From Blasia pusilla (lineage: Eukaryota): a stretch of DNA of 64,000 nt. Under the pieces are notes generated by a model. It was not told the origin of the DNA. It ran no database searches and saw nothing but the letters and a program-made list of their open reading frames with translations. Shown here piece by piece: positions 1 through 64,000 of this stretch (positions are counted from its first letter, which is position 1; the number at the start of each line of letters is the position of its first letter). The stretch covers positions 13,950,001-14,014,000 of the forward strand of contig CM114271.1 of assembly GCA_050084515.1 (NCBI GenBank). Reading direction: 5' to 3'. The translations under genes and the position numbers were made by a program.

Positions 1-2263
1 TTGGTGTGCAACAGACAAAGGTAGAGGCTATTTCATGCATTCCATTCCCTACAAATGTGAGTCAGGTTCGTGTATTCATGGGATTGGCTAACTTCTATCG
101 ACGGTACGTCAAGGGTTCAGTAAGATTGCAAAGCCACTGACCTTGCTGACCAAGGTGGATCATGAGTGACACTAGGGGGATGAGCAGGAGAGAGCATTTC
201 ATCTGCTCAAGGAGAGATTGACGTGCGCGCCCATATTGAGGAGACCGAGCAAGGAGCGTCCTTTCTAGTTGCATACCGATTGGAGCACGTTGGGGCTTGG
301 AGCTGTGCTCACCCAACATGACAATGATGGTAGAGAGTTCATGGTGATTTACGCTAGTCACTCGAACAACACTATAGAGGTGAAGTATATCTTGTATGAG
401 GGTGAGTGCTTGGGTGCAATGTGGGATGTTGCACATTTCAGGTATTATTTATTTGGCAATCCCTTTACCGTCATTACAAATCATCAACCACTTAAGTGGT
501 TGATGGAGTCCAACAAGCTTACAAGAAAGCTTGCAAGATGTGCTCTGTTGTTGCAGGAGTATGATTTCCAGGTGGTGCATAGACTTGGGACGCTCAACCA
601 AGATGCAAATGGGTTAAGCTGTACCCCATGCCCGAGTGAGCGAGATGCGACTGGAGCTCGTTGGCATAGTGAGAGTGATGAGGAGTTGCTGCCCAGATGC
701 CACGCGTCAGCCTATTTGGGCTTGTTGGCTATAGAGAGCCAGATTTTTGAGACTTCGATGGCGAGGTGTGATGGAGAGTCCTTAGATCCACAGGCCGGTG
801 AGGATCCGACAGGTAGCCGAGAAGTTCACGACGATGGAGTGGTCTTGGAGTACTTGCGTACTGGTAGTGTCATGAGCACAATGGGTGCTAGAGAGCGGGA
901 TCCGATCCTATAGCGAGCCAGACAATTTCGGTGGGAGGAGACACATGTGTTGCAAGTCTGGGAGGATGGTAGAGTACGTGTAGTGCCTCATCCTTCACAA
1001 AGAGCATTTTTGGTGCGTGATGCCCACAAGGAGTTGGATCATTTTGGAGTGAAGCGGACATACAACTTGCTCCACAAACAGTATTGGTGGCGAGGCATGC
1101 AGAGTGATGTTCAACAGTTTGTTGCCATGGGCATGGTTTTTGATCGGGTCCGGACCTCGTTCAATGCTCCGACTCCAAAGTTGCATCCACTTCTCATCAT
1201 GGATTTAGGTTATAGATGGAGTTTGGATTTTTCATGACCTTTACCTTTGACGGAGCACCATAGTCTTTATGTGTTGGTGATGGTCGAGCACTTCTCAACG
1301 TGGATAGAGTTGGTTGCATTTCTTGACAAAGCGAGTGAGGGAGTAGTGTATGCCTTCGTAGATCGAGTGCTAAGTCATTACGGCACGCCAACCGAGGTGT
1401 TGACAGACCAGGGTACGGAGTTTCATGGGGATTTTTAGGCCTTGTGTGATTAGGCGTTGATCGACCACCGCACCACTTCGCGAGATCATCCTAAGGCAGA
1501 TGGACTAGCGGAGAAGGTTGTGCAGACGATGAAGAGAGGATTACGCAAGTATGGCTTGCAGAGAGGTCACCTAGGAGATTGGGACCTCCAATTGTCGTGG
1601 TTGGCGATGGGATACACATTCAACATGCAGGCATCCTTAGTGTCTTTCTCACCGTATTTGCTACTTTATGGACGAGAGTCGGATTTACCTGCAGCCATTC
1701 GTCGAGATGTTGGTGAGGTATTGAACCTTGATGACCCTGATGTATGGATGCGAGCATCTTCTCATAGGGTTGACTTGTTTCGAAGAGTGATGCCCATGGC
1801 GTTTGAGAACTTGGCGATTGCATTGCATCGGGATACGCTGAGGTATGCGACTATTCGAGGAGGTGGTTATCGACCTACTATCCGAAGGTTTCATCAAGGA
1901 GACTATATCTACTTGCAGCAGACGGCATCCATGACTTTGGATGTTACTCTAGGGCACACCATCTTGAGAGTGTGTGAGATTCTGCCATCTGGTGTTCTCT
2001 TACTGGAGGGACGCAATGGTATGGTTTGGAAGGACCATGTGCATAACTGTGCGCCATGTCACCTTCCTAAAATTGACGGTATAGTTTATCCAAGCTTAGC
2101 TGTAGTTCCTGCAGGCTTGCGATGTGTGTTGTGTGGTTCTGCCCGTGGTGCAGCCACTATGCTAGTCTGTGATGGATGTTTGAGAGGATGGCATATGGCA
2201 TGTCTGACGCCACCTCTCACTAGGATTCCTCAGGGACAATGGATGTGTCCCAAATGTACATAG
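1..2263 (+). pseudogene. Ty3/gypsy pol 3' part (end of RT, RNase H, integrase, C-terminal PHD finger), disrupted; 5' part lies outside the window
   Basis: ORFs 269-913, 947-1237, 1247-1438 and 1457-2263 are all one frame broken by in-frame stops. RNase H motifs: LHTDWS..GLGAVLTQ, EGECL, ITNHQPLKWL, LLLQEYDF. Integrase: H..H FGVKRT, WSLDF, LTDQGTEF, GLAEK. The order RH then IN is gypsy. C4HC3 PHD at 2123-2260. Confidence 0.93.
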
Positions 2264-2445
2264 AGTAGGTAGTTATAGATTCCGACTTGTGTTTATGATA
2301 TGGATGACAAGAAGGCGACTAACGATAGGGCCACATGAGCGCCTGGCTTTTTTGCTCTTAGCGTCCGACAGATGTATGTCATGGTAGGTGAGGATAGATG
2401 GCTATCTGGAGTTAGAGGGACCTAACCACCAATTAGGGGGGCGAT

Positions 2446-3175
2446 TGGAGATATTTTGGTACTTCTCGTCTCGTTGTTTGATGCCATGAGTTAGCATTGG
2501 ATCGTGCGTGTTTGTGTGTATGTTCGGTGACAGCGATGTATATTTTGTAGCGATGTGTATGCGCATGATAGCTGTCACGTCTTTTAGGAGAGATTGGAAA
2601 AATCTAGTAGAGCGCCTTTGGAGATAGGGTAGCCTCAAGAGATCGAGGATGACCTATTGAGGCCACGGGTAACCAAAAAGACCACGTTTCCCCTTCGTTT
2701 CGGCTCATTTGGAGCCATATAGAGAACTTGCTATTTCTGAAAAGTTTCCATTTAGAATTCAGTTGACTTTCTACTTTGGGAAGTGGCCCTTGACCCACTA
2801 CATCAGGTCAAGAGCCAAGGAGATGACGTGCGAGCATAAGTTATCGAGGAGAGAGCTTGGGAGAGGGAAGGGGATATACCTCCAAGAGAAAGAGCTCTCA
2901 AGCTCATTCTCTCTTTGTTGAACCTCTTGGCATGAGGCGGCGGAGCTATGGTCTTCTTTTCCTTGTGTGTGTAACCCAAACCTCTCATTAGGAGAGTGGG
3001 TTTGGTTTAACATGAGAGAGAGTGCACACCATGGAGAGCTTGGTGTGAGATGTTGAGAGAGATTTCATTGATTTATTGGAGATATTTTCATACTTCTCGT
3101 CTTGTTGGTTGGATGCCATGAGCTAGGATGGGATCGTGCGTGTTTTTATGTATGTTTGGTGACAGCGATGTATAT
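2446..3175 (+). repeat. 3' LTR-like unit 1 of the gypsy element (A-B-A' structure)
   Basis: Follows the PPT-like AGGGGGGCGA and starts TGGAGAT. The first ~125 bp (2446-2570) recur, truncated, from 3077. Confidence 0.7.
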
Positions 3176-3212
3176 GCTCAAGAAAGACCTAACCACCAGC
3201 TAGAGGAGCGAT

Positions 3213-4137
3213 TGGAGATATTTTTGTACTTCTCGTCTCGATGTTTGGATACCATCAATTAGCATGAGATTGTGGGTGTTTGTGTGTAAGTTTGGTAACA
3301 ATGATGTATGTTGTGTAGCGATGTGTATGCGCACGACAACTGTCACGTCTTTTAGGATACATAGATGAGATCTAGTAGAAATCCTTCGCACGTAGTGTAG
3401 GACAGTCTCAAGAGGTCGAGCATGACTGTTAAGGCCACGGGTAAACTGAGAGAGCATATTTCTCCTTCGTTTTGGATCATTTGGAGTCATATATAAAAAC
3501 TTACTATTTTTGGTAAGTTCCCATTTGGCTCTAGTTGAATTTCCACTTTGGGAATTTTTCTTGAAATTTTGCAAGTCTAGATAAATCTAAAGGACCTACT
3601 TTTCTTACAATTTTTGAAAAAAAGGATTTTTTGAATTAGAATAGGGTACTTATCTTCATAGACAAAGAGCAAAGAAAAATTGTTGTCAAGAAATGTAATT
3701 AAGATGAAGCAGGTTTGAAGATCTTGACCCACTACAGCAGGTCAAGAGCCAATGAGATAACCAGCACGCATAAGTTACTATGGAGAGAGCTTGGGAGAGG
3801 GAAGCGGATATACCTCCAAGAGAGAGAGCTTGAGAGCTGATTCTCTCTTTGTTGAACCTCTTGGCATGAGGCGGCAAAGCTCTCATCTTCCTTGCCTTGC
3901 GTGTGTAAACCAAGCCTCTCATTAGGAGAATGGATTGAGAGAGAGAGAGAGAGAGAGAAATTTGTGCACATTTGTGAGATCTTGTTGATGGAGAGATCTA
4001 CTTGATTTAATTGGAGTTATTTTCGTACTCCGCATCTCGATGTTTGGATGTCATGAGCTAGCATGGGATTGTGCGTGTTTTTGTATGTGTTTGGTGATAG
4101 CGATATATGTTGTCTAGCAATGTGTATGTGCCCGACA
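3213..4137 (+). repeat. LTR-like unit 2 (A-B-A), diverged tandem copy of unit 1
   Basis: Preceded by a copy of the PPT region (gacctaaccacc..agaggagcga). TG...CA ends. A repeats at 3213-3338 and 4012-4137; the B part matches 2571-3076 with an extra internal segment. Confidence 0.7.
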
Positions 4138-4139
4138 AA

Positions 4140-4740
4140 GAGAGCCAGATTTGTTGTCAACTACTTAACGAGATGTGGCGTAGGTACTTGACCTCGACGA
4201 TCCACATGTATTGATGCGAACATGTTTTCAACATGCTAAGCTCTTTCATAGCGTTATGCCTATGGCATTTGAGATCTTAGCTATTGCTTAGCATCGCAGT
4301 AGTTTTAAGTACGCGACTACGTGTGGAGGAGGCCATTGACCATAGATTTGGAAACTCCATGCTGACGATTATATCTATCTATTAAAGACGGTGCCGAAGA
4401 TATTAGACGTGCCAACGGGATGTACTACTCTCCAAGTACGAGAGTTTTTCCTTCAGGAGTCCTTATTTTAGAGGATAATGATAATACAATTTGGAAGGTT
4501 CATACGCATAACTATATGTAATGTCATCTTCTGAACGTGGATGAGATTATTGATCCGAGTTTGGAAATTATTACTACAAGCTAGAGATGTATGTTGTATA
4601 GGTCTGCTAGAGGAGCAACAGAATGCTAGTTTGAATGGAAATTCTCGTTGATGTCATATCTCTTGTTTGGCAGTGTCTCTTGACTTGGTTGCTCAAGGAC
4701 GTAAGCTTTATCCCAAATGCACATAGATATGATAAGTAGA
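4140..4740 (+). pseudogene. Highly decayed gypsy integrase C-terminus/PHD fragment
   Basis: Colinear similarity to ~1675-2260 (e.g. atgcctatggcatttgag, ggaggaggc, tctgctagaggagca, atgctagtttg). Confidence 0.75.
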
Positions 4741-4849
4741 TTAGATGATGACACTTGTTGTTCTTAATTGCAAGAAGGTGACTAATGATGAAGCAACATA
4801 TCACCTGATCTCCTAATCTAGATCCGAAAATGTGCATACCATTTAGACT

Positions 4850-5131
4850 TGTTTTGTAGGCTATTCAGAATTAGAGGAACCTCCCAAAATAGGAAAATAC
4901 AAGACCTATATAAGACCTCGGTATTCTCACGCTCTACGCCTGATTTCTCATTATAATAATCGCGCGAATAGATATCGTTACCACCATACATCGACTATCA
5001 TACACACAAGTCTAAGGTCTATCTAACCGTGAATCTTAACATATCTACACATGAACAATGGGACAACCCCAATCACTACCCTAACTAGTAGTTAGTTACC
5101 TCTAGTTAGTATAATATTTATTCACACAACA
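4850..5131 (-). repeat. Putative LTR of an unrelated family, with an adjacent PPT
   Basis: On the minus strand the purine tract AAGGAGGAG precedes TGTTG; the unit ends AAACA and contains a TATATA box. Confidence 0.4.
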
Positions 5132-5700
5132 ATACTCCTCCTTATCTAGCAAGTATTTGACAATATTTACCTCCATAAACACTAATTTGACATATCATGC
5201 AAAGTTCAAAAGACTAATGCCCTCTAATGAGGCAAAGTACATTTCTGTTAAATGAAAGAAAACTTATGTCCAGAAATAATTATGATAAAGATGACCAATT
5301 CAAGGAAATTTGTAAGAAATAAAACCTTCCAAATTAATCTGTAATCATTACGAATGCCCTTCTCCGGCTGAAAAAATATAGGTGTGCTCTAATTACCTAC
5401 TCATATGTCCTGTAAGAGGTCTATCCACAATCGGCATCTCCAATTGGAAATTTGAGGTGCATTATCCTCTTGGGGACTTTTGTTCAAAAACTTGAACTTT
5501 CCGCAATTAGATGATGACTTGATCCTTTTTCTTTACTTGTTTCCTTTTCTTTTAAGTTACTTAGACGTCTAATATTTGTACCCACACTAACTACATTTCT
5601 CACTTTTCGCTACATTCCTCATAAAAAAGCATACATTTCAGAGAAAAACCCACGGAAGTGAGGTAACACCCCACCGACTCTCTCAGGTAAAATTGTGTCG

Positions 5701-5960
5701 AGAGTCTGTACTACTGTAGACAGTTAGAGTCGGAATGGTATCTTAGTAAGAACGACAGCTCTCATAGGAAAGCATTTTAGATGAATTTCATACCCATACA
5801 AGTTAAATGAGGAAGGGGTGTTACATTTGAATTAAGAGTCTATACTGTAAACAGTTCGAGTCTGAATGGTATCTTAGTAAGAACAAAAGCTCTCATACGA
5901 AAGCATTTTAGATGAATTTCATACCCTTACAAGTTTAGTGAGGATTTGGTGTTACATTTA
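5701..5960. repeat. Tandem duplication, ~134-bp period, 2 copies
   Basis: agagtc...gaatggtatcttagtaagaac...aagcattttagatgaatttcataccc...ggtgttacattt occurs at 5701 and again at 5835. Confidence 0.9.
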
Positions 5961-6664
5961 ATACCGCTACGAGGGGCTGAGTATGGATATTGAACCATCT
6001 CCTTTCCCTTCCCATGTGATACTCTTCTCCCACTACCTTGGATCATGAGAGTCTATGCCAAAATACCAAAATCCTCTAGGATTACTGTCCCAAGGATAGA
6101 ATTCTGATATTGTCGAGCAGTAGAGACTCGCGAAGATAATTTGAGGGTGAATTTCCCTGTCAAGACACAAGGACTGTCCATTCACAATCTTAACTCCTGC
6201 TTTTGAAAGTCAACCCGTACCTAATTCTTCACATACCACTCTCGTCGTGGGAGATACTTGTCCTATGGTTGCATCCTGACAAATTGGCATGAGGAGAGAA
6301 ATGCTTCTCTACATGGACTTCGCACCAGAGCTTAGTTCTGATGGGGCGGTTTCATTTCACCTATTTGATGGGGTGAGTGCTTTAGTTTTGCCTGTTTGGC
6401 ACTTGCTTAATATCAGGAAGTTAGATAAGGATGATTCCGCAGGACACATGTAAAAATCCTGGTCCATGTAATTGAAACGTAGATCTCATAACCTCACTTG
6501 AAACCTCAAAGTTACCATGTGGGGATTCCTACATCATGGACAGATAGCCTTGATATTTGACCATCAGGCATGACAGGCAGCACGGAAATTTCAAACTTAG
6601 GCTTACAAAAGGCCTTGATTGGAGTAGGAGAAAGGGAGAAAACTTTTGCCTTAGGAGTGCAGGT

Positions 6665-9600
6665 CTAAGAGGGCAATCTTGGCCCAATAACCTTAGGTGA
6701 CCTGGATGGTACTCTACTAACAGGAGGTGACTTAATATCCTTAAGAGCTTCAGCTTCTGCAAGCGCTCGTGTTGCTTCGGCTCTCCACTCAGCTTGACGT
6801 TGTGCTTCAGCTGTTGGCAATCCTAGCTACCACATACACTCATCCTTCAACATAGCACACAGACGAACACAATTTCAAAGAGACACTGCATCAATCTCAT
6901 AAATAAAGCAAAGGAGGAAACCATTGGGGATTCACGTTCATCTGCAGGAGTCAGCAGAACTCAAATCTGAGGTTAGTTATTGGCTGCAGTGTTCAGAGGT
7001 ATGTCATTACTTATGCAGAGTACTAGTATTTTTCAAATACATGAAGACAAAGTAAATGAATGGGTTAAGGTTGAGAAGATCACCGCAACCCGGAAGGCAT
7101 CCATCCGTGCATTTTCACGCTCTTCGATGCTTGCAAGCTTCTTTCCTGCAGCTACTGTCCTCTCTAACCTCTGTACAAAACAAAACATCTTTCAGCTTTG
7201 ACACTGCAAATGCTTCTTGTTTCTTTCCTCAATCTGCAATGAACACCATCGCTTCATGAGGACAGTCTGCTAACAATCTGTAATTTCCGGTAGACATTAC
7301 AGATTTTGAGAAACAAAGCCCTAATTATGACAAAATGAACAAGTTCAGGTTGAAAATGAAATCATATAGAGGGTAGAAAATGTTTGAAATGACAAAAAAA
7401 ATACTCCCCTCAGGGTTGTAGCATTTGACTCCAACCTTGACATTTGACTCCCAAAGAAACATGACTTATACACTAATACTTTTGAAGTGAGGGTAGGCGT
7501 ATCACCGATTTCTCTGCCCGCAACTTCTTCTTTTCCCTTTGCATGCCAAAACCAACCATACATTAGTCACTTAACAGCAAAATGATGTTTCATCTTGCGA
7601 TGTTGAACTCCTAAAAGTTTGCATCTAGTAGAAGCTAGAAGTAAATGTGGGCACTCAGCATCCCTATGTACACTTCTACAGTTTTTCCATTCAAACATTC
7701 AGCACCTCCACATCACTAGGAGAGCATCACCTCATACACTCCAGACAAGAATATCGACTGGAAGTTGGCTCCTAGCAGTGTTTCCATTCTTAAGTTTTGG
7801 ATAACAAGCATACCAACACCCATACCTCCAATCAACAGTACCATACAATCGTTGCATCTCCATTTGTTCATGCTTCTTCTTTTGAAACTCGCCACTAGCT
7901 AATTTGGCCTGTATACACTCAGAAACCGGATAATCAGATTCATCCTCAATGGTAAACACATACATACACATATAGGTGGATGGACAATTCATGCACAGAT
8001 ATTCTAGTAGAAAGACAAGCTGCACACCTTGGCCATCTCTACATTTCGCCAAACCAATGCTTTTTGCTGCATCTGCACCTCATTGATGGCCTATTCAAGT
8101 ACATCCAGTATATACATTAGTATACAAGAAATGACAGGAAGACAATTTGTAATCAACAACCCCGCATCATATACATATCAAGATACAGTTGAGATCAAAC
8201 ATGCTCTAAATCCTCATGCATCTGGCTGCTGCACTTACATTTCCTAAGTTCTACAGCTCCGTCACACATGCTACCTGGAGTTGAGACTTGGGCAGCAAAT
8301 GTGCTGCTGCTTCCTCCTTTTCAGTCACAACCTCTGTGTCTCGGCCTTTCTTTCTTCGCTTCTCTCTTCCATGTTTTTCTTTTTTCCTATGCCGCTTCCC
8401 ATGTTTTTCATCAGTTTCTCTTGGCTTTCTTCTCTTATCTCTTCTCTTCTCCTTGTCCTCTTTCTCTTTCCTCCGGGTAGACTTCCTCTCTCTCCCACGC
8501 ACCAGTCTTGACTTCCTGCAATGTTTGGACATGACTGAATTGGTTGAGCTTCTTCATATTAACACATATCACACTTACCTCACATCTACTCTGACAGCTT
8601 GACCTACCAAAGAATTGAGAGAAGGAAACTCAAGGAGGATAAAGCTTTCCCTTCCCATCTTACTAGACCTCCTCAGTGACGGAATGGTACTCTCCACAGA
8701 TAGGTAGAGTCTTACACAGATCTTCCAATAAGATAATTTTTGCAAAGGCGTGGTTTACATAGCATGGGGACAACAGCGCATGACGGCTCCAGTCTTGTGA
8801 AACCACCAGAGCTGATCATTCTCAACATACGCGAGACAACAAGATCCACGAACTGCTGCGGAATTGGATTCAATATTATTCAGCAGAATTGGATCTAAAT
8901 CAGAGCACGAGTTAATGTTGAAGAAGCACTGAAAAAAAGTGGGCAATCGATAATCAGGTGTTGATGAAATCATGTGACACGTAATTTTGGGAGAAGTCAG
9001 TCTTATGAAGAATGTTCCTTCCACTGGACCAGTACTCCCAGAAAAACCTTCATCACATGTACAAACAGAGCAAGACTAAACCATACATTGCGGAAGATAA
9101 CATGGCATTAGGAGAGGTAGTCATGAAAGAACATGTATCACCTTTGAGTCACATTGTCCTAAAAAAATTCTGAAAACCCAGAGGAAGGGAAAGGAGGGCC
9201 TCAACCTTCGGGCTTTTACTTACAGCCCTCTAGGGGTTTAGAGATAATGGGCGAAGATGATGGCATTGGAAAGCCCCAAAAGAACTGTTGGCTAAAATTT
9301 CTTACCGGAATGTTCCGTTAAACGCAGAAAAAGTGGGCTTCCAGAGCTAAAATTGCGGCTGGGCAGATACAGAATGCCTCGCAAATGACCATCTGCTCGT
9401 CAAGTTTCCTGAATGCGAGGCCTTCTCCACAAAGGGAAAGCACAAATCCGAACACAGACCGCAGGTAAATCACTCAAGGTGTGCAGACAGCGATTTGCAA
9501 AACTCTTACCGCTCAAATCCTTGTCGCTAAATTGGAGCATGGATTGTCCAAAGACGATGGGAATTGGGGCCGTAATCGCGGATGAACGAATGTAACTCAG

Positions 9601-9848
9601 AAAGCATACGAGAACACGAAATTCAAAAGACGGCAGAAGCAAGGGCCGAATTACCTGCGCTTCTCATCTTCATCAGAAGATCCGGAAGAAGAAGTTTCTT
9701 CTCTGGCAACCGGAATGGAACGCTTTCTCTTGGAGCAATGCCTCCTCGCATTTTCAGCACCAGAGCCCGAAGAAGACGAAGACGTTGCGGAGGACGTGAT
9801 ATCTGTCTCACTATCACTACACGACTTGTGATGATCACCTTCTTTCAT
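6665..9848 (-). CDS. Hypothetical Ser- and Lys/Arg-rich coiled-coil protein, ~286 aa, 7 coding exons
   Basis: Exons 9848-9655, 8515-8275, 8090-8028, 7908-7826, 7277-7247, 7170-7084, 6826-6665. All introns are GT-AG with consistent phases and give one open frame: MKEGDHH...basic tract...ARMDAFRVALGLP...VIGPRLPS*. Confidence 0.75.
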
Positions 9849-10399
9849 CTCAACACATGACCGAAAACCCTGGCGGATGGATGTTCAATTGCCGTCGATC
9901 CAGTTGTGCGACACCAACCGCTCAATTCTTCCGCCGACCATTTCAGACGGCGATCAAACGCATTAACGCCACCGCCGATTCCAATCCACAATCCCCCGCT
10001 TCATCTATTCCTCGCCCTTCGCCACAATCCACATCTCCAGCCCGCGAGAATCCCCCGAAGCAAACGGCTACAATTACTCTTTCTTACCCCAATAGTCGCC
10101 GCATCGCTTCACTTGTCCGACGTCGCCTCCTCATGATCCTCCCGCTCTCACTCGAGAGTTACTCCACAATCCCAATTTCTGGCTTCCGCTGCTCTTCAAC
10201 CTCCGCTTCCGCGGGATCTTGAAAGGAGAGGCAGAGTTTAGGGTGTTGGTGGCGGAGACACGACACTCATCCCTGCTACATTCGCCCTCATTCAATGCGC
10301 AACCCCCAGATAGCAACGATAAGATTACCATGTTTATTTTTCTTTTTCATCAATTCATTTTGTAATTAATTATGAGTTTGAGAAGAAATTAAAAAAATT

Positions 10400-10917
10400 G
10401 GATAATTATTATTATAAAAAGTAGTGGAGTTTAATTTTGATTGGTGAGATGATATTTATAAAAGAATGGCTTAATGGTAATTTTGTGTATTGATTAAAAT
10501 TTAAGAATAATTATTGTAGGAAAAAGTGGGATTTAATTTGATTGGTGAGGGTTATATTTACAAAAGAATGATTTAATGATGATTTTATGTATGTGAAAAA
10601 TGGATTAAAGTTTAGTAATAACTATTGTAGGAAGTAGTGAGATTTGATTTGATTGGTGAGGGTTTATGGGGGAGTCGTTTAGTGATGATTTTATGTATAT
10701 GAAGAGTGGGTTAAAACTTGGATAATAATTATTATAGGAAGTAGTGGGATTTAGTTTGATTGATGGGGATTACATTTTATGGGGGGAGTGGTTTAGTGGT
10801 GATTTTATATATGTGACGAGTGGGTTAAAAAAGAATTTCCACTCTTTAATTTATTTTTTTCTAATATTTTTTTGCAATAATATTTCTTTTTGTGCATAGC
10901 ACGGGCATGCTAACTAG
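10400..10917 (+). mobile_element. AT-rich ~105-110-bp tandem repeats (about 4 copies) ending in a Helitron-type 3' terminus
   Basis: Repeated ataattattgtaggaa.tagtggga.tt.atttgattggtgag units. Ends with hairpin gtgcatagcac followed by CTAG|T at 10914-10917. Confidence 0.6.
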
Positions 10918-11199
10918 TCCCTTGTATTCTTAGGCTTGTTCTCATGGAATCACCATCCATGAGCATATGTAGCATCTCCCTTCTGCATTGTGCCCTTCAC
11001 CTAGCTTTGAGTCCCTTCTTTTAATTCCCTAATACCATAATGAGTGAGGAAAGCTCATCATATAAATTTAATTCTTTTATTCGGTTATAACATTAATTCT
11101 TCTATTACATATGTCATCATGTGGGTCAAAATATACATGTAAACGCCATAGGGTCCTCGGATTCCATCCTCTTTTAATTATACTAGTATCCTCTTTTAA

Positions 11200-11397
11200 T
11201 CTATATTATTATGAGAGAGTGCCATTTTAATTTGCAAATACCTCTTTGCTTTTCACGTGGCAATTGGGCAGCAAAAAAATGATTCACATACTACATGTAG
11301 TAAGAAATCTCATCATTGATCTCTTCCCTGCACGGCCTATACACTAGCTCTTCAAACACTTTTTTATTTTCCGTGCATCGCACAGGCACCTTACTAG
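11200..11397 (+). mobile_element. Non-autonomous mini-Helitron (~198 bp)
   Basis: A|TCTATATT 5' end, subterminal hairpin gtgcatcgcac, CTAG|T 3' end, no TSD. A related copy lies at 58494-58688. Confidence 0.75.
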
Positions 11398-11402
11398 TTA
11401 TA

Positions 11403-12375
11403 CTAGTAAATTGCTCGTGTGATGCGCGGAAAATAAAAAAGTGTTAGAAGAATTTTTGTTAATGTAAAGACCGTGAAGGGAAGGTATGAATAATGTTGCA
11501 CATAAATTCCAAAAATAAGTTTATGTCCATAACATGTGAAACATTTTCTTGTTCTCCAATTGTCAAGTGTCAATAGAAGGGCCTTAAAAAAATATGTCAA
11601 TAATATTTTTGAAATTATGTTTCAATTTTGAAATTATTTTAATTTTAAATTATAATTATAATTTCCATTTTTTAAAATCTTAAAAGAGTAAGAAAATTTC
11701 ACCTTTAAATAATACCCATCGCCTCTAAATAATTTCACTCCTCCTTAAAAGATCGAAAAATTACTATTCTTCCTCTTCTACTCTTCCCTCCAAAATAACA
11801 TTCACTAACCAAAATCTTAGCTAGTTTTAGTTAACGAAATCATTTTCCTTTTCCATTCAAATTCATTTTCCTTTCCCAAAATATCACATGTGAATTAATA
11901 CCCTTATTTCTAAAAACAATCACGTTACTGATGAAAATTTTTAAATATATTTTCTATTTTCTAAAATCTTAGAGGAGTAATAACATTTCACTCTTCTTAG
12001 TAATTACAATTCCTCCATTCAAATTTAAATGATATCCCAATCCCCTAAGTAATTTTACCTTTCCATCAAATTTAAACAAAATCTACTCCTTCTCCATTTA
12101 AATTTATTTTCTCTTTCCATCAAATATGAATTTAGGCAAAAATTATAAATTTTTGGTTATTTATCATAATTATTATATTTTATTAATATCTATAATTACC
12201 CATTATAATATTAAATAAATTATTAATTTATTAATATATTTTCTTTCTATTCCACTCAAATCCCTATCCGTTCTTCTTCCCTATCTATTTCTACCCATCT
12301 AATATGGCTCAAGCAACAAAATTCAAACATGTTGCCTATTTTGTCTTATTGCCTCACGATCTTGTCGTATTATAC
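11403..12375 (-). mobile_element. Non-autonomous Helitron-like AT-rich element
   Basis: Degenerate hairpin plus CTAG 3' end on the minus strand at 11403. Reverse-complement homolog of 43740-44716. Confidence 0.7.
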
Positions 12376-13189
12376 AATAGATAGATAGATGGGTTTTCAT
12401 CAATCCCCTTTTTGTCCAATGGTTTTTCCATCTCCATGTTTTATGCTGGTTTCCTTTCTTAATCTCGTGTTCCATTTACTAGATGTTCTTATGTCGATCC
12501 ATATTTTTATTTATGACCCATTTATTCAATTAGGATTCCCATTCCTATCCTTATATACGTACCAGTGTTAGCCCATACTTTTAAATCGCCACTCATAATC
12601 ATGTTTTTTAATTTTTTAATTTTATCTTAAATTAAGTTCGAGTGATCTTATTGATTCAAAAGGAAAGAAATTTTCGTGGATAAAAGTGTCAAGTGTCAAC
12701 AGAGGAGAAGTTTGAAAAATGAAGAAGCACTCTCCAAAAATAACATTGATAATATTGATGGGGGAGAGGTTTGATTCATCTCATATGGATTGCAATCATT
12801 GTCTTCATTTGAGAAATACGTGATTTTTACCTATTGCACTCTTTTTTTAAATAGTGGGTCTTCAAGATTTGCACTATGCCCAAGTTAATGGGTATTTGAG
12901 GCAGGCTCTAGCTGCGGGAGACATTGTTGTTAAAGGCCCTCTTCGTGGTAATTATCTTTCTCTAGCTATAGCTACTATCATTTTTGTTGTCAGTAAATTT
13001 AGCTTGGGGGGAGCATAATGATAAGTTCTTCATATGACCTCCAAATAGATCCGCACAAAGGGAAAACCTATTTTAATAGGTTACGCTATTTCCTAGCAAG
13101 GTCATCCATAAACTATTGGACTCAACTTCGAGTCTCTATTGAAGCATCGCGTAGAAATTCATCATTCCACTATAAAAGACGTGATAATT

Positions 13190-13620
13190 ATTGTGCGTAT
13201 ACACATCGCTACACAACGTACATCGCCGTCACTCACTAACCACACAAACACTAGACTAACTCAATCATCCATTGAATACAACCACGGATGAAAGTCATTA
13301 CCAAAATATATCGAATCATCCCCTAGTTGATGGTTAGATGCCTCTAACTCCAAATAGCCATCTATCTCTACATATTTATGACATACATCTTCAAGATGAT
13401 AAGAGAAAGAAGGTCGGACGTCCTTACATGGGGCTCTATTGTTAGTCACCCTCTTGTCATCCATGCCACTAAAGCAAGTCTAAATGTATGACTACATATC
13501 TTATGTGCATATGGGGCATATCCATCGTCCCAAAAGAACTCGGACCAGAGATGACAACAAATATACCATATGCCATCCTCTCAAACAACCATCATACTCT
13601 AGCATTATAGTTGTACCACT
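13190..13620 (-). mobile_element. Decayed gypsy 3' end (PHD tail, 3' UTR, PPT, LTR start)
   Basis: Reverse-complement similarity to ~2150-2565 (ggatggcatatgg, ggatgacaaga, tagatggctat.tggagttagagg). Confidence 0.75.
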
Positions 13621-13709
13621 ACATTAATCCCTGAAAAAGGGTTAAGTCTCTAAAATTATCTCAGATTTGGCTCATATTTTAGTAAGCCCCCATAAAACTT
13701 GTGTCGATA

Positions 13710-13711
<2 letters not shown>

Positions 13712-13772
<61 letters not shown>
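13712..13772. repeat. (AT)n microsatellite, ~30 units
   Basis: Read directly from the sequence. Confidence 0.98.
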
Positions 13773-13773
<1 letters not shown>

Positions 13774-14439
13774 TCTCTTGCTTCCAATTAAAATTTTTAC
13801 CTTCAGTATCCATTACAAATAACAGTTTCTTTTTTACTTTTCTTTACTCTTCCTAAAGTATTATCCCCAAATTCAAAATTGCTTACTCATACAGTGGCTA
13901 TGGCAACGTAACGCGAATGGACATATCTTTGCACTCAAGAATCAAAATTATGCACCAATTTTTTCATAGCGTTCATGACTTCCCAATCTAAAAATTCATG
14001 AAATCAGATCTGGTTAGATGAAATCTTTCATTTGACCTTCCATCTGAAATAGACAACAATTGTTGTATACTCTGCGGCCTCAACTCCTCTGAAAATTTTA
14101 GAAGCGCTTCTACGTAGATTTCATCCATAGAAAACTATAAACATGTGCAAAAAAAATCTAGCAAGCTAAGTTGCTAAAGGATACTTCTGATAGCTCCTGA
14201 ATGGCGAACACCGCCCCCATACTTAAAATCCTATCCAAAAACAAGTAGCACTTTTCCGCGCTTCTCTCTCGTTGCAAAAATTGACTAAAAAATGACATAC
14301 ATTAGCGGATCTTGCTCCCGTGAGCACTTCTGTGAGCCGTTAAATAAGGAACATGGTCCCTCACTTACAAAACTAGTGAGAAACCAACAAGCTCCCACAT
14401 TGTGAAACTCTCCATCTTTCGCATTATGTTTTTGTCAAT

Positions 14440-14600
14440 CAAGATCTCGCAAAAACTCTCACACAAAATCCATCTCTCCTAATGAGAGGCTTGGGTTTCT
14501 CTCAAGATAAGGGGGACCATAGCTCCGCTACCTCATGCGAAGAGATTATACACAGAGAGAATGGGCTCCAAAGATCCCTCTTTAGATCTGTAGGTATACC
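14440..14600 (-). repeat. Fragment of the gypsy LTR B segment
   Basis: ctctcctaatgagagg and accatagctccgc..cctcatgc are reverse complements of ~2870-3000. Confidence 0.65.
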
Positions 14601-17600
14601 TCCTAATGGCCCTAGGTATGTTGTGTAATACATTTATATGAGGTGGCTTTTTCTTGTAAGAATGGTACTATCAGCATAATGTCTTGATGATTTTGTATCC
14701 TAGTAAGATTCCTCTTCCACTCCCTATGTACGTCTATTCCACATCTAGACTCCTTTTGCGTTTGTATCATTTGTAATATTTGACTTTTGGAGTCATGTTA
14801 TTCTTTGAATTCTCATAAAATTTCTTGGAATCTCTTTAGGTAGCCATCCAAATTCCTTTGTGTTGATGTTGAAATTTTTTACTTTTCATACTTTTACTAC
14901 AGACAAGCATATCTTTTGAAGTTGTAGTCTAATCTTTCAAATATTGATAATCTTTTCTTAAATTTTTAAATCTTTGTTATGTTTTCACTTACTTTCCATG
15001 CTTGAGTTTCTTTTGTCATTCACAAATTAACTCATGCTATGGGTGTTGGATTTTAAGATGGAGCGAAAGCTTTCATGTGCTTGGCTTGCAATTTTAGTGT
15101 AATTGGAATTGTGCCATAATAGTGTTGGAAATCCCTTTGCTAATGTTTTCATTTTTTTTGGAGCTACTATATTATATGTTGTAAGAATGGTAAACCAGGG
15201 AGTTTACAATCATATAATTATTGGAGATTTCCAACCATGGAATTTTCCTAAACGATTTAACATTGTTTCTTTCAAGATTGTAAGAAGTTTGTAATCTTGA
15301 GATAATTGATTGGCTAGCGTTTCCACAAGTTGATAGCTTTTGTTATTTCTTAATGTTTGTAGATGTGGAAGTCTCATGGCCTAAGAGCATGTCCACTATA
15401 GATCTAACAAAAGAGCACGTTTTGGAAACATTAAAACATTGATAATAGAGTCAATCTTTACACGCAATTATTCGAATTCCACAAATTGATATTCCACACG
15501 GATTCTCTTCATGTTTGTTTGGAACAAGAAATTGCATGGACGATTACCTTGATGAATAGATGGCAGGTAACTCCAAAACGGGCTGTTCAAAATTTAGTCC
15601 AGATTTCAAAGGTGGCATCTAATCGCACAAGGCAATTATTTACCTCCCTTCAGATGTGAGGAAGGTGCTACCGGAAAGATGAAGCAAAAGTTTGAATCAT
15701 GTAGCGCAATATGAATTTGTAACAATTTGCGTCCACAGTGATGCGCTGAGATGATCGAGTGGATGCGGGAAGGAACTCGATCGGGGATGCAAACGAAGCA
15801 AGCAATCGGAGGAAAGATGCGCCCCTTCCGAACTCCCTGCCACTGGCCCGAGGCACAATGCACATCGTTCTACGTCTTTCGGGACTCCGAAAAGAGACTG
15901 TCGAGTTGTTCGTCGGATGGAGCGCGATGGGTTGACCACTTCCTCGCGTCCGTAATTATGATTGCTCGAGCAATGGTGGCTTCACTCCCACATCGTGTGA
16001 ATGGGCGCCTCAGTTCAAGATCTTGTTTATGGCAGAGCGGCGGTGAACGTTAGGAGGATGCGGATGGCATCTTCGTGGCAATCGGTATAATCGCATCGCG
16101 GAGGGATAGATTCCCGAGCCGAATGTGTTCGGTGAGTTCTTTATTTCTTTCAGTACGTGGGGGTGTTGGGAAGTGGTATTGGATCGTCCAGCGGTCACAA
16201 GTTTTAAATGGGGATTTTTTCATTGGCTTTGACGTTCAGTTACCCGCATGTCCGAGGGGCCGGTAGAATTTCCTACGCCTGACCGATATCTTCATTAGGA
16301 TAAGGTGTTGTGGAGGATGCAGAGGTATCTTTTACGATGACAGATACCACGGGTGTTTTCATTCGACGGTGTCAAACAACGTTGGTTTGGGGCTGTGGGG
16401 GATATACCATGTCTAGCAGCCCTGAGCAGGGTTGCTCGCCTCTTTCGCAAGGTTGCCCCTGCAGATACAACGCGTTAGCACATCCACGCAGTTCTTTTAA
16501 GTGCAGTGCAGCTGAGAAATAATAATCTGCTTATACAACTCATCTCTTCCAAGTATGATATAGCCGAAGGCCGGGCCCTGCCAACCGTGGAAGATGTCCG
16601 TCAAGCCCTAGATCACCTCAGATACTTAAGCCGCTCCTTGTCAATCAAGATTTCTGTGACAATCCCCACTATTCCACACACCACTACACCTAGGTTCAAA
16701 ACCGACGTGGCAGACAACCGCGCAAACTATCTGACTAATAATGATTCTAAGATCAGACCACGGAATCTTGGGGGCCTGACTTCGTAACCATCCCTCCTTC
16801 CAGGGAATGTCACGGGATCCTGTTCACTTGTGGCAGAACTATTCCATTAGAAGTTGATTTTACTCGGAAAACTTGGGAAGTGCATTGGTTCCCAAATCTA
16901 CACAGCGGGAACTGTATCTCCCATGGTCTCACTATAAGGCTTGTCTTAAAATTGAACCTTCAGGCGAAGGACTGGAGGTTATGGCTTGCGCAAATTACAG
17001 AATTCTGTAGATTCTCTGCAGAGGCTTTGGTATTTTCCTGCGCATTGTCCTGGTTTCGAGGCACTCTCAGGGCAACAGAACTCGGAGCTTGAGTTGCTGC
17101 CACGGTCACACTGTCCATTCGATTTACCGTAACCAGTTGTAGCTTTATTCCCTCCACTAAAGTCTTAGTCGCAGTTTGAGGATACTTCTAAAATCCTGTC
17201 CAACTTTGAGGGCTGTGCGACCAGTGTGCCAAGAATCTTATGTGCATTTTCTCTCGACTATTGAGTCTCGGTACCGCGGGGTTAGAAGGACAGGCCACGA
17301 GTACACTCTTCTTTCAGGAGTAGGAAGACTGATGGTTCAAGGTTAGAGGCTCCTTGCTCGAGTCTGACCTGCAGTATCGTCCGTTGCCATTTGATGATTC
17401 TCTGACCAGCCACTAGAATGTGACCTTCATTACCACAACTTTCCTTTGATGTGAAACTATGGCCACTACTCCGCATTGCTGTGGTGTGGAAAGAAGTCAT
17501 CGAGTGCGTGCTCAAGGATATGCACCATGTCACCATCACTTTACCTTAAGGAGCATTTGCTGATGTTGCAACCAGAGAAGAGCACGGATGATGGAAGAGG

Positions 17601-17668
17601 AGATTGGGGCAGGTACAGGGAAATCGTTCAGGATTCACTTGATGCAATGCCAGTTGGAACAATGGCAG

Positions 17669-20600
17669 TCACTGAGGAGGCACAAAGAATTCTAGCTCAT
17701 TTGCTCGTCGATAAAGAATTGTAGACGCTTCAAGCCTGCAATCCAAATCCCGCCAGCAGCACAGTAATCAACAACCCACGTCCATCATCAAAGAGAGCCT
17801 TCGAAAAGCACAAATTCAAGGATACTCAATCTGGCCCCTAGTGGACAAAAGTTTCCAAGAGCTCCACTGTAAGAAATCCAACATACCATGCTGGTCGGAC
17901 TACGAAGCGCCCAGTGGAGAGTGCCCAATTAACCTGCACAGATTAATAAGTATTAGATCATTCATACATCACTAATAGACAATCTCCAGGCGTCTTGTTC
18001 TCCATTAGAGGGATTGTGACCCCCATGGTGCTTCAGAGTCACCAGAACACGCGTAGTGCCCCTTACTCTAAAACTTGTCCTGTCAGAGGGAGCAAATCAC
18101 CAAGTGTTTACCTTGTCTGTTCCTGGAGATATCGCCACAACATGGGTGACCTCGTCATCAATTTTCGTGGTGCAAATGGCCCCAAATTGCTCTGCAGTTC
18201 GCCAAAGAGGATGAAGATGGGGTTGAGCTTCACCAACAGGAAAAATGCGGCTGAAAACAACTTTGCACCCAGCTAAGACCTGGCGTTGCTCTGCTGCAAG
18301 TATGTCCCGCACATCTACTTCCCTTAACCGTTGGTTCTCGAAAAACCTCTTATGAATTCTGTCAACTACCTGTATCAGACAACCAAGAAAAAGAGAACCT
18401 TCAGACTTCCACTGAACAATAAAATGTATTCATTTGAATGATGATGGCAGCAAATTGACCCCTATATCGTATCAAAATATACGCAAATCGAAGGTAAGAA
18501 TGCAAACCGTTAAGACCGATGCAATCATGCCATCAGCTTCTCTCTCATCATGTCCTACTTCTAAAAGTGAGGGACCCCCCAGTCCAAACTGACGCCTGCT
18601 GCAAGGAAAATACATATATCTGCCAGATAAAAACAACAAGAACACCTGTCATGAGATACTTTCTTCTTTTGTTCAAATGATGGACAAAACTGAAAAACGT
18701 TCATTAGCATTATCAGCAGTGAGAAACTTGTGTTCCAGCTTACCTTTCAACAACTATGAGATTAGGGCTGTGATGAGGCCAAACTCGAGCTGAATCATCA
18801 ATGATGAGAACAGCAGATTCCATCCCAAGCACCCCATCCAGATCTTTGCTCTTTGGCAACACATCATCACCATCACCATCATCACCTTTTGAAATCACCC
18901 TCCCCGCAAATAATGTCCCAGTGGGATCCAAAAGCTTTGCCATCTCAGTTGCATACACTTTGTTACCCATGGTGTATACATGAAGCTCAAACAGCTGACT
19001 TGCCTGCAATTGTAGATGAGGTCCAGAAAACACAAGGATCAGATTCCAGCATGGTAAAGAGATTTTCACCCAAACGGTTCGACATCCAAGTGACACATAC
19101 CCGTGCAAGGAACTTCCATATGCCAGGACGCAACTTGGTCCACATGCTCATGTGAGGAAACCTATACAGCTCCCTTTTCTCCAGGCTCTCTCTATTAACC
19201 CTGCTCCGCTCTGCAGCTTCCGCACTGCGAAGTCGATGCTCCCATTCTGGTTCGATTTCTGAAAACTGAAGCACATCAAAGTTGATCAAGGCAACAAATC
19301 AGGAAGTCACACCTCCTACAGTCTGTGGTTCCAGCCTCACGATCATCAGGTTGAGGGACTGGAGACAAGGAATTGGAAGGTCCACAAGTGCATTTGGAGT
19401 AAGATCTTGTACCTTTGCAGAGTTAAGTAGTGTGTGATCAAGATCTAGGACTAGACACAATTTCCCCGCAGTAAACATTCGATCTTGCTCTTCCATTCTC
19501 CTCTCCCTCTCTAACTGCACTGAACGACGCTCCTCTTCAGGAAGCTCTTCCAGCAGCTTTTCCAGACTAGGGTGCACTTGACTTGCACCCCATTGTCCAG
19601 GGCGCCATTTAGGCTTCCTTGATCCTGTTCCCAGACTTGAAGACTTATCCACCTGAGGCTGGGAACTTTTCAACTCAATCGAGACTCCAGACGCATCTGT
19701 ACGAGTAAGGATGTCATCAACATTAACTTCCCCAGGAATCTTCCCAGCATTAAGCTCGGTAGCACCTGTGATTGAAACAAATTGAGCTGTTCCAGACTGA
19801 ATAGGTTGTTTGCCTTCATTTGAGGATGGCAATAATGAGGGGTTCCCACCAACCATTCCTGCTAAACTAGCTAGCTTTTCCATAAAATGGGGTGCAATAT
19901 TTGGCAAGGCTGTAGCCTGCAGGGACGTCTGCATCACTTCTCTTTCTTTCCTGGCAGTTGGCCCCTGATCATCAATTGTGCTTCTACCAGCTGAAGACAA
20001 CTCAACAAAACCACCTTCAACACCATTACTCAAATCTACCAGAGCCACACCACCATCTCCTCGCAGTATATCATAAGCAGAGTTATCAGCTCTTTCGACA
20101 CTACTTTCCAGAAGGGCTCGACGAGGATCTCTGGGCTTCATTTTCCGCTGACCAAGTTCACCAGTCTACAAAACCACACACTTAGATTAGCTCCAAATAA
20201 GCAAGTTAATCAATCAAGGAGACCAACAATATGTCTCAAGCATCTACCTTCACCTACTGAAAATAACCCTTCTAAGGGGCACACTGCCTTATGGCCAACT
20301 CTCTTGTTTTGTAAGGTTATTTCACAGTAACCCTGATCCAGAGAAGGCCCAACACAAGCAAGACTTACTTGCTGACCAAGATCCACCTTCTGCCACATAG
20401 TCTGCTCGAGACTATTTAGTAAATCCTGGTGAAGAATAATTGCCTTGCCCCCGCCATTCATCTTTTCATCAATCAGTGGTCCCTTCATGTCTGGTGGCAC
20501 CACGGATAGAACCTTTTCATCCACCTCCATCGCTATTGGTTCCTCATCTGATGTTGAGAACATTGGAGAAATATTATCATCTAGCCAACCTCCTAGACCT

Positions 20601-23600
20601 GTTGATGCATTTACATTTTCTTGTTCAAAATTCTGAAGCTCAGTTGTTCTCTCAGCTTGGAACTTCTGTCGCTTAGTATTTCCAGGATCTTGGTTCTTAT
20701 TCCCGTCATGCACAACACGCTTTCTGTTCACCTCATTTCCTATCAAACGAGCATCTTGGAGCGCTTGCTTCTCAATTGAACTCATAGGATTGATTGGATC
20801 CTTATCAAAATCTACTGATGAATTCTGGAGTCGCCTTCTAGGGTCACGACTCTTGAAATTTCCCTTCCCTGTAAGTGAATATGCTACATTTTTCATAGAT
20901 TCAGGTTCTTCGGACTCCCGAGTAGGCGAGGGCAGCATAGTAAAGTCTGCAGATTTAGCCCTTGGAAATTTTGGTTCATTGAGAGGAGTTGGGGAATCAA
21001 GGCTTTGATTGCAAGTCACATTCTGATTTGAAGTGGCCAAAACGTTGGGAGATACCAATTTTCCAACCCAATGTGACTGCTGGAAACTGGATTGAGTAAT
21101 GTCTGAGACTGATGTGACTATCTTCATTTCCTTGGAAGGTGGTAGTGGGCCAACTGAAACGTCCTCATTTTCATCTGATGGAGTTGGACTAGGCAGTCGG
21201 TCAACGGAGTACAAGGAAGTGACCCCAACGTTCTTCTGATACGGTAATAAGGTTCCGATGTCATGCCTGGGCGGCCATGGTTTCCCTATGATAGACTCAT
21301 CCTTAACCACTTGTCCCTGCACTAAAGCTCCAGACACAGGAACAGAGCATGATATTCCAGCACCTGCCGGACTTAACTTCTCCCATTCCTCCTCCTGCAC
21401 ACTGTAGTTCTTAACAGGCTTCTTGTATCCTGGTGGAACATTTGGATTGTCCTGCTGTGAGGAACTTGCTGGAAGGCCGACATGTGCCCTCAACTCAACA
21501 GAGTTACCAGTAAACCCATCTTGAACAATTTTCACTGGCAACCGGTGGTCAGCTTCACTCCAGGGCTGATATCTTGCCATTGAGGAATTGAGCGTGGCTT
21601 CTGGATGGAGAGCAACCGCTGCTTGATCAGAATAGTGAACCTGAGATGATCTCTCTGAAAGCCAACCCCAACCATTAACTGGACCTGAAGATCCACCAGA
21701 TCGGCTGCTATGTGTACTACCAAAGAGAGAATTTGTACGGGAAGCAGCAGAGCTTTGGGCATAGGCAAGAGCCGCTGCAGCAATGGCAGCAGCTTCCTCT
21801 GCTTGTTTTGCATCGGCAAAGCCAAGAATTCGCCCACCAATGTTGCCATCAGAACTCTTCTTCTCCAAGGTATTCTGCTGTTTCGTTGTTGGAAAGTTAT
21901 GTTCCACAGTCTCTCGTTGCTTCACATCTTTTTCCTTACTCTTCTTGGATGCAAGAAACTGGTGCTCCCGTGGATACTGGACCTTCTCAGCTGCATCTCT
22001 AGCATAGCGTCCAGTAGTAGGCATTGTTTGCATCATTACCTCCAGCTGCACAGACAACAGTCCAACGAAAAGTTAATACCACATGAACAATTGGACAGCC
22101 CAAAATCCGGAAACATGTAGAGCACTGCGTATCGGCTTCTGTAAACTGAACTTATTGTTAGAAGGAACCTAGATCTCTTCTATGTTTCCCTCAAAGTTAA
22201 TAAAACCATCAAATCTTAGCCCACATTGCTTTGCCAGAAATCTAGCCGGCGCTTTTCATTTCTCACCTCACGAGTTTGCTTGGTCGTGAAAAGTTTCTGA
22301 CAATAACCATTAGCAAGCTCCAGCAACCTGCAGAAGACTACGTCAGCGCTGCCGCAATACACACTCGAATAAGTCGTTTGACCAAAAATGAAATGAGGAC
22401 AGAGAAAGTATATTTTAGCAGACCTAGGGAAAATGTTCTTGTCACGCTCTTGCTCTATTCCACTTGCTGTGTTGCGAACCTGCCACGGACCAGACATATC
22501 CATTAATACTAGCCACAGATGTCTCGGTCCTTCCTCTACCCGGTACAAGTATGCAAGTTACGATGCAGCTGTTTCGGGATCAAGTTCTTAATCCCTTACA
22601 GCATAGACAGCTCGAATGCCTGCGAATGCCTGCCTAGCAAGGAGGGAGATTTCGCGAGGAGATCCTTCCAGGCGTCCTTCCTGTTCAACAGATTTCCTTG
22701 GAGTGTGAAACTCATGCAAGAGTCTCAATGCTTTGTAAAGCCGGTCGCATACATCAATAAAGGACCTGCAAAGCATGGGGTGAAGTCAGCAATTCCAGTG
22801 ATCACCATTGGGCCCTGATAGCACATGTAAATAGCTTAGTGGCAGAAGCAAGGACACAGCGAAAATTCATCGAGTTAAAAAATGAACCATCGAAACGGAT
22901 TCTAATGCCTTCATCTCCTTCTACTTACTTTTGGGCATCCTTCACTGTCACATTCTTCACCAGACTAGTTGCCGAAGCTAGACGCCTCTTTCTTTCATAA
23001 TCCAGAGATTTAGATTGCCGGCTTCTACGTGAAGAGTAATCGTCTGACGGAGACCTGGAATTGGAGTAGGCTTTCAACACGGATCTGCTGTACAGGTTTC
23101 CTGCATCCTTGTCTTTTCCAGAGTAGTAACCTGAAGTCTCTGCATTGGACTTCGTACTCTGACGACTCAGATCTGGTGATTCCTTGGATGGGGAAGAGGC
23201 TCCGGCGGGCACTGAACCCAGTTCAATTTCCCCCTCTTCAAGTTCTCCTTCTTCACGATCCTCTGCGTCATTTTCTTCACTTGCCAAGTGAACTGCCGCA
23301 TCTGATGAGGTTTTGCCACTCTCGGTGAGTTCGTCAAGTCTCCCATTCGGGCTTTGAGACTCGGATCGTCTCCTCCGATCCTCAGCCTCATACTCTCCCA
23401 CATCTTCGCCCTCATTCGCTTCTCTTTCGACTCTCCCACCGAGTCTATCTTTCAACGAGCGCCTCTCTGAGACGCCCCAAGTTTCCTTTTCAAAACAGCG
23501 CAACCGCCCTCGCCCTGAGTCCGTGCCGCGGTTGTTGTCTATCGGTGACAGATCATCACGATCTTCAGAGGACCTCCCAGGCCTTCTGTAAAGCTCCATC

Positions 23601-24184
23601 TCGCGACTATAATCCCTGGCCACATTCTCTGCCGCCCAGCCTCCCGACCCTGGCGGTGCTCCGGGGTTTCTCTCACCTCTAGAACTTGTTGGGGTCGGGG
23701 AGTCGACGGGAGGAAAGCTCGGGCGACCCGAAACGGCCTGTGCCCAGGCAAAGTTGTACAGATTGGAACCATAGGCACCATTTGGAGGATTGAAAGAGGA
23801 CTTATCCTTCCTCCACGAAGGCTTGTCTTCCCCCCAGCCCTTCCTATCGTGACCATCGTCATCGAGTTTACCCTGTTCTCTTGAATCTCTTCCCTCATGT
23901 CTGAAAAAATCCGTCCGCTTTCTACTTTCCGATCTAGTAAGCTCACCTAATGCCATCAAATCATCAAGACTCACTCTTCTGTGCAACAGAGGCACATCCT
24001 TGTTCTCTTGTTCTTCCTGCTCCTGCTTCTCCTGCCCTGCTTCCTCGTCATCCTCCCCCTCCCCATCATCAACCCTAGACTCGGGCTCTTCAGACACGGA
24101 GGCAGGGGGCTCTTCGTCTGAAATTTCCCCTTCCTCATGCTCTTCCAAACACTGATCGTTGGGGCTAGAGACTGTTTCTGCCAT
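17669..24184 (-). CDS. CPL3: RNA polymerase II C-terminal domain phosphatase-like 3 (FCP1-type HAD phosphatase plus BRCT), 12 coding exons
   Basis: KLCLVLDLDHTLLNSAK (DxDxT), MWTKLRPGIW, LHVYTMGNK.YATEMAK.LDP, IIDDS..VWPH, BRCT region GCKVVFSR...THVVA..PGTDKVNWA, N-terminal EEGE motifs, YNFAWAQAV and RDPRR motifs. Approximate exons: 24184-22929, 22765-22600, 22479-22424, 22327-22267, 22045-20369, 20165-19413, 19265-19101, 19003-18744, 18619-18508, 18369-18112, 17933-17887, 17735-17669. Confidence 0.93.
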
Positions 24185-25482
24185 TACAATCAACTGTTGA
24201 CAATCCCTAAAAGATGGCCACGCGCAGAAGCGGATTCTTGCAACCCGAATGCCCGGCGTCAAAGAGAGACTAACCCCTGCTGAGATCGGGTCGATAGAAA
24301 CCTACACACTCCAAGGAGAGTGAGTATCTCCACATTTCCCATTGCACCTCTTTGGACGTAAGGCCACATAATTGAAGACCACACTTGTTCTCCCTCTACG
24401 CGACCCCCATCCACGCCATGTGATCCAAGTCAAATCGATCCTTACCCGATGTTTTACAAGCTGCCTGCGCGATGTGTCTTGTTTATATTCGTTATTACAG
24501 CCTTATGTTCATCTAGCCAGCTAACTCTTGTCTCCACATCCCTGTGTACAAGTTATCTTCGGCCGCTTCTTTATGAACGCACATTCGACCCATCCGCCTG
24601 CACGGAGTCTCGGTGCACGACCCTAAGGAGACAAAACCGAGGACACGGCACGTCTACTCGTAAGGAATCCTATCCGAGAGTGCGCGGATCAAAGGAGCGC
24701 CTCTACATCCTCCGCTCTTGCTCCGGAGCGGCTTCCTCAGGAGGGCGGCAGTGATAAAAATCCCACACGAGGGACCCATTCCAGTTCCACAGGCATCGAA
24801 TCGCGTCGGCACGCGGTTTCTAGTCGAGGGGATGGCGTGGGCTTGGCTAGGCTTTCGCTGATGCAATCACAAACCGTGGAAGGCAAGCGGAGCGATCGTT
24901 GTATCGCGCCCAAGGGTGCGTTCTGCCACACGGACAGAGGAGAGAGACTACTGGTAAGGCTCACTCGCAGAGAAGAAGAATGAGAAAACCAGAGCGCGAG
25001 AGGGAAGAAGGAACGGAGAGAGCAAAAGCAGTCGCCGGTCGAAGGGGAAGCGTGCGCGTGTGGCTCTTCCGGGGCGGACTGACGGAGAGAATGAAGGCGA
25101 GCATGTGCGACTGGACATGCAATTGGCTGCTTCTCTGTCATGCGCCTCCGACTCGTAAGCACCGGCATAGAGGTGGTGGTGGTGGTGGTGGCCCCTCACT
25201 CCCCGAACGTCACTCCCGCCTCCGGTTAAAAAATGAGTTCCCGGCATTTAATAGAGGGACTAATGTGGATTCAAGGGTTATTTAGGGTAATGCAGCCGGT
25301 TCTCAACTAACGCAGTAAGGCCCGAATCCTGGTTTGGTTTACCTCAACCCTCGCTCCTGGGTGGGAACCCAAGGCGTCTCGGATACCATAGACTCACTAA
25401 ACCCTCTACTAGCATCCCACTAGGCTCCGAGCGGGTGTGCTCCGTCCACACGCCCGCCAAGTAAATGCCGGGGACGCCCTCC

Positions 25483-25735
25483 GAAAGCCATAGATAGCCG
25501 CGGCCATGCGTTTAAGGCCGCGTAGACTAGGCCTTAGGTGCAGGCGGTTCGGCACGGGACTAGGGTCGGAAATACCGGCAGCGGACAGCGGATATCGACC
25601 TTCAAGGACGGATGGACGGTTGGACGGACGTATGGACGGACGGACGGACGGACGGACGGACGGAGCTTCGGATGGACGGACGGACGGACCCGAGACGGAA
25701 GGACGGATGGACGGACGTATGGACGGACGGACGGA
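25483..25735 (+). repeat. Left TIR plus subterminal (GGAC/GGAT)n array
   Basis: GAAAGCCATAGATAGCCGCGGCC...GCGGACAGCGG, followed by a ggac-rich tract at ~25606-25735. Confidence 0.93.
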
Positions 25736-25868
25736 ATAAATTCCGTCCCTGTAGTTTTCCGTTCCGTATCACACTCCGTCCGTTCGTAATTCCGTTCCGT
25801 ATCGCAGTCCGTCCCCTCATCCATACTCTCCCGCCATCCCGTTTTGAAAAAACAAATTCAGCGTCGTC

Positions 25869-26005
25869 GGTTTACCATGCGGATTAGCAAATGCTTCAGA
25901 ACCGCTCTTCGTGTTAGGGTGGATTCACCATGCGGATTAGCAAATGCATCAGTACCGCTGTTCGTGTTAGGGTGGGTTTACCATGTGGATTAGCAAATGC
26001 TTCAG
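25869..26005. repeat. ~53-bp tandem repeat, about 2.6 copies
   Basis: accatg(c/t)ggattagcaaatgc(t/a)tcag occurs three times. Confidence 0.88.
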
Positions 26006-26809
26006 AGGAAGATAGGATTAGCGAGGATCAGATAGGGAGGTTCGGGAAGGTTGGATGAGTGAGTATTGAGAATCAATTTTGGATTAAGAAGAGCCTTCGT
26101 CGATCAGGGATTGGATGTTCCGAAATGTTCGGGCATTGGATCTGAATAGCTGCGTGTTTGGATTAGCTAAACGTAGAAGAAAAAACCATAGTCTGACGAA
26201 TAAAAAGGCTCCAATGTGTTTGGCTCCAAGCTGAACATTCTACTTGACTTGAGTACGTTTTATAGTATTATTAGTGGCGATTAAGTATCATTTTCGGATT
26301 AAGAAGATTTCGGATTCCTAAACGTTCGGGCATTGGATTAGCTTCGTGTTTGGATTAGTTAAACGTAGAAAATAAAACCAGAGTTTCTTCGAGCTTTTGA
26401 CGGATAAAGAAGGCTCCCATCTGTTCGGTGCGCAGAGCGAATGAGCTGAACCTCAACCTGAGTACGGTTTATACTATGATTTGAAAGGTATGTATCTCTA
26501 CCCCTCAAATTTGTTTTTTGTAGTGGCAGCAGAAGCTGGTTTCTCGTTATGCCCTTTGTTTGATCAAAAGAAGTCTTCCCTTAAACCTGAGTTTATGTAT
26601 TTGAAAGCATGATGTACCTCACTGCTAGGATTTCACTGATATATGGATGATACTAAGTATCGCTAAGTAATCCCTATGCATGCTTCGTGTGTTTTTGGTA
26701 ATTAGGAGGAAATCTGCATGTCCGAACACAGACCTCATTGTGTTCTTCTTTTCTTCTTGTGATTGGCAGCTTCTCAAAGCCCTCGCAAATCTGTATCCAC
26801 TCTGTCACC

Positions 26810-29800
26810 ATGGTGAAATACACAAAATATTCCACTACATTACAATGTGATACTATCCAGACCCCACCGCCTGGTCCTTTTTTAAGAGAACACCTCATTT
26901 GGTATGGTGACCGAAAGGAGGCATGGATTCCTGCTGAAAGGGTACATGACTTCATCCGTGGTGAAGAATATAGACCGCATTATCAAACTACTTTCTGAAT
27001 CAGCAAGACTGATAAATCAGGACACAAGAGTCTTACCATTCGATATTGGTGCGCATATGGACCGCATGATTGTAGGGGTTCGGTTTGGACATCTTTGCCC
27101 AACAAGGTCTTTGACCCTAACATTCGTCGTATAGGGGGCAAGGGTAGCAGGCCAGAAAACCAGAGCACACGCCTTGGACTATCTCAAGGACGCGGATGCC
27201 AATTTCACTTCGCTGTAGTCTATCCATCAGATTGTGTTGGCTTCTGTATGATAAGGCATCTTCATTCAAACCATGTGGACAAGGAAGGTCGGATATGCCA
27301 TGGTGACTTGGATAAGACAGCAGATATTGCAAATGCAATTGTCGCCCCGAAACTAAGTTTGCACTGCAGGGATTTTGTAGAGCGCTTGTTACGAGTGAAT
27401 GTAAGCCCCAAGAATATCACGAAAGAGCATAGGAGGTGGATTCGCGTACACATCCGTGAAAACCCCAATCAAAAACATGCATGGGGTAGGGACGCCATGC
27501 TCAAGCATCAAGACATACTAAATATTAAGCATTCTATGCGAAGGCGAGAAGGGGGATATGACGGAACCGATGACGCTACTGCAATTCATCACTGGGTACA
27601 AGCACATCCTGAGAATGTAATTTACTACAGGGAGGCTATTTCCAAGTTGAACCAGTCCTTTTGCCTTGTACTTTCCACACCTTGGATGCTCCAGAATCTC
27701 TTAGAGCTAGGGAACGGCGGGGCCATCTCCATGGACGCAACCCATGGCACAAACACCTACGAGGTTAGTTGGCCTTGATCCTATCATTATTGTAGAATTG
27801 ATGGAGCCATGGAGCAGGGAACCGGAAATGCTCCTACTTAAGGATTGTTTGAAATGCTGGATGTTTTGAACTTAGTGTAAAGTGTATTCAAAGAATACAT
27901 GATTCAAATGTGTGATTTCCACTACTTTCAATGGACATTATAGGTGAGTCAATGCGTTTATCTTCATCGGTAACCATTCCCTTTTGTGCGATTTTTCTTA
28001 CTTACACCCTGGTGCCTGTTTTCATTTGTCTTCTATTGTGAACATTATGTTATGTGTGTTCACAGTATCAATTATTCACATTGCTGGGTTTTGATAAGTT
28101 CCAGAATGGCCTGCCATTGGTATGGGCAATCCTACAACGACATCAACACGAAGATCTGGTAGAGACCTTGTCCCAAATCAAGGACTGGGCACAGAGGAAT
28201 ATACACTCGAGCATGCAAGATACAGAGGCAAATGAATGGAAGCCTTCATGCTTCATTGTGGATGACTCGAAAGAGGAACAATCTGCTATCCGAAATGTAT
28301 CTCCAGGTGTCCCTATTGACCTCTGCCTATGGCATGTTCGCAAGAACTGGTTAAAGAATCTGCATCAACGAGTGCGTTGTCCAATTACGAAAGCGGACAT
28401 GAACAGAGACTTGGGTGGTGTAATGTACTCACGTGATGAAGGTATATCATCAACCACCCTGATAGTACACTTACATGCTTTTCTCTTTCCCTGGATGGTT
28501 TCCTCCACATACCGCTCAGTGACTAATAAATGATTTGCATATGCCATTGCAGATCCCATCGACGCCTCCTATCGGTTCATGCGCAAGTGGGTTGGATCAG
28601 AACGACACTTTGTGAAGTACTATGGAAGCTACTGGCATCCAAAAATTTTGAACTGGGCCAAGGGATACCGCTAGCACGCAAGGTCCAACCAAGATACGAA
28701 CGCTGCAATCGAAAGGTGGCACCACACTCTAAAAATGCACCTAGCATCCAGCATGCCCACCAAGCCAACAAGAAAACTGATATGGCTTGTGCAAATGCTC
28801 ACTGGTGAAATAGAAGATTTCTTCTGGTACCTAGGCTTCTTGAAACGAGAAGGCATGGTGAGAAACAAGGCCATACAAAAAGTTATGCTCATGGCAATTA
28901 AAAGGGCAAATGACATACCGGATAATCATGTCACATTTGATTTGGTAGATGGGAGGAAATGTGCGAAGGTGAAAAGTATTTCAAAGCGGATGTTTGGCAT
29001 GATGTGGTCGACTACGATACAAGAGATCGCTTGTACATGTCCTCGTACAACGAAGGGTTCACTTGTAAACATCAGGTCTGTCTTCATACCCGTCTTTGAC
29101 GTGATTCAGGGTCTTTACATCAGATTTCAGCAAGTTGAATTCCATCTGTTTTAACACACTCCGTCTGCAGGTAAAATGTCTTCTCCTCTGTGGCCACACA
29201 AAAGTTCAGTTGTTGTCTTGCTTAGGAACTCGCTTTGGAAGCAGAGTGGGTGGGTTTGAAAATTTGGTGCAAGAGCCATACAAGGATGAATTACATGATG
29301 AAGATCAGGAACACGAAGATGGAGATATTGGCCATGAAGGACAAGACCATGTGTTTGTTGAACCTACAGGAAGAGATCCGCCACCAAAAACCACCACCAA
29401 GGATGTTCGAGACATCATGGAGAAATGCCTAAACGCTACCCTTGGGGTTCCATTCTCAGATATGCTCCTAGAACACTTGTTTCAACTAGTGCAGAAGGAT
29501 TTAGATTCAGTTTTGAACCTCAAGGCCAGGGTAGAGACTAACACTCACGTTGAAGGTAATGCTAATGACATTGCCACACACTTTCCTGAGCCGTTTGTGG
29601 GGAATGAATCACAGAACCGTAGCCTGCGTAGGCGCCTAATTTGGCTAGACCTCTTGCATTTAAAACAAAGGTCCCGTGGTCCTGTTAGAACTCAGCCGAG
29701 TTTCGAAGAGCACCAAGTGGAATCCTTCCACAGAGTGAGGAAAACTAAGTTTTTGAACATGGAGGCAGAAATGGAAGGGTCGGCATGTATTAGTTTGGAC

Positions 29801-29848
29801 CTGGTGGCTCTATTGAGCCAAGTTGATGAGACCCGTCCCATGGCTTAA
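26810..29848 (+). pseudogene. MULE DDE transposase with SWIM zinc finger, spliced and disrupted
   Basis: Exons ~26810-27763, 28066-28441, 28553-29075, 29171-29848. Motifs RGCQFHF, SMDATHGTN (D), FIVDD (D), LCLWHV (CxxH), DTNAAIERWH (E), CTC...CKHQ (SWIM). Stops at 26996 (TGA) and 28672 (TAG); frameshifts near 28985-29045. Confidence 0.9.
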
Positions 29849-31365
29849 ACGCAGATTCCCAATGGCCTCTCGGTAAACAAAGACACCTCATAGTACATAC
29901 AGGTCTGCCAATGTCTCAAAGAGGACAAAAGTGGACATTATGCTTGATAGCCTTGCTGATTCATCTATTCCATTAGATTGTGAATTACACCCTGGAGCTA
30001 TAGGAGAAACCAATGACGCCCTAATTATCTTGGACTCTCAAGAAGAAACTCTTGTGTGAAAGCCAATTCAATCTCCTTAAATACTGTGAAGTAAAGCGTT
30101 GTAACGTTTTGTAACACGAAGTAGGAGGTGTTACACGGGAACACATGATATACAGTGTTCTGCATGTTTTTAAATCGAACACCTGAAAACATGTGTTCAT
30201 CCCTTATTATGTTGTGCATTCTTGAATAAAACCTTTTGAATCAAGTTTGGTTTCTACCGCGATGGCAGCTCTGACAAGATCCCATTCGGATCCCGTGGGC
30301 ATTTTTGAATCTCATTTATGCACTTTGCTTCTCAAGCCGGTCGGGCACGCATACCTCGCGCGCGCGCACCATTCCACATCGGAGGCTTAACCACGTACAG
30401 GGGGGCGCAGCTATACTGCGTCGTGTTCCACGCCGTAGAGGCAAAACACCGCCACTTTTGTCATAAAGAGATTCCTCTAAACTAGTTGTAACTAAAGAAG
30501 ATAGGCTTGACTAGAAAAAAAACGCTTTGGACACGCTCCCAACCCTACCCTCGAGCCATGTCCCTCTTCGTAAAGTTTTAGCGGCGTCGACCCTACCACA
30601 GCTAACTTAGTTGACCCTAAATTCGTCGCTAAAATAATCATGTGAAACGAATAGCCGTTAAATAATGTTGAAGTGCAACAACGACTTGTCTATAATACGC
30701 GTATGCGATGATATGTAGTGAAACAAAGCATATGCAAGATGAACATCGCAGCTCCAATGTTCATCTTGTTGAACACCTCACAAACAATGTTCCAAGTCCA
30801 TGGATATGTACTAGGCCATGTTTAGAACCTCAACAAGTATAGAAGACCATCAGTTACAAACCAAACATACAGATTTAGATTGTGGACAGGAGTGGCTTCG
30901 GTTGGTTGAATGCGATAAGTGTGTGAAAATGTCGGGACAAAAACAGATTGTCGACAGGAGTTGCCTGAAAGGGTTGAATGCGATAAGCCATAGAAAATGT
31001 CACCCATACATTGGGAACAACACATATCACAGTATGCACTTCGACTTTTCATAAAAAAGGCAATTGCAGAGTACAAGTGTGATTTCTTAAGTTACATCTA
31101 ACCCTGTGGCAACCCGGGAGGAAAGGGATTGCAACACAGAAAAAGAGTGTCGGCGTAAAACAGATTGTCGCATGTGGAGTTGCTGAAAGGGTTGAATGCG
31201 ATAAGCCATAGAAAATGTCACCCATACACCCCGCATCTGCACAGAACAAATCAACAACCGAACCTTTAAGACATGCCAACATAAATTGCATAAATACAAT
31301 GACACCGTCATTGCAAGAGACTGAAATAAGATTGTCTAACCTGTTTTAGCTTCGTGTTGTAGTGC

Positions 31366-34097
31366 TCAAGGAAGGTCTGCAAAACTCACAAACTCTAGCA
31401 GCGGCCATAGATAAGGAACAAAATTGTCCGACTGATAGCCTCTGTTGGGGTGCTCGATGCAAAACCTGAAGCAGCCGCCGTCCATCAATAAATTCAAAGC
31501 ATTCCATGGCACATCAGTAGGCCCGCGGTTCATCATCAAAGATAGTAAACATTTTATACAGAGTCTGCACAATTCCCAACAGCCGGCTATCTATCACACA
31601 ATGTCCATACACATGTAAATTTACACTCTTGAGTAGGTTCAAAATATCACTATAGTCTATCAAAAGTGTGAAAGAAGTTTTAGAGGCATAGATAGCCGCG
31701 GTTCATGTCATTACATGATGAGGGTGCAACTCTAATGTTGGCCCGCAGGAGCAATGCTCGATGACAAAGTTTCCATATCTAAAGCATCCAATGCCGGAGT
31801 CGAAAAAAGGGGCAGCGGAGTAGAATGAAAGTCTCCGCCATCCACATCAAGACATCTTTGGTCTTCACTTGGCACCGCTACCTCCCGCTGCACCGCTACC
31901 TCCTGTTGTATGTGTCCAGCTCCACCCACCTAATTACCAGCCGAAGTGTCTAAGCCCTAAATTAGCATTGGATAGAAACGAATTTGAAGATCATCAATCT
32001 ACTTAACATTAATTTTTGAAAGGGATGGAACACAACCTGGTCACTTCCGCTAAGCACGCGTTCATTGTCCAAGTTCACAGCAACCGCTACAGGGTGTCCA
32101 TCTCCCGTCGGCGCCTGCTGAAAAGCCACATGAATGTGTGAGGCAAGTACAACTCTTCCAGAAAAAATAAATATCTCAAAGGGTTTAGTATAGGAATGTT
32201 CTGTACCTGCAATCCCGTCTCTAAGTCCGTCTTCTTCTTCATTTCGGCCAGCATGATCCTTCTACTCCTTTTCAAGGACTCTTTAGTTTCTCCCGTAGGA
32301 TACTTGGATCTCACAAAGAGGCTCCCTGCACCACCACTTGGTGCAGGTTAGGCGACTTACGGTATCCACGGGATGCTTGGCCTGACCGATACTACTCTTT
32401 GGATGAAGGCGAGGAGATCTCCTGGTATCACGCGTGACCCTGGAAGATCTCTCCATGGTGGGCCTACCGGATCTAGAGGTGGGTCTTAGATTCCGTGGGT
32501 GCACAATGTTAGAGTCAATTGGCTATTCTGAAAATACAGGCTCTACGTCAGGCCGCCCCACCCTCTCCTCCATCCTCTGTGTTCCTGCAGAATCTGGAGA
32601 TCTATGACCATCATCTAGCGAGTCTGAGTCACTGGAGTCCACAATCTCCATATCCACACCGCCCTGCACACATGTTCACCAAATGACCAATCATCTGAAA
32701 TGCACAAGAGTAGAAAGCATGCATAGAATGTACAAACTTAGCCTAATTTCAATGGAGAGGGATAATTCAAGGACTAGAATGAAAGGACAAGATTTGTACC
32801 CTGGACACAGTATCAGCATGGCTGCAGCCAAGTCCATCCACATACATACGTGTCACTTTCTCTCTCATTGCTGCTTATATAAACGGTTTTTTGGCCTTTT
32901 TCCAAACCCGGTAATTATACTTGAACCGAGGGACAAAGTATTGCTCGCTGATGAACCAGGCATGCCGGTGCGCTCTGCGCATCCCATCTAATACTGCAAG
33001 AGACTGCTCCACTTGTTGTTTTCTAGTCTCTAAACCTGCATGCCATCGAAAAGGTTCCTGCCTATCCATCATCCACACAGCAGATAAGTGGTGGAACGCA
33101 ACTCGACATCTCCAATATGTCGCACGATGTACCCTATCAGCAGGTACGTGGGAAGGGAGAAGCTTATGACCGGCCTCTATCCATCCCCTCACTATGAGCG
33201 TAGGGCGCACCAAAGCACTCTCCAATTCCTCCCTGGCCTTCTCAAACTCCTCCACCTTGGCTAAGCATTCCCATGAGGTTTGCTGGAATTCTACAATACG
33301 ATGAGCTTCAAATGCAATCAGCAGATCAGTAAGTGCAGGCATGGGGACATAAGGCCCGGCAGCCCTTGTGGCATGGTCTTTGGCTTTGTTGAGGATAGCA
33401 TTCTTCTTCTGCCGCTTCCGGTTAACCCAACGTTGCAAGACTGTGCCTCTAAGTCTGACATTGGCAGCAGAAGGATGTGTGTGAGTCCCTGCATAGAAGC
33501 GTGTGTGTGAGTCCCTGCATGGAAATCTGCAGTATGACAGAGATTCTGACCCTTAAGCAAAACCAGGCAATTACATGAGCAAAACCAGGCAAGTACATGA
33601 GCAAAACCAGGCAAGTACATTCGCAAAACCAGGGAATTACATGAGCAAAACCAGGGAAGTACATGAGCAAAACCAGGCAAGTACATGAGCAAAACCAGGG
33701 AATTACATGAGCTAAACCAGGGATTCAATCACATAGTGGACCCACTCTTACCCTCATCTTCCTCGTCATCTTCTATGCCTTGAAAATCAGCATCTGACTT
33801 CTTCTTCCCTGTGATACGAGGTGTTCCAGGCACTGGCCTAAGCCAGTGCGAAGCAAGGTGGGAGTTGAAAGCTTCCGGCATGCGGAAAAATTCAATGCAC
33901 TTGGAGCACAAGCAACGTCTTTCGCTTGTGCTCCTCGTCAGAGCAATAGTGGACCCACTCCATTGGATCCCTCCACAGTGATGTTTGGTAAGCCTGCTTT
34001 TGAGAGGGGGGTGGGCTTTTGCCCATAAACGCAGCAAACATGTTTAGAGGCTCAAGGTAGGAAAGCTCTTTCTCCACGTCTCCCTTGTAAAATGGGC
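31366..34097 (-). pseudogene. MULE accessory gene A: spliced, unknown function, with a C2H2 zinc finger; disrupted
   Basis: A series of minus-strand coding-like segments with GT/AG edges (34097-33751, ~33447-32850, 32663-32207, 31950-31732, 31572-31366). CSKCIEFFRMPEAFNSHLASH at 33908-33846. A frameshift precedes the finger and there are in-frame stops. Confidence 0.55.
33556..33722. repeat. 22-bp tandem repeat (agcaaaaccagg(c/g)aa(t/g)tacatg), ~7.5 copies, in a putative intron of gene A
   Basis: Read directly from the sequence. Confidence 0.95.
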
Positions 34098-34407
34098 CCT
34101 ATGTAACAACATTATCAACCATACAAGTAAGCATAAAATAGTTACCTTGGTCATTGAAAGACAACAGGCACATGATGGGATGTGATTTCTCAGGTGGAAT
34201 TTTATTCACCCGGATGAGAGCATACGCATATCAGGTGTAGGCTTATGTGATAACTAGTAAATATGAAACTAAATAAAATGTGAAGAGCTAGACGCAGGGC
34301 AATGAAAATTCGCCATTCGGAATACTAGTATTCGTAGGACGTGCCCATGACCGCCCAAACAACCCATCTAAAAATTAGAAAGAGAAGCTTATGACCGCCA
34401 AGCTCAA

Positions 34408-34563
34408 GTCGTCTACAAGGTAGACGACTTGCCCATCACCGCCCAAACCCGTCGTCTAAAAGATAGACGACTGGCTTGCCCATCACCGCTCAAGCCCGTC
34501 GTCTAAAAGATAGACGACTGGCTTGCCCATCACCGCCCAAGCCCGTCGTCTAAAAGATAGACG
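34408..34563. repeat. 47-bp tandem repeat, each unit with an 8-bp-stem hairpin GTCGTCTA-N5-TAGACGAC
   Basis: Hairpins start at 34408, 34451, 34498 and 34545; the last has a shortened right arm. Confidence 0.93.
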
Positions 34564-34699
34564 TGGGGCTTGTCGTGATTCTCAGCTTACATGAATACTA
34601 TCCCTATATTGAAGTGGTATATGTAGGTACTTCGGTATATGGTTTACGACAAGAACTAGGCCTCAAAAAGTAAACACAAACCCTAAATCTCCTAAACAT

Positions 34700-36162
34700 T
34701 CCCTAGGATTTCAAGATGCAGAAGATTGTCCTCCACCTGCAAGAAGATGAATCAAGCACACCTCATTAGTCACTTGGTTGAATTCGGTCTACGAAGGAAC
34801 ACAACTTGTATGACGAAAGAGGATGAACACACATGCACTATGTGTTAAGAGCTTACCCCGAGCTAAGTTCATAATGGCCAATGAGTTGATAGCTTCGGAT
34901 AAATCCACATGTTGGTCCTTTTCCAAGTGTAGTTGATCATCAATGTCAGTCTGGTCGATAAGGTAAATCCTTTTAGGAGTGACCCCAATCACCCAATCGG
35001 CTATCTGTTGTGATGCCTCCATTAGATTCTTGATCTCTTGAATCTTGTGGGCTGTCACCTTACCTCCCTTGTCACCAACTACAACAAACTCAGTGTTTCC
35101 TCTTTTCTGGAAATAGGAGTGAAACCAAACGTGATTTCCAACCAACCGTGCTTTCGGACTGAAAGCCACGTGGTACCCAGCATCCCTAGCTGCCTGTTCT
35201 ATGCAATGGTATGTATCTAGAGGGAACCCTAGGATGATCCAATCATCCAAATAACTACAGGATAGTATATGTGTGCGCTTTGCAAATAATATGTGCCAGA
35301 TAGAAATTAGGGCATGAGTTTGTATGAATGATGGGACTCACCCATGTTTCAACCGACCCTTGATTGCCAGACAAGAAACGTGTAACATTTTCTGGTTTAC
35401 TAACTAGCATGTTCAAAGTCTGCATCCCATTTGCATCTAAGAACTGGACATTATTGGACATGATGCGAAAAGTAGTACACTACAAGCCCTAAAACTGAGG
35501 CAAATTCACATTCAAGACCTAGGTCGACGGTAGTGGCAGATTTGACAGCAGCAAATTTGACAGCAGCAAGGAATTTGAACGCTTATGTGCTCCCCTGCAA
35601 GAATTGCAAATCTTTGGTAAGGAACTTGATCTGTGTGAGCCATATTTCTACATCGGAAGACATATTCATACCTACATCAAATATTTCGCTTTCGCAGTGG
35701 GTTGGATCTCGAGTGGAGATATCCTCTAAATATGCCTTGTATTTGTGCAAAGAGAGATAGAAGGTCAGCCCACTGGTAAACATATCATGAGACGGAGTCT
35801 GAATGACTATTTACCTTGTGTCTGTGCTCAAAGAAGTTCCACACGATGTACAATAGGCGACACGATGGTTCTGTATGGACGCTTGGAAGAGAACAAAGAC
35901 AGAAAACGTTCAGGTTTTCTTCTCACTAAAATAATTCATGACAGAGCAGCACAACCAAGATTTGCATCATGCGCCCTACATTACTTGGGCAACTGAAAGT
36001 ATTCATTCAAACACGCTTAAGTTGATATATCCCTCACAACCGCATGTTCAGTAACCAGTTCAAACAAAGTTTGTATACTGCAAATAGATTCAAATATATT
36101 TCCATTGCCTGAAAAGTTGCCACACGTTGTACAATAGGCGACACGATGGAGCTGTATGAACA
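34700..36162 (-). CDS. MULE accessory gene B: spliced, unknown protein; exon structure uncertain
   Basis: An open, protein-like exon ~35254-34858 (LDDWIILGFP...MNLAR|gtaag), a short last exon from 34736 (VEDNLLHLEILGNV*), and upstream coding-like segments including two HRVAYCTxCG copies. Confidence 0.45.
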
Positions 36163-37810
36163 CCTGGAAAAATACAGAAACACCAACCTGGTAATTGTCG
36201 AACAAAGTCAGAAAGAGGAGAGTAGAGAAGAGAACGGGCTCCTTAATTTAGTTCAACCTTTTCACTGAAACTCGGTCTTCGTAGACCGCTGCACATTCCC
36301 TCTATCATGCTCGAGATTTATGACCGTCATCGTCGTGACGACAACGGCTGAGGTGATGTGCAAAGCGAAGTCGTGAAGTACAGAGAAATTCAAAGAAACG
36401 AAGTTTCTCCAGTCCTGCTTCTGTTTACGGTTTCTAAGGAACTTTAGGTCCGCATTAATGGACCTAAAGTTCAGATGTCTGACCTAAAGTATCACTACTT
36501 ATCACTTTGGATCTCCTTATGCTCACTCTACCACAACAGATCGGCAGCCTAGTAAGTTGAGGAATTGGTCAGTTTGTGCTATGATATATCCGAAGTAAAT
36601 GGCTACAATTGAGGTAATTCATGCCATGTTTATCATGCATAGATCAATACTTTAGAGCAGAACTAGAATGCAGCGTGCGTGCATTGGGATGAACTTGTTA
36701 ATGACAGACCTAATCATCATGACTGCAGCCTGTGCATGCCTTTCCCTGACGTCAGGGACAAGCAACGAGAATTAGAAATGAAGCAAATTGAAGTAAAGCT
36801 TCTTAGATGCGTTGCTATACACGATCCGACTTCTGATTGTTGCTCGGAAAGGTTTTCCCTGAAGATGCCAGGGACCAGCCAAGTAGAAGTTCGTTGTTTC
36901 AGTGTTCATCTTGTTGAACACCTCACAAACAGTGTTCCAAGTCCATGGATATGTACTAGGCCATGTTCGGAAAAAAGAAACATCAACATCGAACAAGTGC
37001 ACCCCTAAGGTAAAGTGTTGTAACATATCATGACCAATCATGAATTTGGAGTCTTTTGCTTCATTGGGTTGACTCTTTGGATAGGAGTGGGGAGGAAAGA
37101 GTGAAAGTACTCATTTTTCCCAAAGAATAAATGGCAACCCAACGATAAGTAGGTTTTCTAGACAAGATCAAGAAAAAGAACAATCATCTGATGCAAATGG
37201 AACCTCATGTAAGCTAGAGAGACTTGTCCGTTTCAGACTGATTGTTCTTACAATGAAAACAGTGAAATGCATAGTATTGCTGGTATGTTAGGTATTGTAC
37301 CGAACAATTTTGGGTTTGTAAACGCACATCAAAATCTCACCCATGCTAAGATAGAGCGACACGACGACGACCACCGTCCTATACTCATGTTCATCGGGGA
37401 GAAGACGAAGGTACAAAGTGGAGAAAATTTGACTTTCAAAAGACTATCCAGGCAGCAAAAAACGAGGTCACCTACGGTATTTTGAACGGAAAGTGGACAC
37501 CGATAATGAAATCTTGCCGATAATTACGGTAAAATCACATCGCTCCAAATGTATATCAGTCGCTTATCAAAAAAGGAAGCAGTTAATCCACTTTGTGTAA
37601 TCTACCATCTTCCTACTCTAATGTACTCAGATAACAAGCCGCTTGGAGGCGGGGATATTGTCTCCAACTTACACTCCAAATTATCCCGTAGGAACCGTTC
37701 AATGCTCAAAAGTACATTTCCTTATACGCATGGCCGCGGCTGTCTATGGCTTTCGTCTTTGTCATCGAACAATTTTGGGTCATCTTTGAAGTTCATCCTG
37801 TGTATAACAG

Positions 37811-38021
37811 TAAGCTTGAGAGGTAGAAGGAGGATGAAGATGAAGACAACAACAATGGTATCACAAAGAAATACAAACTTAGCATCAAGAAGAGAGGACT
37901 TCGTTCTGAAGCTCGAGCAGCTACTACAACGGATTTGGACATGCAATTGCTCAGTCCCCTTCAGCAGCAGCGTATGAAGTATAAGCAAAGAAAACGGACC
38001 CTTCAGGGTCGGGAAGAGACT
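37811..38021 (+). pseudogene. Captured host exon resembling the C-terminal region of the CWC27/CYP57 spliceosomal cyclophilin
   Basis: Bounded by cag| and |gtaagt. Translates as KLER*KEDEDEDNNNGITKKYKLSIKKRGLRSEARAATTTDLDMQLLSPLQQQRMKYKQRKRTLQGREET, matching the remembered plant CYP57 pattern KLSLKKKG.GSEA...D.DLQL......Q..K.KKRRLQG.E. Confidence 0.65.
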
Positions 38022-38711
38022 GTAAGTCATGCATGGCTTTGAGTTTCAGAAAGGAGTTGACATTGGAGATATGTCGATGTATTTCCTTCTCGAAGATGAA
38101 AGGATGCGGGTGCAAGCTTGTCCAGAAAACTCTGAAAACTCGACTCTGCAAACTCGACGAATATGCCCACAAAACTCTGCAAATTCGATCTCACAGTGGC
38201 TTCATTTCTCTTCGATTGAATGACGACTGAGCGGCTGATCAAAGAAAAGAGGAGAAGAAAAGAGAATAGAAGAGAAACACCAACCTCATAGGCGTAAAGA
38301 AAGCGGATTTGTGGCGGCGAAAGAAAGCTCTCAAGGCGGATATGCGGATTTGGGCAGGCGAATCAAGCTCTCCGAAGTGATAGCGCACACAGCAAAGAAG
38401 TGGCAGGCCGAATTGAAGCTCTCCGAAGTGATAGCGCACACAGCGAAGACCAAAAAGCCTCAGCAAACCGAAAAGACGCACCGGACCGAAATAACGCCGC
38501 AGACTGGCAGGCAGAAACGAAGCTCTCAAGGCGGATTTGCACATTTGCGGCAGGCCGGGACGAATCCCTCAAGTCGATCGTTGGGACCGAAAAGACGCAG
38601 CAGACCAAAAAAACGCAGCAGACCGAAAACACACAGCAGACCGAAAAACGCAGCAGATTGGGTTTCGGGTTTCGGAGTTCGGAGGTGAGGGTTCCGTCCG
38701 CTCCACCCCGT

Positions 38712-38969
38712 CGTCCGTCCGTCCATCCGTGAGCTCATCCGTCCATCCGTCCGTCCATCTGTCCAGCCGTCCGTCCGTCCATCCGTCCTTCCGTCCTTCC
38801 GTCCTTCTGTCCGTCCGTCCACCCGTCCGTCCTCCGTCGGACTCCGTCCGCTCAACCAAACCGCTGTCCGCTGCCGGTATTACCGACCCTAATCCCCTGC
38901 CGAACCGCCTGCGCCTAAGGCCTAATCTACGCGGCCTTAAACGCATGGCCGCGGCTATCTATGGCTTTC
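38712..38969 (-). repeat. Right subterminal (GTCC)n array plus right TIR
   Basis: Mirror image of the left end. Confidence 0.93.
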
Positions 38970-39393
38970 GACGCCCTCCTCCTCTCCGCTAACAGATGCA
39001 TGCCTTCAAGACTCCGTTCTCCAACTCTTCCATCCATCGCTCCGTCCCTGTTTTCCAGTTCAGCCCCCGCTCTCGGCGCTACGCCGCGGCACTTCTTGGC
39101 TGTCAGGACCTCCCGTCCACTCCACCACCATCCATCGGATCCAGGACTCACCCGCGATTGAGCCGGCCCCATTCTTCGGTCGAATCCATTATTGGGTTTC
39201 ATTAGTAGGGCCGCTCAAAGCTCGGCTCGGATGGAACATGAAAACCAGTATGCCGTTTTGAAAGAAGAAAAGATGCACTTCCATAAAAATGAGTGAGGGA
39301 AAACCCATCGGAAGTACAAAAGAGGGGGACTCAAAGAGTTAAAACCTGAAGGCCACAACAAGACCAGAAAAGGAAAAAGGGGGCATTCCCCCC

Positions 39394-42300
39394 CTAACGA
39401 CGAAACTCACCAACAGCAGAGACAATATCAGTAACAACAAGAGAGCTATGACTATTACTAAGTGGGCCTCTAGCGCCGGCGTCTCCCACAGCCTGAGCTC
39501 GCCGCAAAAGCCCATTAGCCTGGGCGCGCTGCAACGCTATGGAGACCCGCTACCTACAATAGAGAATCGCAGTAGCTAAGGACAACCCATTTCTCGAGTG
39601 GAGATGATGGGCGCAGTCCATAAGGAACGAGTCGAACCTCTCCCCCATAGCCCCATACACCTCTATGGCCAGGGGGATGAAGATGTGTCCCTCGTGAAGT
39701 CGACTGTAGATATGTGTCTTCTTCACCGCCGCCGCTCCTTATAGCATTCGCCCTTGGGCCACCACTTGGGATCGCACTGCCTCCCGCGTAGGATTTGTAA
39801 CTACCACGTCCGCCACCACCACCTCAGCCTCTCGTGTCATGTAAAGATCGGCTCGAATAAGGGAATCCTGCATGGAGTACTGCCTCTCTCTCTGCACATG
39901 GAAGCCACTCTCCCGAGCAATACTGAACATGATATCCCGCATTGCATCATGAGTGGCTATCCTCTCACCCCCAACTGGACAGCGTGCCAAATGCACACCA
40001 AGTGGATCCAGGCTCCGACGACACTCGCAGTGTGTCGAACCAACCACCGATGGTTGGGGGAGGCCCAAGCGGAACCGCATCGTTGTGGTATAGGTAAGTG
40101 GTGCGATATGGAAAGCCGGGAGAAGGGGGCGCGCCCCTACCCATGAGCCTGCCCCCTTTCCGGAGCAAGAGCGAATACGGGCCCTAACCTCCATGGGGAT
40201 ATTCCCGTCGGACATAGTGCCTCTAAAACTGCCTCAAAGTGGGCTTCCATCAAGGAAGATTGGAGCCAGATTGACCGGAGGTAACTAAGGAGGAGAAAGT
40301 GGGGGAGAACGGCTCGGCCTCAACTCAAGGGAATCTCTACAAGCTGTGAGTGAAGACTAAAGTGGGAAAGAGCCATCCTCAACCTGGGAGACGTAGTGTA
40401 GAAGGACCGGTCTATCTCTAACCAAAAATCGGGAGCAAAGGAGGGGTGCCACTGTGGCCCAACTCCCTAAAAAAGCGGAGGGTGCCACTAACTCGGTCGA
40501 GAGAAGACCTACTCCACCAAAAGAAATCGGCCAAGAGGTTTGTCTACAAGCTAACTCCCCCATGGGGCACTCTAAGGAGCCGGGTCCTAGAAGATCCCCA
40601 AACACCTGCATGAGCTTCCTATCAAAGGATCTATATAGGGAAGAAAGGTGACTAGATGTCCAGACCATTCTAGTGAGGTAACCACGTCTACGAGCAAAAC
40701 AAGAAGAGAGAATGCCAAAGGCGACTTGAGGGTCACCAATCCTCGTAAGATCATCAACGTGGAGAAGATCCTTGGTAAGAGCCGCCGCCACGAAACTCGA
40801 TACAAAGTCTTGGCTCCCGAGCGGGACTCCCAAGACTCAAAGCCCTTCGACACGTCGCAAGAAGCCGTCCGATAAATGTAGATCATCACGTAGGCCTGAT
40901 GGAGACTAAGCCTTGCACTTTCCCACCTTCACCGCCAGGCCGACACGTGCCAACTGTGCTGAAAAGTGCTCGAATGCAGGGACAACAAGATCTCCAGGAC
41001 CAACAATATGAGTATCATCTGCCAACGAAGGGAAAATGCAACCTACGAAAGCCTCCACCGTAGAAAGAACCGCTCGGTAATGAGCCACAAAAAACAACGC
41101 GCCACCCAGAGGGTCACCCTAATGAAACCCGGTAGCAGACTCCAAGACCGTGACCTCCTCCTCGAATCGACCATGGTGGAAATAGAGGGCCGAAGGGGCC
41201 CCATAGAAAGCTTGCACAAAGGGAATGAGGCTCGCCATGGGGCCACCCGTGTCCCTCAACTCTGTGAATATAGTAGCCCGAGATACTGAGTTGAAGGCGT
41301 TCTCCACGTCCACTTGGAGAACCACCCACTCTGGATGTACATCTAGACAAGCCCTCAAACCTAAGGCAACCATCTCACATCCGGCTGGCGTGGCAACTCC
41401 AAACTGATGCCGACTCGGATGTGATTTCGAAAGCCTCACGGAATTGCAAAGCGAGAGTACGACTCACCAACCGCAAGAGCACCTCACCTATGGCAGTCGG
41501 ACGGATACCACCACCCTCCTTCGACAACGCCAAAAGTCGCCCTGCCCCTAATACTTGGGCCACTGGTGTTGGCACTCTCCCCTGAGCTAGGTGAGAGGCA
41601 ACCTGAAGCAACTCGGAGAAGCCGCTAGCGGAGTCCTCGGAAAGAAAGCAATCACGAAGGTGTTCGTACATCATACCAAAAAATCCTCCAGCCGCAATCC
41701 TCGGAGAACGTCCGAGTGCCCGTGCAAAGAGGGACGGGTCAAGGCATATAGCCGTGTCAGGATGGAAGTCACGTGCAAAAGCTAGAATGTCAACCGCTGG
41801 AATGTCAACCACTAGACGAGGATGTAGCCTCCGGAGGGCATCAATGGTAACATCTGAAGAAGGAGTCATGTCCATCGGGCGAAGAGCACGTGCAGCTCGC
41901 GAGTACTCACAGGCTCCCCCCAGTGTCCTACATCGTCGCAACCTGGCTGCTACAAGATTGTCCGCCGGGAAACCAGGTGAACTGCTACCTCTGGCAAATG
42001 CCACAAACTCACTCTGCAAAGACTCCCAATCACCTCCTCGAAAGCGTCTCAGACATGCCACAACCTCTCTATGATCGGCCTTCCCTCCCCGAGTGTAACG
42101 AAGACACCATCGTGGAAGGAGAAGTAGTAGGTACCAAGAGAGCTCATCCATAGGATCAAGAGCGATCCTAGCTAGGGGAAGGAGGAATGCGTGGCGGAGG
42201 TCATCCTGAATAGCATGGGGGATCCTATGGAACAGCCTTGGGCACGGAAAACGGGTCTCGAAGAGACCTATAATGCTGCCCTGGTGGGACCTCAACCACT

Positions 42301-42520
42301 CCCATGCCTCAGGAGGGGGCGATGATGCGGGAAGCACCGGAGAGCATCCATGGTCGACAGGAGGGACCACCCATCCAAATCTATCAAAGTCATGATGTTT
42401 TGCCGCTAAGTGGTTCCGAATTCCTGAACGAGTGAAGAATTCGGGACAACATGGGCATTTAGTATCCCGACTAGACGACCCACGGGTCCCCACACGGGGA
42501 GCCGATGCGGGTCGAGGCAT
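39394..42520 (-). mobile_element. CRE-like non-LTR retrotransposon ORF (C2H2 finger, RT, zinc knuckle, restriction-like endonuclease), disrupted; UTRs probably extend to ~39250 and ~42970
   Basis: N-terminal CPCC...HLAAKH. RT motifs LLALSKEGGGIRPTAIGEVLLRL, QFGV, DVENAFNSVSR, G..*GDPLG, SLADD, LGVPLGS. C-terminal CEC...HLARC..GG.RIATHD, RADL, DVVVTNP, FIPLAIEVYG, RVSIALQR. No APE endonuclease. Several stops and frameshifts. Confidence 0.85.
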
Positions 42521-43739
42521 GGATGCAACTCACCAAGAAGAGGACATGGCCCCCTCCAATAAAATCGTGTGACAATCCCCCACCAATAACAGTCCGATCA
42601 TCCCCATTCGAACGAGCGGTCCTGGCAAACAACTCTCTTCCCGTCCACGGTAATGCTCCCTCTAACATAAACTCTCACCTAGCGACATCACCTAGGACTT
42701 CTAGTCCCAACCCCCTCCCAAAAATGAACTCATGAATACCTAGAGTTGCTAAGAGTGTGAAAAGATCATGGGCCAATCGAGATAAAATAGATGAGAAGAA
42801 AGGTGTATCTACGGGAGGGGTAAAAAATACAAATGTGAATCGAACCAAAATGAGAAGCAAATACGACAAACAAGGAAGGACTTGGGAAAGGAGGGGAAGG
42901 GTGGGTGAATAGAGGACGTTACCTTGGGAAATTTCTCCAAATGACAATAAGCAAAGCCATAATACTCACATTTGGAACCCTAATATGAACCGAATTCTAA
43001 AAATATGAATAAAAATAAAAATTCTTCACGCCATGCATCAAGGTCCAGATCAAAATGAAGCCCTCGTCACACTCTCCGTTTTGATATGTAGCACGTCCCC
43101 TCTCTTCCCCGACGCCCACCGTTCTCCCTCCCGCCGTCCCCGTCCATGCCTCCCGCCGTCCCCGCCCAAACTACGTCCGCAGCTTCAGTACCGTTTTGAG
43201 AGGGGTGGGAGAGAAAGTAATTAATGGAGGACGCGTGGATAACCTAGAAGGACAGGAAAAAAGGGCGAATGTTTATGGGGGTATAATAAAGAAAACTAGT
43301 GTGCAGCCCGAAATAGCTTGGGTGTGTGAAGTGCGAATTGTGTCTTGATGAGAAGTAGGGGAGCTCAATGGTATGGACGACGGAAAAGAGTATTCCAGCC
43401 TTAGTTTGGAGGTTTTGAGAACACTAATATAGTCAAGAGTAACAGGGCGAGAGGAAGGCGTGGAATAACATGGCAAGGAATAACAATTATTCTATTCGGT
43501 GTCAATGAGAGTACTTGGAAAAATTCATATTCATCCGGCCGTTAAAAAATTAATATCCGAGGGTTGAAAACCGTGCAGAATAACTTGCATTCTATAGGCT
43601 CTGTACTTGAGTCGAGTATTGTAGGGGTTGTGACTAGTGATACAGTCAAGAGTAACACGGCGAGAGGAAGACGTGGAATAACATGGCGAGGAATAACAAT
43701 TATTCTATTCTGTGTCAATCTAATTGGCGACCACATATT

Positions 43740-44716
43740 CATAATACGAGAAGATAGCGGGGCGATAAGACAAAATAGGCAACATCTTTGAATATTGTTG
43801 CTTGAGCCCGTTAGACGGGTAGAAATAGAACAAAAGAAACAAATAGGGATTCATTGGAATATATAATAATCATTTAATACTTAATTTAATATTTTAATGG
43901 GCGATTTTAAATATTAATAAAATATAAATAATATGATAAATAACCAAAATTTTAGAATTTCTGCTTCAATTCATATTTGATGGAAAAAGCAAATAAAAAT
44001 TTGATGGAGGAGTAGATTTTGTTTAAATTTTAGGGAAGTATTAGGATATCATTTAAATTTGAATGGAGGATTGTAATTACTAAGAAGAGTGAAATGCTAT
44101 CCCTGTTCTAAAATTTTAGGGAAGTATTGGGATATCATTTAAATTTGAATGGAGGATTGTAATTACTAAGAAGAGTGAAATGTTATTACTGTTCTAAAAT
44201 TTAGAAAATAGAAACTATATGTAAAATTTGAACTAAACAGCATATCACTTTCTGAAATAACGGTATTAATTCACATGCGATGTTTTGGGAAAGGAAAATT
44301 AATTTGAATGGAAAAGGAAAATGATTTTTTTAGTTAAAATTAGATAAGATATTGGTTAGTGAATGTTATTTTGGTGGGAAGAATAGTTATTGTTTGAGCT
44401 TTTACAGAGGAGTGAAATTATTTAGGGGAGATGGGTGTTACTTAAAGGTGAAATTTTCTTACTCTTTTAAGATTTAAAAAGTGGAAATTATATTAAATAA
44501 AATTTGAAAATTTAAACATAATTTTTAAAAACTATTATTTACAACTTTTTTTAAGGCCCTATTGGCATGCAGTAATTGGACAAGAAAAAAAAAATCACTT
44601 GTTATGGGCATGAAGAAAAAAGTTTGAATTTATGTGCAGCATCATTAATCCCTTCACTAACAAAAGCTCTTCAAACACTTTTTTATTTTCTGTGCATCGC
44701 ACAGGTACCTTACTAG
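43740..44716 (+). mobile_element. Non-autonomous Helitron-like AT-rich element
   Basis: Ends tgtgcatcgcaca...CTAG|T. Homolog of 11403-12375. The nearby block 43507-43641 is repeated right after the end, at 44718-44793. Confidence 0.7.
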
Positions 44717-46053
44717 TGAGAGTAATTGGGAAAGTTCATATCCATCTTACCGTTAAAAAGTTAATATCCGAGGGTTGAGAACCGTGCAGAATAACTTGCA
44801 TTCTACGGGCTTTGTACTCGGAGTCGAGTATTGTATGGGCTATGACTAGTGATTTAATGCATTATTGAAATAATTGACAAGAAAATAAAACTCTTAGTTT
44901 GACCAATAAGATGGATAAAGTAGAATATGTATGGAGATACGTGGAAACATATATCCAACCAAAAAAATTAGGGTGGCAAATATATTTCAATGTAAATTGG
45001 AGGTGTTGTTTGATTTCAAATTATTTTAGCATACAATTGATGTATCGCTGATGTGTGTTGTGGTGAAAGAAACGATCATTGCTTTTAAAGTAGTGGGTAT
45101 GAATTGGTTGAATAAGATAATGGATTGAAACCGTTCACTATAAGAGTAGTGTGTAGATATGAGCATAAATATTCCATTTGTGAATAGATATGGCTAATTT
45201 GCAATTGAATCTATCTCTTATACACCATGCAATTAAGCAAAGGAATTATGAATATCGAATGTTACTTGATTGGATTCATATATTGATTTCCTCTATCATG
45301 AATGCCTTTAGAAAAGTATAAATTTTTTATGGACAACACTTTTACAAATATGAAGATGGAAAAAATTGTGCTACATGTGTTCAGTATGCACTACCGGTGA
45401 TGAAGAGACAACTCTGTGATCACAATCGTAGCATGGACTCTAGCAACTCCATAATAAGTTTAAGATCTTCTTATATCTAATATTTGACATCTTTATAAAA
45501 TTGATCTCAAGCTTATCGTAGATACTACTCTTCAACTTGAAGTTTAAATAAGTGGGTATGACTATCATCACATGTTGAGTTTAACATATCCCTCACAACT
45601 AATATTTCTATCGACAACTAAGGTGACCTCTTCTCAACTTTGTTGAGTGTCACGCACATGTTTTGATAAACATTGAGTGGAATTGAAGGCCTCCTTAAGA
45701 TGTGATGTGATTGCTCGAGATAATCAGTGTCCAAGTCGTTGTTAACACGCACATCCTAATGTGTATGTGAAGTAAAACCATTAACTAGATGATAGTTAAC
45801 GTTGTCTTAACCTTGGAGTAAAAAAGAAATAGAAGTAAATATAAGAGAAAGTCTAAGTGATAGTTGGGAATGAAACTAGAAAATAGAGACTGCTAGAACT
45901 GTACATATTGCAATGGATAGGTAAGAGAAAGCCCAAGTGGTAGCCAAGAACTAAAAGAAATCAAGAAATACAAACTAATGCAATATGTCGTGTACATATT
46001 CCAATGTATATGTAAGAGAAATTCTACCTGAATATATATAAATAAAAGATTCT

Positions 46054-46753
46054 ATTGTCTAAAAAATGAATCACAGAATGATAGTTTGAACTAAATTTTT
46101 GGTGCGGATTGAAAAATATGATCACAATTTACAACAAACAAGAGAATCTAGATCTCTCATACATTAAGTTGGAACAAATGCATAGTGCAATTGTAGGAGT
46201 TTCAAAATCATTTATGCCAATGCATTGTAGTAAAATACTAGAGACAATGTACATGAACCATCTTCATAGAAAGCATATCTAAAAGTTATAGTAGTTAGAT
46301 TCACTATAGAAGACTTCTTAATTAAGCCACACACTTGAATGCAAGAGACATAAAGGTGACAACTATGAGATAAGAAGCATTCAAATCTTCATATAGAAGT
46401 AAATATTGTCTAAACAATGAATTGAAAATTCATAGTGTCAACTAAATCATTGGTGTAGATAGAATATGGTCATAATTTACAGCAAATAAGAGAATACACA
46501 TCACTCGCATATTTGAAGTTGGAACAAATCCAGAGTATACCTATACGAGTTTCAAGATTATTTTTTCCAATGGATTTCAGTAAAATACTAGAGACAAAAT
46601 ATATTAACCATCTTCGTAGAAAGCATATCTTAAAGTTCTAGAAGTTAGATTCACCACACAAGACTCCTTAATTAAGCTACATATTTGAATGCAAGAAGTG
46701 AAAAGGTGAAAACTATGAGGTAAAGAAGCATTGATCTCTCCATGTAAAAGTAA
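46054..46753. repeat. Diverged ~350-bp tandem duplication
   Basis: attgtctaaa..aagttggaacaaat..agtaaaatactagagacaa..agttagattcac occurs twice at a ~350-bp offset. Confidence 0.85.
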
Positions 46754-47148
46754 CAAAAAATGGCTTGTTAATGGAACAATACAAGATTTTGGAGTGTATG
46801 CATATCATGGAATTACAAAATACCATAAGAGCGTATATATCTAGAATCACTCAATAACAAATATTAAAGTCTAGGAATGAAACTGACATGAAAAAGTAGT
46901 ATTCTTGTAAACATTTGAAGTAACAAGTAAATCGATTGCGATGACCAAAAGGTATGGGAGAATGCAGATGCTAATGATGATGCAATATATGTCTATCTTG
47001 CATGAAAGCATATTTTACAAAGGTATGATTTTATTGGAATGTACATTTGTAGTGATAAAGTATATTTGAATCATCAAAACATCACTTGGAAAAATTATCT
47101 AGGAATAATGTTGATTCCTAAATGTAAAGCTAAAAACGCACGCACGCA

Positions 47149-47353
<205 letters not shown>

Positions 47354-47501
47354 GTTGTTCTAAACTTTAGTAGGAAAGGATCCTAATAAGAATTGTGTTT
47401 ATGTGCACTTTATCAATGAAGGGCCCGACCCTCTTTTGGTGATATTAAGGGAGGTCTCAGAGTGCTTGGAACCCAAACCCCACTTTGGGATCAGGCGGCT
47501 G

Positions 47502-47770
47502 GGGTCATGGAAAAGAAAGTGGTTACAATGCCTTCTTGATATGGTATGATAATTATATTATTTTGGTCTATGGTAAGGAAGAGTTTGTGGACTCTTAATG
47601 ATATTGAGTTCCAAGTGTGGAAAGGAAATACTTTATCTTTTGGTGATATTATGAGACTGTTGGGGTCATAGAAAGTGGTTACAATGCCTTCTTGATATGG
47701 TATGATAATTATATTATTTTGGTCTATGGTAGAGTTTGTGGCTCTAACATATTGAGTTCCAAGTGTGGAG
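47502..47770. repeat. Direct repeat of ~110-120 bp, 2 copies
   Basis: agaaagtggttacaatgccttcttgatatggtatgataattatattattttggtctatggta occurs twice. Confidence 0.9.
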
Positions 47771-48711
47771 GAAATAATTATGACGTCACCAAAGTTTGCT
47801 AGAAGTGGAAGGGTATGAGGATTATGAAGGTTAATGGGTAAGGGTTCAAACTTTGGCACTTGACCAACATCTTTAGCTATCTTCATTCACTCAAGAAATT
47901 GTGTTGCTTTCACAAAGGTGAAATCCATAAGAATGTTCAAGGGTAAGTGTTTCTAATGTCTTAATATGGAGTTAGGTCCAACTTATTCTATTTGAAAGAA
48001 CATTGAAAAACCTAGCTTCATCTCTCCTGGTTAAACTGGTCTCTTTGAAATCTACAATTTTGAACTTCAACGCTTCCTTTCTGAGAGTCACAATGCAATA
48101 GAGTCATGTGACAATGGTAGCTTGTAATAGCATATAGCATTTATATTAGTAATTACAATAGAAATAAAAGTAATCATGGTACTTATATATGGCAGGTCCA
48201 TCCTTAATATATGTTTGAACTTTGAGTCCCACAATTGGCTTTGACTAATGAAAGCTTGATTTTTTCGTGAATTAACTCCATGTTCCCAAAATAGTGGATG
48301 ATAACCTAGATTTTCTGAATACTTCATTCGATTTTCAATAGGAGTGGTGAAAAAGGCCGAATATCCTATCGTTGAGTGTTTATATTATCAAAAATTATGC
48401 TTATGAAGTCGAGATAATTGGTAGGAACTTGCAAGACTATGTTAGATCCTCGAGAAACATCTACAATAATAAGCATTGACATATGAATTATATTGATTTA
48501 CCTCCCACGTAGGATGATGAGATTGTTGTATAAGTTGTTACATATCTACAATGCCTAGATGTGGATTTATCTCCTGTTCATACATAAGTAGAGCTTGTAC
48601 AAATTGATGTGATATTAATATATGAGCAGCTTGAGTACGTGGCCTTGAGTTTTGTCTTTGCTTGCGTTGCCACGTGATGTCACGATTGAATACTTCACAA
48701 GAAATGTACAT

Positions 48712-49990
48712 TTATGCCAACATAATTAATATTACAAGGCTAAAAATCCTAAAGTGTTCTAGTTCTAGTGTCCCCAAAATCCTCAAGTAATCTCTAGTTT
48801 TCACCCTTGGTAATATAACACACGTAAATCCAAAAGCAAATTTTGCTCTAATTACAAGAAGATAACGACCAGTGATGGTGCAGCCTTGACTTTTATGACT
48901 TGTTATGGCACAACCAATCACAAGTGGGAATGTTCTCTTAATGTATGTGCGGTTGGAGTTATACCTATGAGTCAAGAATTTAGATCTATTTACAAGAATA
49001 GAGTGTCCATTAGACAAAATCATAACAACAATGCTCACTAAATCATTTTCCTTATAGACAAGTTCAAAGGCTATTCCTAAATATCCATATGTTGCCCTAG
49101 ACTTTCAAGTTCACGTTCCATATAAGCATTACTTAACAATGGAGTGCAATATAAGGCAATTGATGAAAACTACTATCATCTAACCAACTAATAAATGTAG
49201 GTTCCAGAGGAGCATATGATGAACATACTCATGAAGATAAGTCCACCTTAGCAAATCAGATAACACTCTACGAGAAAGGCAACATATCCTAATGATAGTA
49301 AGTAAAAGAATTCATTCCATTGGTACAAAGGGCAGAATTCTATAACTCTAACAATTTGTGTAGTTCTACACACTGCATTCCCGAGATTATCTAGCCAAAG
49401 AACTTTTCATAGTTTGTTTGGACATGTCTTCAACAATTTATAACTTGATAAGTCATCGAAAGTCATTTCTCCGAGATTAGATGGCCTATTGGAATATAAT
49501 ATAGAGGAATGTATGCAAGGAACTTGTGCATTTTTGTAAAGGGAGTTTCTCCTATTTTGTGGGTTATTATCAACATAATGCACAACTTGAGATCTATGTA
49601 TCATGGGAATTTGCATGGAGTTAAGGGAAATTTCCATGGAAGATAGTAACCCATTTAACACTACACTAAATATAAGTTCAACTTGATTTTTTCTAAACCT
49701 TCAAGTCCTAGGCAGCGTGTTGTCTTAGTGTCAATATCAATTGAACTAGTTGGATTTGACTTTAGAGTGCACTTCAACAAATATAATGACCAATCAATGT
49801 TTGTGACATGTTGAATGTTCATGGGAGCACCCCACAAAAGCAATACAAGTAGATGGTAAGGTACGACATTCGTATGATCTACATAAGGTGTTAAATAGTT
49901 CCATGTTATAACAATTGGATCAACAAAAGGCGTAGTGTGCATATTAGGAGAAGCAGGAAAACCAAGCTGGTTTTTGGTTTTCTTTCAAAC
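48712..49990 (-). pseudogene. Helitron Rep/Hel remnant, internally deleted
   Basis: Rep C-terminal motif D.NVVPYH..LLLWGAPMNIQ...YLLK..K (49661-49942) and PIF1 helicase end FPL..AITSHKSQG.T...RVK (48712-49038). Confidence 0.85.
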
Positions 49991-50379
49991 AATGCAAACT
50001 CCTACTTTATATCGATGGATCTGTTTTGTAAGCACACATTGTGTTCAAACTTTTGATACATCATAATTTTTTTGTGTTTCTAGTTATGTAGGTGATATTT
50101 CATTAGATGTGAGGTTATATACCTTTAAGATGTTGTCTCTATCATGCATGATTGCTTGGGAGTTGGGGACTTGTATAGTGCTTTGAGAGAGGATAGTACA
50201 AGTCTTTTTCTCTTAGGTAGGGTCCATATTTTGTGAGTTTGTCTAGTTCTTTCTTTAAAATAAACGTTTGACTTGTTGAAGACAAGGCAATTGATTTGCG
50301 TAACGGATGCATCAATAGAGGATAAGGTTTGTAAGGAGAGAAAATAATAAATAACTATCTAGATCTATTTCGAATATTT

Positions 50380-53300
50380 TCATACACATACACATTGCTA
50401 CAAAATCCACATCGCTAGTCACATCCACACCATACAACACTGATCTTCCCAATATACATGTAGATCTAGTGTCTCCACATAAACAAAAATGAACTTATGT
50501 ATGTACATTGAGACCGCACAATTGCTCTCCTAGTTGGCAATTGGGTCCCCCTAACTCCAAATAGCACATATCACCTCTACCTGACATGACCTACTACCAT
50601 ATGAGCTACCATACACATATGTAGGACCTAACCATTGTCTCATGGAACTACATCAAGAGAGAAGGGGAGGAGAGGGGGGCTAGACACGACATATGCCACC
50701 GTGTAGAACAACCATCACACACCAACATGGTGGCTGCAGCCTTGAAGATCCACACAACGTGTACGTAAGCCCGCAAGTACCACTGCAAAGCTCGAACCCG
50801 TTGTCTTGTCCATATTCAGAAGGTGACATAGCGCACAGTTGCGCACATGACCCTTCCAAACAAAACCATCCCGTCCCTCCAACATGAGGACTTCGGTCGA
50901 TAACACCTCGCGCAAATGCAAATCATGCACCCTCCAATGACATTTAGCGTCGTGGCTTCCATCTACTGCAAATACACATAATTCCTAGGATGGAAACTCA
51001 TAATCCTTGGATGATAACTTCCTCCACGAATGATTGCGTACCTCAAAATTTCCCTATGTTAACACATTATTGAGCAATAGTTACGTTTTCAAACGCATGG
51101 GCATAACTCTATGAAAAATCTCCGCCCAATGAGAATATTCCTGCACCCACACATCTAGGTTGTCAAGATCAAACACCTTCGCCATATCATGTTGAAAAAT
51201 TGCAGATAAATCCAACTCTCTCCTATAGAGAAAAAAAGTACGGTGAAAATGATGCCAAGGATGCCTTCCGATTGAAATGATACCCCATAGCCTACCATGG
51301 CAAATATAGGTCCCACTCCCTCAAATGTCCTCGTTATAAGGCAAACTTGCATTACCCTCTCTTCATCATTTGGAATACTCTCTCTGCCAACCCATATGTC
51401 TCAAGATGATCTCTAGAAGTGGTGCGGTGATCTATTAGTGCATGATCACACAAGGCCTAAAACTCTCCCTTGAACTCGATACCTTGGTCACTCATTGCGT
51501 GCTTAGTTATTTTGGTGCACCTCCACCGGTGCACCAAAATGACTAAGCACGCAATCTAGAAATACATAAGCCTATCCCTTGCTTGCCGTGTCCAATAGTG
51601 CCACCAATTCTATCCACTTGGATAAATGCTTCATTGTGACCAACACATACCTCTGATGACGCCTTGTGAATGACAAAGATCCCACAAAGTCTAAACTCTA
51701 CCGATAACCTAATCCCATAATTGGAAAAGGATGCAAACAAGGAGTATGGGGATTGAATTATGCTCACACTCAATCACACACCATACATCTAGCTATAAAT
51801 TGATGAACCTCAGTATGCATGTCGCGCCACCAATACTAAACCTCAAGTACGTTGAAATTACACTTACTCCAAAATGTCCCAAATCCTCATGGGCATGTTG
51901 CACTTCACGTGCTCTCTAGGAAGGACGGGGCACCACCCCTACCTTACCATCATCCCACACCAGTAAAATGTGTGTCCCCTCCCAATTGAACCTCCTAGCT
52001 CTATATAGGATCCAATCCCACTCCCTAGCACTCACTATGCTCGCTCTGATGCCAGTACATAGGAACTTCACAACCTCTAGACCCTCATGGACAAGGTTGC
52101 ATGAAAATGGAGAACTTTGGACATGCCGCTCGAGTACTCATGGCCCGCATATTCGACTAACAAAGAAAGGCAGATGGGTGCCAACCGGGCACCATCTCCT
52201 CATCACTCTCTCCGTGTTATCAAGCTCATGTGTCGTCCATTTTACTCGGACATGGATTGTAACTCAATCCATTTTCATCCTAGTTCAACCAAAGTGACCT
52301 ATGAACCACCCCAAAATTTTAATCTTGTAGTAATAGAGCCTACTTTGCAAGCTTCCTCCTAAGCTTATCGGACTCTATCAACCACCTTAACGGTTGATGA
52401 TTAGTGATAAGTGTGAAAATATTGTTGACTAGATAGCACATTAAATATACCTTGGCCCACACTACAACCAAACACTCTCGTAGGAGTTGACCTTTGCCTT
52501 TGCAATGTTATTCGATCAGCTCACATAAGCCACAATGAACTCCCTCTCCTCGCCATTTCTTTAAATGAGCACCGCTCCAAGATCCAACACGATCCAATCC
52601 GTATGTAACAAAAATAGATGATCCCTAACTTGTAAAATGGATGAGGAGGTCAACCTATCCTTGAGCTCTTGAAATGCTCACTTCTTATCATCTTCCCAAT
52701 TCCAAACCTGATAAAGTCTGATCGACAAGGTCAAAGACTTCGCAATCACACTAAAACCCTTGATATATTGTTGATAGAAGTTTTCTAGTTCCATAAATGC
52801 TTAGACTCGACTCACATATGTAGGGCATATAATCTCCATAATAGCCTTCCCTCCATGTTTGACTATTGAACACCTAAACCACATGGGTATATGGTTGTCC
52901 CAATTTAACCTTGTTTGTCGATTGATAAGTCGATAATTCCCACACATCCGCCTATATGTCCAATTGTCATATATATCCTTCTTTTTCGGCATGATTGCGG
53001 TAGATGCATACTCTCCGTGCGATATCTCTGTAAGTTCTGCCTCCCACAAGTCTTGACTCCTATTTTGAATCAAGGCTCGCTCTATGTCAGAATATTGTGG
53101 AAGATGGGTGTATCACTAGCCAAATCTATCCATATCGTAGGACTCTTCAAAGTACCCAAGTCTCTCGTATTGAAGGCAAAAAAACTCACATGCCCTCTTA
53201 AAAACCTATGTATCCTTCGTCTCTCTCCTCTTGTCAAATCAAGATCTATCATAGGCTTCTAAGTCTCCATTGTGACCTCACTTGAAGAAGACGTGACCTC

Positions 53301-53670
53301 TGACTTTGGTTACTATGTAGCAAGCCTAACCACCTCCCATATCATGCTCCATCTTTGAAAATTGAACATGTGCTACTCTGTCCGCATCCACACTCTCTTC
53401 TTGAACAACATCCTAGGAAGTCCATAGGTGCCTATCGCTCCTTGTCTTGCCCTCAACCAATGCCTCTACCGACCCTATACGCAATGCTCTAACTCGTGGA
53501 CGTGACGATATGGGTGACACTTGCATCTGCCTCTGCTCAACCATACCTAGACAAATTATCCATGTGAGAAAGTTAATGTCCATTGCTTCCAACAAAACCT
53601 ATCTTTGTGATGCCTCTGACATATCTGGCACCATCGTAGTACTCGTAGCAAACCTCATCGATTGCTTGCA
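50380..53670 (-). mobile_element. Decayed Ty3/gypsy element (RT, RH and IN remnants, PHD start, PPT, LTR) of the same lineage as 1-2570
   Basis: EYASTAIMPKKKDIYDNW..RMCGNYR.IN (RT start), RH and IN remnants, LEGRDGFVWKGHVRNCALCHL, and a PPT plus TGTG LTR start at ~50520. Confidence 0.88.
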
Positions 53671-53683
53671 TTGATCGGAAGTG

Positions 53684-53824
53684 TGTTGTGCGCATACACA
53701 TCGCTACACAACCCACATCGTTGGTCATATCTACATGGACACCACGCAACATCGATCTTCCCAACACGCAAGTCGATCCACTCTTAAAAGAAATATACTC
53801 ACGCATATACATTGAGACCCCACA
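53684..53824 (-). repeat. Short (~140 bp) 3' LTR, TGT...ACA, preceded by a PPT
   Basis: Minus strand reads AGGGGGCGGT|TGTGGGG...GCGCACAACA. Its 3' half resembles the A repeat at 2446-2570. Confidence 0.7.
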
Positions 53825-53929
53825 ACCGCCCCCTAGTTGGTAGTTGGGTCTCCCTAACTCCATATAGCAGACACATATATCTACATGACATGATCTACTA
53901 TCCTACACACACCTAGCATCATCGATTCC

Positions 53930-56900
53930 GTCATCCCCACGATACTGCAAATACCCATCGTGTTGATCCCTCCGAAGAAATCTAACACTCTCGTACCCTG
54001 CTCCGAATACTGCCACACAACACGTGAATGAAGTCTTTAGTCTAAGAGCATGACCATCACCTGACTCTATCTGCTCCAAGACATATGTAGGCAGAGCTCC
54101 ATGCCTGCCTCACGAGCTTGTTTGCACTCCACGTATCTCAACACTCGTACCCAACAACGGTAAAGAGGTCTCTGCACCATGGGAAGAGACATCCACCCTG
54201 GCATGTCCCTCCTTGGGACTATCCGCTACAAGAATTTCCTCCGCATGTCTAATCCTCTCCCATAACTCTCCTGTGCTACTAACACCACCTATGAATGTGG
54301 TCATTGTATCCTCACATGGTCGACCACCACTACACCCTGCAAACTGCATTGGTAGATTGCTCACCCGTCCATCACCTGATCGCCACACTGGCCGATAAGA
54401 AACCGTCTCCTCCCAAAAATAGCCATCCCAATCATAACCTAAGCACGTAGATTACCATATAACCTAAACCGCCAACATACTTTTGTTGGGAGCATCAGAC
54501 TTTGATAGAGTTGGCACGATTCATTGGGTGATTTTGGATGCCCGTGTCATGGTCACTCATCGGCTGGTTGAGGGTTTGGATTATACGATCCTAGATGAGG
54601 GATGTTTTGGGAGATGCTACAAGACACTTGTGTAGGATGATGACGTGTGTGCATCTTGTGAGGTTGTGGTTGGGACTTGCCGCTTTGTTGGATGCCGTGA
54701 GAGTTGGATCACACGTACATCGTCGATGGATGTGGGGGATAAACCTTCTACCTTTGGAAGTATTAAGCCGAGCTTATGATGGAGTTCAGAGAGGAGCACA
54801 CTTGATAGTGAATGCTATCTTGGGTCCATGCCATCGATCTCAGGTGGTGACGCATGATGATAGACCACCGTTGGTGGTAGATAATAGGGTGGGGGAGTTG
54901 AGGGAATCCTTACCATTGCTGGTCACATCTAAACACCACACAACACCAATCAACAGATCACATGACTAACTAAGACCAAAATAGGGAAATCTCCACAAAT
55001 GACTTTTCTGACGCAACAGACCTACCGCTAACCTCATCCAACATTTCGGGACGAAGCTACACCCGAATAGCCCACTGACCCTCTATATCGTCAACAACAT
55101 AGAACTCTACCTACGTCTAACTTAGATGTGACAAGTGGGCTCCTCCAATTCTCGGGTCTCCTCATCCCATTTCATGTTTGGTCCTCCTTGGCAAAGGATG
55201 GGATACTAGAAAGCTCACCAATGTAGGTAAGTATGCCCTCAACTCCCTCGCCCTATTGTCTACCGCCAACGATCGTTTATCATGATGTATCAACTCTTGA
55301 GATAGACGCCATGGACCGAAGATAACATTCAATATCACGTGTGGTGCTCTCTGAACTCTATCATAAACTCGGCTCAATACTTCCAATGGTAGAAGGTTCC
55401 ACCACAACCGTCGACGATGTGCGCGTGATCCAATTGTCACCGCATCCAACAAAGCGGCAAGTCCCAAACACAACCTCACATGATGCACACTGGTCATCAT
55501 CTATGCACAAGTGTCTCTCAACAATGGCATGTTCTCCACAAGTGTTGTAATAAGCGTAGCATCTCTCACAGTATCTCTGATCTAGGATCCTATGATCCAA
55601 ATCCTTAACCAACCGATGAGCGACCATGACATGGGCATCCAAAAATCACTCAATGAATGTGCTAATTCTATCCAAGTCTTCCTCTCCCAACAAAAAATGT
55701 TGGCGGATAGTGTATGCTCACATCACCATACTATAGATACTGGAAATAAGTCAAGATATCTTTGAATCAACATTGCCACATGGCGCAATGGGACTCGTTG
55801 TGCGATCTCATCTCTCCCCACATAAAGGTATTAATACATCCGTAAGCCTACCTAAAATACCGCACCCAATCTTGTGCTAATCCCTATAAAGAGATCTAAC
55901 ATTCTAATGCCGGCCTCACGAGGTCATCTGAGCATGGACTCTGTGGAGACTGCCACACAACGGGTCTGGTATCGAATGGTTTCAAAATCTCCACTCGTGA
56001 AGCTTAATTTTCCCTTGACTTTGTTTGCCCCGGGAGAAAGGCACAAATCCATGAATGCTTCACGAGGTCATCTACACTCCCCGGCAAATCATGGCTCATA
56101 CTCCACAATGGTGAAAAAGTCTTAACAACATGGGAAGAGACACCCACCATAACATGTCTCTCCCCGGGACTATTCACTATTGGGATGTCCTCCACATATG
56201 AATTCCCCTCTAACAACTCTCTTGGCCAGCTAATAGCACACATGAATGCTGCCAACGTAGTCATGTGGTCATATCATCATGTGGTTGACCACCTCATCCC
56301 ACAAACAGTACGGATAACTAACTCATCCAACTATCACCTGATCGCCATCCTAGTCAATAAGAAAGAGTCTCATTCCAAAATTCAAGGATGAATCCTAAGG
56401 GATATAGCATTGTACTCCCTACCAACACATCGTATGTCTCAATGGGTATCGTAATCGCCCACATGTGCACCATAGCACTATGTGTCACATGCTCTAGTTG
56501 GACTTTGACAATTACCTCTTGTCAAGTCATATACTACCTAGACAATCCCCACTCAATAGAGTTATTTATCTTAAAGGGACAAGGCTCAATGTCGTCTTTT
56601 CATAACCTAAATGCCAAACACGTCACCTTCCCTAACATCAGGGGCTGCACTTTCTAATCAAGTAGGACGCGTTACAGGTGATACACGATACCTCTAGGAC
56701 TAATCACACGAAAAAATCTAGTCCGGTTGTCCAACAACATCACACTTGGTGTCACTATGGCTTGCTCTATCGTTGACATAGTAGGCATATCCACCAACTT
56801 TGCCGTTGCAGCTTGCCATGACTGAGTGGGGATCGTCCCAAGCACTTCGTCCGAGGATTGGTCCATCACCTCCTCAGCAACCACCTGCGAACGAGAGGCA

Positions 56901-57050
56901 CTCACCTCTCCACGCTCATTCAATGTGGCACCCAGACAAAACACCTATGTTGGTCCAATGTCTATCGTTGCCAACTCCATGGCATACAACAAAGGATGTT
57001 GGCTCACCCTAGTGGCCACCACCAACAATGTGGTTGATGAGCTCCACCCG
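53930..57050. mobile_element. Scrambled gypsy gag/protease-region fragments, mostly minus strand
   Basis: Degenerate protease motif RVLLD*KVQPLMLGK at ~56670-56625. Mutually similar blocks at 54100-54420 and 56070-56370, and an inverted pair at 54469-54915 / 55225-55706. Confidence 0.65.
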
Positions 57051-58493
57051 AGATGACATAGGAGTTGTCTCTCCAACTCCTAGTGACGTCGACGCACATA
57101 CCTCACATGTGGGCACCGTTGGTCGTCTAGGCACTATCGATGATGTCTAAAGTACCTCTGACAATGGAAAATATTTGGAACCCTAGCATGTCGCCCAACA
57201 ATCTCCTCTCATGAATCGATCACATCAATAATTTTATGGATAAAGTTAAATTAGTCAAGGGTAAAATGTAAGTTCTATTTGGGAACCAAGGGAAAGACCA
57301 AACTCAAACTAGAGCAAGGATTAGCTTAAGAAAGAGAAGGAAGGTAATTAAGAAAGAACGAGAGCGGAAAGAAGAGGATAGAATGATATAGAAATAACTT
57401 CCATTCACCACAATTGAGTGCTCTGTAGTCTCATTCAAAATACTATAGATCTTTGTCTTTGCCTCTAATGCCCTAGTACATTCTTATGCGCCTTAAGTTG
57501 GATTTAGCATTTTCTTTACCTGATAATTCAACTTGTTATTCATGAGGATTCCTAGGGGATACCACTATTTTTACTGAAAGGAAGAAAGATATTAATGATA
57601 TCAATGTTTAAGTGATGTCTCAATGCAATGGAGAGCTACTATCAAACCATTTCTACTAGTAAGAATGCTTGTGCAATGCACTTATCAAAAATTTTTTACA
57701 TGATATATTTTAATAAAATTAATTTCCTAAAATATGATTTTGCATTGCACTTGACCTACAGGGAAATGTTACACTCTACATAGAAATTCAACTTGTTTCA
57801 ATTGGCTTTATATAGATAGATTTCTCCTTACATGATAATATGATTTCACCTTACATGAAATTTGAGTGTCATTGGAGAAACTCTAGAAATTTCTAGAATT
57901 TCTTGGATGGTTTTTCATTATGTGTGTAAACAATTTTCTCCTTATCATATGTATCACTTCCAATCATCATGCGGATCGAACTATTAGAACCTAATATAAA
58001 GAACTAAAATATGAAGCCATTATATGCAAGTTGAATTTATAGAGTTTAAGAGATGATATAAAAATAGTGAGGATAGATTCCTCCTTACATGTTAATAATC
58101 ATGAATTCGTAACTTCTCTTTGAAGCCAAAATTCATATTTTCTTCCTTAATCCCTTATTAATTGGGGGAAAAAAGTAAAATTTCATCAAGATGGAATTTT
58201 TATAAAGTATATTTTTTAAAATTTAAGATAAAATGTAATTCCTCCATACAAAATTTAAAGTTTACCAAAAAAATTTTAAAATAAATTAAAAATAAAAAAG
58301 GAGAATAAATATGAACATGAGGGAGACTAAGAAAAGTTTCATGAAAATTGGGAAAATATTATAAATTTTTTATTGATGAAGTTTAATCTAATTATTAAAA
58401 CCGTCCACTCATTCTACTTTTTAGCTTAGTGTAAGATAAAAATAAATTCAGGAGACTTGAGAGGCAAGATTTATTTTGAGCTATTCAATATCA

Positions 58494-58688
58494 TCTATAT
58501 TATTATGGGAGAATGTCTTCTTGATTTGCAAACACTTCTATGTTTGACACGTGACAACCAGACAACAAGAAAATTTTTCACATGCTACGTGTAGCATTAT
58601 TAATCTTTTTTTTTCACGGGCTATACACTAACAAAAACTTTCAAACATTTTTTTTTATTTCCCGTGTAGCGCGAGGGCACCTTACTAA
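58494..58688 (+). mobile_element. Mini-Helitron, same family as 11200-11397
   Basis: A|TCTATATTATTATG start and CTAA|T end, with a degenerate hairpin. Confidence 0.7.
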
Positions 58689-58847
58689 TGTTTATTAAAT
58701 TGACTTATAATCATTGAGAGGCACATTTGACAATAGAATAAGTCATTTTCTAATCTTTCTTCCATATATATTTTCTACATCACTTTGTTCCAATTTATAT
58801 ATTGTCACACATACCTATATATGTTGAGTAAACACACATAAATAAGA

Positions 58848-59205
58848 TCCTTTTGGTTTGTCTTCACATTCTTGGAAATTGGTGCTCTTATTATACTACT
58901 CCAAGGTATGATGGTAAGGAAAGGCTAAACCCTAAACCCTTTGGGTTTGTCTTCACATTCTCAACTTGGGAATATGTGCTCTTATTATACTACTTCCAAG
59001 CAAGACCCTTTTGGTTTCTCTTCACATTCTCATCTTGGAAATTGGTGCTCCTATTATATTATTACCTTGGAGATTCGTGCTCTTATTATACTACTCCAAA
59101 GTCATACGGACAAGAAAAGCATGCGATTTACAATACATTTACACCACTACCTTGAAAATTGGTGCTCTAATTATACTACTGCATGGTGCTCTAATTATAC
59201 TACTG
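58848..59205. repeat. Degenerate tandem array of the motif ggaaattggtgctcttattatactact
   Basis: About 6 motif copies, three of them within ~70-90-bp units starting ccttttggtttgtcttcacattct. Confidence 0.8.
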
Positions 59206-59273
59206 CAAAGTAAGACGGAGAAACAGACGAATTACAATGCATTGATAGTTCCTCCTCTCTCATGTTCTATAAA

Positions 59274-59467
59274 CTAGTTTAATACCCATGCTATGGGTGA
59301 AAATCACCGTGCATGGCATTCATTTGTTAATTTGAATTCAACCTTCCTGTATTAATGAAATTTGTACATGTGTGACCGTGAGTGCAACCCATAATGTATA
59401 CATGTCACGGGGTCCTCAAACTCCGTCCTGTTTTAATTATGTAGGTGTCCTCTTTTAATTATATAGA
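59274..59467 (-). mobile_element. Mini-Helitron (~194 bp), second family
   Basis: Minus strand reads A|TCTATATAATT...cccatagcatggg hairpin...CTAG|T. Its 5' part resembles 11135-11199. Confidence 0.7.
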
Positions 59468-60509
59468 TGATTACCACCCATAAGGGTATTGACCGTTAGA
59501 TTAGAAGATCATAATCCCCCTAAGACCAAACTCTGTTATGACTAACAGTAAATGCAGATACTATAATTAGAAAAAATAATTTTCCCATGTTCAATTATAT
59601 ATTACCTTATCATAGCTTATGCATTAGAAGAATTCCACTAGGATAATGATCTTGGACTGCGGTCTTTCCTTGACAAAAAATTGAGTGTCAAATAAATTCT
59701 CCCATGATTTTTTACCATGTGAGAAGGGAAAAAATCATTGAAATGGATCACAATGGAACCTTCAGATTAACAAGTAGGGAGCAAAAATAAACAAAGGCAT
59801 TAATTTCAACTAGAAACAACCTCTTTAAAAATAGAAAAATAAATATATCTAAGTGAAAGTAGGCATTTGAAATTGTTTTCTTGGAGCCCTCCTTATCGTT
59901 GAACTCTCACTCCCTAACTAAAATCTCTCGTAATTTCCTGAAAGAGAGAATCTTAAGATGTATTCAAATGAATGGGTAATAAATTTACATTTCGATATGA
60001 AAAGAAAACGAAAAAGTAAGGTCTCGTACTGATTTGTTTTCGGTAGAAAAGCAGAGGTTGACGACACGAGGATGTAATCGTCACCGTCAAAATTCAACAA
60101 GACTTTGATCTTGAAATGGACGGATGTGGACCCTAGAAGTTTTCTGAATTACTCCAATTGACACCGCATAGATCGCATGAATGTTAAGTCTCCATGGCCC
60201 CATGAAGGCTCAATCTGTGTGCCCTAAGAAGCTAAAACACAGATTGTTAAGTAAATAAATATTCTCAATCCAGATCTTTACACCCAACCCTTGTAGGAGA
60301 AATAATGGAATCAGAAATTTCAATGGAAATAGCCTTTCTTTCCCATCAGATTGAGAATGAGGAAATCCCTGATGGATCCTCATCAAATTATAACTCATTT
60401 TCTAGGTCTCTATCATTGATGCATTGACGATTGAACTTGTTCTAAGACTGTAGATAAAACCTGACTGAGAGTGACAGGGCCCGCCAGCCCAGCTTTGGGG
60501 TCATTTCTC

Positions 60510-63500
60510 CTACACCTTGGAAAGAGCTGCTACCAGATCTGATCTAGCTTTGATCAACGCTTCCTCGAGCTTTTCAGGCAATCTGCCACCTGCCTGGGCA
60601 AAGTTAGGTTTGCCACCACCACCTCCTCCACAAAACTTGGCCACAGGGCCTAAAAACTTTCCTGCCTGAAGACCTTGGCTGACAACTGTCTTGCTGAAAG
60701 CAGCCACCAGGTTAACTTTTCCATCTGAAGAGTTTGAGGCAATGACAAATGCGCTGGGATCCCCCAGTTTGGTAACCAAATGCTCTGCCGCAACTCTTAA
60801 AGAATCTGCATCAACTGTTCCCAGTGAAGTCACCAGGACTCTGCATACACAGACCACATAGTCAGCAGGTAGAGCAACACCTTTATTATGATTCCACTGA
60901 ACCTGTCTTCCCCAACTACAACCAGTAAGAACAAGTCTCCTCATAGAGCAATCAGCCATCACAACATTCCAGTACCTTATGTTTGCAGGGCCAACAAACT
61001 CAGCTTTGCTCACGAGTGAGTCCACCTTGGCCACTGCCAGCTCCCCACGTAAAGATGCCACCTCTTTGTTTGAGGACCTCAATTCCTCCTGCAGAGTTTG
61101 CACCCTGGTAGCCAAGTCTTCTGGTTTAACCTGTCCAAAATAGAAATTCAATGATCAGTGAAATTTAGGACAATTCTGTGAGACTGCATCTCCACTGTAA
61201 GTACAACTATACACTTGAGCTCCCATTGTGAAATGTATGGAACTTCCAATTCCAAAGCATAGCATAAATTTTGGGAGAATACCTTCAAAAGTAAGTTGAG
61301 CTGCTTCACCACACTGTCCCGTTGATTAATATATTCTATGAATGCTGACCCGCATACTGCTTCAATTCGCCTCACTCCAGCAGCAATACCCTGCTCGGAA
61401 ATAATCTTGATCCCTCGAATATCTGCAGTATTTCTTACATGTGTACCTCCACACAACTCCTTGCTGATTCCCTCTACATTCACCACCCTCACCTGCATAG
61501 AGGGGGTTATCTTCTTTCAGGGCACGACAAGATTTGGTGTATGATAAAATTTCCAATTTTCTAAATATAGCATACATTCTCTATTAGCTCCTGGTGTGCA
61601 TTAAGATCCTGCCTACCTTCTATGAATAAAATGTGGTGCATTGGGACTTCCACCACAACTTGAAGAAAATTAACGACATAAAACTATATATATACACACT
61701 CACACACACATGCACACATACACACACACACATGCACACATACACACACACACACACACACTCAGGATTGAAAAGTTTCACCAACCTCATCTTCATATTT
61801 CTCACCAAACATTGCTATGGCACCAGATTTCTTTGCCTCTGCCAATGCCATGACCTTAGTGTCCAGGTCAACTGCCTCACCAATCCATCCATTGACAAGA
61901 TTCTCAACTTTCACAAGTTCTTCTTCAGTCATTGCTCTGGGCAGATTGAAATCAAATCGCAAACGATCGAATGCAACCAAAGACCCTGCCTGGGATGTGC
62001 TCTCTCCCAGCGTTTTCTTTAGTGCAGATTGAAGTAAGTGGGTTGCTGTGTGGTGGGCCTGCCATTGAGCATGTTCAGAAAACAGTATTATCCACTATGT
62101 AATCTACTTTATGTGAGTGTGTCCAACTTTTCCAAGGCCTTGAGAAAAAGTTGTTCGAGCCCGGTAGCATGCCTATGGAGAAACACGACCATCCCTAATT
62201 CATAAACTCAACTCTAAACCTCCCCCACCTCTAGTCTACAAGTGCGTATTTTCTTCGTCTTTTTGGGTCACAACTAGAACCAGTTGAATAACAAGATCAA
62301 CAGGACCTTCAACCTGCTATCCACATCGCCAGGTGGAACAGATACAAGAGGCAACCATCAAAAGTGTGCTGCAATTCAATTCAGGGTGCACAAAATGACC
62401 TACCATTGCTCGGCGCCTCTTCTGACCATCCACCACGGCCTCTACCTTAACACCCAGAGTAACTCTGCCTTGCTCTATGTGACCTCTGTGCAGGATAAGT
62501 CCTTGACCAGCCTTTTGCACATCTGTCACCTGGATGACAAATTGACTTCCATCTTCACCACCACCAATAATAATTCCGTTGTCACCAATCTGGCCACCTG
62601 ACTCAGCATAGAAAGGGGTTTCATCCAGTATAAGTTCAATCTCTTGACCTTCAGATGCTTCAGAAAGCGGTACTCCCTTAGAAAGCAAGGCAACTAACTG
62701 GCCTTTAGACTCAAGGCTCTTGTAGCCCAAAAACTTGGACTTAGGAATTTTTGATGACAATTCTGCAGCAGCTCCACCTACAGTCAGCTTCACAACATTG
62801 TGGGCAGACTGAGATTGTGTCCTCTGTACTTCCATTTCTGTTTCAAATCCCTGAAGATCAACACTCACTCCGCGTTCCCTTGCAACCTCCTCCGTGATTT
62901 CAACAGGGAATCCAAAAGTATCATAGAGTAAAAATATGTCTTTTCCTGCCAGTTCAGGTTGAGTGGCCTCATTGTTCTCCCCTTTACCAGATGCCAAAGC
63001 ATCTGCAAGAAGCTTCTCAAGTAATTTTTCACCTCTTTCCAATGTCTGTACAAATCTTAACTCCTCTCTATGGAGCTCTTCATAGATTCTCGTAGCATTT
63101 TGCTTTACAAAAGGGTCCACATTGTCGCTCAGACTTACTGCAACTTCCGCAATCTTTGGAAGGAAGGCTCCCTCTACGTCACCCTTGCCATCCCCTTTGA
63201 TGCCAAGAAGACGACCCATGCGCACAACCCGTCTAATGAGTCGTCTCACAACATAGCCTCGGCCCACATTTGAAGGATTGACACCATCAGATATGAGGTA
63301 TGTTACTGCACGTGTATGGTCTCCAATAACCTGAATTTGGAAGTAACATGTGCATTGTATCAGCAACACATGGAAGACGCTACTCATCCCACCTGTGCAC
63401 TCAGTTTATCACCATCTGCCACAAGTTGCAAAAAGGGTTCTAAAAGCATGGTCATGTTAGACTTGTTGAATTGAGGAAAAAGAAAGGAAAAATACCTTCA

Positions 63501-63885
63501 GATAGGTCTTTGTGCGTTCGTCTCCTGTATTGTAATCTACATTGGCCAGCTGTGCCGCACAATCAATGATGGGATAAATCAAATCTGTTTCATAATTGTT
63601 GGGCACCTGCACAATTTGTCAGCCCAACCTCCGTGAGAAAATGTCCGAAAGGTTTTACCAATGTACTCCAGGAAGCACTTTAGTCTACGTTTTCAATAAA
63701 GTATGCCTTCTGATGATGTGAAAAGCGAAGCTAACCCTCTGAAGAATTTGGGCCATGCGCTCCAGCCCAAGTCCAGTATCAATATTTTTGTTCTCCAGAG
63801 GTTTCAAAGAGCCATCATCCAAGCGATTGTACTGCATGAAGACCAGATTGTAGAATTCTATGAACCTTGAATCATCATTCAGATC
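60510..63885 (-). CDS. alaS: Alanyl-tRNA synthetase, organellar (chloroplast/mitochondrial, cyanobacterial-type); 5' exons outside the window
   Basis: [86 protein letters not shown]. Exons 63885-63736, 63606-63496, 63330-62404, 62058-61786, 61492-61283, 61130-60976, 60840-60510. Confidence 0.96.
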
Positions 63886-64000
63886 CTGCATCCAATGGCA
63901 GTCACATTAATCAACTAGACTCTGGAGGCCCTTCAGTCATTCCACTGCGACTTTGAATGCTTTGAAGCTACAAATTGATAGGCATGTCATGGATTGCCAC

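Follow-up and report, generated by a model that had tools for sequence, protein, structure and literature searches.

The 64,000-nucleotide stretch of Blasia pusilla DNA analysed here (contig CM114271.1, positions 13,950,001 to 14,014,000; hereafter the window) opens within a dead Ty3/gypsy retrotransposon whose integrase carries a PHD finger at its C-terminus. We attach a probability of about 55% to the reading that this domain, which is found throughout a clade of green-lineage elements, serves to tether the integrase to nucleosomes whose histone H3 is unmethylated at K4.

The element, copy 1 of four, occupies positions 3-2263 of the forward strand and represents the 3' part of pol (the end of the reverse transcriptase, RNase H, integrase and PHD finger), translated in a single frame that has no frameshift and is cut off by the window edge. 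Within this frame, we located RNase H at 269-913 (Pfam RT_RNaseH, E 2.4e-26; RT_RNaseH_2, E 1.7e-15), the N-terminal H2C2 zinc-binding domain of the integrase at 914-1237 (Integrase_H2C2, E 1.7e-12) and the catalytic core at 1220-1516, a region corresponding to the place of the Pfam rve match in relatives. We read the SLDFS, LTDQGTE and DGLAEK motifs of the core as its putative D, D, E triad. The C-terminal GPY/F-type (SH3-like) module (1898-2062; name taken from PMC2774666) extends from GDYIYLQ to a conserved CAPCH(LP) end and was assigned by position, pattern and family conservation; in the AlphaFold2 model it comprises four strands (pLDDT about 76). Eight in-frame stop codons (at 89, 167, 173, 266, 911, 1235, 1436 and 1451, the last three of them within the catalytic core) precede the terminal one at 2261, and the window edge also lies inside the element, so that copy 1 is not intact. 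The intact relative P0124 covers it by tblastn at 110-2260 with 60% identity over 717 amino acids, and its identity to the relatives P0124 and P0125 is 58-60%.

The PHD finger (2123-2257, forward strand) begins 20 residues past the GPY/F-type module and forms the final 46 residues of the pol frame, with the TAG stop codon (2261-2263) following one residue beyond its last Cys. An initial annotation of this DNA had noted an intact C4HC3 motif in frame at the end of pol and had proposed a Pfam search for it; the motif is indeed present, and the 269-amino-acid ORF containing it matches the Pfam PHD family (PF00628) with an E-value of 2.4e-11 and 43.9 bits, well above the gathering cut-off of 24 bits (48.2 bits for the final 56 amino acids alone). 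A regular expression for C4HC3, run over all six frames of the window, returned this domain, with its canonical spacing, as the single match and returned nothing in 100 shuffled versions of the window. The domain assignment is further supported by sequence matches in the PDB and by the AlphaFold2 model, in which the PHD part has a pLDDT of 81-87; binding of two zinc ions is a prediction.

The assignment of the element to the Ty3/gypsy group, also part of the initial annotation, is borne out by the domain order: RVT_1, RNase H, H2C2 and rve follow each other in 30 long polyproteins of the relatives, and RT_RNaseH, Integrase_H2C2 and the core do so in the window. The best solved match of the intact relative P0125 is Ty3 Gag-Pol (7q5b; E 1e-105), followed by the Ty3 reverse transcriptase (4ol8; 7.5e-80). 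A chromodomain was found by Pfam in none of the 30 long polyproteins (E<=1e-4), nor was one among the Pfam matches of the window ORF; the PHD finger stands, as had been proposed, where chromoviruses have their chromodomain. In both groups of elements, a histone-reader domain is fused right after a GPY/F-type module at the end of pol, a likeness that is one of position and does not imply descent, and tethering of integration to a chromatin state is a likely role, for the PHD clade by analogy. The two differ in that the clade carries a PHD zinc finger instead of a chromodomain and in the predicted ligand, the unmodified N-terminus of H3 instead of H3K9me. That chromodomains direct Gypsy integration is documented by Gao 2008, as cited in PMC6673714, PMC6317226 and the preprint 10.1101/2021.11.30.470311.

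Is the PHD finger a trait of a lineage or a one-off capture? To guard against ascertainment bias, we searched with a query free of the PHD finger, the C-terminus of the integrase encoded by window positions 1454-2092, and recovered 1490 cluster representatives at E<=1e-3, of which 224 reached E<=1e-30. Among the best 150 of the 1490 representatives, which without exception belong to the clade, 124 show an intact C4HC3 motif directly after the matched region and 10 have a recognisable but broken one; nine end too early and seven are partial matches. A PHD finger or its remnant is thus present in 134 of the 134 judgeable proteins among these best 150, and the view expressed in the initial annotation that the domain is a lineage trait and not a one-off capture is well founded. 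In an alignment of 179 tails, the eight zinc ligands are conserved at 96-100% and residues M87, D91, G96, P104, P110 and W114 at 92-99%; judged from these sequences, the conservation of the ligands and of the PHD core is a signature of purifying selection. The initial annotation would have given way had the domain been absent or out of frame in intact family members; in the intact members P0124-P0132, one of which stems from a transcriptome assembly, it is in frame within pol ORFs of 1033-1171 amino acids that also encode RVT_1, RNase H, H2C2 and rve.

The hosts that could be named are Marchantia, Calypogeia, Sphagnum, Klebsormidium and several chlorophytes; the clade includes proteins from the Chlamydomonadales Pleodorina, Tetrabaena, C. 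eustigma and Haematococcus and a K. nitens protein (P0133) in which the integrase is joined to a PHD finger. P0136 and P0128 fall into the same clade as the integrase-PHD part of the window element (99% SH-aLRT). The clade is wider than the initial annotation had supposed: not confined to bryophytes and lycophytes, it is also present in Klebsormidium and in chlorophytes. In the chlorophyte members, the protein continues beyond the PHD finger with a small beta-barrel and a class I methyltransferase-like domain. A metagenome scan for intact elements yielded six loci, all decayed (L003 and L004 were without an ORF of at least 150 amino acids, and L001 was without an ORF at the match), and a search of the ESM Atlas returned generic Gypsy clusters only.

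Three further copies with a decayed PHD finger at the same position had been noted within the window, and tblastn searches together with translations verified each of them. Copy 2 (4139-4723, forward strand; E 6.9e-25) consists of a decayed integrase C-terminus and of PHD remnants at 4558-4617 and 4655-4723 that lie in different frames, and ends with YPKCT-stop. Copy 3 (13173-13623, reverse strand; E 4.5e-6 and 2.1e-8) comprises a PHD remnant (13504-13623) ending with CPICT-stop together with a 3' flank of about 330 bp that shows homology to that of copy 1; blastn aligned 2145-2586 of the copy 1 flank with 13619-13173 of copy 3 at 73%. A C-P-[K/I]-C-T-stop terminus is common to copies 1, 2 and 3. 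Copy 4 (50675-53267, reverse strand) is a decayed pol that reaches from the N-terminus of the reverse transcriptase, whose core is deleted, to a PHD remnant at 50675-50792; it was traced by tblastn with P0124, P0125 and P0127 (53267-52957) and with the window's own ORF (50675-51441). The neighbours of the four copies include genes for a NIF phosphatase and an alanyl-tRNA synthetase and a fragment of a MULE transposase; no chromatin bias is obvious for these four copies among ordinary genes, a number far too small for a judgement. A phage collection searched with the PHD DNA gave no match.

By sequence and by fold, the window PHD finger is closest to the K4me0/R2 readers, a subtype whose ligand is the unmodified N-terminal H3 tail. 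Its best sequence matches in the PDB were CHD4 PHD2 (1.4e-16), PHF12, KDM5B PHD1 (5e-14), KDM5A PHD1, KAT6A and DPF3, and ATXR5, BHC80, AIRE, BAZ2A/B and UHRF1 were found as well. Foldseek fitted the modelled domain to solved PHD fingers, among them DPF3b, BAZ2A/B, MOZ, ATXR5, BHC80 and KDM5B PHD1, at an rmsd of 0.6-1.7 Å over 45-52 columns. Several of the fitted entries are, going by their titles, complexes with unmodified H3; that the closest solved PHD fingers read unmodified H3 is known partly from such titles and partly as general background. KDM5A/B PHD1, CHD4 PHD2, AIRE PHD1, BHC80/PHF21A, BAZ2A/B, ATXR5 and UHRF1 share the fold of the window PHD finger at 36-50% identity, and the cellular H3-tail PHD fingers and those of the clade have the pattern [ML]-L-x-C-D-x-C-x2-G-[WYF]-H ... 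P-P-L-x2-[VI]-P-x-G-x-W-x-C-P-x-C in common. The clade PHD finger differs from its cellular counterparts in being part of a transposon integrase, in having lost the acidic first loop in the liverwort branch and in that its ligand is a predicted one.

Two positions bear on the ligand. In 239 of 259 family PHD fingers, Gly stands two residues before the zinc-binding His, at what we take to be the site of the cage Trp in readers of the BPTF/ING type, and a single one has Trp there; on its sequence, the window PHD finger is devoid of an aromatic residue at this usual cage position. The earlier guess that the domain might read unmodified H3K4 because no cage Trp is apparent is consistent with this residue and with the closest solved PHD fingers. 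The D after the third Cys is present in 243 of the 259 family PHD fingers; together with the P-x-G-x-W segment, it presumably marks the place where this subtype holds the N-terminus of H3 (A1/R2). The first loop of the window PHD finger (GSARGAAT) contains no acidic residues. Among terminal-type PHD fingers, this loop is free of acidic residues in 43 of 90 and holds at least two in 18 of 90; in the algal (extended) type, two or more are found in 119 of 143. Acidic first-loop residues contact K4 in PHD fingers of the KDM5, AIRE and BHC80 types, and their loss makes K4me0 specificity uncertain for the liverwort branch.

By analogy with other elements, the PHD finger of the clade probably helps in the choice of the chromatin site for insertion. 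The integrase of this clade always runs on from its SH3-like GPY/F module straight into the PHD finger, which would most likely tether the intasome to nucleosomes with H3 tails lacking K4 methylation. Insertion at active promoters would thereby be disfavoured, a role comparable to that of the chromodomain and H3K9me in chromoviruses. The analysis establishes what the domain is, where and in which frame it lies, how conserved and how widespread in the lineage it is, and its subtype by sequence and fold; that it binds histones, which mark it would read and how it would affect target choice are inferred.

A second chromatin-related domain occurs in the clade. Upstream of its reverse transcriptase, copy 4 contains a decayed segment resembling a C5 DNA methyltransferase (DNMT; about 55137-55911), which is preceded by homology to the N-terminus of P0122, a Marchantia gene model derived from a transposable element (together 55137-56440, reverse strand). 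In tblastn searches, residues 88-246 of P0136 matched the DNMT segment with an E-value of 2.5e-9, and P0122 matched at 56440-55663 with its residues 6-253 (E 1.7e-36) and at 55308-55137 with its residues 264-321 (E 0.002); a profile built from 63 family DNMT segments matched 55165-55500 (reverse strand; E 7.2e-19). An inverted duplicate of this segment lies inside copy 4 (54595-54966, forward strand; profile E 2e-17), and self-BLAST detected the corresponding inverted repeat (54469-54914 against 55706-55226). The comparison of the copy 4 remnant with the PDB gave no match, and its identification rests on tblastn and the family profile.

Such a DNMT-like segment is present in 85 of 357 family proteins. 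Among the 68 that span from reverse transcriptase to PHD finger, 45 have it (40 between RNase H and integrase, four before the reverse transcriptase and one elsewhere), three with at least 250 amino acids upstream of the reverse transcriptase have none, and 20 are not judgeable. In the relatives P0136, P0221, P0224 and P0229, the Pfam family DNA_methylase (PF00145) scores above the cut-off. In the algal type, the DNMT immediately precedes the integrase-PHD part; in the streptophyte type (P0136 and window copy 4), the reverse transcriptase, RNase H and the whole integrase intervene. The listed PDB matches of P0136 were all reverse transcriptase and integrase entries and thus gave no DNMT subtype, and a homologue search with its DNMT part was passed by only four proteins. 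Going by these comparisons, a C5 DNA methyltransferase of the KnitGypsy-Dnmt3 type is a frequent component of the PHD-integrase clade, a finding that is new, and copy 4 retains a decayed one.

In host DNMT3 enzymes, the ADD domain recruits or activates the methyltransferase on K4-unmethylated nucleosomes. This raises the possibility, tentative in our estimation, that the PHD finger serves not target choice but the element's own C5 methyltransferase, which it would bring to such nucleosomes or activate there; the element could then methylate DNA at or around its copies. The frequency of the DNMT in the clade and its remnant in copy 4 speak for this, and one processed protein could hold both domains in the algal type, where they are so closely linked. 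In the streptophyte type, by contrast, the two are far apart, the PHD finger is universal among the judgeable best 150 representatives while three proteins do without a DNMT, and the PHD finger is attached to the C-terminal domain of the integrase, the place of targeting modules in other elements. Equally doubtful to us is a different ligand, be it another histone state (K4me1-3, K9me3 or K14ac) or a host protein with a free N-terminus, through which the PHD finger would tether or regulate the integrase. It would fit with the loss of the acidic first loop in terminal-type PHD fingers and with the varied ligands in the entry titles of solved relatives (UHRF1 PHD with PAF15 or Stella, DPF3 and MOZ with H3K14ac, Ehd3 with H3K4me1), but the nearest matches in sequence and fold are all binders of the H3 tail, and the family combines the conserved D and P-x-G-x-W, at the presumed place holding the H3 N-terminus, with the lack of a cage aromatic residue.

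Far less probable than either, and in effect refuted, is the proposal that the PHD finger is a chance motif, a host exon captured once or a gene-model artefact without a role. In its favour, copy 1 is dead, and some of the database matches are fragments of transposable elements annotated as host genes; annotators of Marchantia and Calypogeia may wish to note that fragments of this element stand behind several gene models named "PHD-type domain". Against this proposal stand the Pfam E-value of 2.4e-11 and the empty shuffles (0 of 100), the in-frame position in intact pol ORFs, the ligands conserved at 96-100% and the outcome of the search with the PHD-free query (134 of 134). Tethering to K4-unmethylated nucleosomes is our preferred reading. 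A broader proposal, which we regard as speculative and rather unlikely, is that the clade possesses an epigenetic toolkit of its own, composed of an H3-tail-reading PHD finger on the integrase, a DNMT3-like cytosine methyltransferase and, in chlorophytes, the two domains that follow the PHD finger; such elements would copy the de novo methylation logic of the host, in which K4me0 is read and DNA is methylated thereafter, would choose K4-unmethylated chromatin for insertion and place their own mark on its DNA, and would have persisted from algae to liverworts and Sphagnum instead of being an oddity of Klebsormidium.

The window element joins a known kind, since PHD-bearing Gypsy elements have been reported in Chlamydomonas and fusions of transposable elements with PHD fingers have been surveyed. 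The insertions of Gypsy-7a_cRei in Chlamydomonas reinhardtii fell in intergenic DNA at 2.6 times the expected frequency, and the authors suggest that the PHD finger may steer insertions, targeting and selection not being separable (PMC9940879). By description this element resembles the clade, being a Ty3/gypsy Gag-Pol from the green lineage that includes a PHD finger, which does not imply membership. The survey names PHD and Chromo as the chromatin readers most often fused to proteins of transposable elements; the fusions in its accessible part concern other element classes and other positions of the PHD finger, and that part contains no green-lineage Gypsy clade with a universal integrase-terminal one (preprint 10.1101/2021.11.30.470311). 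REM1, a further Chlamydomonas element counted with this PHD-bearing kind, is classed in the GyDB description of PMC2774666 as a chromovirus whose integrase is truncated and reversed and retains a chromodomain. The type seen in the window is a shorter one, with the PHD finger as its last domain. The words "PHD" and "Marchantia" do not occur in the text of the REXdb paper, and our search of open-access papers found no text on a bryophyte clade with an integrase-terminal PHD finger.

For the methyltransferase, the precedent is KnitGypsy-Dnmt3 of Klebsormidium nitens, whose Gypsy pol encodes a C5 DNA methyltransferase. De Mendoza et al. (2018, PMC5890265) describe this acquisition as particular to the lineage of K. 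nitens, and their text mentions neither PHD nor Marchantia nor liverwort. The same architecture, with a DNMT in pol, is found in P0136 and P0128, P0136 being similar to KnitGypsy-Dnmt3 in this respect; window copy 4 likewise has a DNMT, upstream of the reverse transcriptase, which differs in being decayed. We found no paper treating DNMT3, Gypsy, Marchantia and Klebsormidium together. Through the link between PHD finger and DNMT, the case published for Klebsormidium extends to chlorophytes and, among land plants, to at least one genome.

The textbook example of retrotransposons that aim their integration by reading a histone mark is provided by the chromoviruses. If our preferred reading of the PHD finger as a tether to K4-unmethylated nucleosomes is true, there would be a second large and old clade with another reader at the same place, and reader-guided integration would have arisen more than once in plants. 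Chromatin maps and transformation exist for Marchantia, so that the targeting hypothesis can be put to the test in this liverwort.

Downstream of copy 1, self-BLAST and alignment revealed two tandem units of 755 and 923 bp (2419-3173 and 3186-4108; together 2419-4108, forward strand) that are about 80% alike, each with a repeat of about 110-120 bp at its start and end. They may be terminal-repeat material, a putative assignment in that no clean LTR boundary was seen. According to a figure legend in PMC5890265, KnitGypsy-Dnmt3 has a DIRS-like arrangement of its terminal repeats, and the tandem units could fit a layout of this type.

The initial annotation had read a PHD finger, in place of a chromodomain, at the integrase end of a Ty3/gypsy element. 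In copy 1, the C4HC3 finger (2123-2257, + strand; CVLCGSARGAATMLVCDGCLRGWHMACLTPPLTRIPQGQWMCPKC) is followed by a single T residue and a TAG stop codon at 2261-2263, and Pfam assigns it at 43.9 bits, where the gathering score is 24 (E 2.4e-11). Across all six frames, the C4HC3 pattern matches the window here alone, and 100 shuffles yielded no match; an origin of the PHD by chance or artefact is excluded. The reading frame of the PHD extends upstream as far as the start of the window and also contains RT_RNaseH (269-913, +), Integrase_H2C2 (914-1237, +; both by Pfam) and the integrase core. This pol frame carries eight in-frame stops and no frameshift; copy 1 is thus a dead element, which the edge of the window truncates. 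The three further copies that had been proposed were all recovered by tblastn and translation, at 4139-4723 (copy 2, + strand), 13504-13623 (copy 3, - strand) and 50675-51441 (copy 4, - strand, reaching 53267 by tblastn with intact relatives). Copies 1, 2 and 3 share the C-terminus CP[K/I]CT-stop. Directly after copy 1, at 2419-4108, lie two units in tandem (755 and 923 bp), each with a 110-120 bp direct repeat at its boundaries, and immediately beyond them comes the degraded integrase end of copy 2; the units could be terminal-repeat material of unusual layout.

When used as a query, the 269-aa ORF retrieved 291 near-length proteins and 132 longer ones (E<=1e-3), and PF00628 is present in 116 of the 120 longer proteins listed (manual count; 132 longer in all). 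Named sources comprise the liverworts and mosses Marchantia polymorpha, Calypogeia fissa, Sphagnum fallax and S. magellanicum and the algae Klebsormidium nitens, Haematococcus, Pleodorina, Tetrabaena, Chromochloris and Chlamydomonas eustigma. The PHD is in frame within intact family members, whose pol ORFs of 1033-1171 aa (one of them from a transcriptome assembly) show the order RVT_1, RNase H, H2C2, rve, PHD. To avoid ascertainment through the PHD, we queried a set of 1.84 billion cluster representatives with only the integrase C-terminus (window 1454-2092); matches numbered 1490 at E<=1e-3, of which 691 passed 1e-10 and 224 passed 1e-30. Among the best 150 of these 1490, an intact C4HC3 motif stands immediately beyond the match in 124 and a broken but recognisable one in 10, while 9 proteins stop too early and 7 are only partial matches; hence, the PHD is present in 134/134 evaluable proteins. 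As had been suggested from the decayed copies, the PHD is a true lineage trait. Conservation across 179 aligned tails is 96-100% for the eight ligands and 92-99% for M87, D91, G96, P104, P110 and W114.

Several Marchantia and Calypogeia gene models called 'PHD-type domain' or hypothetical (e.g., Mp_2g13720, Mp_1g18210, Mp_7g09570) are pol fragments of this retrotransposon. Marchantia and Calypogeia represent two old liverwort classes, an age at which the 84% identity of P0015 (Marchantia) and P0016 (Calypogeia) over 218 aa of integrase C-terminus and PHD would be high for a transposon; it suggests strong constraint or horizontal transfer.

The C-terminal module of the integrase closes with a conserved CAPCH(LP) motif, and the PHD starts 20 residues beyond it. 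AlphaFold2, run on window 1781-2260 with alignment A1 (75 rows), models the module as four strands (pLDDT ~76) and gives the PHD part a pLDDT of 81-87; the overall value is only 63 because of disordered linkers. According to two reports, the same integrase position is occupied in chromoviruses by the chromodomain (PMC2774666, PMC6317226), whereas the window element and its relatives have the PHD there; searches of the window ORF and of 30 long relatives recovered no chromodomain.

The best solved sequence relatives of the PHD are CHD4 PHD2 (1.4e-16), PHF12, KDM5B PHD1 (5e-14) and KDM5A PHD1, followed by Lid, KAT6A/B, DPF2/3, KMT2C/D, ATXR5, PHF21A (BHC80), AIRE, BAZ2A/B, WSTF, ORC1b, UHRF1/2 and RCO1. 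The modelled PHD superposes at 0.6-1.7 A on DPF3b, BAZ2A/B, MOZ, ATXR5, UHRF1, BHC80 and KDM5B PHD1, and several of these entries are, judged by their titles, complexes with unmodified H3. We take the solved relatives to read the H3 N-terminus in its unmodified state; the 60 matches listed include none of the classic K4me3 cage readers BPTF, ING and TAF3. Two residues before the zinc-binding His, presumably the Trp position of cage readers, 239/259 family PHDs carry Gly, in keeping with the earlier remark that no aromatic-cage Trp is obvious. On our best reading, to which we give a probability of roughly 55%, the PHD would bias target choice by tethering the intasome to nucleosomes whose H3 tail is unmodified, in parallel to the chromoviral chromodomain. 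That it binds a ligand other than this tail appears unlikely to us. Acidic residues mark the first loop of the algal or extended type, which has a further tail beyond the PHD (at least two D/E in 119/143), but not that of the terminal type, where pol ends at the PHD (no D/E in 43/90; GSARGAAT in the window); therefore, judged by these loops, the liverwort branch may discriminate K4 differently.

It is likewise improbable, in our estimate, that the PHD instead serves a C5 DNA methyltransferase (DNMT) of the element itself. A segment homologous to the DNMT part of the relative P0136 occurs in 85/357 family proteins, with Pfam DNA_methylase above cut-off in P0136, P0221, P0224 and P0229. Among 68 proteins spanning RT to PHD, the segment lies between RNase H and integrase in 40, before the RT in four (P0136, P0322, P0325, P0340) and elsewhere in one; three lack it, and 20 begin too near the RT to judge. 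These two positions point to a rearrangement or two captures. Copy 4 has the DNMT-like segment before the RT, as in the four proteins named. Upstream of its RT, all on the - strand, tblastn matched P0136 residues 88-246 at 55649-55198 (E 2.5e-9) and residues 6-253 and 264-321 of P0122, a Marchantia gene model in which a DNMT fragment abuts the integrase C-terminus, at 56440-55663 (E 1.7e-36) and 55308-55137 (E 0.002). A profile of 63 family DNMT segments placed the segment at 55165-55500 (-, E 7.2e-19) and also matched a duplicate in inverted orientation at 54595-54966 (+, E 2e-17). The window's element type therefore reads protease(?), DNMT, RT, RNase H, integrase, PHD, the same layout as P0136.

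In a quick IQ-TREE analysis of integrase C-terminus plus PHD (62 rows, the short P0061, P0063 and P0238 left out; midpoint-rooted, without outgroup), the window copy is sister to a Marchantia and Calypogeia group (SH-aLRT 94), both nested in a 20-row clade (SH-aLRT 99) with P0128 and the DNMT-bearing P0136. The algal-type P0151, P0201, P0143 and P0340 stand at the base of the window's main branch, and the other main branch under the midpoint root (SH-aLRT 87) houses all named chlorophyte rows. A second Calypogeia lineage is placed elsewhere.

Algal-type proteins from outside the window (P0146, P0148, P0158, P0175 and others) continue for ~300-360 aa beyond the PHD; 141 of 146 such tails of at least 120 aa are mutually similar. 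The P0146 model (alignment A3, mean pLDDT 84.6) contains a small beta-barrel at residues 361-405, for which Pfam Tudor is weak (E 8.4e-5 in P0183, 0.067 in P0146), and a Rossmann domain at residues 482-655 that resembles M.TaqI (Z 11.9, rmsd 3.4 A, 157 residues), METTL5 (Z 11.7) and KsgA (Z 11.7). As modelled, this domain is class I methyltransferase-like; it has a conserved DPWxG motif, no conserved NPPY-type motif and no Pfam name.

The principle of TE-PHD fusion and the algal cases are already known. Two studies report PHD fingers in Chlamydomonas TEs, Gypsy elements included, as proposed insertion guides (PMC9940879, PMC8557442); De Mendoza et al. attribute a PHD to many retrotransposons (PMC6673714), and the Grau-Bove et al. 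preprint on 172 genomes ranks PHD and Chromo as the commonest reader domains fused to TE proteins (10.1101/2021.11.30.470311). KnitGypsy-Dnmt3, a K. nitens Gypsy with a DNMT in pol, is presented as a lineage-specific capture in a paper whose text does not contain the words PHD, Marchantia or liverwort (PMC5890265). The REXdb paper lists eight polyprotein domains without a PHD, and its text does not mention Marchantia (PMC6317226). In the open-access papers and preprint texts searched, we found neither a description of an integrase-terminal PHD clade in bryophytes nor a link of such a clade to DNMT elements. Added here are the breadth of the clade, the universality of its PHD and an association with DNMT that reaches into a liverwort-like genome.

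Elsewhere in the window, long open frames of 288, 620 and 458 aa (19302-24301, -; no Pfam family at E<=1e-5) adjoin a NIF-like phosphatase fragment (18743-19147, -). A MULE transposase fragment (28042-28530, +; E 1.7e-10) and a fragmented alanyl-tRNA synthetase gene (60513-63405, -; tRNA-synt_2c E 1.9e-77, tRNA_SAD, DHHA1) are also present, so that the copies of the PHD element share the region with ordinary genes. Short tandem duplications occur at 10394-10830 and 46053-46753, with units of ~100-110 bp and 350 bp.

Follow-up and report, generated by a model that had tools for sequence, protein, structure and literature searches.

The 64-kb stretch of DNA analysed here (the window) carries a 13.5-kb Mutator-like element at 25483-38969, and the question raised by this locus is whether the long opposite-strand sequence inside the element consists of its own accessory genes or of sequence of other origin. 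The initial annotation had proposed a Mutator-like element with exact ends, mirrored GGAC arrays and a plus-strand transposase gene, and all three parts were recovered. The inverted arms (approximately 25482-25591 and 38861-38970) are 110 nt long (109 bp in the initial annotation), are 95% complementary and have 13269 nt between them, in keeping with the long terminal inverted repeats (TIRs) of the MULE superfamily. The left TIR is placed at 25483-25591 (+) and the right TIR at 38861-38969 (-). By direct reading, the target site duplication (TSD) GACGCCCTCC is identical in 10 of 10 bp on the left (25473-25482) and on the right (38970-38979), and its 10 bp lie within the range of 8-11 bp stated for MULEs in PMC6446971. 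Similarity of the left end to the right end reaches 25733 (83% over 264 nt). A 28-nt TIR probe gave three matches in the window versus 0.00 expected; two of these are the element ends, and the other marks a 36-nt fragment inside the element (37720-37755) that is absent from the initial annotation. Next to the insertion, a transcribed minus-strand host gene ends about 400 bp away, and a LINE-like repeat lies at a distance of about 300 bp. An Rfam scan of the window returned 0 families, and searching metagenomes for the TIR pattern gave 0 matches.

Subterminal GGAC arrays were detected by TRF at both ends, on the left at 25606-25735 (+, 31.8 copies) and on the right at 38708-38838 (-, where the plus strand reads GTCC). 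All 22 matches of GGACGGAC in the window fall within 25622-25814 and 38713-38832, versus 0.8 expected from shuffles, and their strands are opposed save for one: 13 are on the plus strand at the left, 8 on the minus strand at the right and 1 on the minus strand at 25807.

The transposase gene extends over 26810-29848 (+), with approximate exons at 26810-27763, 28064-28441, 28553-c.29090 and c.29165-29848 as derived from tblastn, RNA and reading frames. The Pfam family MULE (PF10551) was found in the ORF at 28042-28533 with an E-value of 1.7e-10 (41.6 bits, cut-off 27.6). Five Riccia sorocarpa proteins (P0001-P0005), which carry PF10551 and PF21056 (a ZSWIM1/3-type RNaseH-like domain), gave collinear tblastn matches over 26825-29530, spanning the N-terminal exon (39-46% identity), the DDE core and the C-terminal region. 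These five liverwort proteins are the only transposase relatives found, which fits the non-seed-plant setting suggested earlier. A GT..AG intron at 28442-28552 is supported by RNA, mostly on reads of matching orientation. Judged from its sequence, the gene is a pseudogene in this copy, with in-frame stops at 26996-26998 and 28672-28674 within gap-free conserved blocks of the alignment to the Riccia MULE transposases. The SWIM finger, recognised by eye and with no profile match, is split over two frames (CTCPRTTKG in one, FTCKH in the other), and a frameshift near 29055 within it is probable. A word-index search with the MULE-domain ORF, restricted to longer proteins, found none, and a metagenome scan with the transposase exon gave 38 pattern matches, of which 0 were confirmed.

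Copy number was estimated from the DNA depth of the whole-genome run X12. The left flank is single-copy (0.86 and 1.28), and bins in the element interior reach 4.3-28.5, about 4-27 times the left flank. Left subterminal bins have a depth of 6.6-7.1, and the region of the minus-strand block (31163-36672) has 6.4-16.1, about 6-16 times the flank. At the right end, seven reads exit at 38970 into unlike sequence with an agreement of only 0.61, which points to several insertion sites. The element family is multi-copy, with copies at different sites.

Transcription was followed with the stranded RNA-seq runs X15 and X16; the RNA and DNA runs are from different samples. Over the transposase (26755-30060) nearly all depth is first_mate_on-, corresponding to plus-strand RNA, and over 31714-35570 nearly all is first_mate_on+, corresponding to minus-strand RNA. 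The opposite orientations of reads and introns place the transposase gene and the minus-strand block in convergent arrangement. The most strongly expressed minus-strand unit lies at 31763-32347 (depth 16-17, first_mate_on+), with exons at 32347-32207, 32117-32037 and c.31911-31763 and an intron at 32206-32118. The introns 32114-32205 and 32118-32206 (joints 32113/32206 and 32117/32207) are both CT..AC and occur mainly on reads of matching orientation. A second unit, unit A (34792-35461, -; depth 6-10, first_mate_on+), has an ATG at 35461 and a GTGAGT donor after 35342, and includes an ORF of 182 aa (35337-34792) with a likely donor at 34856. An orphan ORF of 225 aa is found at 32878-33552 (-), and an ORF of 104 aa at 33732-34043 (-), covered by RNA reads, has an acidic tail and the pattern C-x2-C-x12-H-x3-H, which is C2H2-like by eye. 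The longest minus-strand ORFs within 30000-37800 have 225, 182 and 136 aa, versus a plus-strand maximum of 127 aa. Among 1000 first-order Markov random sequences, an ORF of at least 225 aa occurred in 3 and two ORFs of at least 182 aa in 1. About 5 kb of spliced, coding-like minus-strand sequence had been claimed; its character is borne out by the ORFs, the RNA and the CT..AC introns, and its size is roughly right, at about 3.9 kb (31714-35570) plus 37224-37774.

The RNA does not derive mainly from this copy. Only 76 of 878 reads (X15) and 135 of 1222 (X16) are at least 99% alike. Nearly all reads show just 95-99% likeness, which assigns the expression to paralogous copies. Several variants fixed in RNA are missing from DNA reads or scarce there; examples occur in 0 of 26-28 DNA reads at 28168, 28185, 28220, 28287 and 28294, and in 0 of 7-8 at 31777 and 31804. 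A +G at 27550 is a further private variant of the expressed paralog. The expressed source could be a rare paralog or, because the RNA and DNA runs are from different samples, the variants could reflect a strain difference.

With a probability of about 0.6, the element is best read as a member of a lineage-specific Mutator-like family with several genes, among them accessory orphans, this copy being defective and non-autonomous and the host probably a bryophyte or similar. Depth over the block, together with its minus-strand splicing and RNA, indicates that the internal genes belong to the family and not to this copy alone, which supports the accessory-gene reading; depth alone ties the block to the TIRs of other copies. 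The initial annotation had named three findings that would count against its view, namely genes present only in this copy, ordinary host genes, and a separate nested transposon. As far as the data reach, none of the three was seen: the depth of the block is about 6-16 times that of the flank, no protein relatives were found in the searches made, and 29800-37800 contains no termini of its own. Movement would be of the cut-and-paste type, by a DDE/MULE transposase recognising the 110-nt TIRs and probably also the mirrored subterminal GGAC arrays; because of the stops in the transposase gene of this copy, the enzyme would have to be supplied in trans by an intact paralog. The opposite-strand block of the family, 4 kb in size, comprises two or three spliced orphan genes and converges with the transposase gene. 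Its copy number is about that of the subterminal regions, and a rare paralog would supply both its RNA and that of the transposase. Most likely, these orphans are accessory genes of the element that the family gained on a single occasion. By analogy with mudrB or vanB/vanC they may aid or regulate transposition, and the C2H2-like exon might contribute by binding DNA.

Homology and structure searches with the block ORFs detected neither relatives nor a fold. The 225-aa ORF had 0 matches in an exhaustive HMMER search of 1.84 billion representative proteins, with no Riccia protein among matches, and a language-model atlas gave no usable match. The 182-aa ORF had no match in a word-index search restricted to longer proteins and 0 matches with phmmer against PDB at E<=10. 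Pfam at E<=0.1 returned no family in the 20 minus-strand ORFs scanned, and so none of VANC or MURB type if Pfam includes one; at E<=10 the three largest minus-strand ORFs gave sub-threshold noise only, and the 104-aa C2H2-like ORF had no Pfam zinc-finger match. AlphaFold2 without alignment gave two models with mean pLDDT 48.3 and 40.4, too low for use. Foldseek versus PDB returned nothing at E<=0.001, and the best Z of the wide VIA search was 5.9, below the typical chance level of 7-8. An assignment of the 182-aa ORF to Gln-synt_C was rejected, its best atlas score being 0.88, below the lead level of 0.9, with no backing from sequence searches.

Several properties of this copy count against the accessory-gene reading. 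Language-model recognition of the 225-aa ORF is low (1555), like that of a shuffled protein. The minus-strand gene models fail to close cleanly here: the first exon of unit A and the 182-aa ORF are out of frame through the obvious GTGAGT..TAG intron, and the zinc-finger frame differs from the frame upstream. Reads over the block might also stem from a diverged parent locus that belongs to no element. In a codon-usage log-odds test the chosen frame scored highest for most minus-strand exons, but the zinc-finger frame was not favoured, and the test is given little weight because the open frames lack stops by construction, so that it is confounded. Variants in the minus-strand ORFs are 8 synonymous versus 12 non-synonymous (20 among the 40 best-supported of 497 variant rows, picked by read support), a split that indicates mild constraint at best.

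The alternative that survives best, held here to be unlikely, is that the minus-strand block and 37224-38325 are cargo of the Pack-MULE kind, that is, host fragments captured in gap repair and of no function for the element, with RNA that arises by read-out or at the parent genes. Capture of host fragments is common in MULEs according to PMC6446971, and non-transposase sequence within a MULE and traces of rearrangement are shared with Pack-MULEs. The block is flanked on both sides by a 68-nt direct repeat (30755-30822 and 36900-36967, both +, 97% identical). The internal TIR-tip fragment at 37720-37755 (-, 36 nt in right-end orientation; 94% complementary pair, 1 mismatch in 28) coincides exactly with position 37722, where reads of a minus-strand transcribed segment (37224-37722; depth 3.5 in X15 and 10.5 in X16) go loose (19 and 46 reads, respectively). 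The broken minus-strand frames also agree with capture, as do indels seen in RNA and missing from DNA reads, for example +TCTAA at 37616 (5 of 6 and 19 of 22 RNA reads versus 0 of 8 DNA reads). However, a conserved host gene should match, whereas the 225-aa ORF is free of relatives among 1.84 billion proteins, the 182-aa ORF also has none and the cargo as a whole shows no detectable host relative. The depth of the block equals the subterminal depth, and the transposase gene is retained, though broken, unlike in classical Pack-MULEs, which are defined by having no transposase. In the same right-hand region, RNA supports a plus-strand intron at 37010-37810, between an exon end at 37009 and an exon start at 37811; the joint 37007->37809 (GT..AG with the cut shifted by +2) is carried by 12 (X15) and 47 (X16) reads, most of them first_mate_on-, with just 20-22 nt on one side.

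A composite of two elements, in which 37756-38969 (1.2 kb at the right) or the 6.1-kb block stems from a second transposon or from aberrant transposition as a one-off chimera, appears improbable. The internal TIR-tip fragment and the direct repeats flanking the block would suit such an origin, but depth is alike at about 6-7x over 35571-38325 and 25653-26754, so the whole arrangement is repeated. Moreover, 29800-37800 contains no inverted pair above 24 nt, and the right end has a full TIR and a mirrored array.

Among known systems, MuDR of maize (mudrA with convergent mudrB) is about 5 kb long, whereas the element described here has 13.5 kb. Both have long TIRs, a TSD within 8-11 bp, a DDE transposase of the MULE type and, on the opposite strand, further transcription that converges with the transposase gene (PMC6446971; PMC12973397). 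In contrast to MuDR, there are several opposite-strand units with internal promoters instead of promoters in the TIR, the block ORFs have no similarity to known proteins in the searches made, and the transposase is nearest to liverwort proteins with PF21056. VANDALs are not known to have long TIRs, and the element here differs from VANDAL21/Hiun of Arabidopsis (vanA, vanB, vanC) in its long TIRs and mirrored GGAC arrays. Pfam also detected no VANC homology in it, and a weak common hexamer stands against the dense 9-nt motif of VANDAL21. A multi-gene MULE with lineage-specific extra genes, and arrays in introns and upstream regions that are gained or lost between copies, are features in common with VANDAL21 (PMC5735166). 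The hypothetical MULE/SWIM proteins of Riccia sorocarpa resemble the transposase, and the 225-aa ORF has no Riccia match.

The term "undescribed system" used in the initial annotation was too strong, as extra ORFs are a known feature of MULEs (PMC6446971; PMC12973397) and diverse MULE accessory proteins, 52.3% with known domains, are reported in PMC12973397. New here are the pseudogene state of the transposase in this copy, the multi-copy nature of the family and the transcribed, spliced orphans on the opposite strand. In PMC12973397, non-vascular plants make up 5.7% of the sampled species and contribute 0.9% of the active clusters of TIR transposons. Active TIR transposons thus appear scarce in these plants, and for this reason a transcribed, spliced, multi-copy MULE family with orphan genes would be useful material; it would help to ask how often Mutator elements gain helper genes and what role these have. 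This copy is a dead member, and what is of value is the family and its expressed paralog, which is expected in the assembly.

At least five tandem arrays had been announced for the element, and TRF reported 16 rows corresponding to 11 loci. Besides the GGAC arrays, these include a 53-nt array of 2.5 copies 5' of the transposase gene (25874-26006), a 22-nt array of 7.5 copies (33556-33723), a 47/94-nt array (34338-34563), a 15-nt array directly 5' of unit A (35536-35569) and, within 38353-38657, a 51-nt array of 1.9 copies (38353-38449) plus an 18/36-nt array of 4 copies (38585-38657), all given on the plus strand. The 22-nt array is replaced by about 8-10 other letters in other copies and in RNA (joints 33582->33721 and 33582->33723); such gain or loss between copies is known from VANDAL21 arrays (PMC5735166). 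Of 9 array consensus units, 4 contain the hexamer AGCAAA, all in one orientation; this level is reached by 4 of 2000 unit shuffles and, when real segments are drawn, by 24 of 5000 and by 15 of 5000 (p about 0.002-0.005). The common word is just 6 nt long, its flanking context is not conserved, and it is a weak lead.

The weakest alternative, an independent VANC-like anti-silencing module in which a block protein, perhaps C2H2-like, binds the array motif and keeps the element unmethylated, is very improbable: the rarity of the shared AGCAAA in shuffles and draws, the turnover of the 22-nt array and the C2H2-like pattern of the 104-aa ORF speak for it, but the word is short with 9 of its 16 plus-strand matches in two arrays, Pfam gave no family in any of the scanned 20 minus-strand ORFs, and the TIRs are long, a feature that VANDALs are not known to have. 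A small chance is likewise given to a bryophyte MULE family with its own regulatory module, in which opposite-strand orphans, one of them C2H2-like, would read AGCAAA or a longer form of it in fast-evolving arrays, with the master copy active and the others silent; if true, this module would be a functional VANC analogue outside seed plants. In the actual sequence AGCAAA occurs in each unit of the 53-nt array, once in the 15-nt array and once in the 51-nt array, and the arrays bearing it are located 5' of the transposase gene and of unit A, within a presumed intron and close to the right end.

The Mutator-like element (MULE) occupies positions 25483-38969 (13,487 bp), and the defining MULE features of long terminal inverted repeats, target-site duplication, a MULE-domain transposase and several family copies were found; a SWIM finger was recognised by eye only. 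Its terminal inverted repeats (TIRs) are 110 nt each and 95% complementary, and the 10-base duplication GACGCCCTCC, read directly, abuts the element externally at both sides, in agreement with the exact boundaries proposed in the initial annotation. For a 28-nt probe from the TIR tip, the 64-kb window contains three matches where none would be expected: the two element ends and an internal 36-nt fragment at 37720-37755, oriented as the right end. No further sequence common to the element and the remainder of the window was found. It is taken here to be a defunct member of a MULE family with several genes, of which the orphan opposite-strand ones are expressed elsewhere in the genome.

The predicted plus-strand transposase is borne out by a Pfam MULE domain in the ORF at 28042-28533 (E 1.7e-10) and by tblastn alignment to proteins of the liverwort Riccia sorocarpa. 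Database searches with its N-terminal exon found relatives in that species only: five hypothetical proteins (39-46% identical), annotated with PF10551 and PF21056. With these proteins, tblastn located four segments: 26825-27760 and 29165-29530 (stop at 29848) share one frame, and 28066-28441 and 28553-29067 lie in another; the intron at 28442-28552 is supported by RNA reads. The D, D and E alignment positions are retained. In-frame stops at 26996-26998 and 28672-28674 fall within gap-free conserved blocks of the alignment, the second immediately upstream of the stretch ..SNQ.T..A.ERWH.TLK, and the SWIM finger is, by eye, divided over two frames near 29055. The present copy is broken at three places and cannot supply transposase. 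At 29027-29028, two additional letters occur in 10/12 and 10/10 WGS reads; the frame of the present copy around this site aligns to the Riccia proteins on both sides. Three RNA joints link opposite strands (28611/29089, 28613/29087 and 29063/29487); their sides are just 25-27 nt long, and either an inverted segment in the expressed paralog or an alignment artefact may lie behind them.

Within 30000-37800, the top three ORFs of the minus strand measure 225, 182 and 136 aa, whereas none on the plus strand exceeds 127 aa. Among 1000 first-order Markov random sequences, 225 aa was reached in 3 and two ORFs of at least 182 aa in 1. At least three minus-strand gene units were drawn by eye. Unit A begins with an ATG at 35461 and has a GTGAGT donor after 35342; a good donor falls at 34856 in its 182-aa ORF, and near 34737 there is a polypyrimidine/AG acceptor. 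The middle part contains two ORFs: one of 104 aa, which shows a C-x2-C-x12-H-x3-H pattern and ends in an acidic tail, and after it the one of 225 aa. The unit at 32.3-31.7 kb consists of three short exons and has the strongest expression of the block. The frames of these units partly fail to join cleanly in the present copy, which fits a decayed family member. A Pfam scan of 20 minus-strand ORFs gave no family, the 225-aa ORF had 0 matches among 1.84 billion representative proteins, and the 182-aa ORF had none among longer proteins and PDB chains. Folds predicted from single sequences were of low confidence, and fold searches gave chance-level matches only. A likeness to glutamine synthetase (language-model score 0.88) was dropped, being without support from other searches. 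Of 497 sequence variants, a small sample of 40 picked by read support divided equally between transposase ORFs (20: 9 synonymous, 11 non-synonymous) and minus-strand ORFs (20: 8 synonymous, 12 non-synonymous); the two sets look alike, with a hint of mild constraint.

Two stranded RNA-seq runs (X15 and X16) gave a concordant picture of transcription. Nearly all RNA depth over 26755-30060 is of the first_mate_on- class, and that over 31714-35570 and 37224-37774 is first_mate_on+. Reads across the GT..AG intron of the transposase are first_mate_on- versus opposite in the proportions 7 to 2 and 6 to 1, whereas at the CT..AC joints 32113/32206 and 32117/32207 first_mate_on+ prevails (7 to 1, 12 to 0, 11 to 4 and 12 to 2); the minus-strand sequence there reads ...TTGCAG/GTACAG and ...TTTTCAG/CAGGCG. 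From these opposite read and intron orientations it follows that the two strands are convergently transcribed and that the minus-strand RNA is spliced, in line with the spliced coding-like sequence noted on that strand in the initial annotation. Only 76 of 878 (X15) and 135 of 1222 (X16) RNA reads are at least 99% alike to the present copy, and many letters fixed in RNA are missing in DNA reads (for example, 0/26-28 at five transposase sites and 0/7-8 at 31777 and 31804). One or a few paralogs, distinct from the present copy and from most others, are therefore the source of the RNA. The RNA-only letters could also represent a strain difference, the RNA and DNA samples being different.

For copy number, raw WGS reads of a run labelled as the same species (X12, about 2 Gb) were aligned to 24000-40500. 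Depth was 0.86 and 1.28 in the left flank, 6.6-7.1 in the left subterminal region, 6.4-16.1 over 31163-36672, which contains the minus-strand block, and 4.3-28.5 across element-internal bins, with the maximum (21-28.5) over the transposase core; terminal bins were low (1.9-2.3), partly due to arrays skipped in alignment. Among 2253 aligned reads, 2068 were 95-99% alike and only 185 at least 99%. By depth, the family therefore comprises roughly seven copies with the overall make-up, plus more sharing the transposase core, and the internal genes are not confined to one copy. At the right tip (38970), seven reads continue into sequence unlike the present locus, with a mutual agreement of only 0.61, which indicates several insertion sites. 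Metagenome scans for a second copy by TIR pattern and by transposase exon found nothing in either.

A nested TIR element as the source of the block is contradicted by the lack of any inverted pair longer than 24 nt within 29800-37800. The entire block is enclosed by a 68-nt direct repeat, 97% identical, at 30755-30822 and 36900-36967. Reads of the minus-strand RNA over 37224-37722 go loose at 37722 (n=19 and 46), where the internal TIR fragment has its inner edge, and a plus-strand transcript joins 37009 to 37811. Template switching or capture in the past is suggested by these features, which are the only candidates for the "host exon" reported earlier.

Tandem Repeats Finder placed 11 array loci within the element, where at least five had been counted, including a GGAC array internal to each TIR, the left and right ones lying on opposite strands; all 22 window matches of GGACGGAC lie within these two regions (0.8 expected). 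The GGAC arrays are best read as putative subterminal transposase-binding repeats. Such repeats occur in other cut-and-paste elements. The 22-nt array at 33556-33723 is replaced by 8-10 different letters in RNA and other DNA copies, so arrays are gained or lost between copies. VANDAL21 arrays are likewise variable between copies (PMC5735166), and array turnover is thus no argument against a VANC-like role. AGCAAA is shared, always in one orientation, by the consensus units of 4 of the 9 arrays, a degree of sharing reached in 4/2000 unit shuffles and in 24/5000 and 15/5000 draws of real segments. In the real sequence of the element it occurs 16 times on the plus strand, 9 of these within two arrays and one each in the 15-nt and 51-nt arrays, and 3 times on the minus strand. 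It is a lead, nothing more.

The convergent layout resembles that of MuDR, and the multi-gene layout and labile arrays resemble those of VANDAL21; these are likenesses and not an assignment to either family. Additional ORFs are a described MULE property (PMC6446971), which makes "undescribed system" too strong a term, and a survey of 1007 green-lineage genomes gives accessory proteins as diverse, about half being without known domains (PMC12973397). An anti-silencing role for the element's extra genes is of low probability.

The MULE lies about 400 bp past the end of a minus-strand transcribed gene in the left flank, with long ORFs of 288, 620 and 458 aa in 19299-25195, none matching a Pfam family; a 6952-nt contig of run X7 terminates at 25066, and RNA reads cover 24000-25100. 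The right flank holds a strongly expressed minus-strand repeat at about 39270-42530, with a WGS depth of 41-142 versus about 1 in single-copy flank. Its edge, about 300 bp from the MULE, is marked by many reads that stop or come loose at 39270-39298. The ORFs resemble those of a non-LTR retroelement, with a weak, below-threshold RVT_1 match (E 0.01). Copies of an AT-rich repeat, probably another dispersed element, occur at 11200-12400, 43740-44820 and 58490-58700; the first two sets form an inverted pair about 32 kb apart that flanks the whole central region, its arms being 85-90% complementary. Ordinary host genes are represented by a plus-strand PHD-finger ORF at 1454-2263 (E 2.4e-11) and by minus-strand alanyl-tRNA synthetase exons at 60510-63405 (tRNA-synt_2c, E 1.9e-77; DHHA1, E 2.2e-16).

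Follow-up and report, generated by a model that had tools for sequence, protein, structure and literature searches.

In the window analysed here, that is, the whole 64-kb stretch of Blasia pusilla DNA, a transposase gene lies on the + strand between the ATG at 26810 and the TAA at 29846-29848. All seven motifs that an earlier sequence-only reading had quoted for this gene were found again in + strand frames within 26810-29848: in the five-exon count, WIPAERVHDFIRGEE belongs to exon 1, YWCAYGPHD, RGCQFHF, HVDKEGRICHG, APKLS and STPWMLQ belong to exon 2, and FIVDD belongs to exon 3. The exon at 26810-27763 (+) encodes the N-terminal zinc domain (ligands Cys 27050-2, Cys 27197-9, His 27272-4 and His 27299-301), a predicted three-helix bundle and the first catalytic Asp (27734-6, +), and it is interrupted by the TGA at 26996-26998. 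It is followed, after a 302-nt intron of the form GTTAGT..CAG, by the exon for the core of the MULE domain (28066-28441, +), which holds DD at 28261-6 and C-L-W-H at 28324-35; a contig from a run presumed to be RNA connects 27761 to 28064. The next intron (GTATAT..CAG, 28442-28552, 111 nt) is confirmed by RNA joints in 9 and 7 reads and one contig, and it leads to the exon at 28553-29075 (+), in which the catalytic Glu lies at 28711-3 and the SWIM finger occupies 29032-29072. The last intron (GTCTGT..CAG, 29076-29170, 95 nt) is predicted only, and the exon behind it (29171-29848, +) encodes a C-terminal tail with 22-27% identity to the tails of liverwort proteins. In Pfam, the MULE domain PF10551 is matched with E 1.7e-10 and 41.6 bits against a cut-off of 27.6, and the D, DD, CLWH, E and SWIM ligands are all present and aligned with those of relatives.

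The reading frame of this copy is disrupted by TGA at 26996-8, by TAG at 28672-4 and, within the SWIM finger, by a 1-nt frameshift near 29056, so that the CDS of 2531 nt is 1 nt short of 844 codons. The transposase copy at 26810-29848 is a pseudogene; judged by the state of its transposase frame it is non-autonomous, and because of the two stops and the frameshift the enzyme is not made by this copy. At position 26996, the one site at which the frame state of sister copies was read, C is found in 26/26 DNA reads and 18/18 RNA reads, and it is the T of the present copy that makes the TGA. A short intron skipping this TGA was considered and rejected, since it would delete the conserved G-E-E block and the other copies read C at 26996. 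A variant genetic code was ruled out as well, since TGA and TAG both occur and a frameshift is added to them.

The gene is enclosed by a Mutator-like element of 13.5 kb (25482-38970), the two TIRs of which lie 1.2 kb and 9 kb away from it. The left TIR (25482-25591, +) and the right TIR (38861-38970, -) are each 110 nt long and identical at 105/110 positions (5 mismatches), and the terminal 28-mer of the TIR occurs 3 times in the window against 0 occurrences expected by chance. The TSD is read as ACGCCCTC at 25474-25481 on the left and at 38971-38978 on the right, or, if the TIR begins at 25483, as the 10-bp GACGCCCTCC at 25473-25482; both readings accord with the 8-10 (up to 11) bp given for MULEs in the accessible part of PMC5225508. 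The element thus shows TIRs, a TSD ACGCCCTC / GACGCCCTCC on both sides, a transposase with a MULE domain and genomic repetition, and the earlier placing of the gene between TIRs with a TSD holds. Inside the left TIR a (GGAC)n array (25606-25735) is mirrored in inverted orientation at the right end (38708-38838), and a 53-bp repeat follows in 2.5 copies (25874-26006), which may possibly serve as a binding site of the transposase. At 37720-37755 (-) lies an internal copy of the TIR tip, 36 nt long and identical to the right end at 34/36 positions; the likeness ends after these 36 nt, and the copy appears to be a remnant of another end. A direct repeat of 93 nt, at 30735 and 36880, was rejected as the boundary of an LTR or nested element, since no similarity continues beyond it. 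Neither the Rfam nor the tRNA scan of the 64-kb window found anything, and a 619-aa ORF in the flank had 0 sequence matches in the PDB.

Convergent to the transposase gene, a second, multi-exon gene is indicated at 30700-35900 (-) by RNA depth and introns. Its introns, with CT..AC ends, are located at 32115-32206, 32664-32799, 33489-33751 and 34737-34856; its RNA depth is about 10-65, and its DNA depth of 14-34 indicates that it is multi-copy like the transposase. One C2H2-like finger is found near 33850, and stops occur in the upstream exons in this copy. The second gene gave no Pfam match above threshold and no usable Atlas match, and its 203-aa exon gave 0 PDB matches. MuDR carries the convergent genes mudrA and mudrB. 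Among the MULEs used for comparison (MuDR of maize, Jittery, Hop, Os3378 and Muta1), the two convergent genes found here therefore recall the mudrA/mudrB arrangement of MuDR, but the second gene is without detectable likeness in the Pfam, PDB and Atlas searches, and (GGAC)n arrays adjoin both TIRs. MURB is described as an accessory protein in the accessible part of PMC12973397.

In public reads, the DNA depth over 27085-29669 is 28-40, against 1.2-1.9 in the left flank, and the depth ratio corresponds to a family of some 15-30 copies, a rough figure given the low depth of the flank. Only 207/3968 DNA reads are at least 99% alike to the present copy, and most are 90-99% alike. RNA reads lie on the expected strand of the transposase, with the intron 28442-28552 spliced out; other copies of the family are transcribed and spliced. 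The lineage had been called a surviving transposon, and this stands for the family, which is transcribed, but not for the copy at hand, a pseudogene with two stops and a frameshift. The same data bear on the idea that the gene is a domesticated host gene and that the inverted repeats around it are unrelated to it. The distances of 1.2 kb and 9 kb to the TIRs would suit this idea, as would the other material held by the element, including the internal TIR tip. Nevertheless, it is extremely unlikely, since the gene has 15-30 times the read depth of the flank, most reads being 90-99% alike, the frame has two stops and a frameshift, DDE and C-x-x-H are kept, a TSD borders the TIR pair, and the gene falls inside the transposon clade with support of 100/100.

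The best named matches of the transposase are proteins of the liverwort Riccia sorocarpa, with 39-46% identity. One of them, P0003, matches a SWIM zinc finger family protein of Actinidia with E 2.7e-56 (28% identity over 89% of the query), and its next outside matches, which are MULEs, reach only 1e-13; by best matches, the specific affinity to the host family that had been predicted is therefore borne out. The likeness exceeds chance by far: exon 2 of the five-exon count matches the host-type protein P0133 in BLASTP with 1e-27 and 30% identity over 240 aa; the taxon of the P0133 cluster in the Atlas is Streptophyta. In the profile-profile comparison of transposon and host family (hhalign), a probability of 100 and E 7.2e-81 were obtained over 595 columns, an alignment which takes in the N-terminal zinc domain and about 300 residues of the N-terminal part that do not belong to the MULE domain. 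The host proteins are collinear with the transposase from residue ~14 to ~632 and show 24-31% identity to the Blasia exons, and the conserved blocks W-I-P..R..D-F..G-E, Y-W-C..G-P, R-G-C.C-H-F and H.......C-H-G are common to both. One member of the host family, P0114, is named 'like AT1G60560', and the proposed kinship with a conserved plant SWIM family is upheld by this alignment. The sister clade of P0133, P0135, P0136, P0140 and P0147 carries motifs that fit those given for At4g13970 in the sequence-only reading. The host proteins are ~717-720 aa long, and their identity among flowering plants, over a range that includes Acorus, Magnolia and eudicots, is 76-90%; every host row with a species name is a flowering plant. 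Judged by these alignments, the transposase is a specific, full-length relative of the AT1G60560-like family.

A likeness merely generic to all MULE transposases is the first alternative to be weighed here. It could appeal to Pfam, in which MULE, PF21056 and SWIM are the only models matched in these proteins, and to the trees, which cover the Blasia gene and the liverwort, host and intermediate lineages without named At4g13970, FAR1, MUSTANG or MURA. However, it is very improbable in view of the 595 columns at E 7.2e-81 with some 300 N-terminal residues beyond the MULE domain, the N-terminal blocks held in common, and the drop for P0003 from 1e-56 (host) to 1e-13 (next MULEs). Moreover, the models of the FAR1 (PF03101) and MuDR (PF03108) DNA-binding domains match 0/41 family members at E 0.01, and PF03101 is absent from P0003 and P0010 at E 0.1. 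That is to say, compared with other MULEs, the N-terminal domain here escapes both PF03108 and PF03101, and the core also matches PF21056, the RNase-H-like domain of ZSWIM1-3. FAR1/FHY3 (FRS) and MUSTANG are likewise host genes derived from whole MULE transposases with MULE domain and SWIM finger, according to the accessible parts of PMC8616336 and PMC4948706, but the FAR1 domain is found in FRS proteins and the MuDR domain in MUG proteins; the distinction from these families drawn in the sequence-only reading is thus supported at the level of domain models. The nearest outside relatives found (E 1e-13) are the PHD-bearing MULE transposases P0013 and P0014, which share the MULE + PF21056 core, C-I-W-H, DDE and SWIM, but which have a C-terminal PHD finger, are without the conserved N-terminal blocks of the present family, and fall outside the ingroup with 100/100. 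MULE architectures with a PHD finger were described by Babu et al. 2006, and Rehavkus by Dupeyron et al. 2019.

As for the N-terminal module, the ligands C125, C176, H201 and H210 (P0155 numbering) are present in 38/38 sequences with a residue at those columns, at a spacing of C-x50-C-x24-H-x8-H. This order recalls the WRKY-GCM1 fingers 'with insert between conserved cysteines' of Babu et al. 2006, which have a four-stranded sheet and C..C..H..H ligands. In the predicted model of the module (pLDDT 79.6, pTM 0.72), the best matches of the sheet domain are Aft2 (Z 5.6), WRKY33 (Z 4.7) and WRKY18 (Foldseek probability 0.80, E 0.13), and the helical bundle resembles the TIR-binding domain of SETMAR/Hsmar1 (Z 5.5, rmsd 1.6) as well as Mos1 and Tc3, all of these values lying below trust levels. 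In Foldseek, neither model had a match with an E value as low as 0.001, no Z reached 8, and the family profile had 0 matches among PDB sequences. The assignments to a WRKY-GCM1-like zinc domain and a helical DNA-binding bundle are therefore leads only.

The two groups differ at the C-x-x-H site. The transposon clade retains D, DD, C-x-W-H and E. Of 118 host proteins, 115 have D1, 117 and 116 have the two D2 residues, and all 118 have E, but of C-x-x-H only 6 retain the Cys and 2 the His, 111 having Arg in place of the His; all zinc ligands, including those of SWIM, are preserved. The host trait S/C-x-W-R is absent from the Blasia gene, which has CLWH, many copies and TIRs, so that the retention of DDE and C-x-x-H claimed for it is correct and is set off against the loss of His in the host proteins. 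In Muta1, Ala at any DDE residue abolishes transposition, and the change of the C-x-x-H His to Ala cuts transposition by 99.5% (accessible part of PMC5225508). Because this His is lost, the host proteins very probably no longer transpose. The constraint on the DDE triad may hint at a retained metal-dependent activity on nucleic acids, as opposed to DNA binding alone.

In the careful tree, the Blasia gene is placed with liverwort sequences in a separate clade (100/100) outside the host clade, on a backbone that is not resolved; ingroup and outgroup are separated with 100/100 and the host clades are supported with 100/99, the root resting on two long outgroup rows. A tree in which the transposon clade (+P0150) is the sister of the host clade (+P0149) is 19.1 log-likelihood units worse and is rejected with p-AU 0.0048, the groups for this test having been defined after the tree was seen. 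An earlier AU test (p 2.7e-7) is not relied on, as its constraint shut out P0149 and P0150. Since the sister placement is rejected, the Blasia element lineage is a cousin of the ancestor of the host family rather than its demonstrated direct source. The further proposal, that the host family stems directly from this lineage or has it as its closest mobile relative or sister group, is accordingly not supported in the form in which it was made, and it is now regarded as rather unlikely. It does draw on the full-length collinearity with a common N-terminal domain and on the unresolved backbone of the careful tree. The intermediate lineages could also be host genes of non-flowering plants instead of transposons, and if P0139, P0144/145/164, P0148/158 and P0157 were such orthologues, a single large host clade would have the transposon clade as its sister, and the sequence-only reading would come closer to the facts. 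Against it, besides the cost of the sister constraint, P0144/145 and P0148/158, which carry C-x-W-H, stand nearer to the host clade in both quick trees.

The opposite direction, in which the mobile family was re-mobilised from a host gene, has also been considered, for an unrooted likeness gives no direction and the root depends on the two long outgroup rows mentioned above. This is highly unlikely, because the host clade is surrounded by lineages in which C-x-x-H and DDE are intact, because C-I-W-H is also present in the outgroup MULEs, and because it is unlikely that both TIRs and a lost catalytic residue would be regained; a section of Joly-Lopez et al. 2016 is headed 'ETE Reversion Is Unlikely'. 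From the intact lineages around the host clade and the C-I-W-H of the outgroup it follows that the loss from His to Arg is derived in the host clades. The AT1G60560-like family thus very probably began as a captured transposase.

Taken as a whole, 25482-38970 can with good confidence be read as one insertion of a two-gene MULE, whose transposase belongs to the same subfamily from which the AT1G60560-like SWIM proteins and their sister clade descend. The 843-aa transposase would consist of a C..C..H..H zinc domain, a DNA-binding bundle of three helices, a DDE core of RNase-H-like type that includes C-x-x-H, and a SWIM finger. If it acts as tested MULEs do, the N-terminal module would bind the 110-nt TIRs and the subterminal repeats, and the DDE core would cut and paste the element, leaving a duplication of 8-10 bp; the present copy could be moved only if intact sister copies supplied the transposase, and transcription of sister copies is observed. 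The chances appear about even that a whole MULE transposase was domesticated independently a third time in plants, beside FAR1/FRS and MUSTANG, in an event not described so far, and that the SWIM genes of the AT1G60560/At4g13970 type are its product; it would have taken place once, before the split into two clades, with the entire DDE triad kept under strong constraint. The single event before the split of the paralogues is suggested by the loss from His to Arg at C-x-x-H, which is shared by both host clades.

In the searchable literature, no printed account of a link between this transposase and the host family was found, and the identifiers AT1G60560 and At4g13970 occur in the searchable main texts only in a gene list and a database of fusion transcripts; in the accessible part of the gene list, At4g13970 is given only as 'Zinc ion binding'. 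Both identifiers are absent from 10 supplement files of PMC5715367 and from 2/3 of those of PMC4948706. According to the accessible part of PMC5715367, 50/67 of the exapted genes listed by Hoen and Bureau 2015 were tested there, and the list of 67 may still contain the AT1G60560-like family.

The Blasia locus itself is ordinary, a dead copy of a transposon. The AT1G60560-like proteins, on the other hand, rank in this analysis with the most highly conserved plant proteins whose function is unknown, and their collinearity with a transcribed MULE family that bears TIRs and a TSD provides them with an origin and a testable biochemical frame, namely a predicted DNA-binding module of zinc finger and helix bundle, an RNase-H-like core and a SWIM finger. 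A domestication of a MULE would thereby be added beside FRS and MUSTANG, one missed by Pfam-based screens because P0010 lies below the Pfam cut-off for MULE. If this is true, the transcribed mobile cousins in bryophyte-like genomes would offer a direct route to the DNA that was recognised by the ancestral protein.

The transposase gene is located on the forward strand and, when the sequence was read in stop-to-stop frames, begins with the ATG at 26810 and consists of four exons (26810–27763, 28066–28441, 28553–29075 and 29171–29848, the last ending in TAA), which are separated by introns at 27764–28065 (GTTAGT..CAG), 28442–28552 (GTATAT..CAG) and 29076–29170 (GTCTGT..CAG). All the protein motifs quoted in the sequence-only reading were recovered from the translated forward-strand frames. 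The frame is broken at three places: TGA at 26996–26998, TAG at 28672–28674, and a loss of one nucleotide near 29056, which separates the 'CTCP' part of the SWIM finger from its 'CKH' part. Since the exons add up to 2531 nt, one nucleotide less than 844 codons, a single frameshift explains the entire reading-frame problem. Among six scanned pieces of the gene, 28066–28440 matched the Pfam model MULE (PF10551, E 1.7e-10, 41.6 bits, cut-off 27.6), and the other five gave no Pfam match. The feature in the window is an ordinary dead MULE copy.

As had been proposed, the gene lies between terminal inverted repeats (TIRs) with a target-site duplication. The TIRs are 110 nt long with 5 mismatches (25482–25591 and 38861–38970), and are flanked on either side by the duplication ACGCCCTC, or alternatively GACGCCCTCC if the repeat start is moved one base inward, which gives 8–10 bp at both flanks; therefore, the last-inserted unit is 25482–38970, 13.5 kb. 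Long TIRs and an 8–10 bp duplication are described as hallmarks of MULEs in PMC5225508. Three copies of the terminal 28-mer are present in the window, versus none in 100 shuffles, and the third (37727–37754, minus strand) is part of a 36-nt tip (37720–37755) beyond which the similarity stops. An array of (GGAC)n of about 130 nt is found at each end of the element in mirror orientation, together with a 53-bp repeat (2.5 copies) at the left end. Beside the internal tip, stretches of 37007–38019 resemble parts of longer transcripts that derive from elsewhere, as indicated by two contigs (3012 and 1375 nt), a GT..AG joint connecting 37007 to 37809, and reads diverging at 37722; this segment and the tip may represent host DNA captured by the element, or what is left of a second element.

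The DNA at the insertion site is GC-rich (0.55), and a minus-strand set of three long open frames (19299–24301; 288, 620 and 458 aa), none of which has a Pfam or PDB sequence match, has its upstream end about 1.2 kb away. A passage of PMC12973397 states that some MULEs favour regions close to transcribed genes, and this site, as a single case, fits that taste. Between the ORF set and the MULE, 24500–25533 has the DNA depth of single-copy sequence and a low level of transcription. Further afield, two AT-rich inverted arms of about 1 kb (11420–12375 and 43740–44720, 82% alike with indels) enclose 33 kb containing the MULE and several long ORFs, and may represent either giant TIRs or another repeat that is present twice. 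Retroelement remains are present at 269–2263 on the forward strand (reverse transcriptase RNase H domain, E 2.4e-26; PHD finger, E 2.4e-11), and alanyl-tRNA synthetase exons at 60510–63405 on the minus strand (tRNA-synt_2c, E 1.9e-77; DHHA1, E 2.2e-16).

Four public runs were mapped on 24500–40000, with the DNA run X18 sampled at about 1 in 100 reads. With both orientations summed, X18 depth was 1.2 and 1.9 in two left-flank bins, 28–40 over 27085–29669 and 6.7–40 across the whole element; among 3968 mapped DNA reads, 207 were at least 99% alike, 1619 were 95–99% alike and 2142 were 90–95% alike. The family thus comprises something like 15–30 diverged copies, a rough figure given the very low flank depth. 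The right flank (38976–40000), at a DNA depth of 165–270 versus 1.2–1.9 on the left, is another repeat, far more abundant than the MULE family and also transcribed.

In the RNA runs X21 and X22, the transposase gene is covered at depths that reach about 9 and 16, respectively. The first mates of both runs map to the minus strand, which in the usual stranded library fits forward-strand RNA, and read orientation and the GT..AG intron agree on a forward-strand transcript in the same reads. The intron 28442–28552 is spliced in 9 reads of X21, 7 reads of X22 and one contig of the run X6, but none of the DNA reads shows this splice; a joint from 27761 to 28064 is likewise present in an X6 contig. 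At 26996, which is the T of TGA in the window sequence, C was found in 26/26 DNA reads, 18/18 RNA reads and one contig, so this stop is private to the window copy. The variant 27328 T>A, carried by 8/8 reads of X21 and 11/11 of X22, was seen in 0/24 DNA reads, and further RNA variants are likewise missing from the DNA reads; hence the transcripts come from a minority of copies. The description of a surviving transposon lineage therefore holds for the family, whose sister copies are transcribed and spliced, but not for the window copy, which is dead (two stops, one frameshift).

A second, multi-copy and multi-exon gene (30700–35900, minus strand) is convergent with the transposase and more strongly transcribed (RNA depth about 10–65), with four GT..AG introns confirmed on the minus strand. 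It encodes one C2H2-like finger, has no match in Pfam, PDB or Atlas, and looks broken in its upstream exons in the window copy. The convergent pair resembles the mudrA and mudrB arrangement of MuDR.

The exon-2 piece gave 5 matches at E ≤ 0.001 among 610 candidates, all from the liverwort Riccia sorocarpa (39–46% identity). When one Riccia protein (P0003, 936 aa) was used as the query, 13 proteins were obtained from 8000 scored candidates, nine of them Riccia including the query itself. Its further matches were Actinidia P0010 (28% identity, E 2.7e-56, 89% of the query covered), P0011 (28%, E 1.1e-51, 89% covered), Actinidia P0012, named 'SWIM zinc finger family protein' (28%, E 4.0e-40), and finally two MULEs (1e-13 and 1.8e-12). 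P0010 in turn retrieved 617 proteins. The top 120 of these were 76–100% identical to it, nearly all 689–751 aa long (except two 637-aa Actinidia rows) and, in every species-named row, from flowering plants, including Magnolia, Acorus and Nelumbo. One match is labelled 'hypothetical protein like AT1G60560 [Hibiscus trionum]', which links the family to At1g60560, one of the pair of genes named in the earlier reading; no match carried the name of the other, At4g13970. When 1.84 billion representatives were searched with a profile, 175 were found at E ≤ 1e-30, 1265 at 1e-10 and 3749 at 0.001; by best BLAST hit, 143 representatives fell into 37 of AT1G60560 type, 24 of a sister type, 41 of the window's clade and 41 of other lineages.

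The likeness extends over the full length. In the alignment, the conserved blocks are collinear from the first block through the SWIM finger, and a transposon-clade profile (9 proteins) matched a host-type profile (10 proteins) with probability 100, E 7.2e-81 and 26% identity over 595 columns (residues 22–656 against 14–632); window exon 2 alone matched P0133, a sister-clade protein, at 1e-27. Since about 300 aligned residues precede the MULE domain, this likeness goes beyond that shared by MULEs in general, and the proposed specific affinity to the AT1G60560-like family is borne out by the profile match and by the host matches of P0003 (2.7e-56 versus 1e-13 for other MULEs).

The claimed separation from FAR1/FHY3 and MUSTANG stands at the level of domain models, at which the comparison was made. 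At E 0.01, 41 family members yielded PF21056 in 24, MULE in 20 and SWIM in 13, with FAR1 (PF03101) and the MuDR DNA-binding domain (PF03108) in 0/41. FRS proteins carry the FAR1 domain, unlike any of these members; MUG proteins of the MUSTANG group carry the MuDR domain according to a passage of PMC8616336, and again 0/41 members do. The named Atlas clusters nearest P0133 carry MULE, SWIM, Transposase_mut, PF21056 or, as in ZSWIM1/3, the DUF5575/ZSWIM3_N families, and FAR1 or MuDR domains are absent from them.

The window gene, aligned with the Riccia proteins and the relatives P0138, P0141, P0151 and P0165, retains like them the D (MDATHGTN), the DD, C-L/I-W-H, the E (E-R-W-H) and the SWIM ligands C-x-C...C-K-H, in agreement with the reported DDE and C-x-x-H. 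Among 118 AT1G60560-like host proteins of at least 680 aa, the first D is retained in 115, the two D of the second site in 117 and 116, and the E and each of the four SWIM ligands in all 118, while the Cys of C-x-x-H persists in 6 (Ser in 105) and the His in 2 (Arg in 111). This pattern suggests a catalytic centre changed rather than lost. The sister clade (P0133, P0135, P0136, P0140 and P0147) has C/S-F-W-R at the same site, and its motifs R-V-D-D-F-V-R-G-E-S, H-V-D-K-K-G-L-P-C-H-G and G-F-I-V-D-D are those given for the At4g13970/At1g60560 family in the earlier reading, so this clade is plausibly the At4g13970 type. In Muta1, as reported in PMC5225508, replacing each DDE residue with Ala abolishes transposition and replacing the C-x-x-H His with Ala cuts it by 99.5%; Babu et al. 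(PMC1702500) describe the His as absolutely conserved across transposases of the family. The His-to-Arg change common to both host clades therefore marks both as very probably non-transposing, and argues for one domestication before the two split. The C-x-W-H motif is intact in P0144, P0145, P0148 and P0158, which resemble transposases; in P0149 the site reads S-L-W-R and the E is gone, and P0139 and P0167 are degenerate.

That the window lineage was the source of the host family, as had been suggested, is not borne out by the trees. The careful tree (31 rows, 673 columns, LG+C20+F+G4, rooted on the relatives P0013 and P0014) used rows picked by length; all fragments, as well as P0167, P0179, P0214 and P0244 with their long branches, had been excluded after a first tree. 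The window's transposase and the AT1G60560-like proteins share the same ingroup (100/100), within which the transposase, the Riccia group and P0138/141/151/165 form a separate clade (100/100) and the two host clades another (100/99; 92/88 with P0149 added). The backbone is without resolution among the window clade, the host clades, P0139, P0144/145/164, P0148/158, P0150 and P0157; in two quick trees the window's clade lay further from the host clade than the last five did. Forcing the window's clade (with P0150) together with the host clade (with P0149), groups defined after tree inspection, was rejected by 19.1 log-likelihood units (p-AU 0.0048). From these placements and the split of the 143 representatives, the window lineage is one among several related lineages.

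In the N-terminal module, C125, C176, H201 and H210 (numbering of P0155, a relative from the profile search) are invariant in the 38/38 sequences with a residue at those columns. A P0155 model from 40 aligned sequences (pLDDT 79.6, pTM 0.72) consists of a sheet domain of six strands, into which a helical segment is inserted, and a helical bundle after it; all structural matches to it score below the tools' advised trust levels and serve as leads only. The sheet domain best matched DNA-bound Aft2, which has the WRKY-GCM1 fold (Z 5.6, rmsd 2.8, 73 residues), the WRKY33 domain (Z 4.7, 78/79 residues), WRKY18 (Foldseek probability 0.80, E 0.13) and the RRS1 WRKY domain (probability 0.77). Residues 224–301 matched a phage small terminase best (Z 6.2), and the matches after it include the DNA-binding helix bundles of the transposases SETMAR/Hsmar1 on its TIR (Z 5.5, rmsd 1.6), Mos1 (Z 5.3) and Tc3 (Z 4.8); the same bundle was obtained from the window's own exon 2, at equally sub-threshold scores. 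The ligand spacing C-x50-C-x24-H-x8-H fits the WRKY-GCM1 finger in its version with an insert between conserved cysteines, described for MULE transposases by Babu et al. (PMC1702500). Beyond the observed element anatomy, residue states, copy number, and transcription and splicing of sister copies, analogy with tested MULEs suggests that the zinc and helix module would bind the TIRs and subterminal repeats, that the DDE core would cut the element out and reinsert it, the cut being staggered by 8–10 bp, and that the window copy would be mobile only in trans.

In the literature searched, with subscription journals largely outside it, no account of a transposase origin of the AT1G60560/At4g13970 genes was found, and priority may lie elsewhere. 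Within that literature the two gene identifiers turn up in only two main texts, and a gene list in one of them gives At4g13970 as 'Zinc ion binding'; both gene identifiers are absent from the searchable supplement files of two Bureau-lab papers (PMC5715367, PMC4948706), and Joly-Lopez et al. (2016) state that no gene of Hoen and Bureau (2015) was close enough to MUG or FRS for their trees. A few host members already have a precomputed PF21056 hit, so the databases hint at the link between host proteins and transposases. In summary, the observation made in the earlier reading holds, and its interpretation holds in part. That a mobile, transcribed MULE family is homologous to a plant gene family of strong conservation and unknown function is well supported, and the value of the case lies in this homology, not in the window copy.
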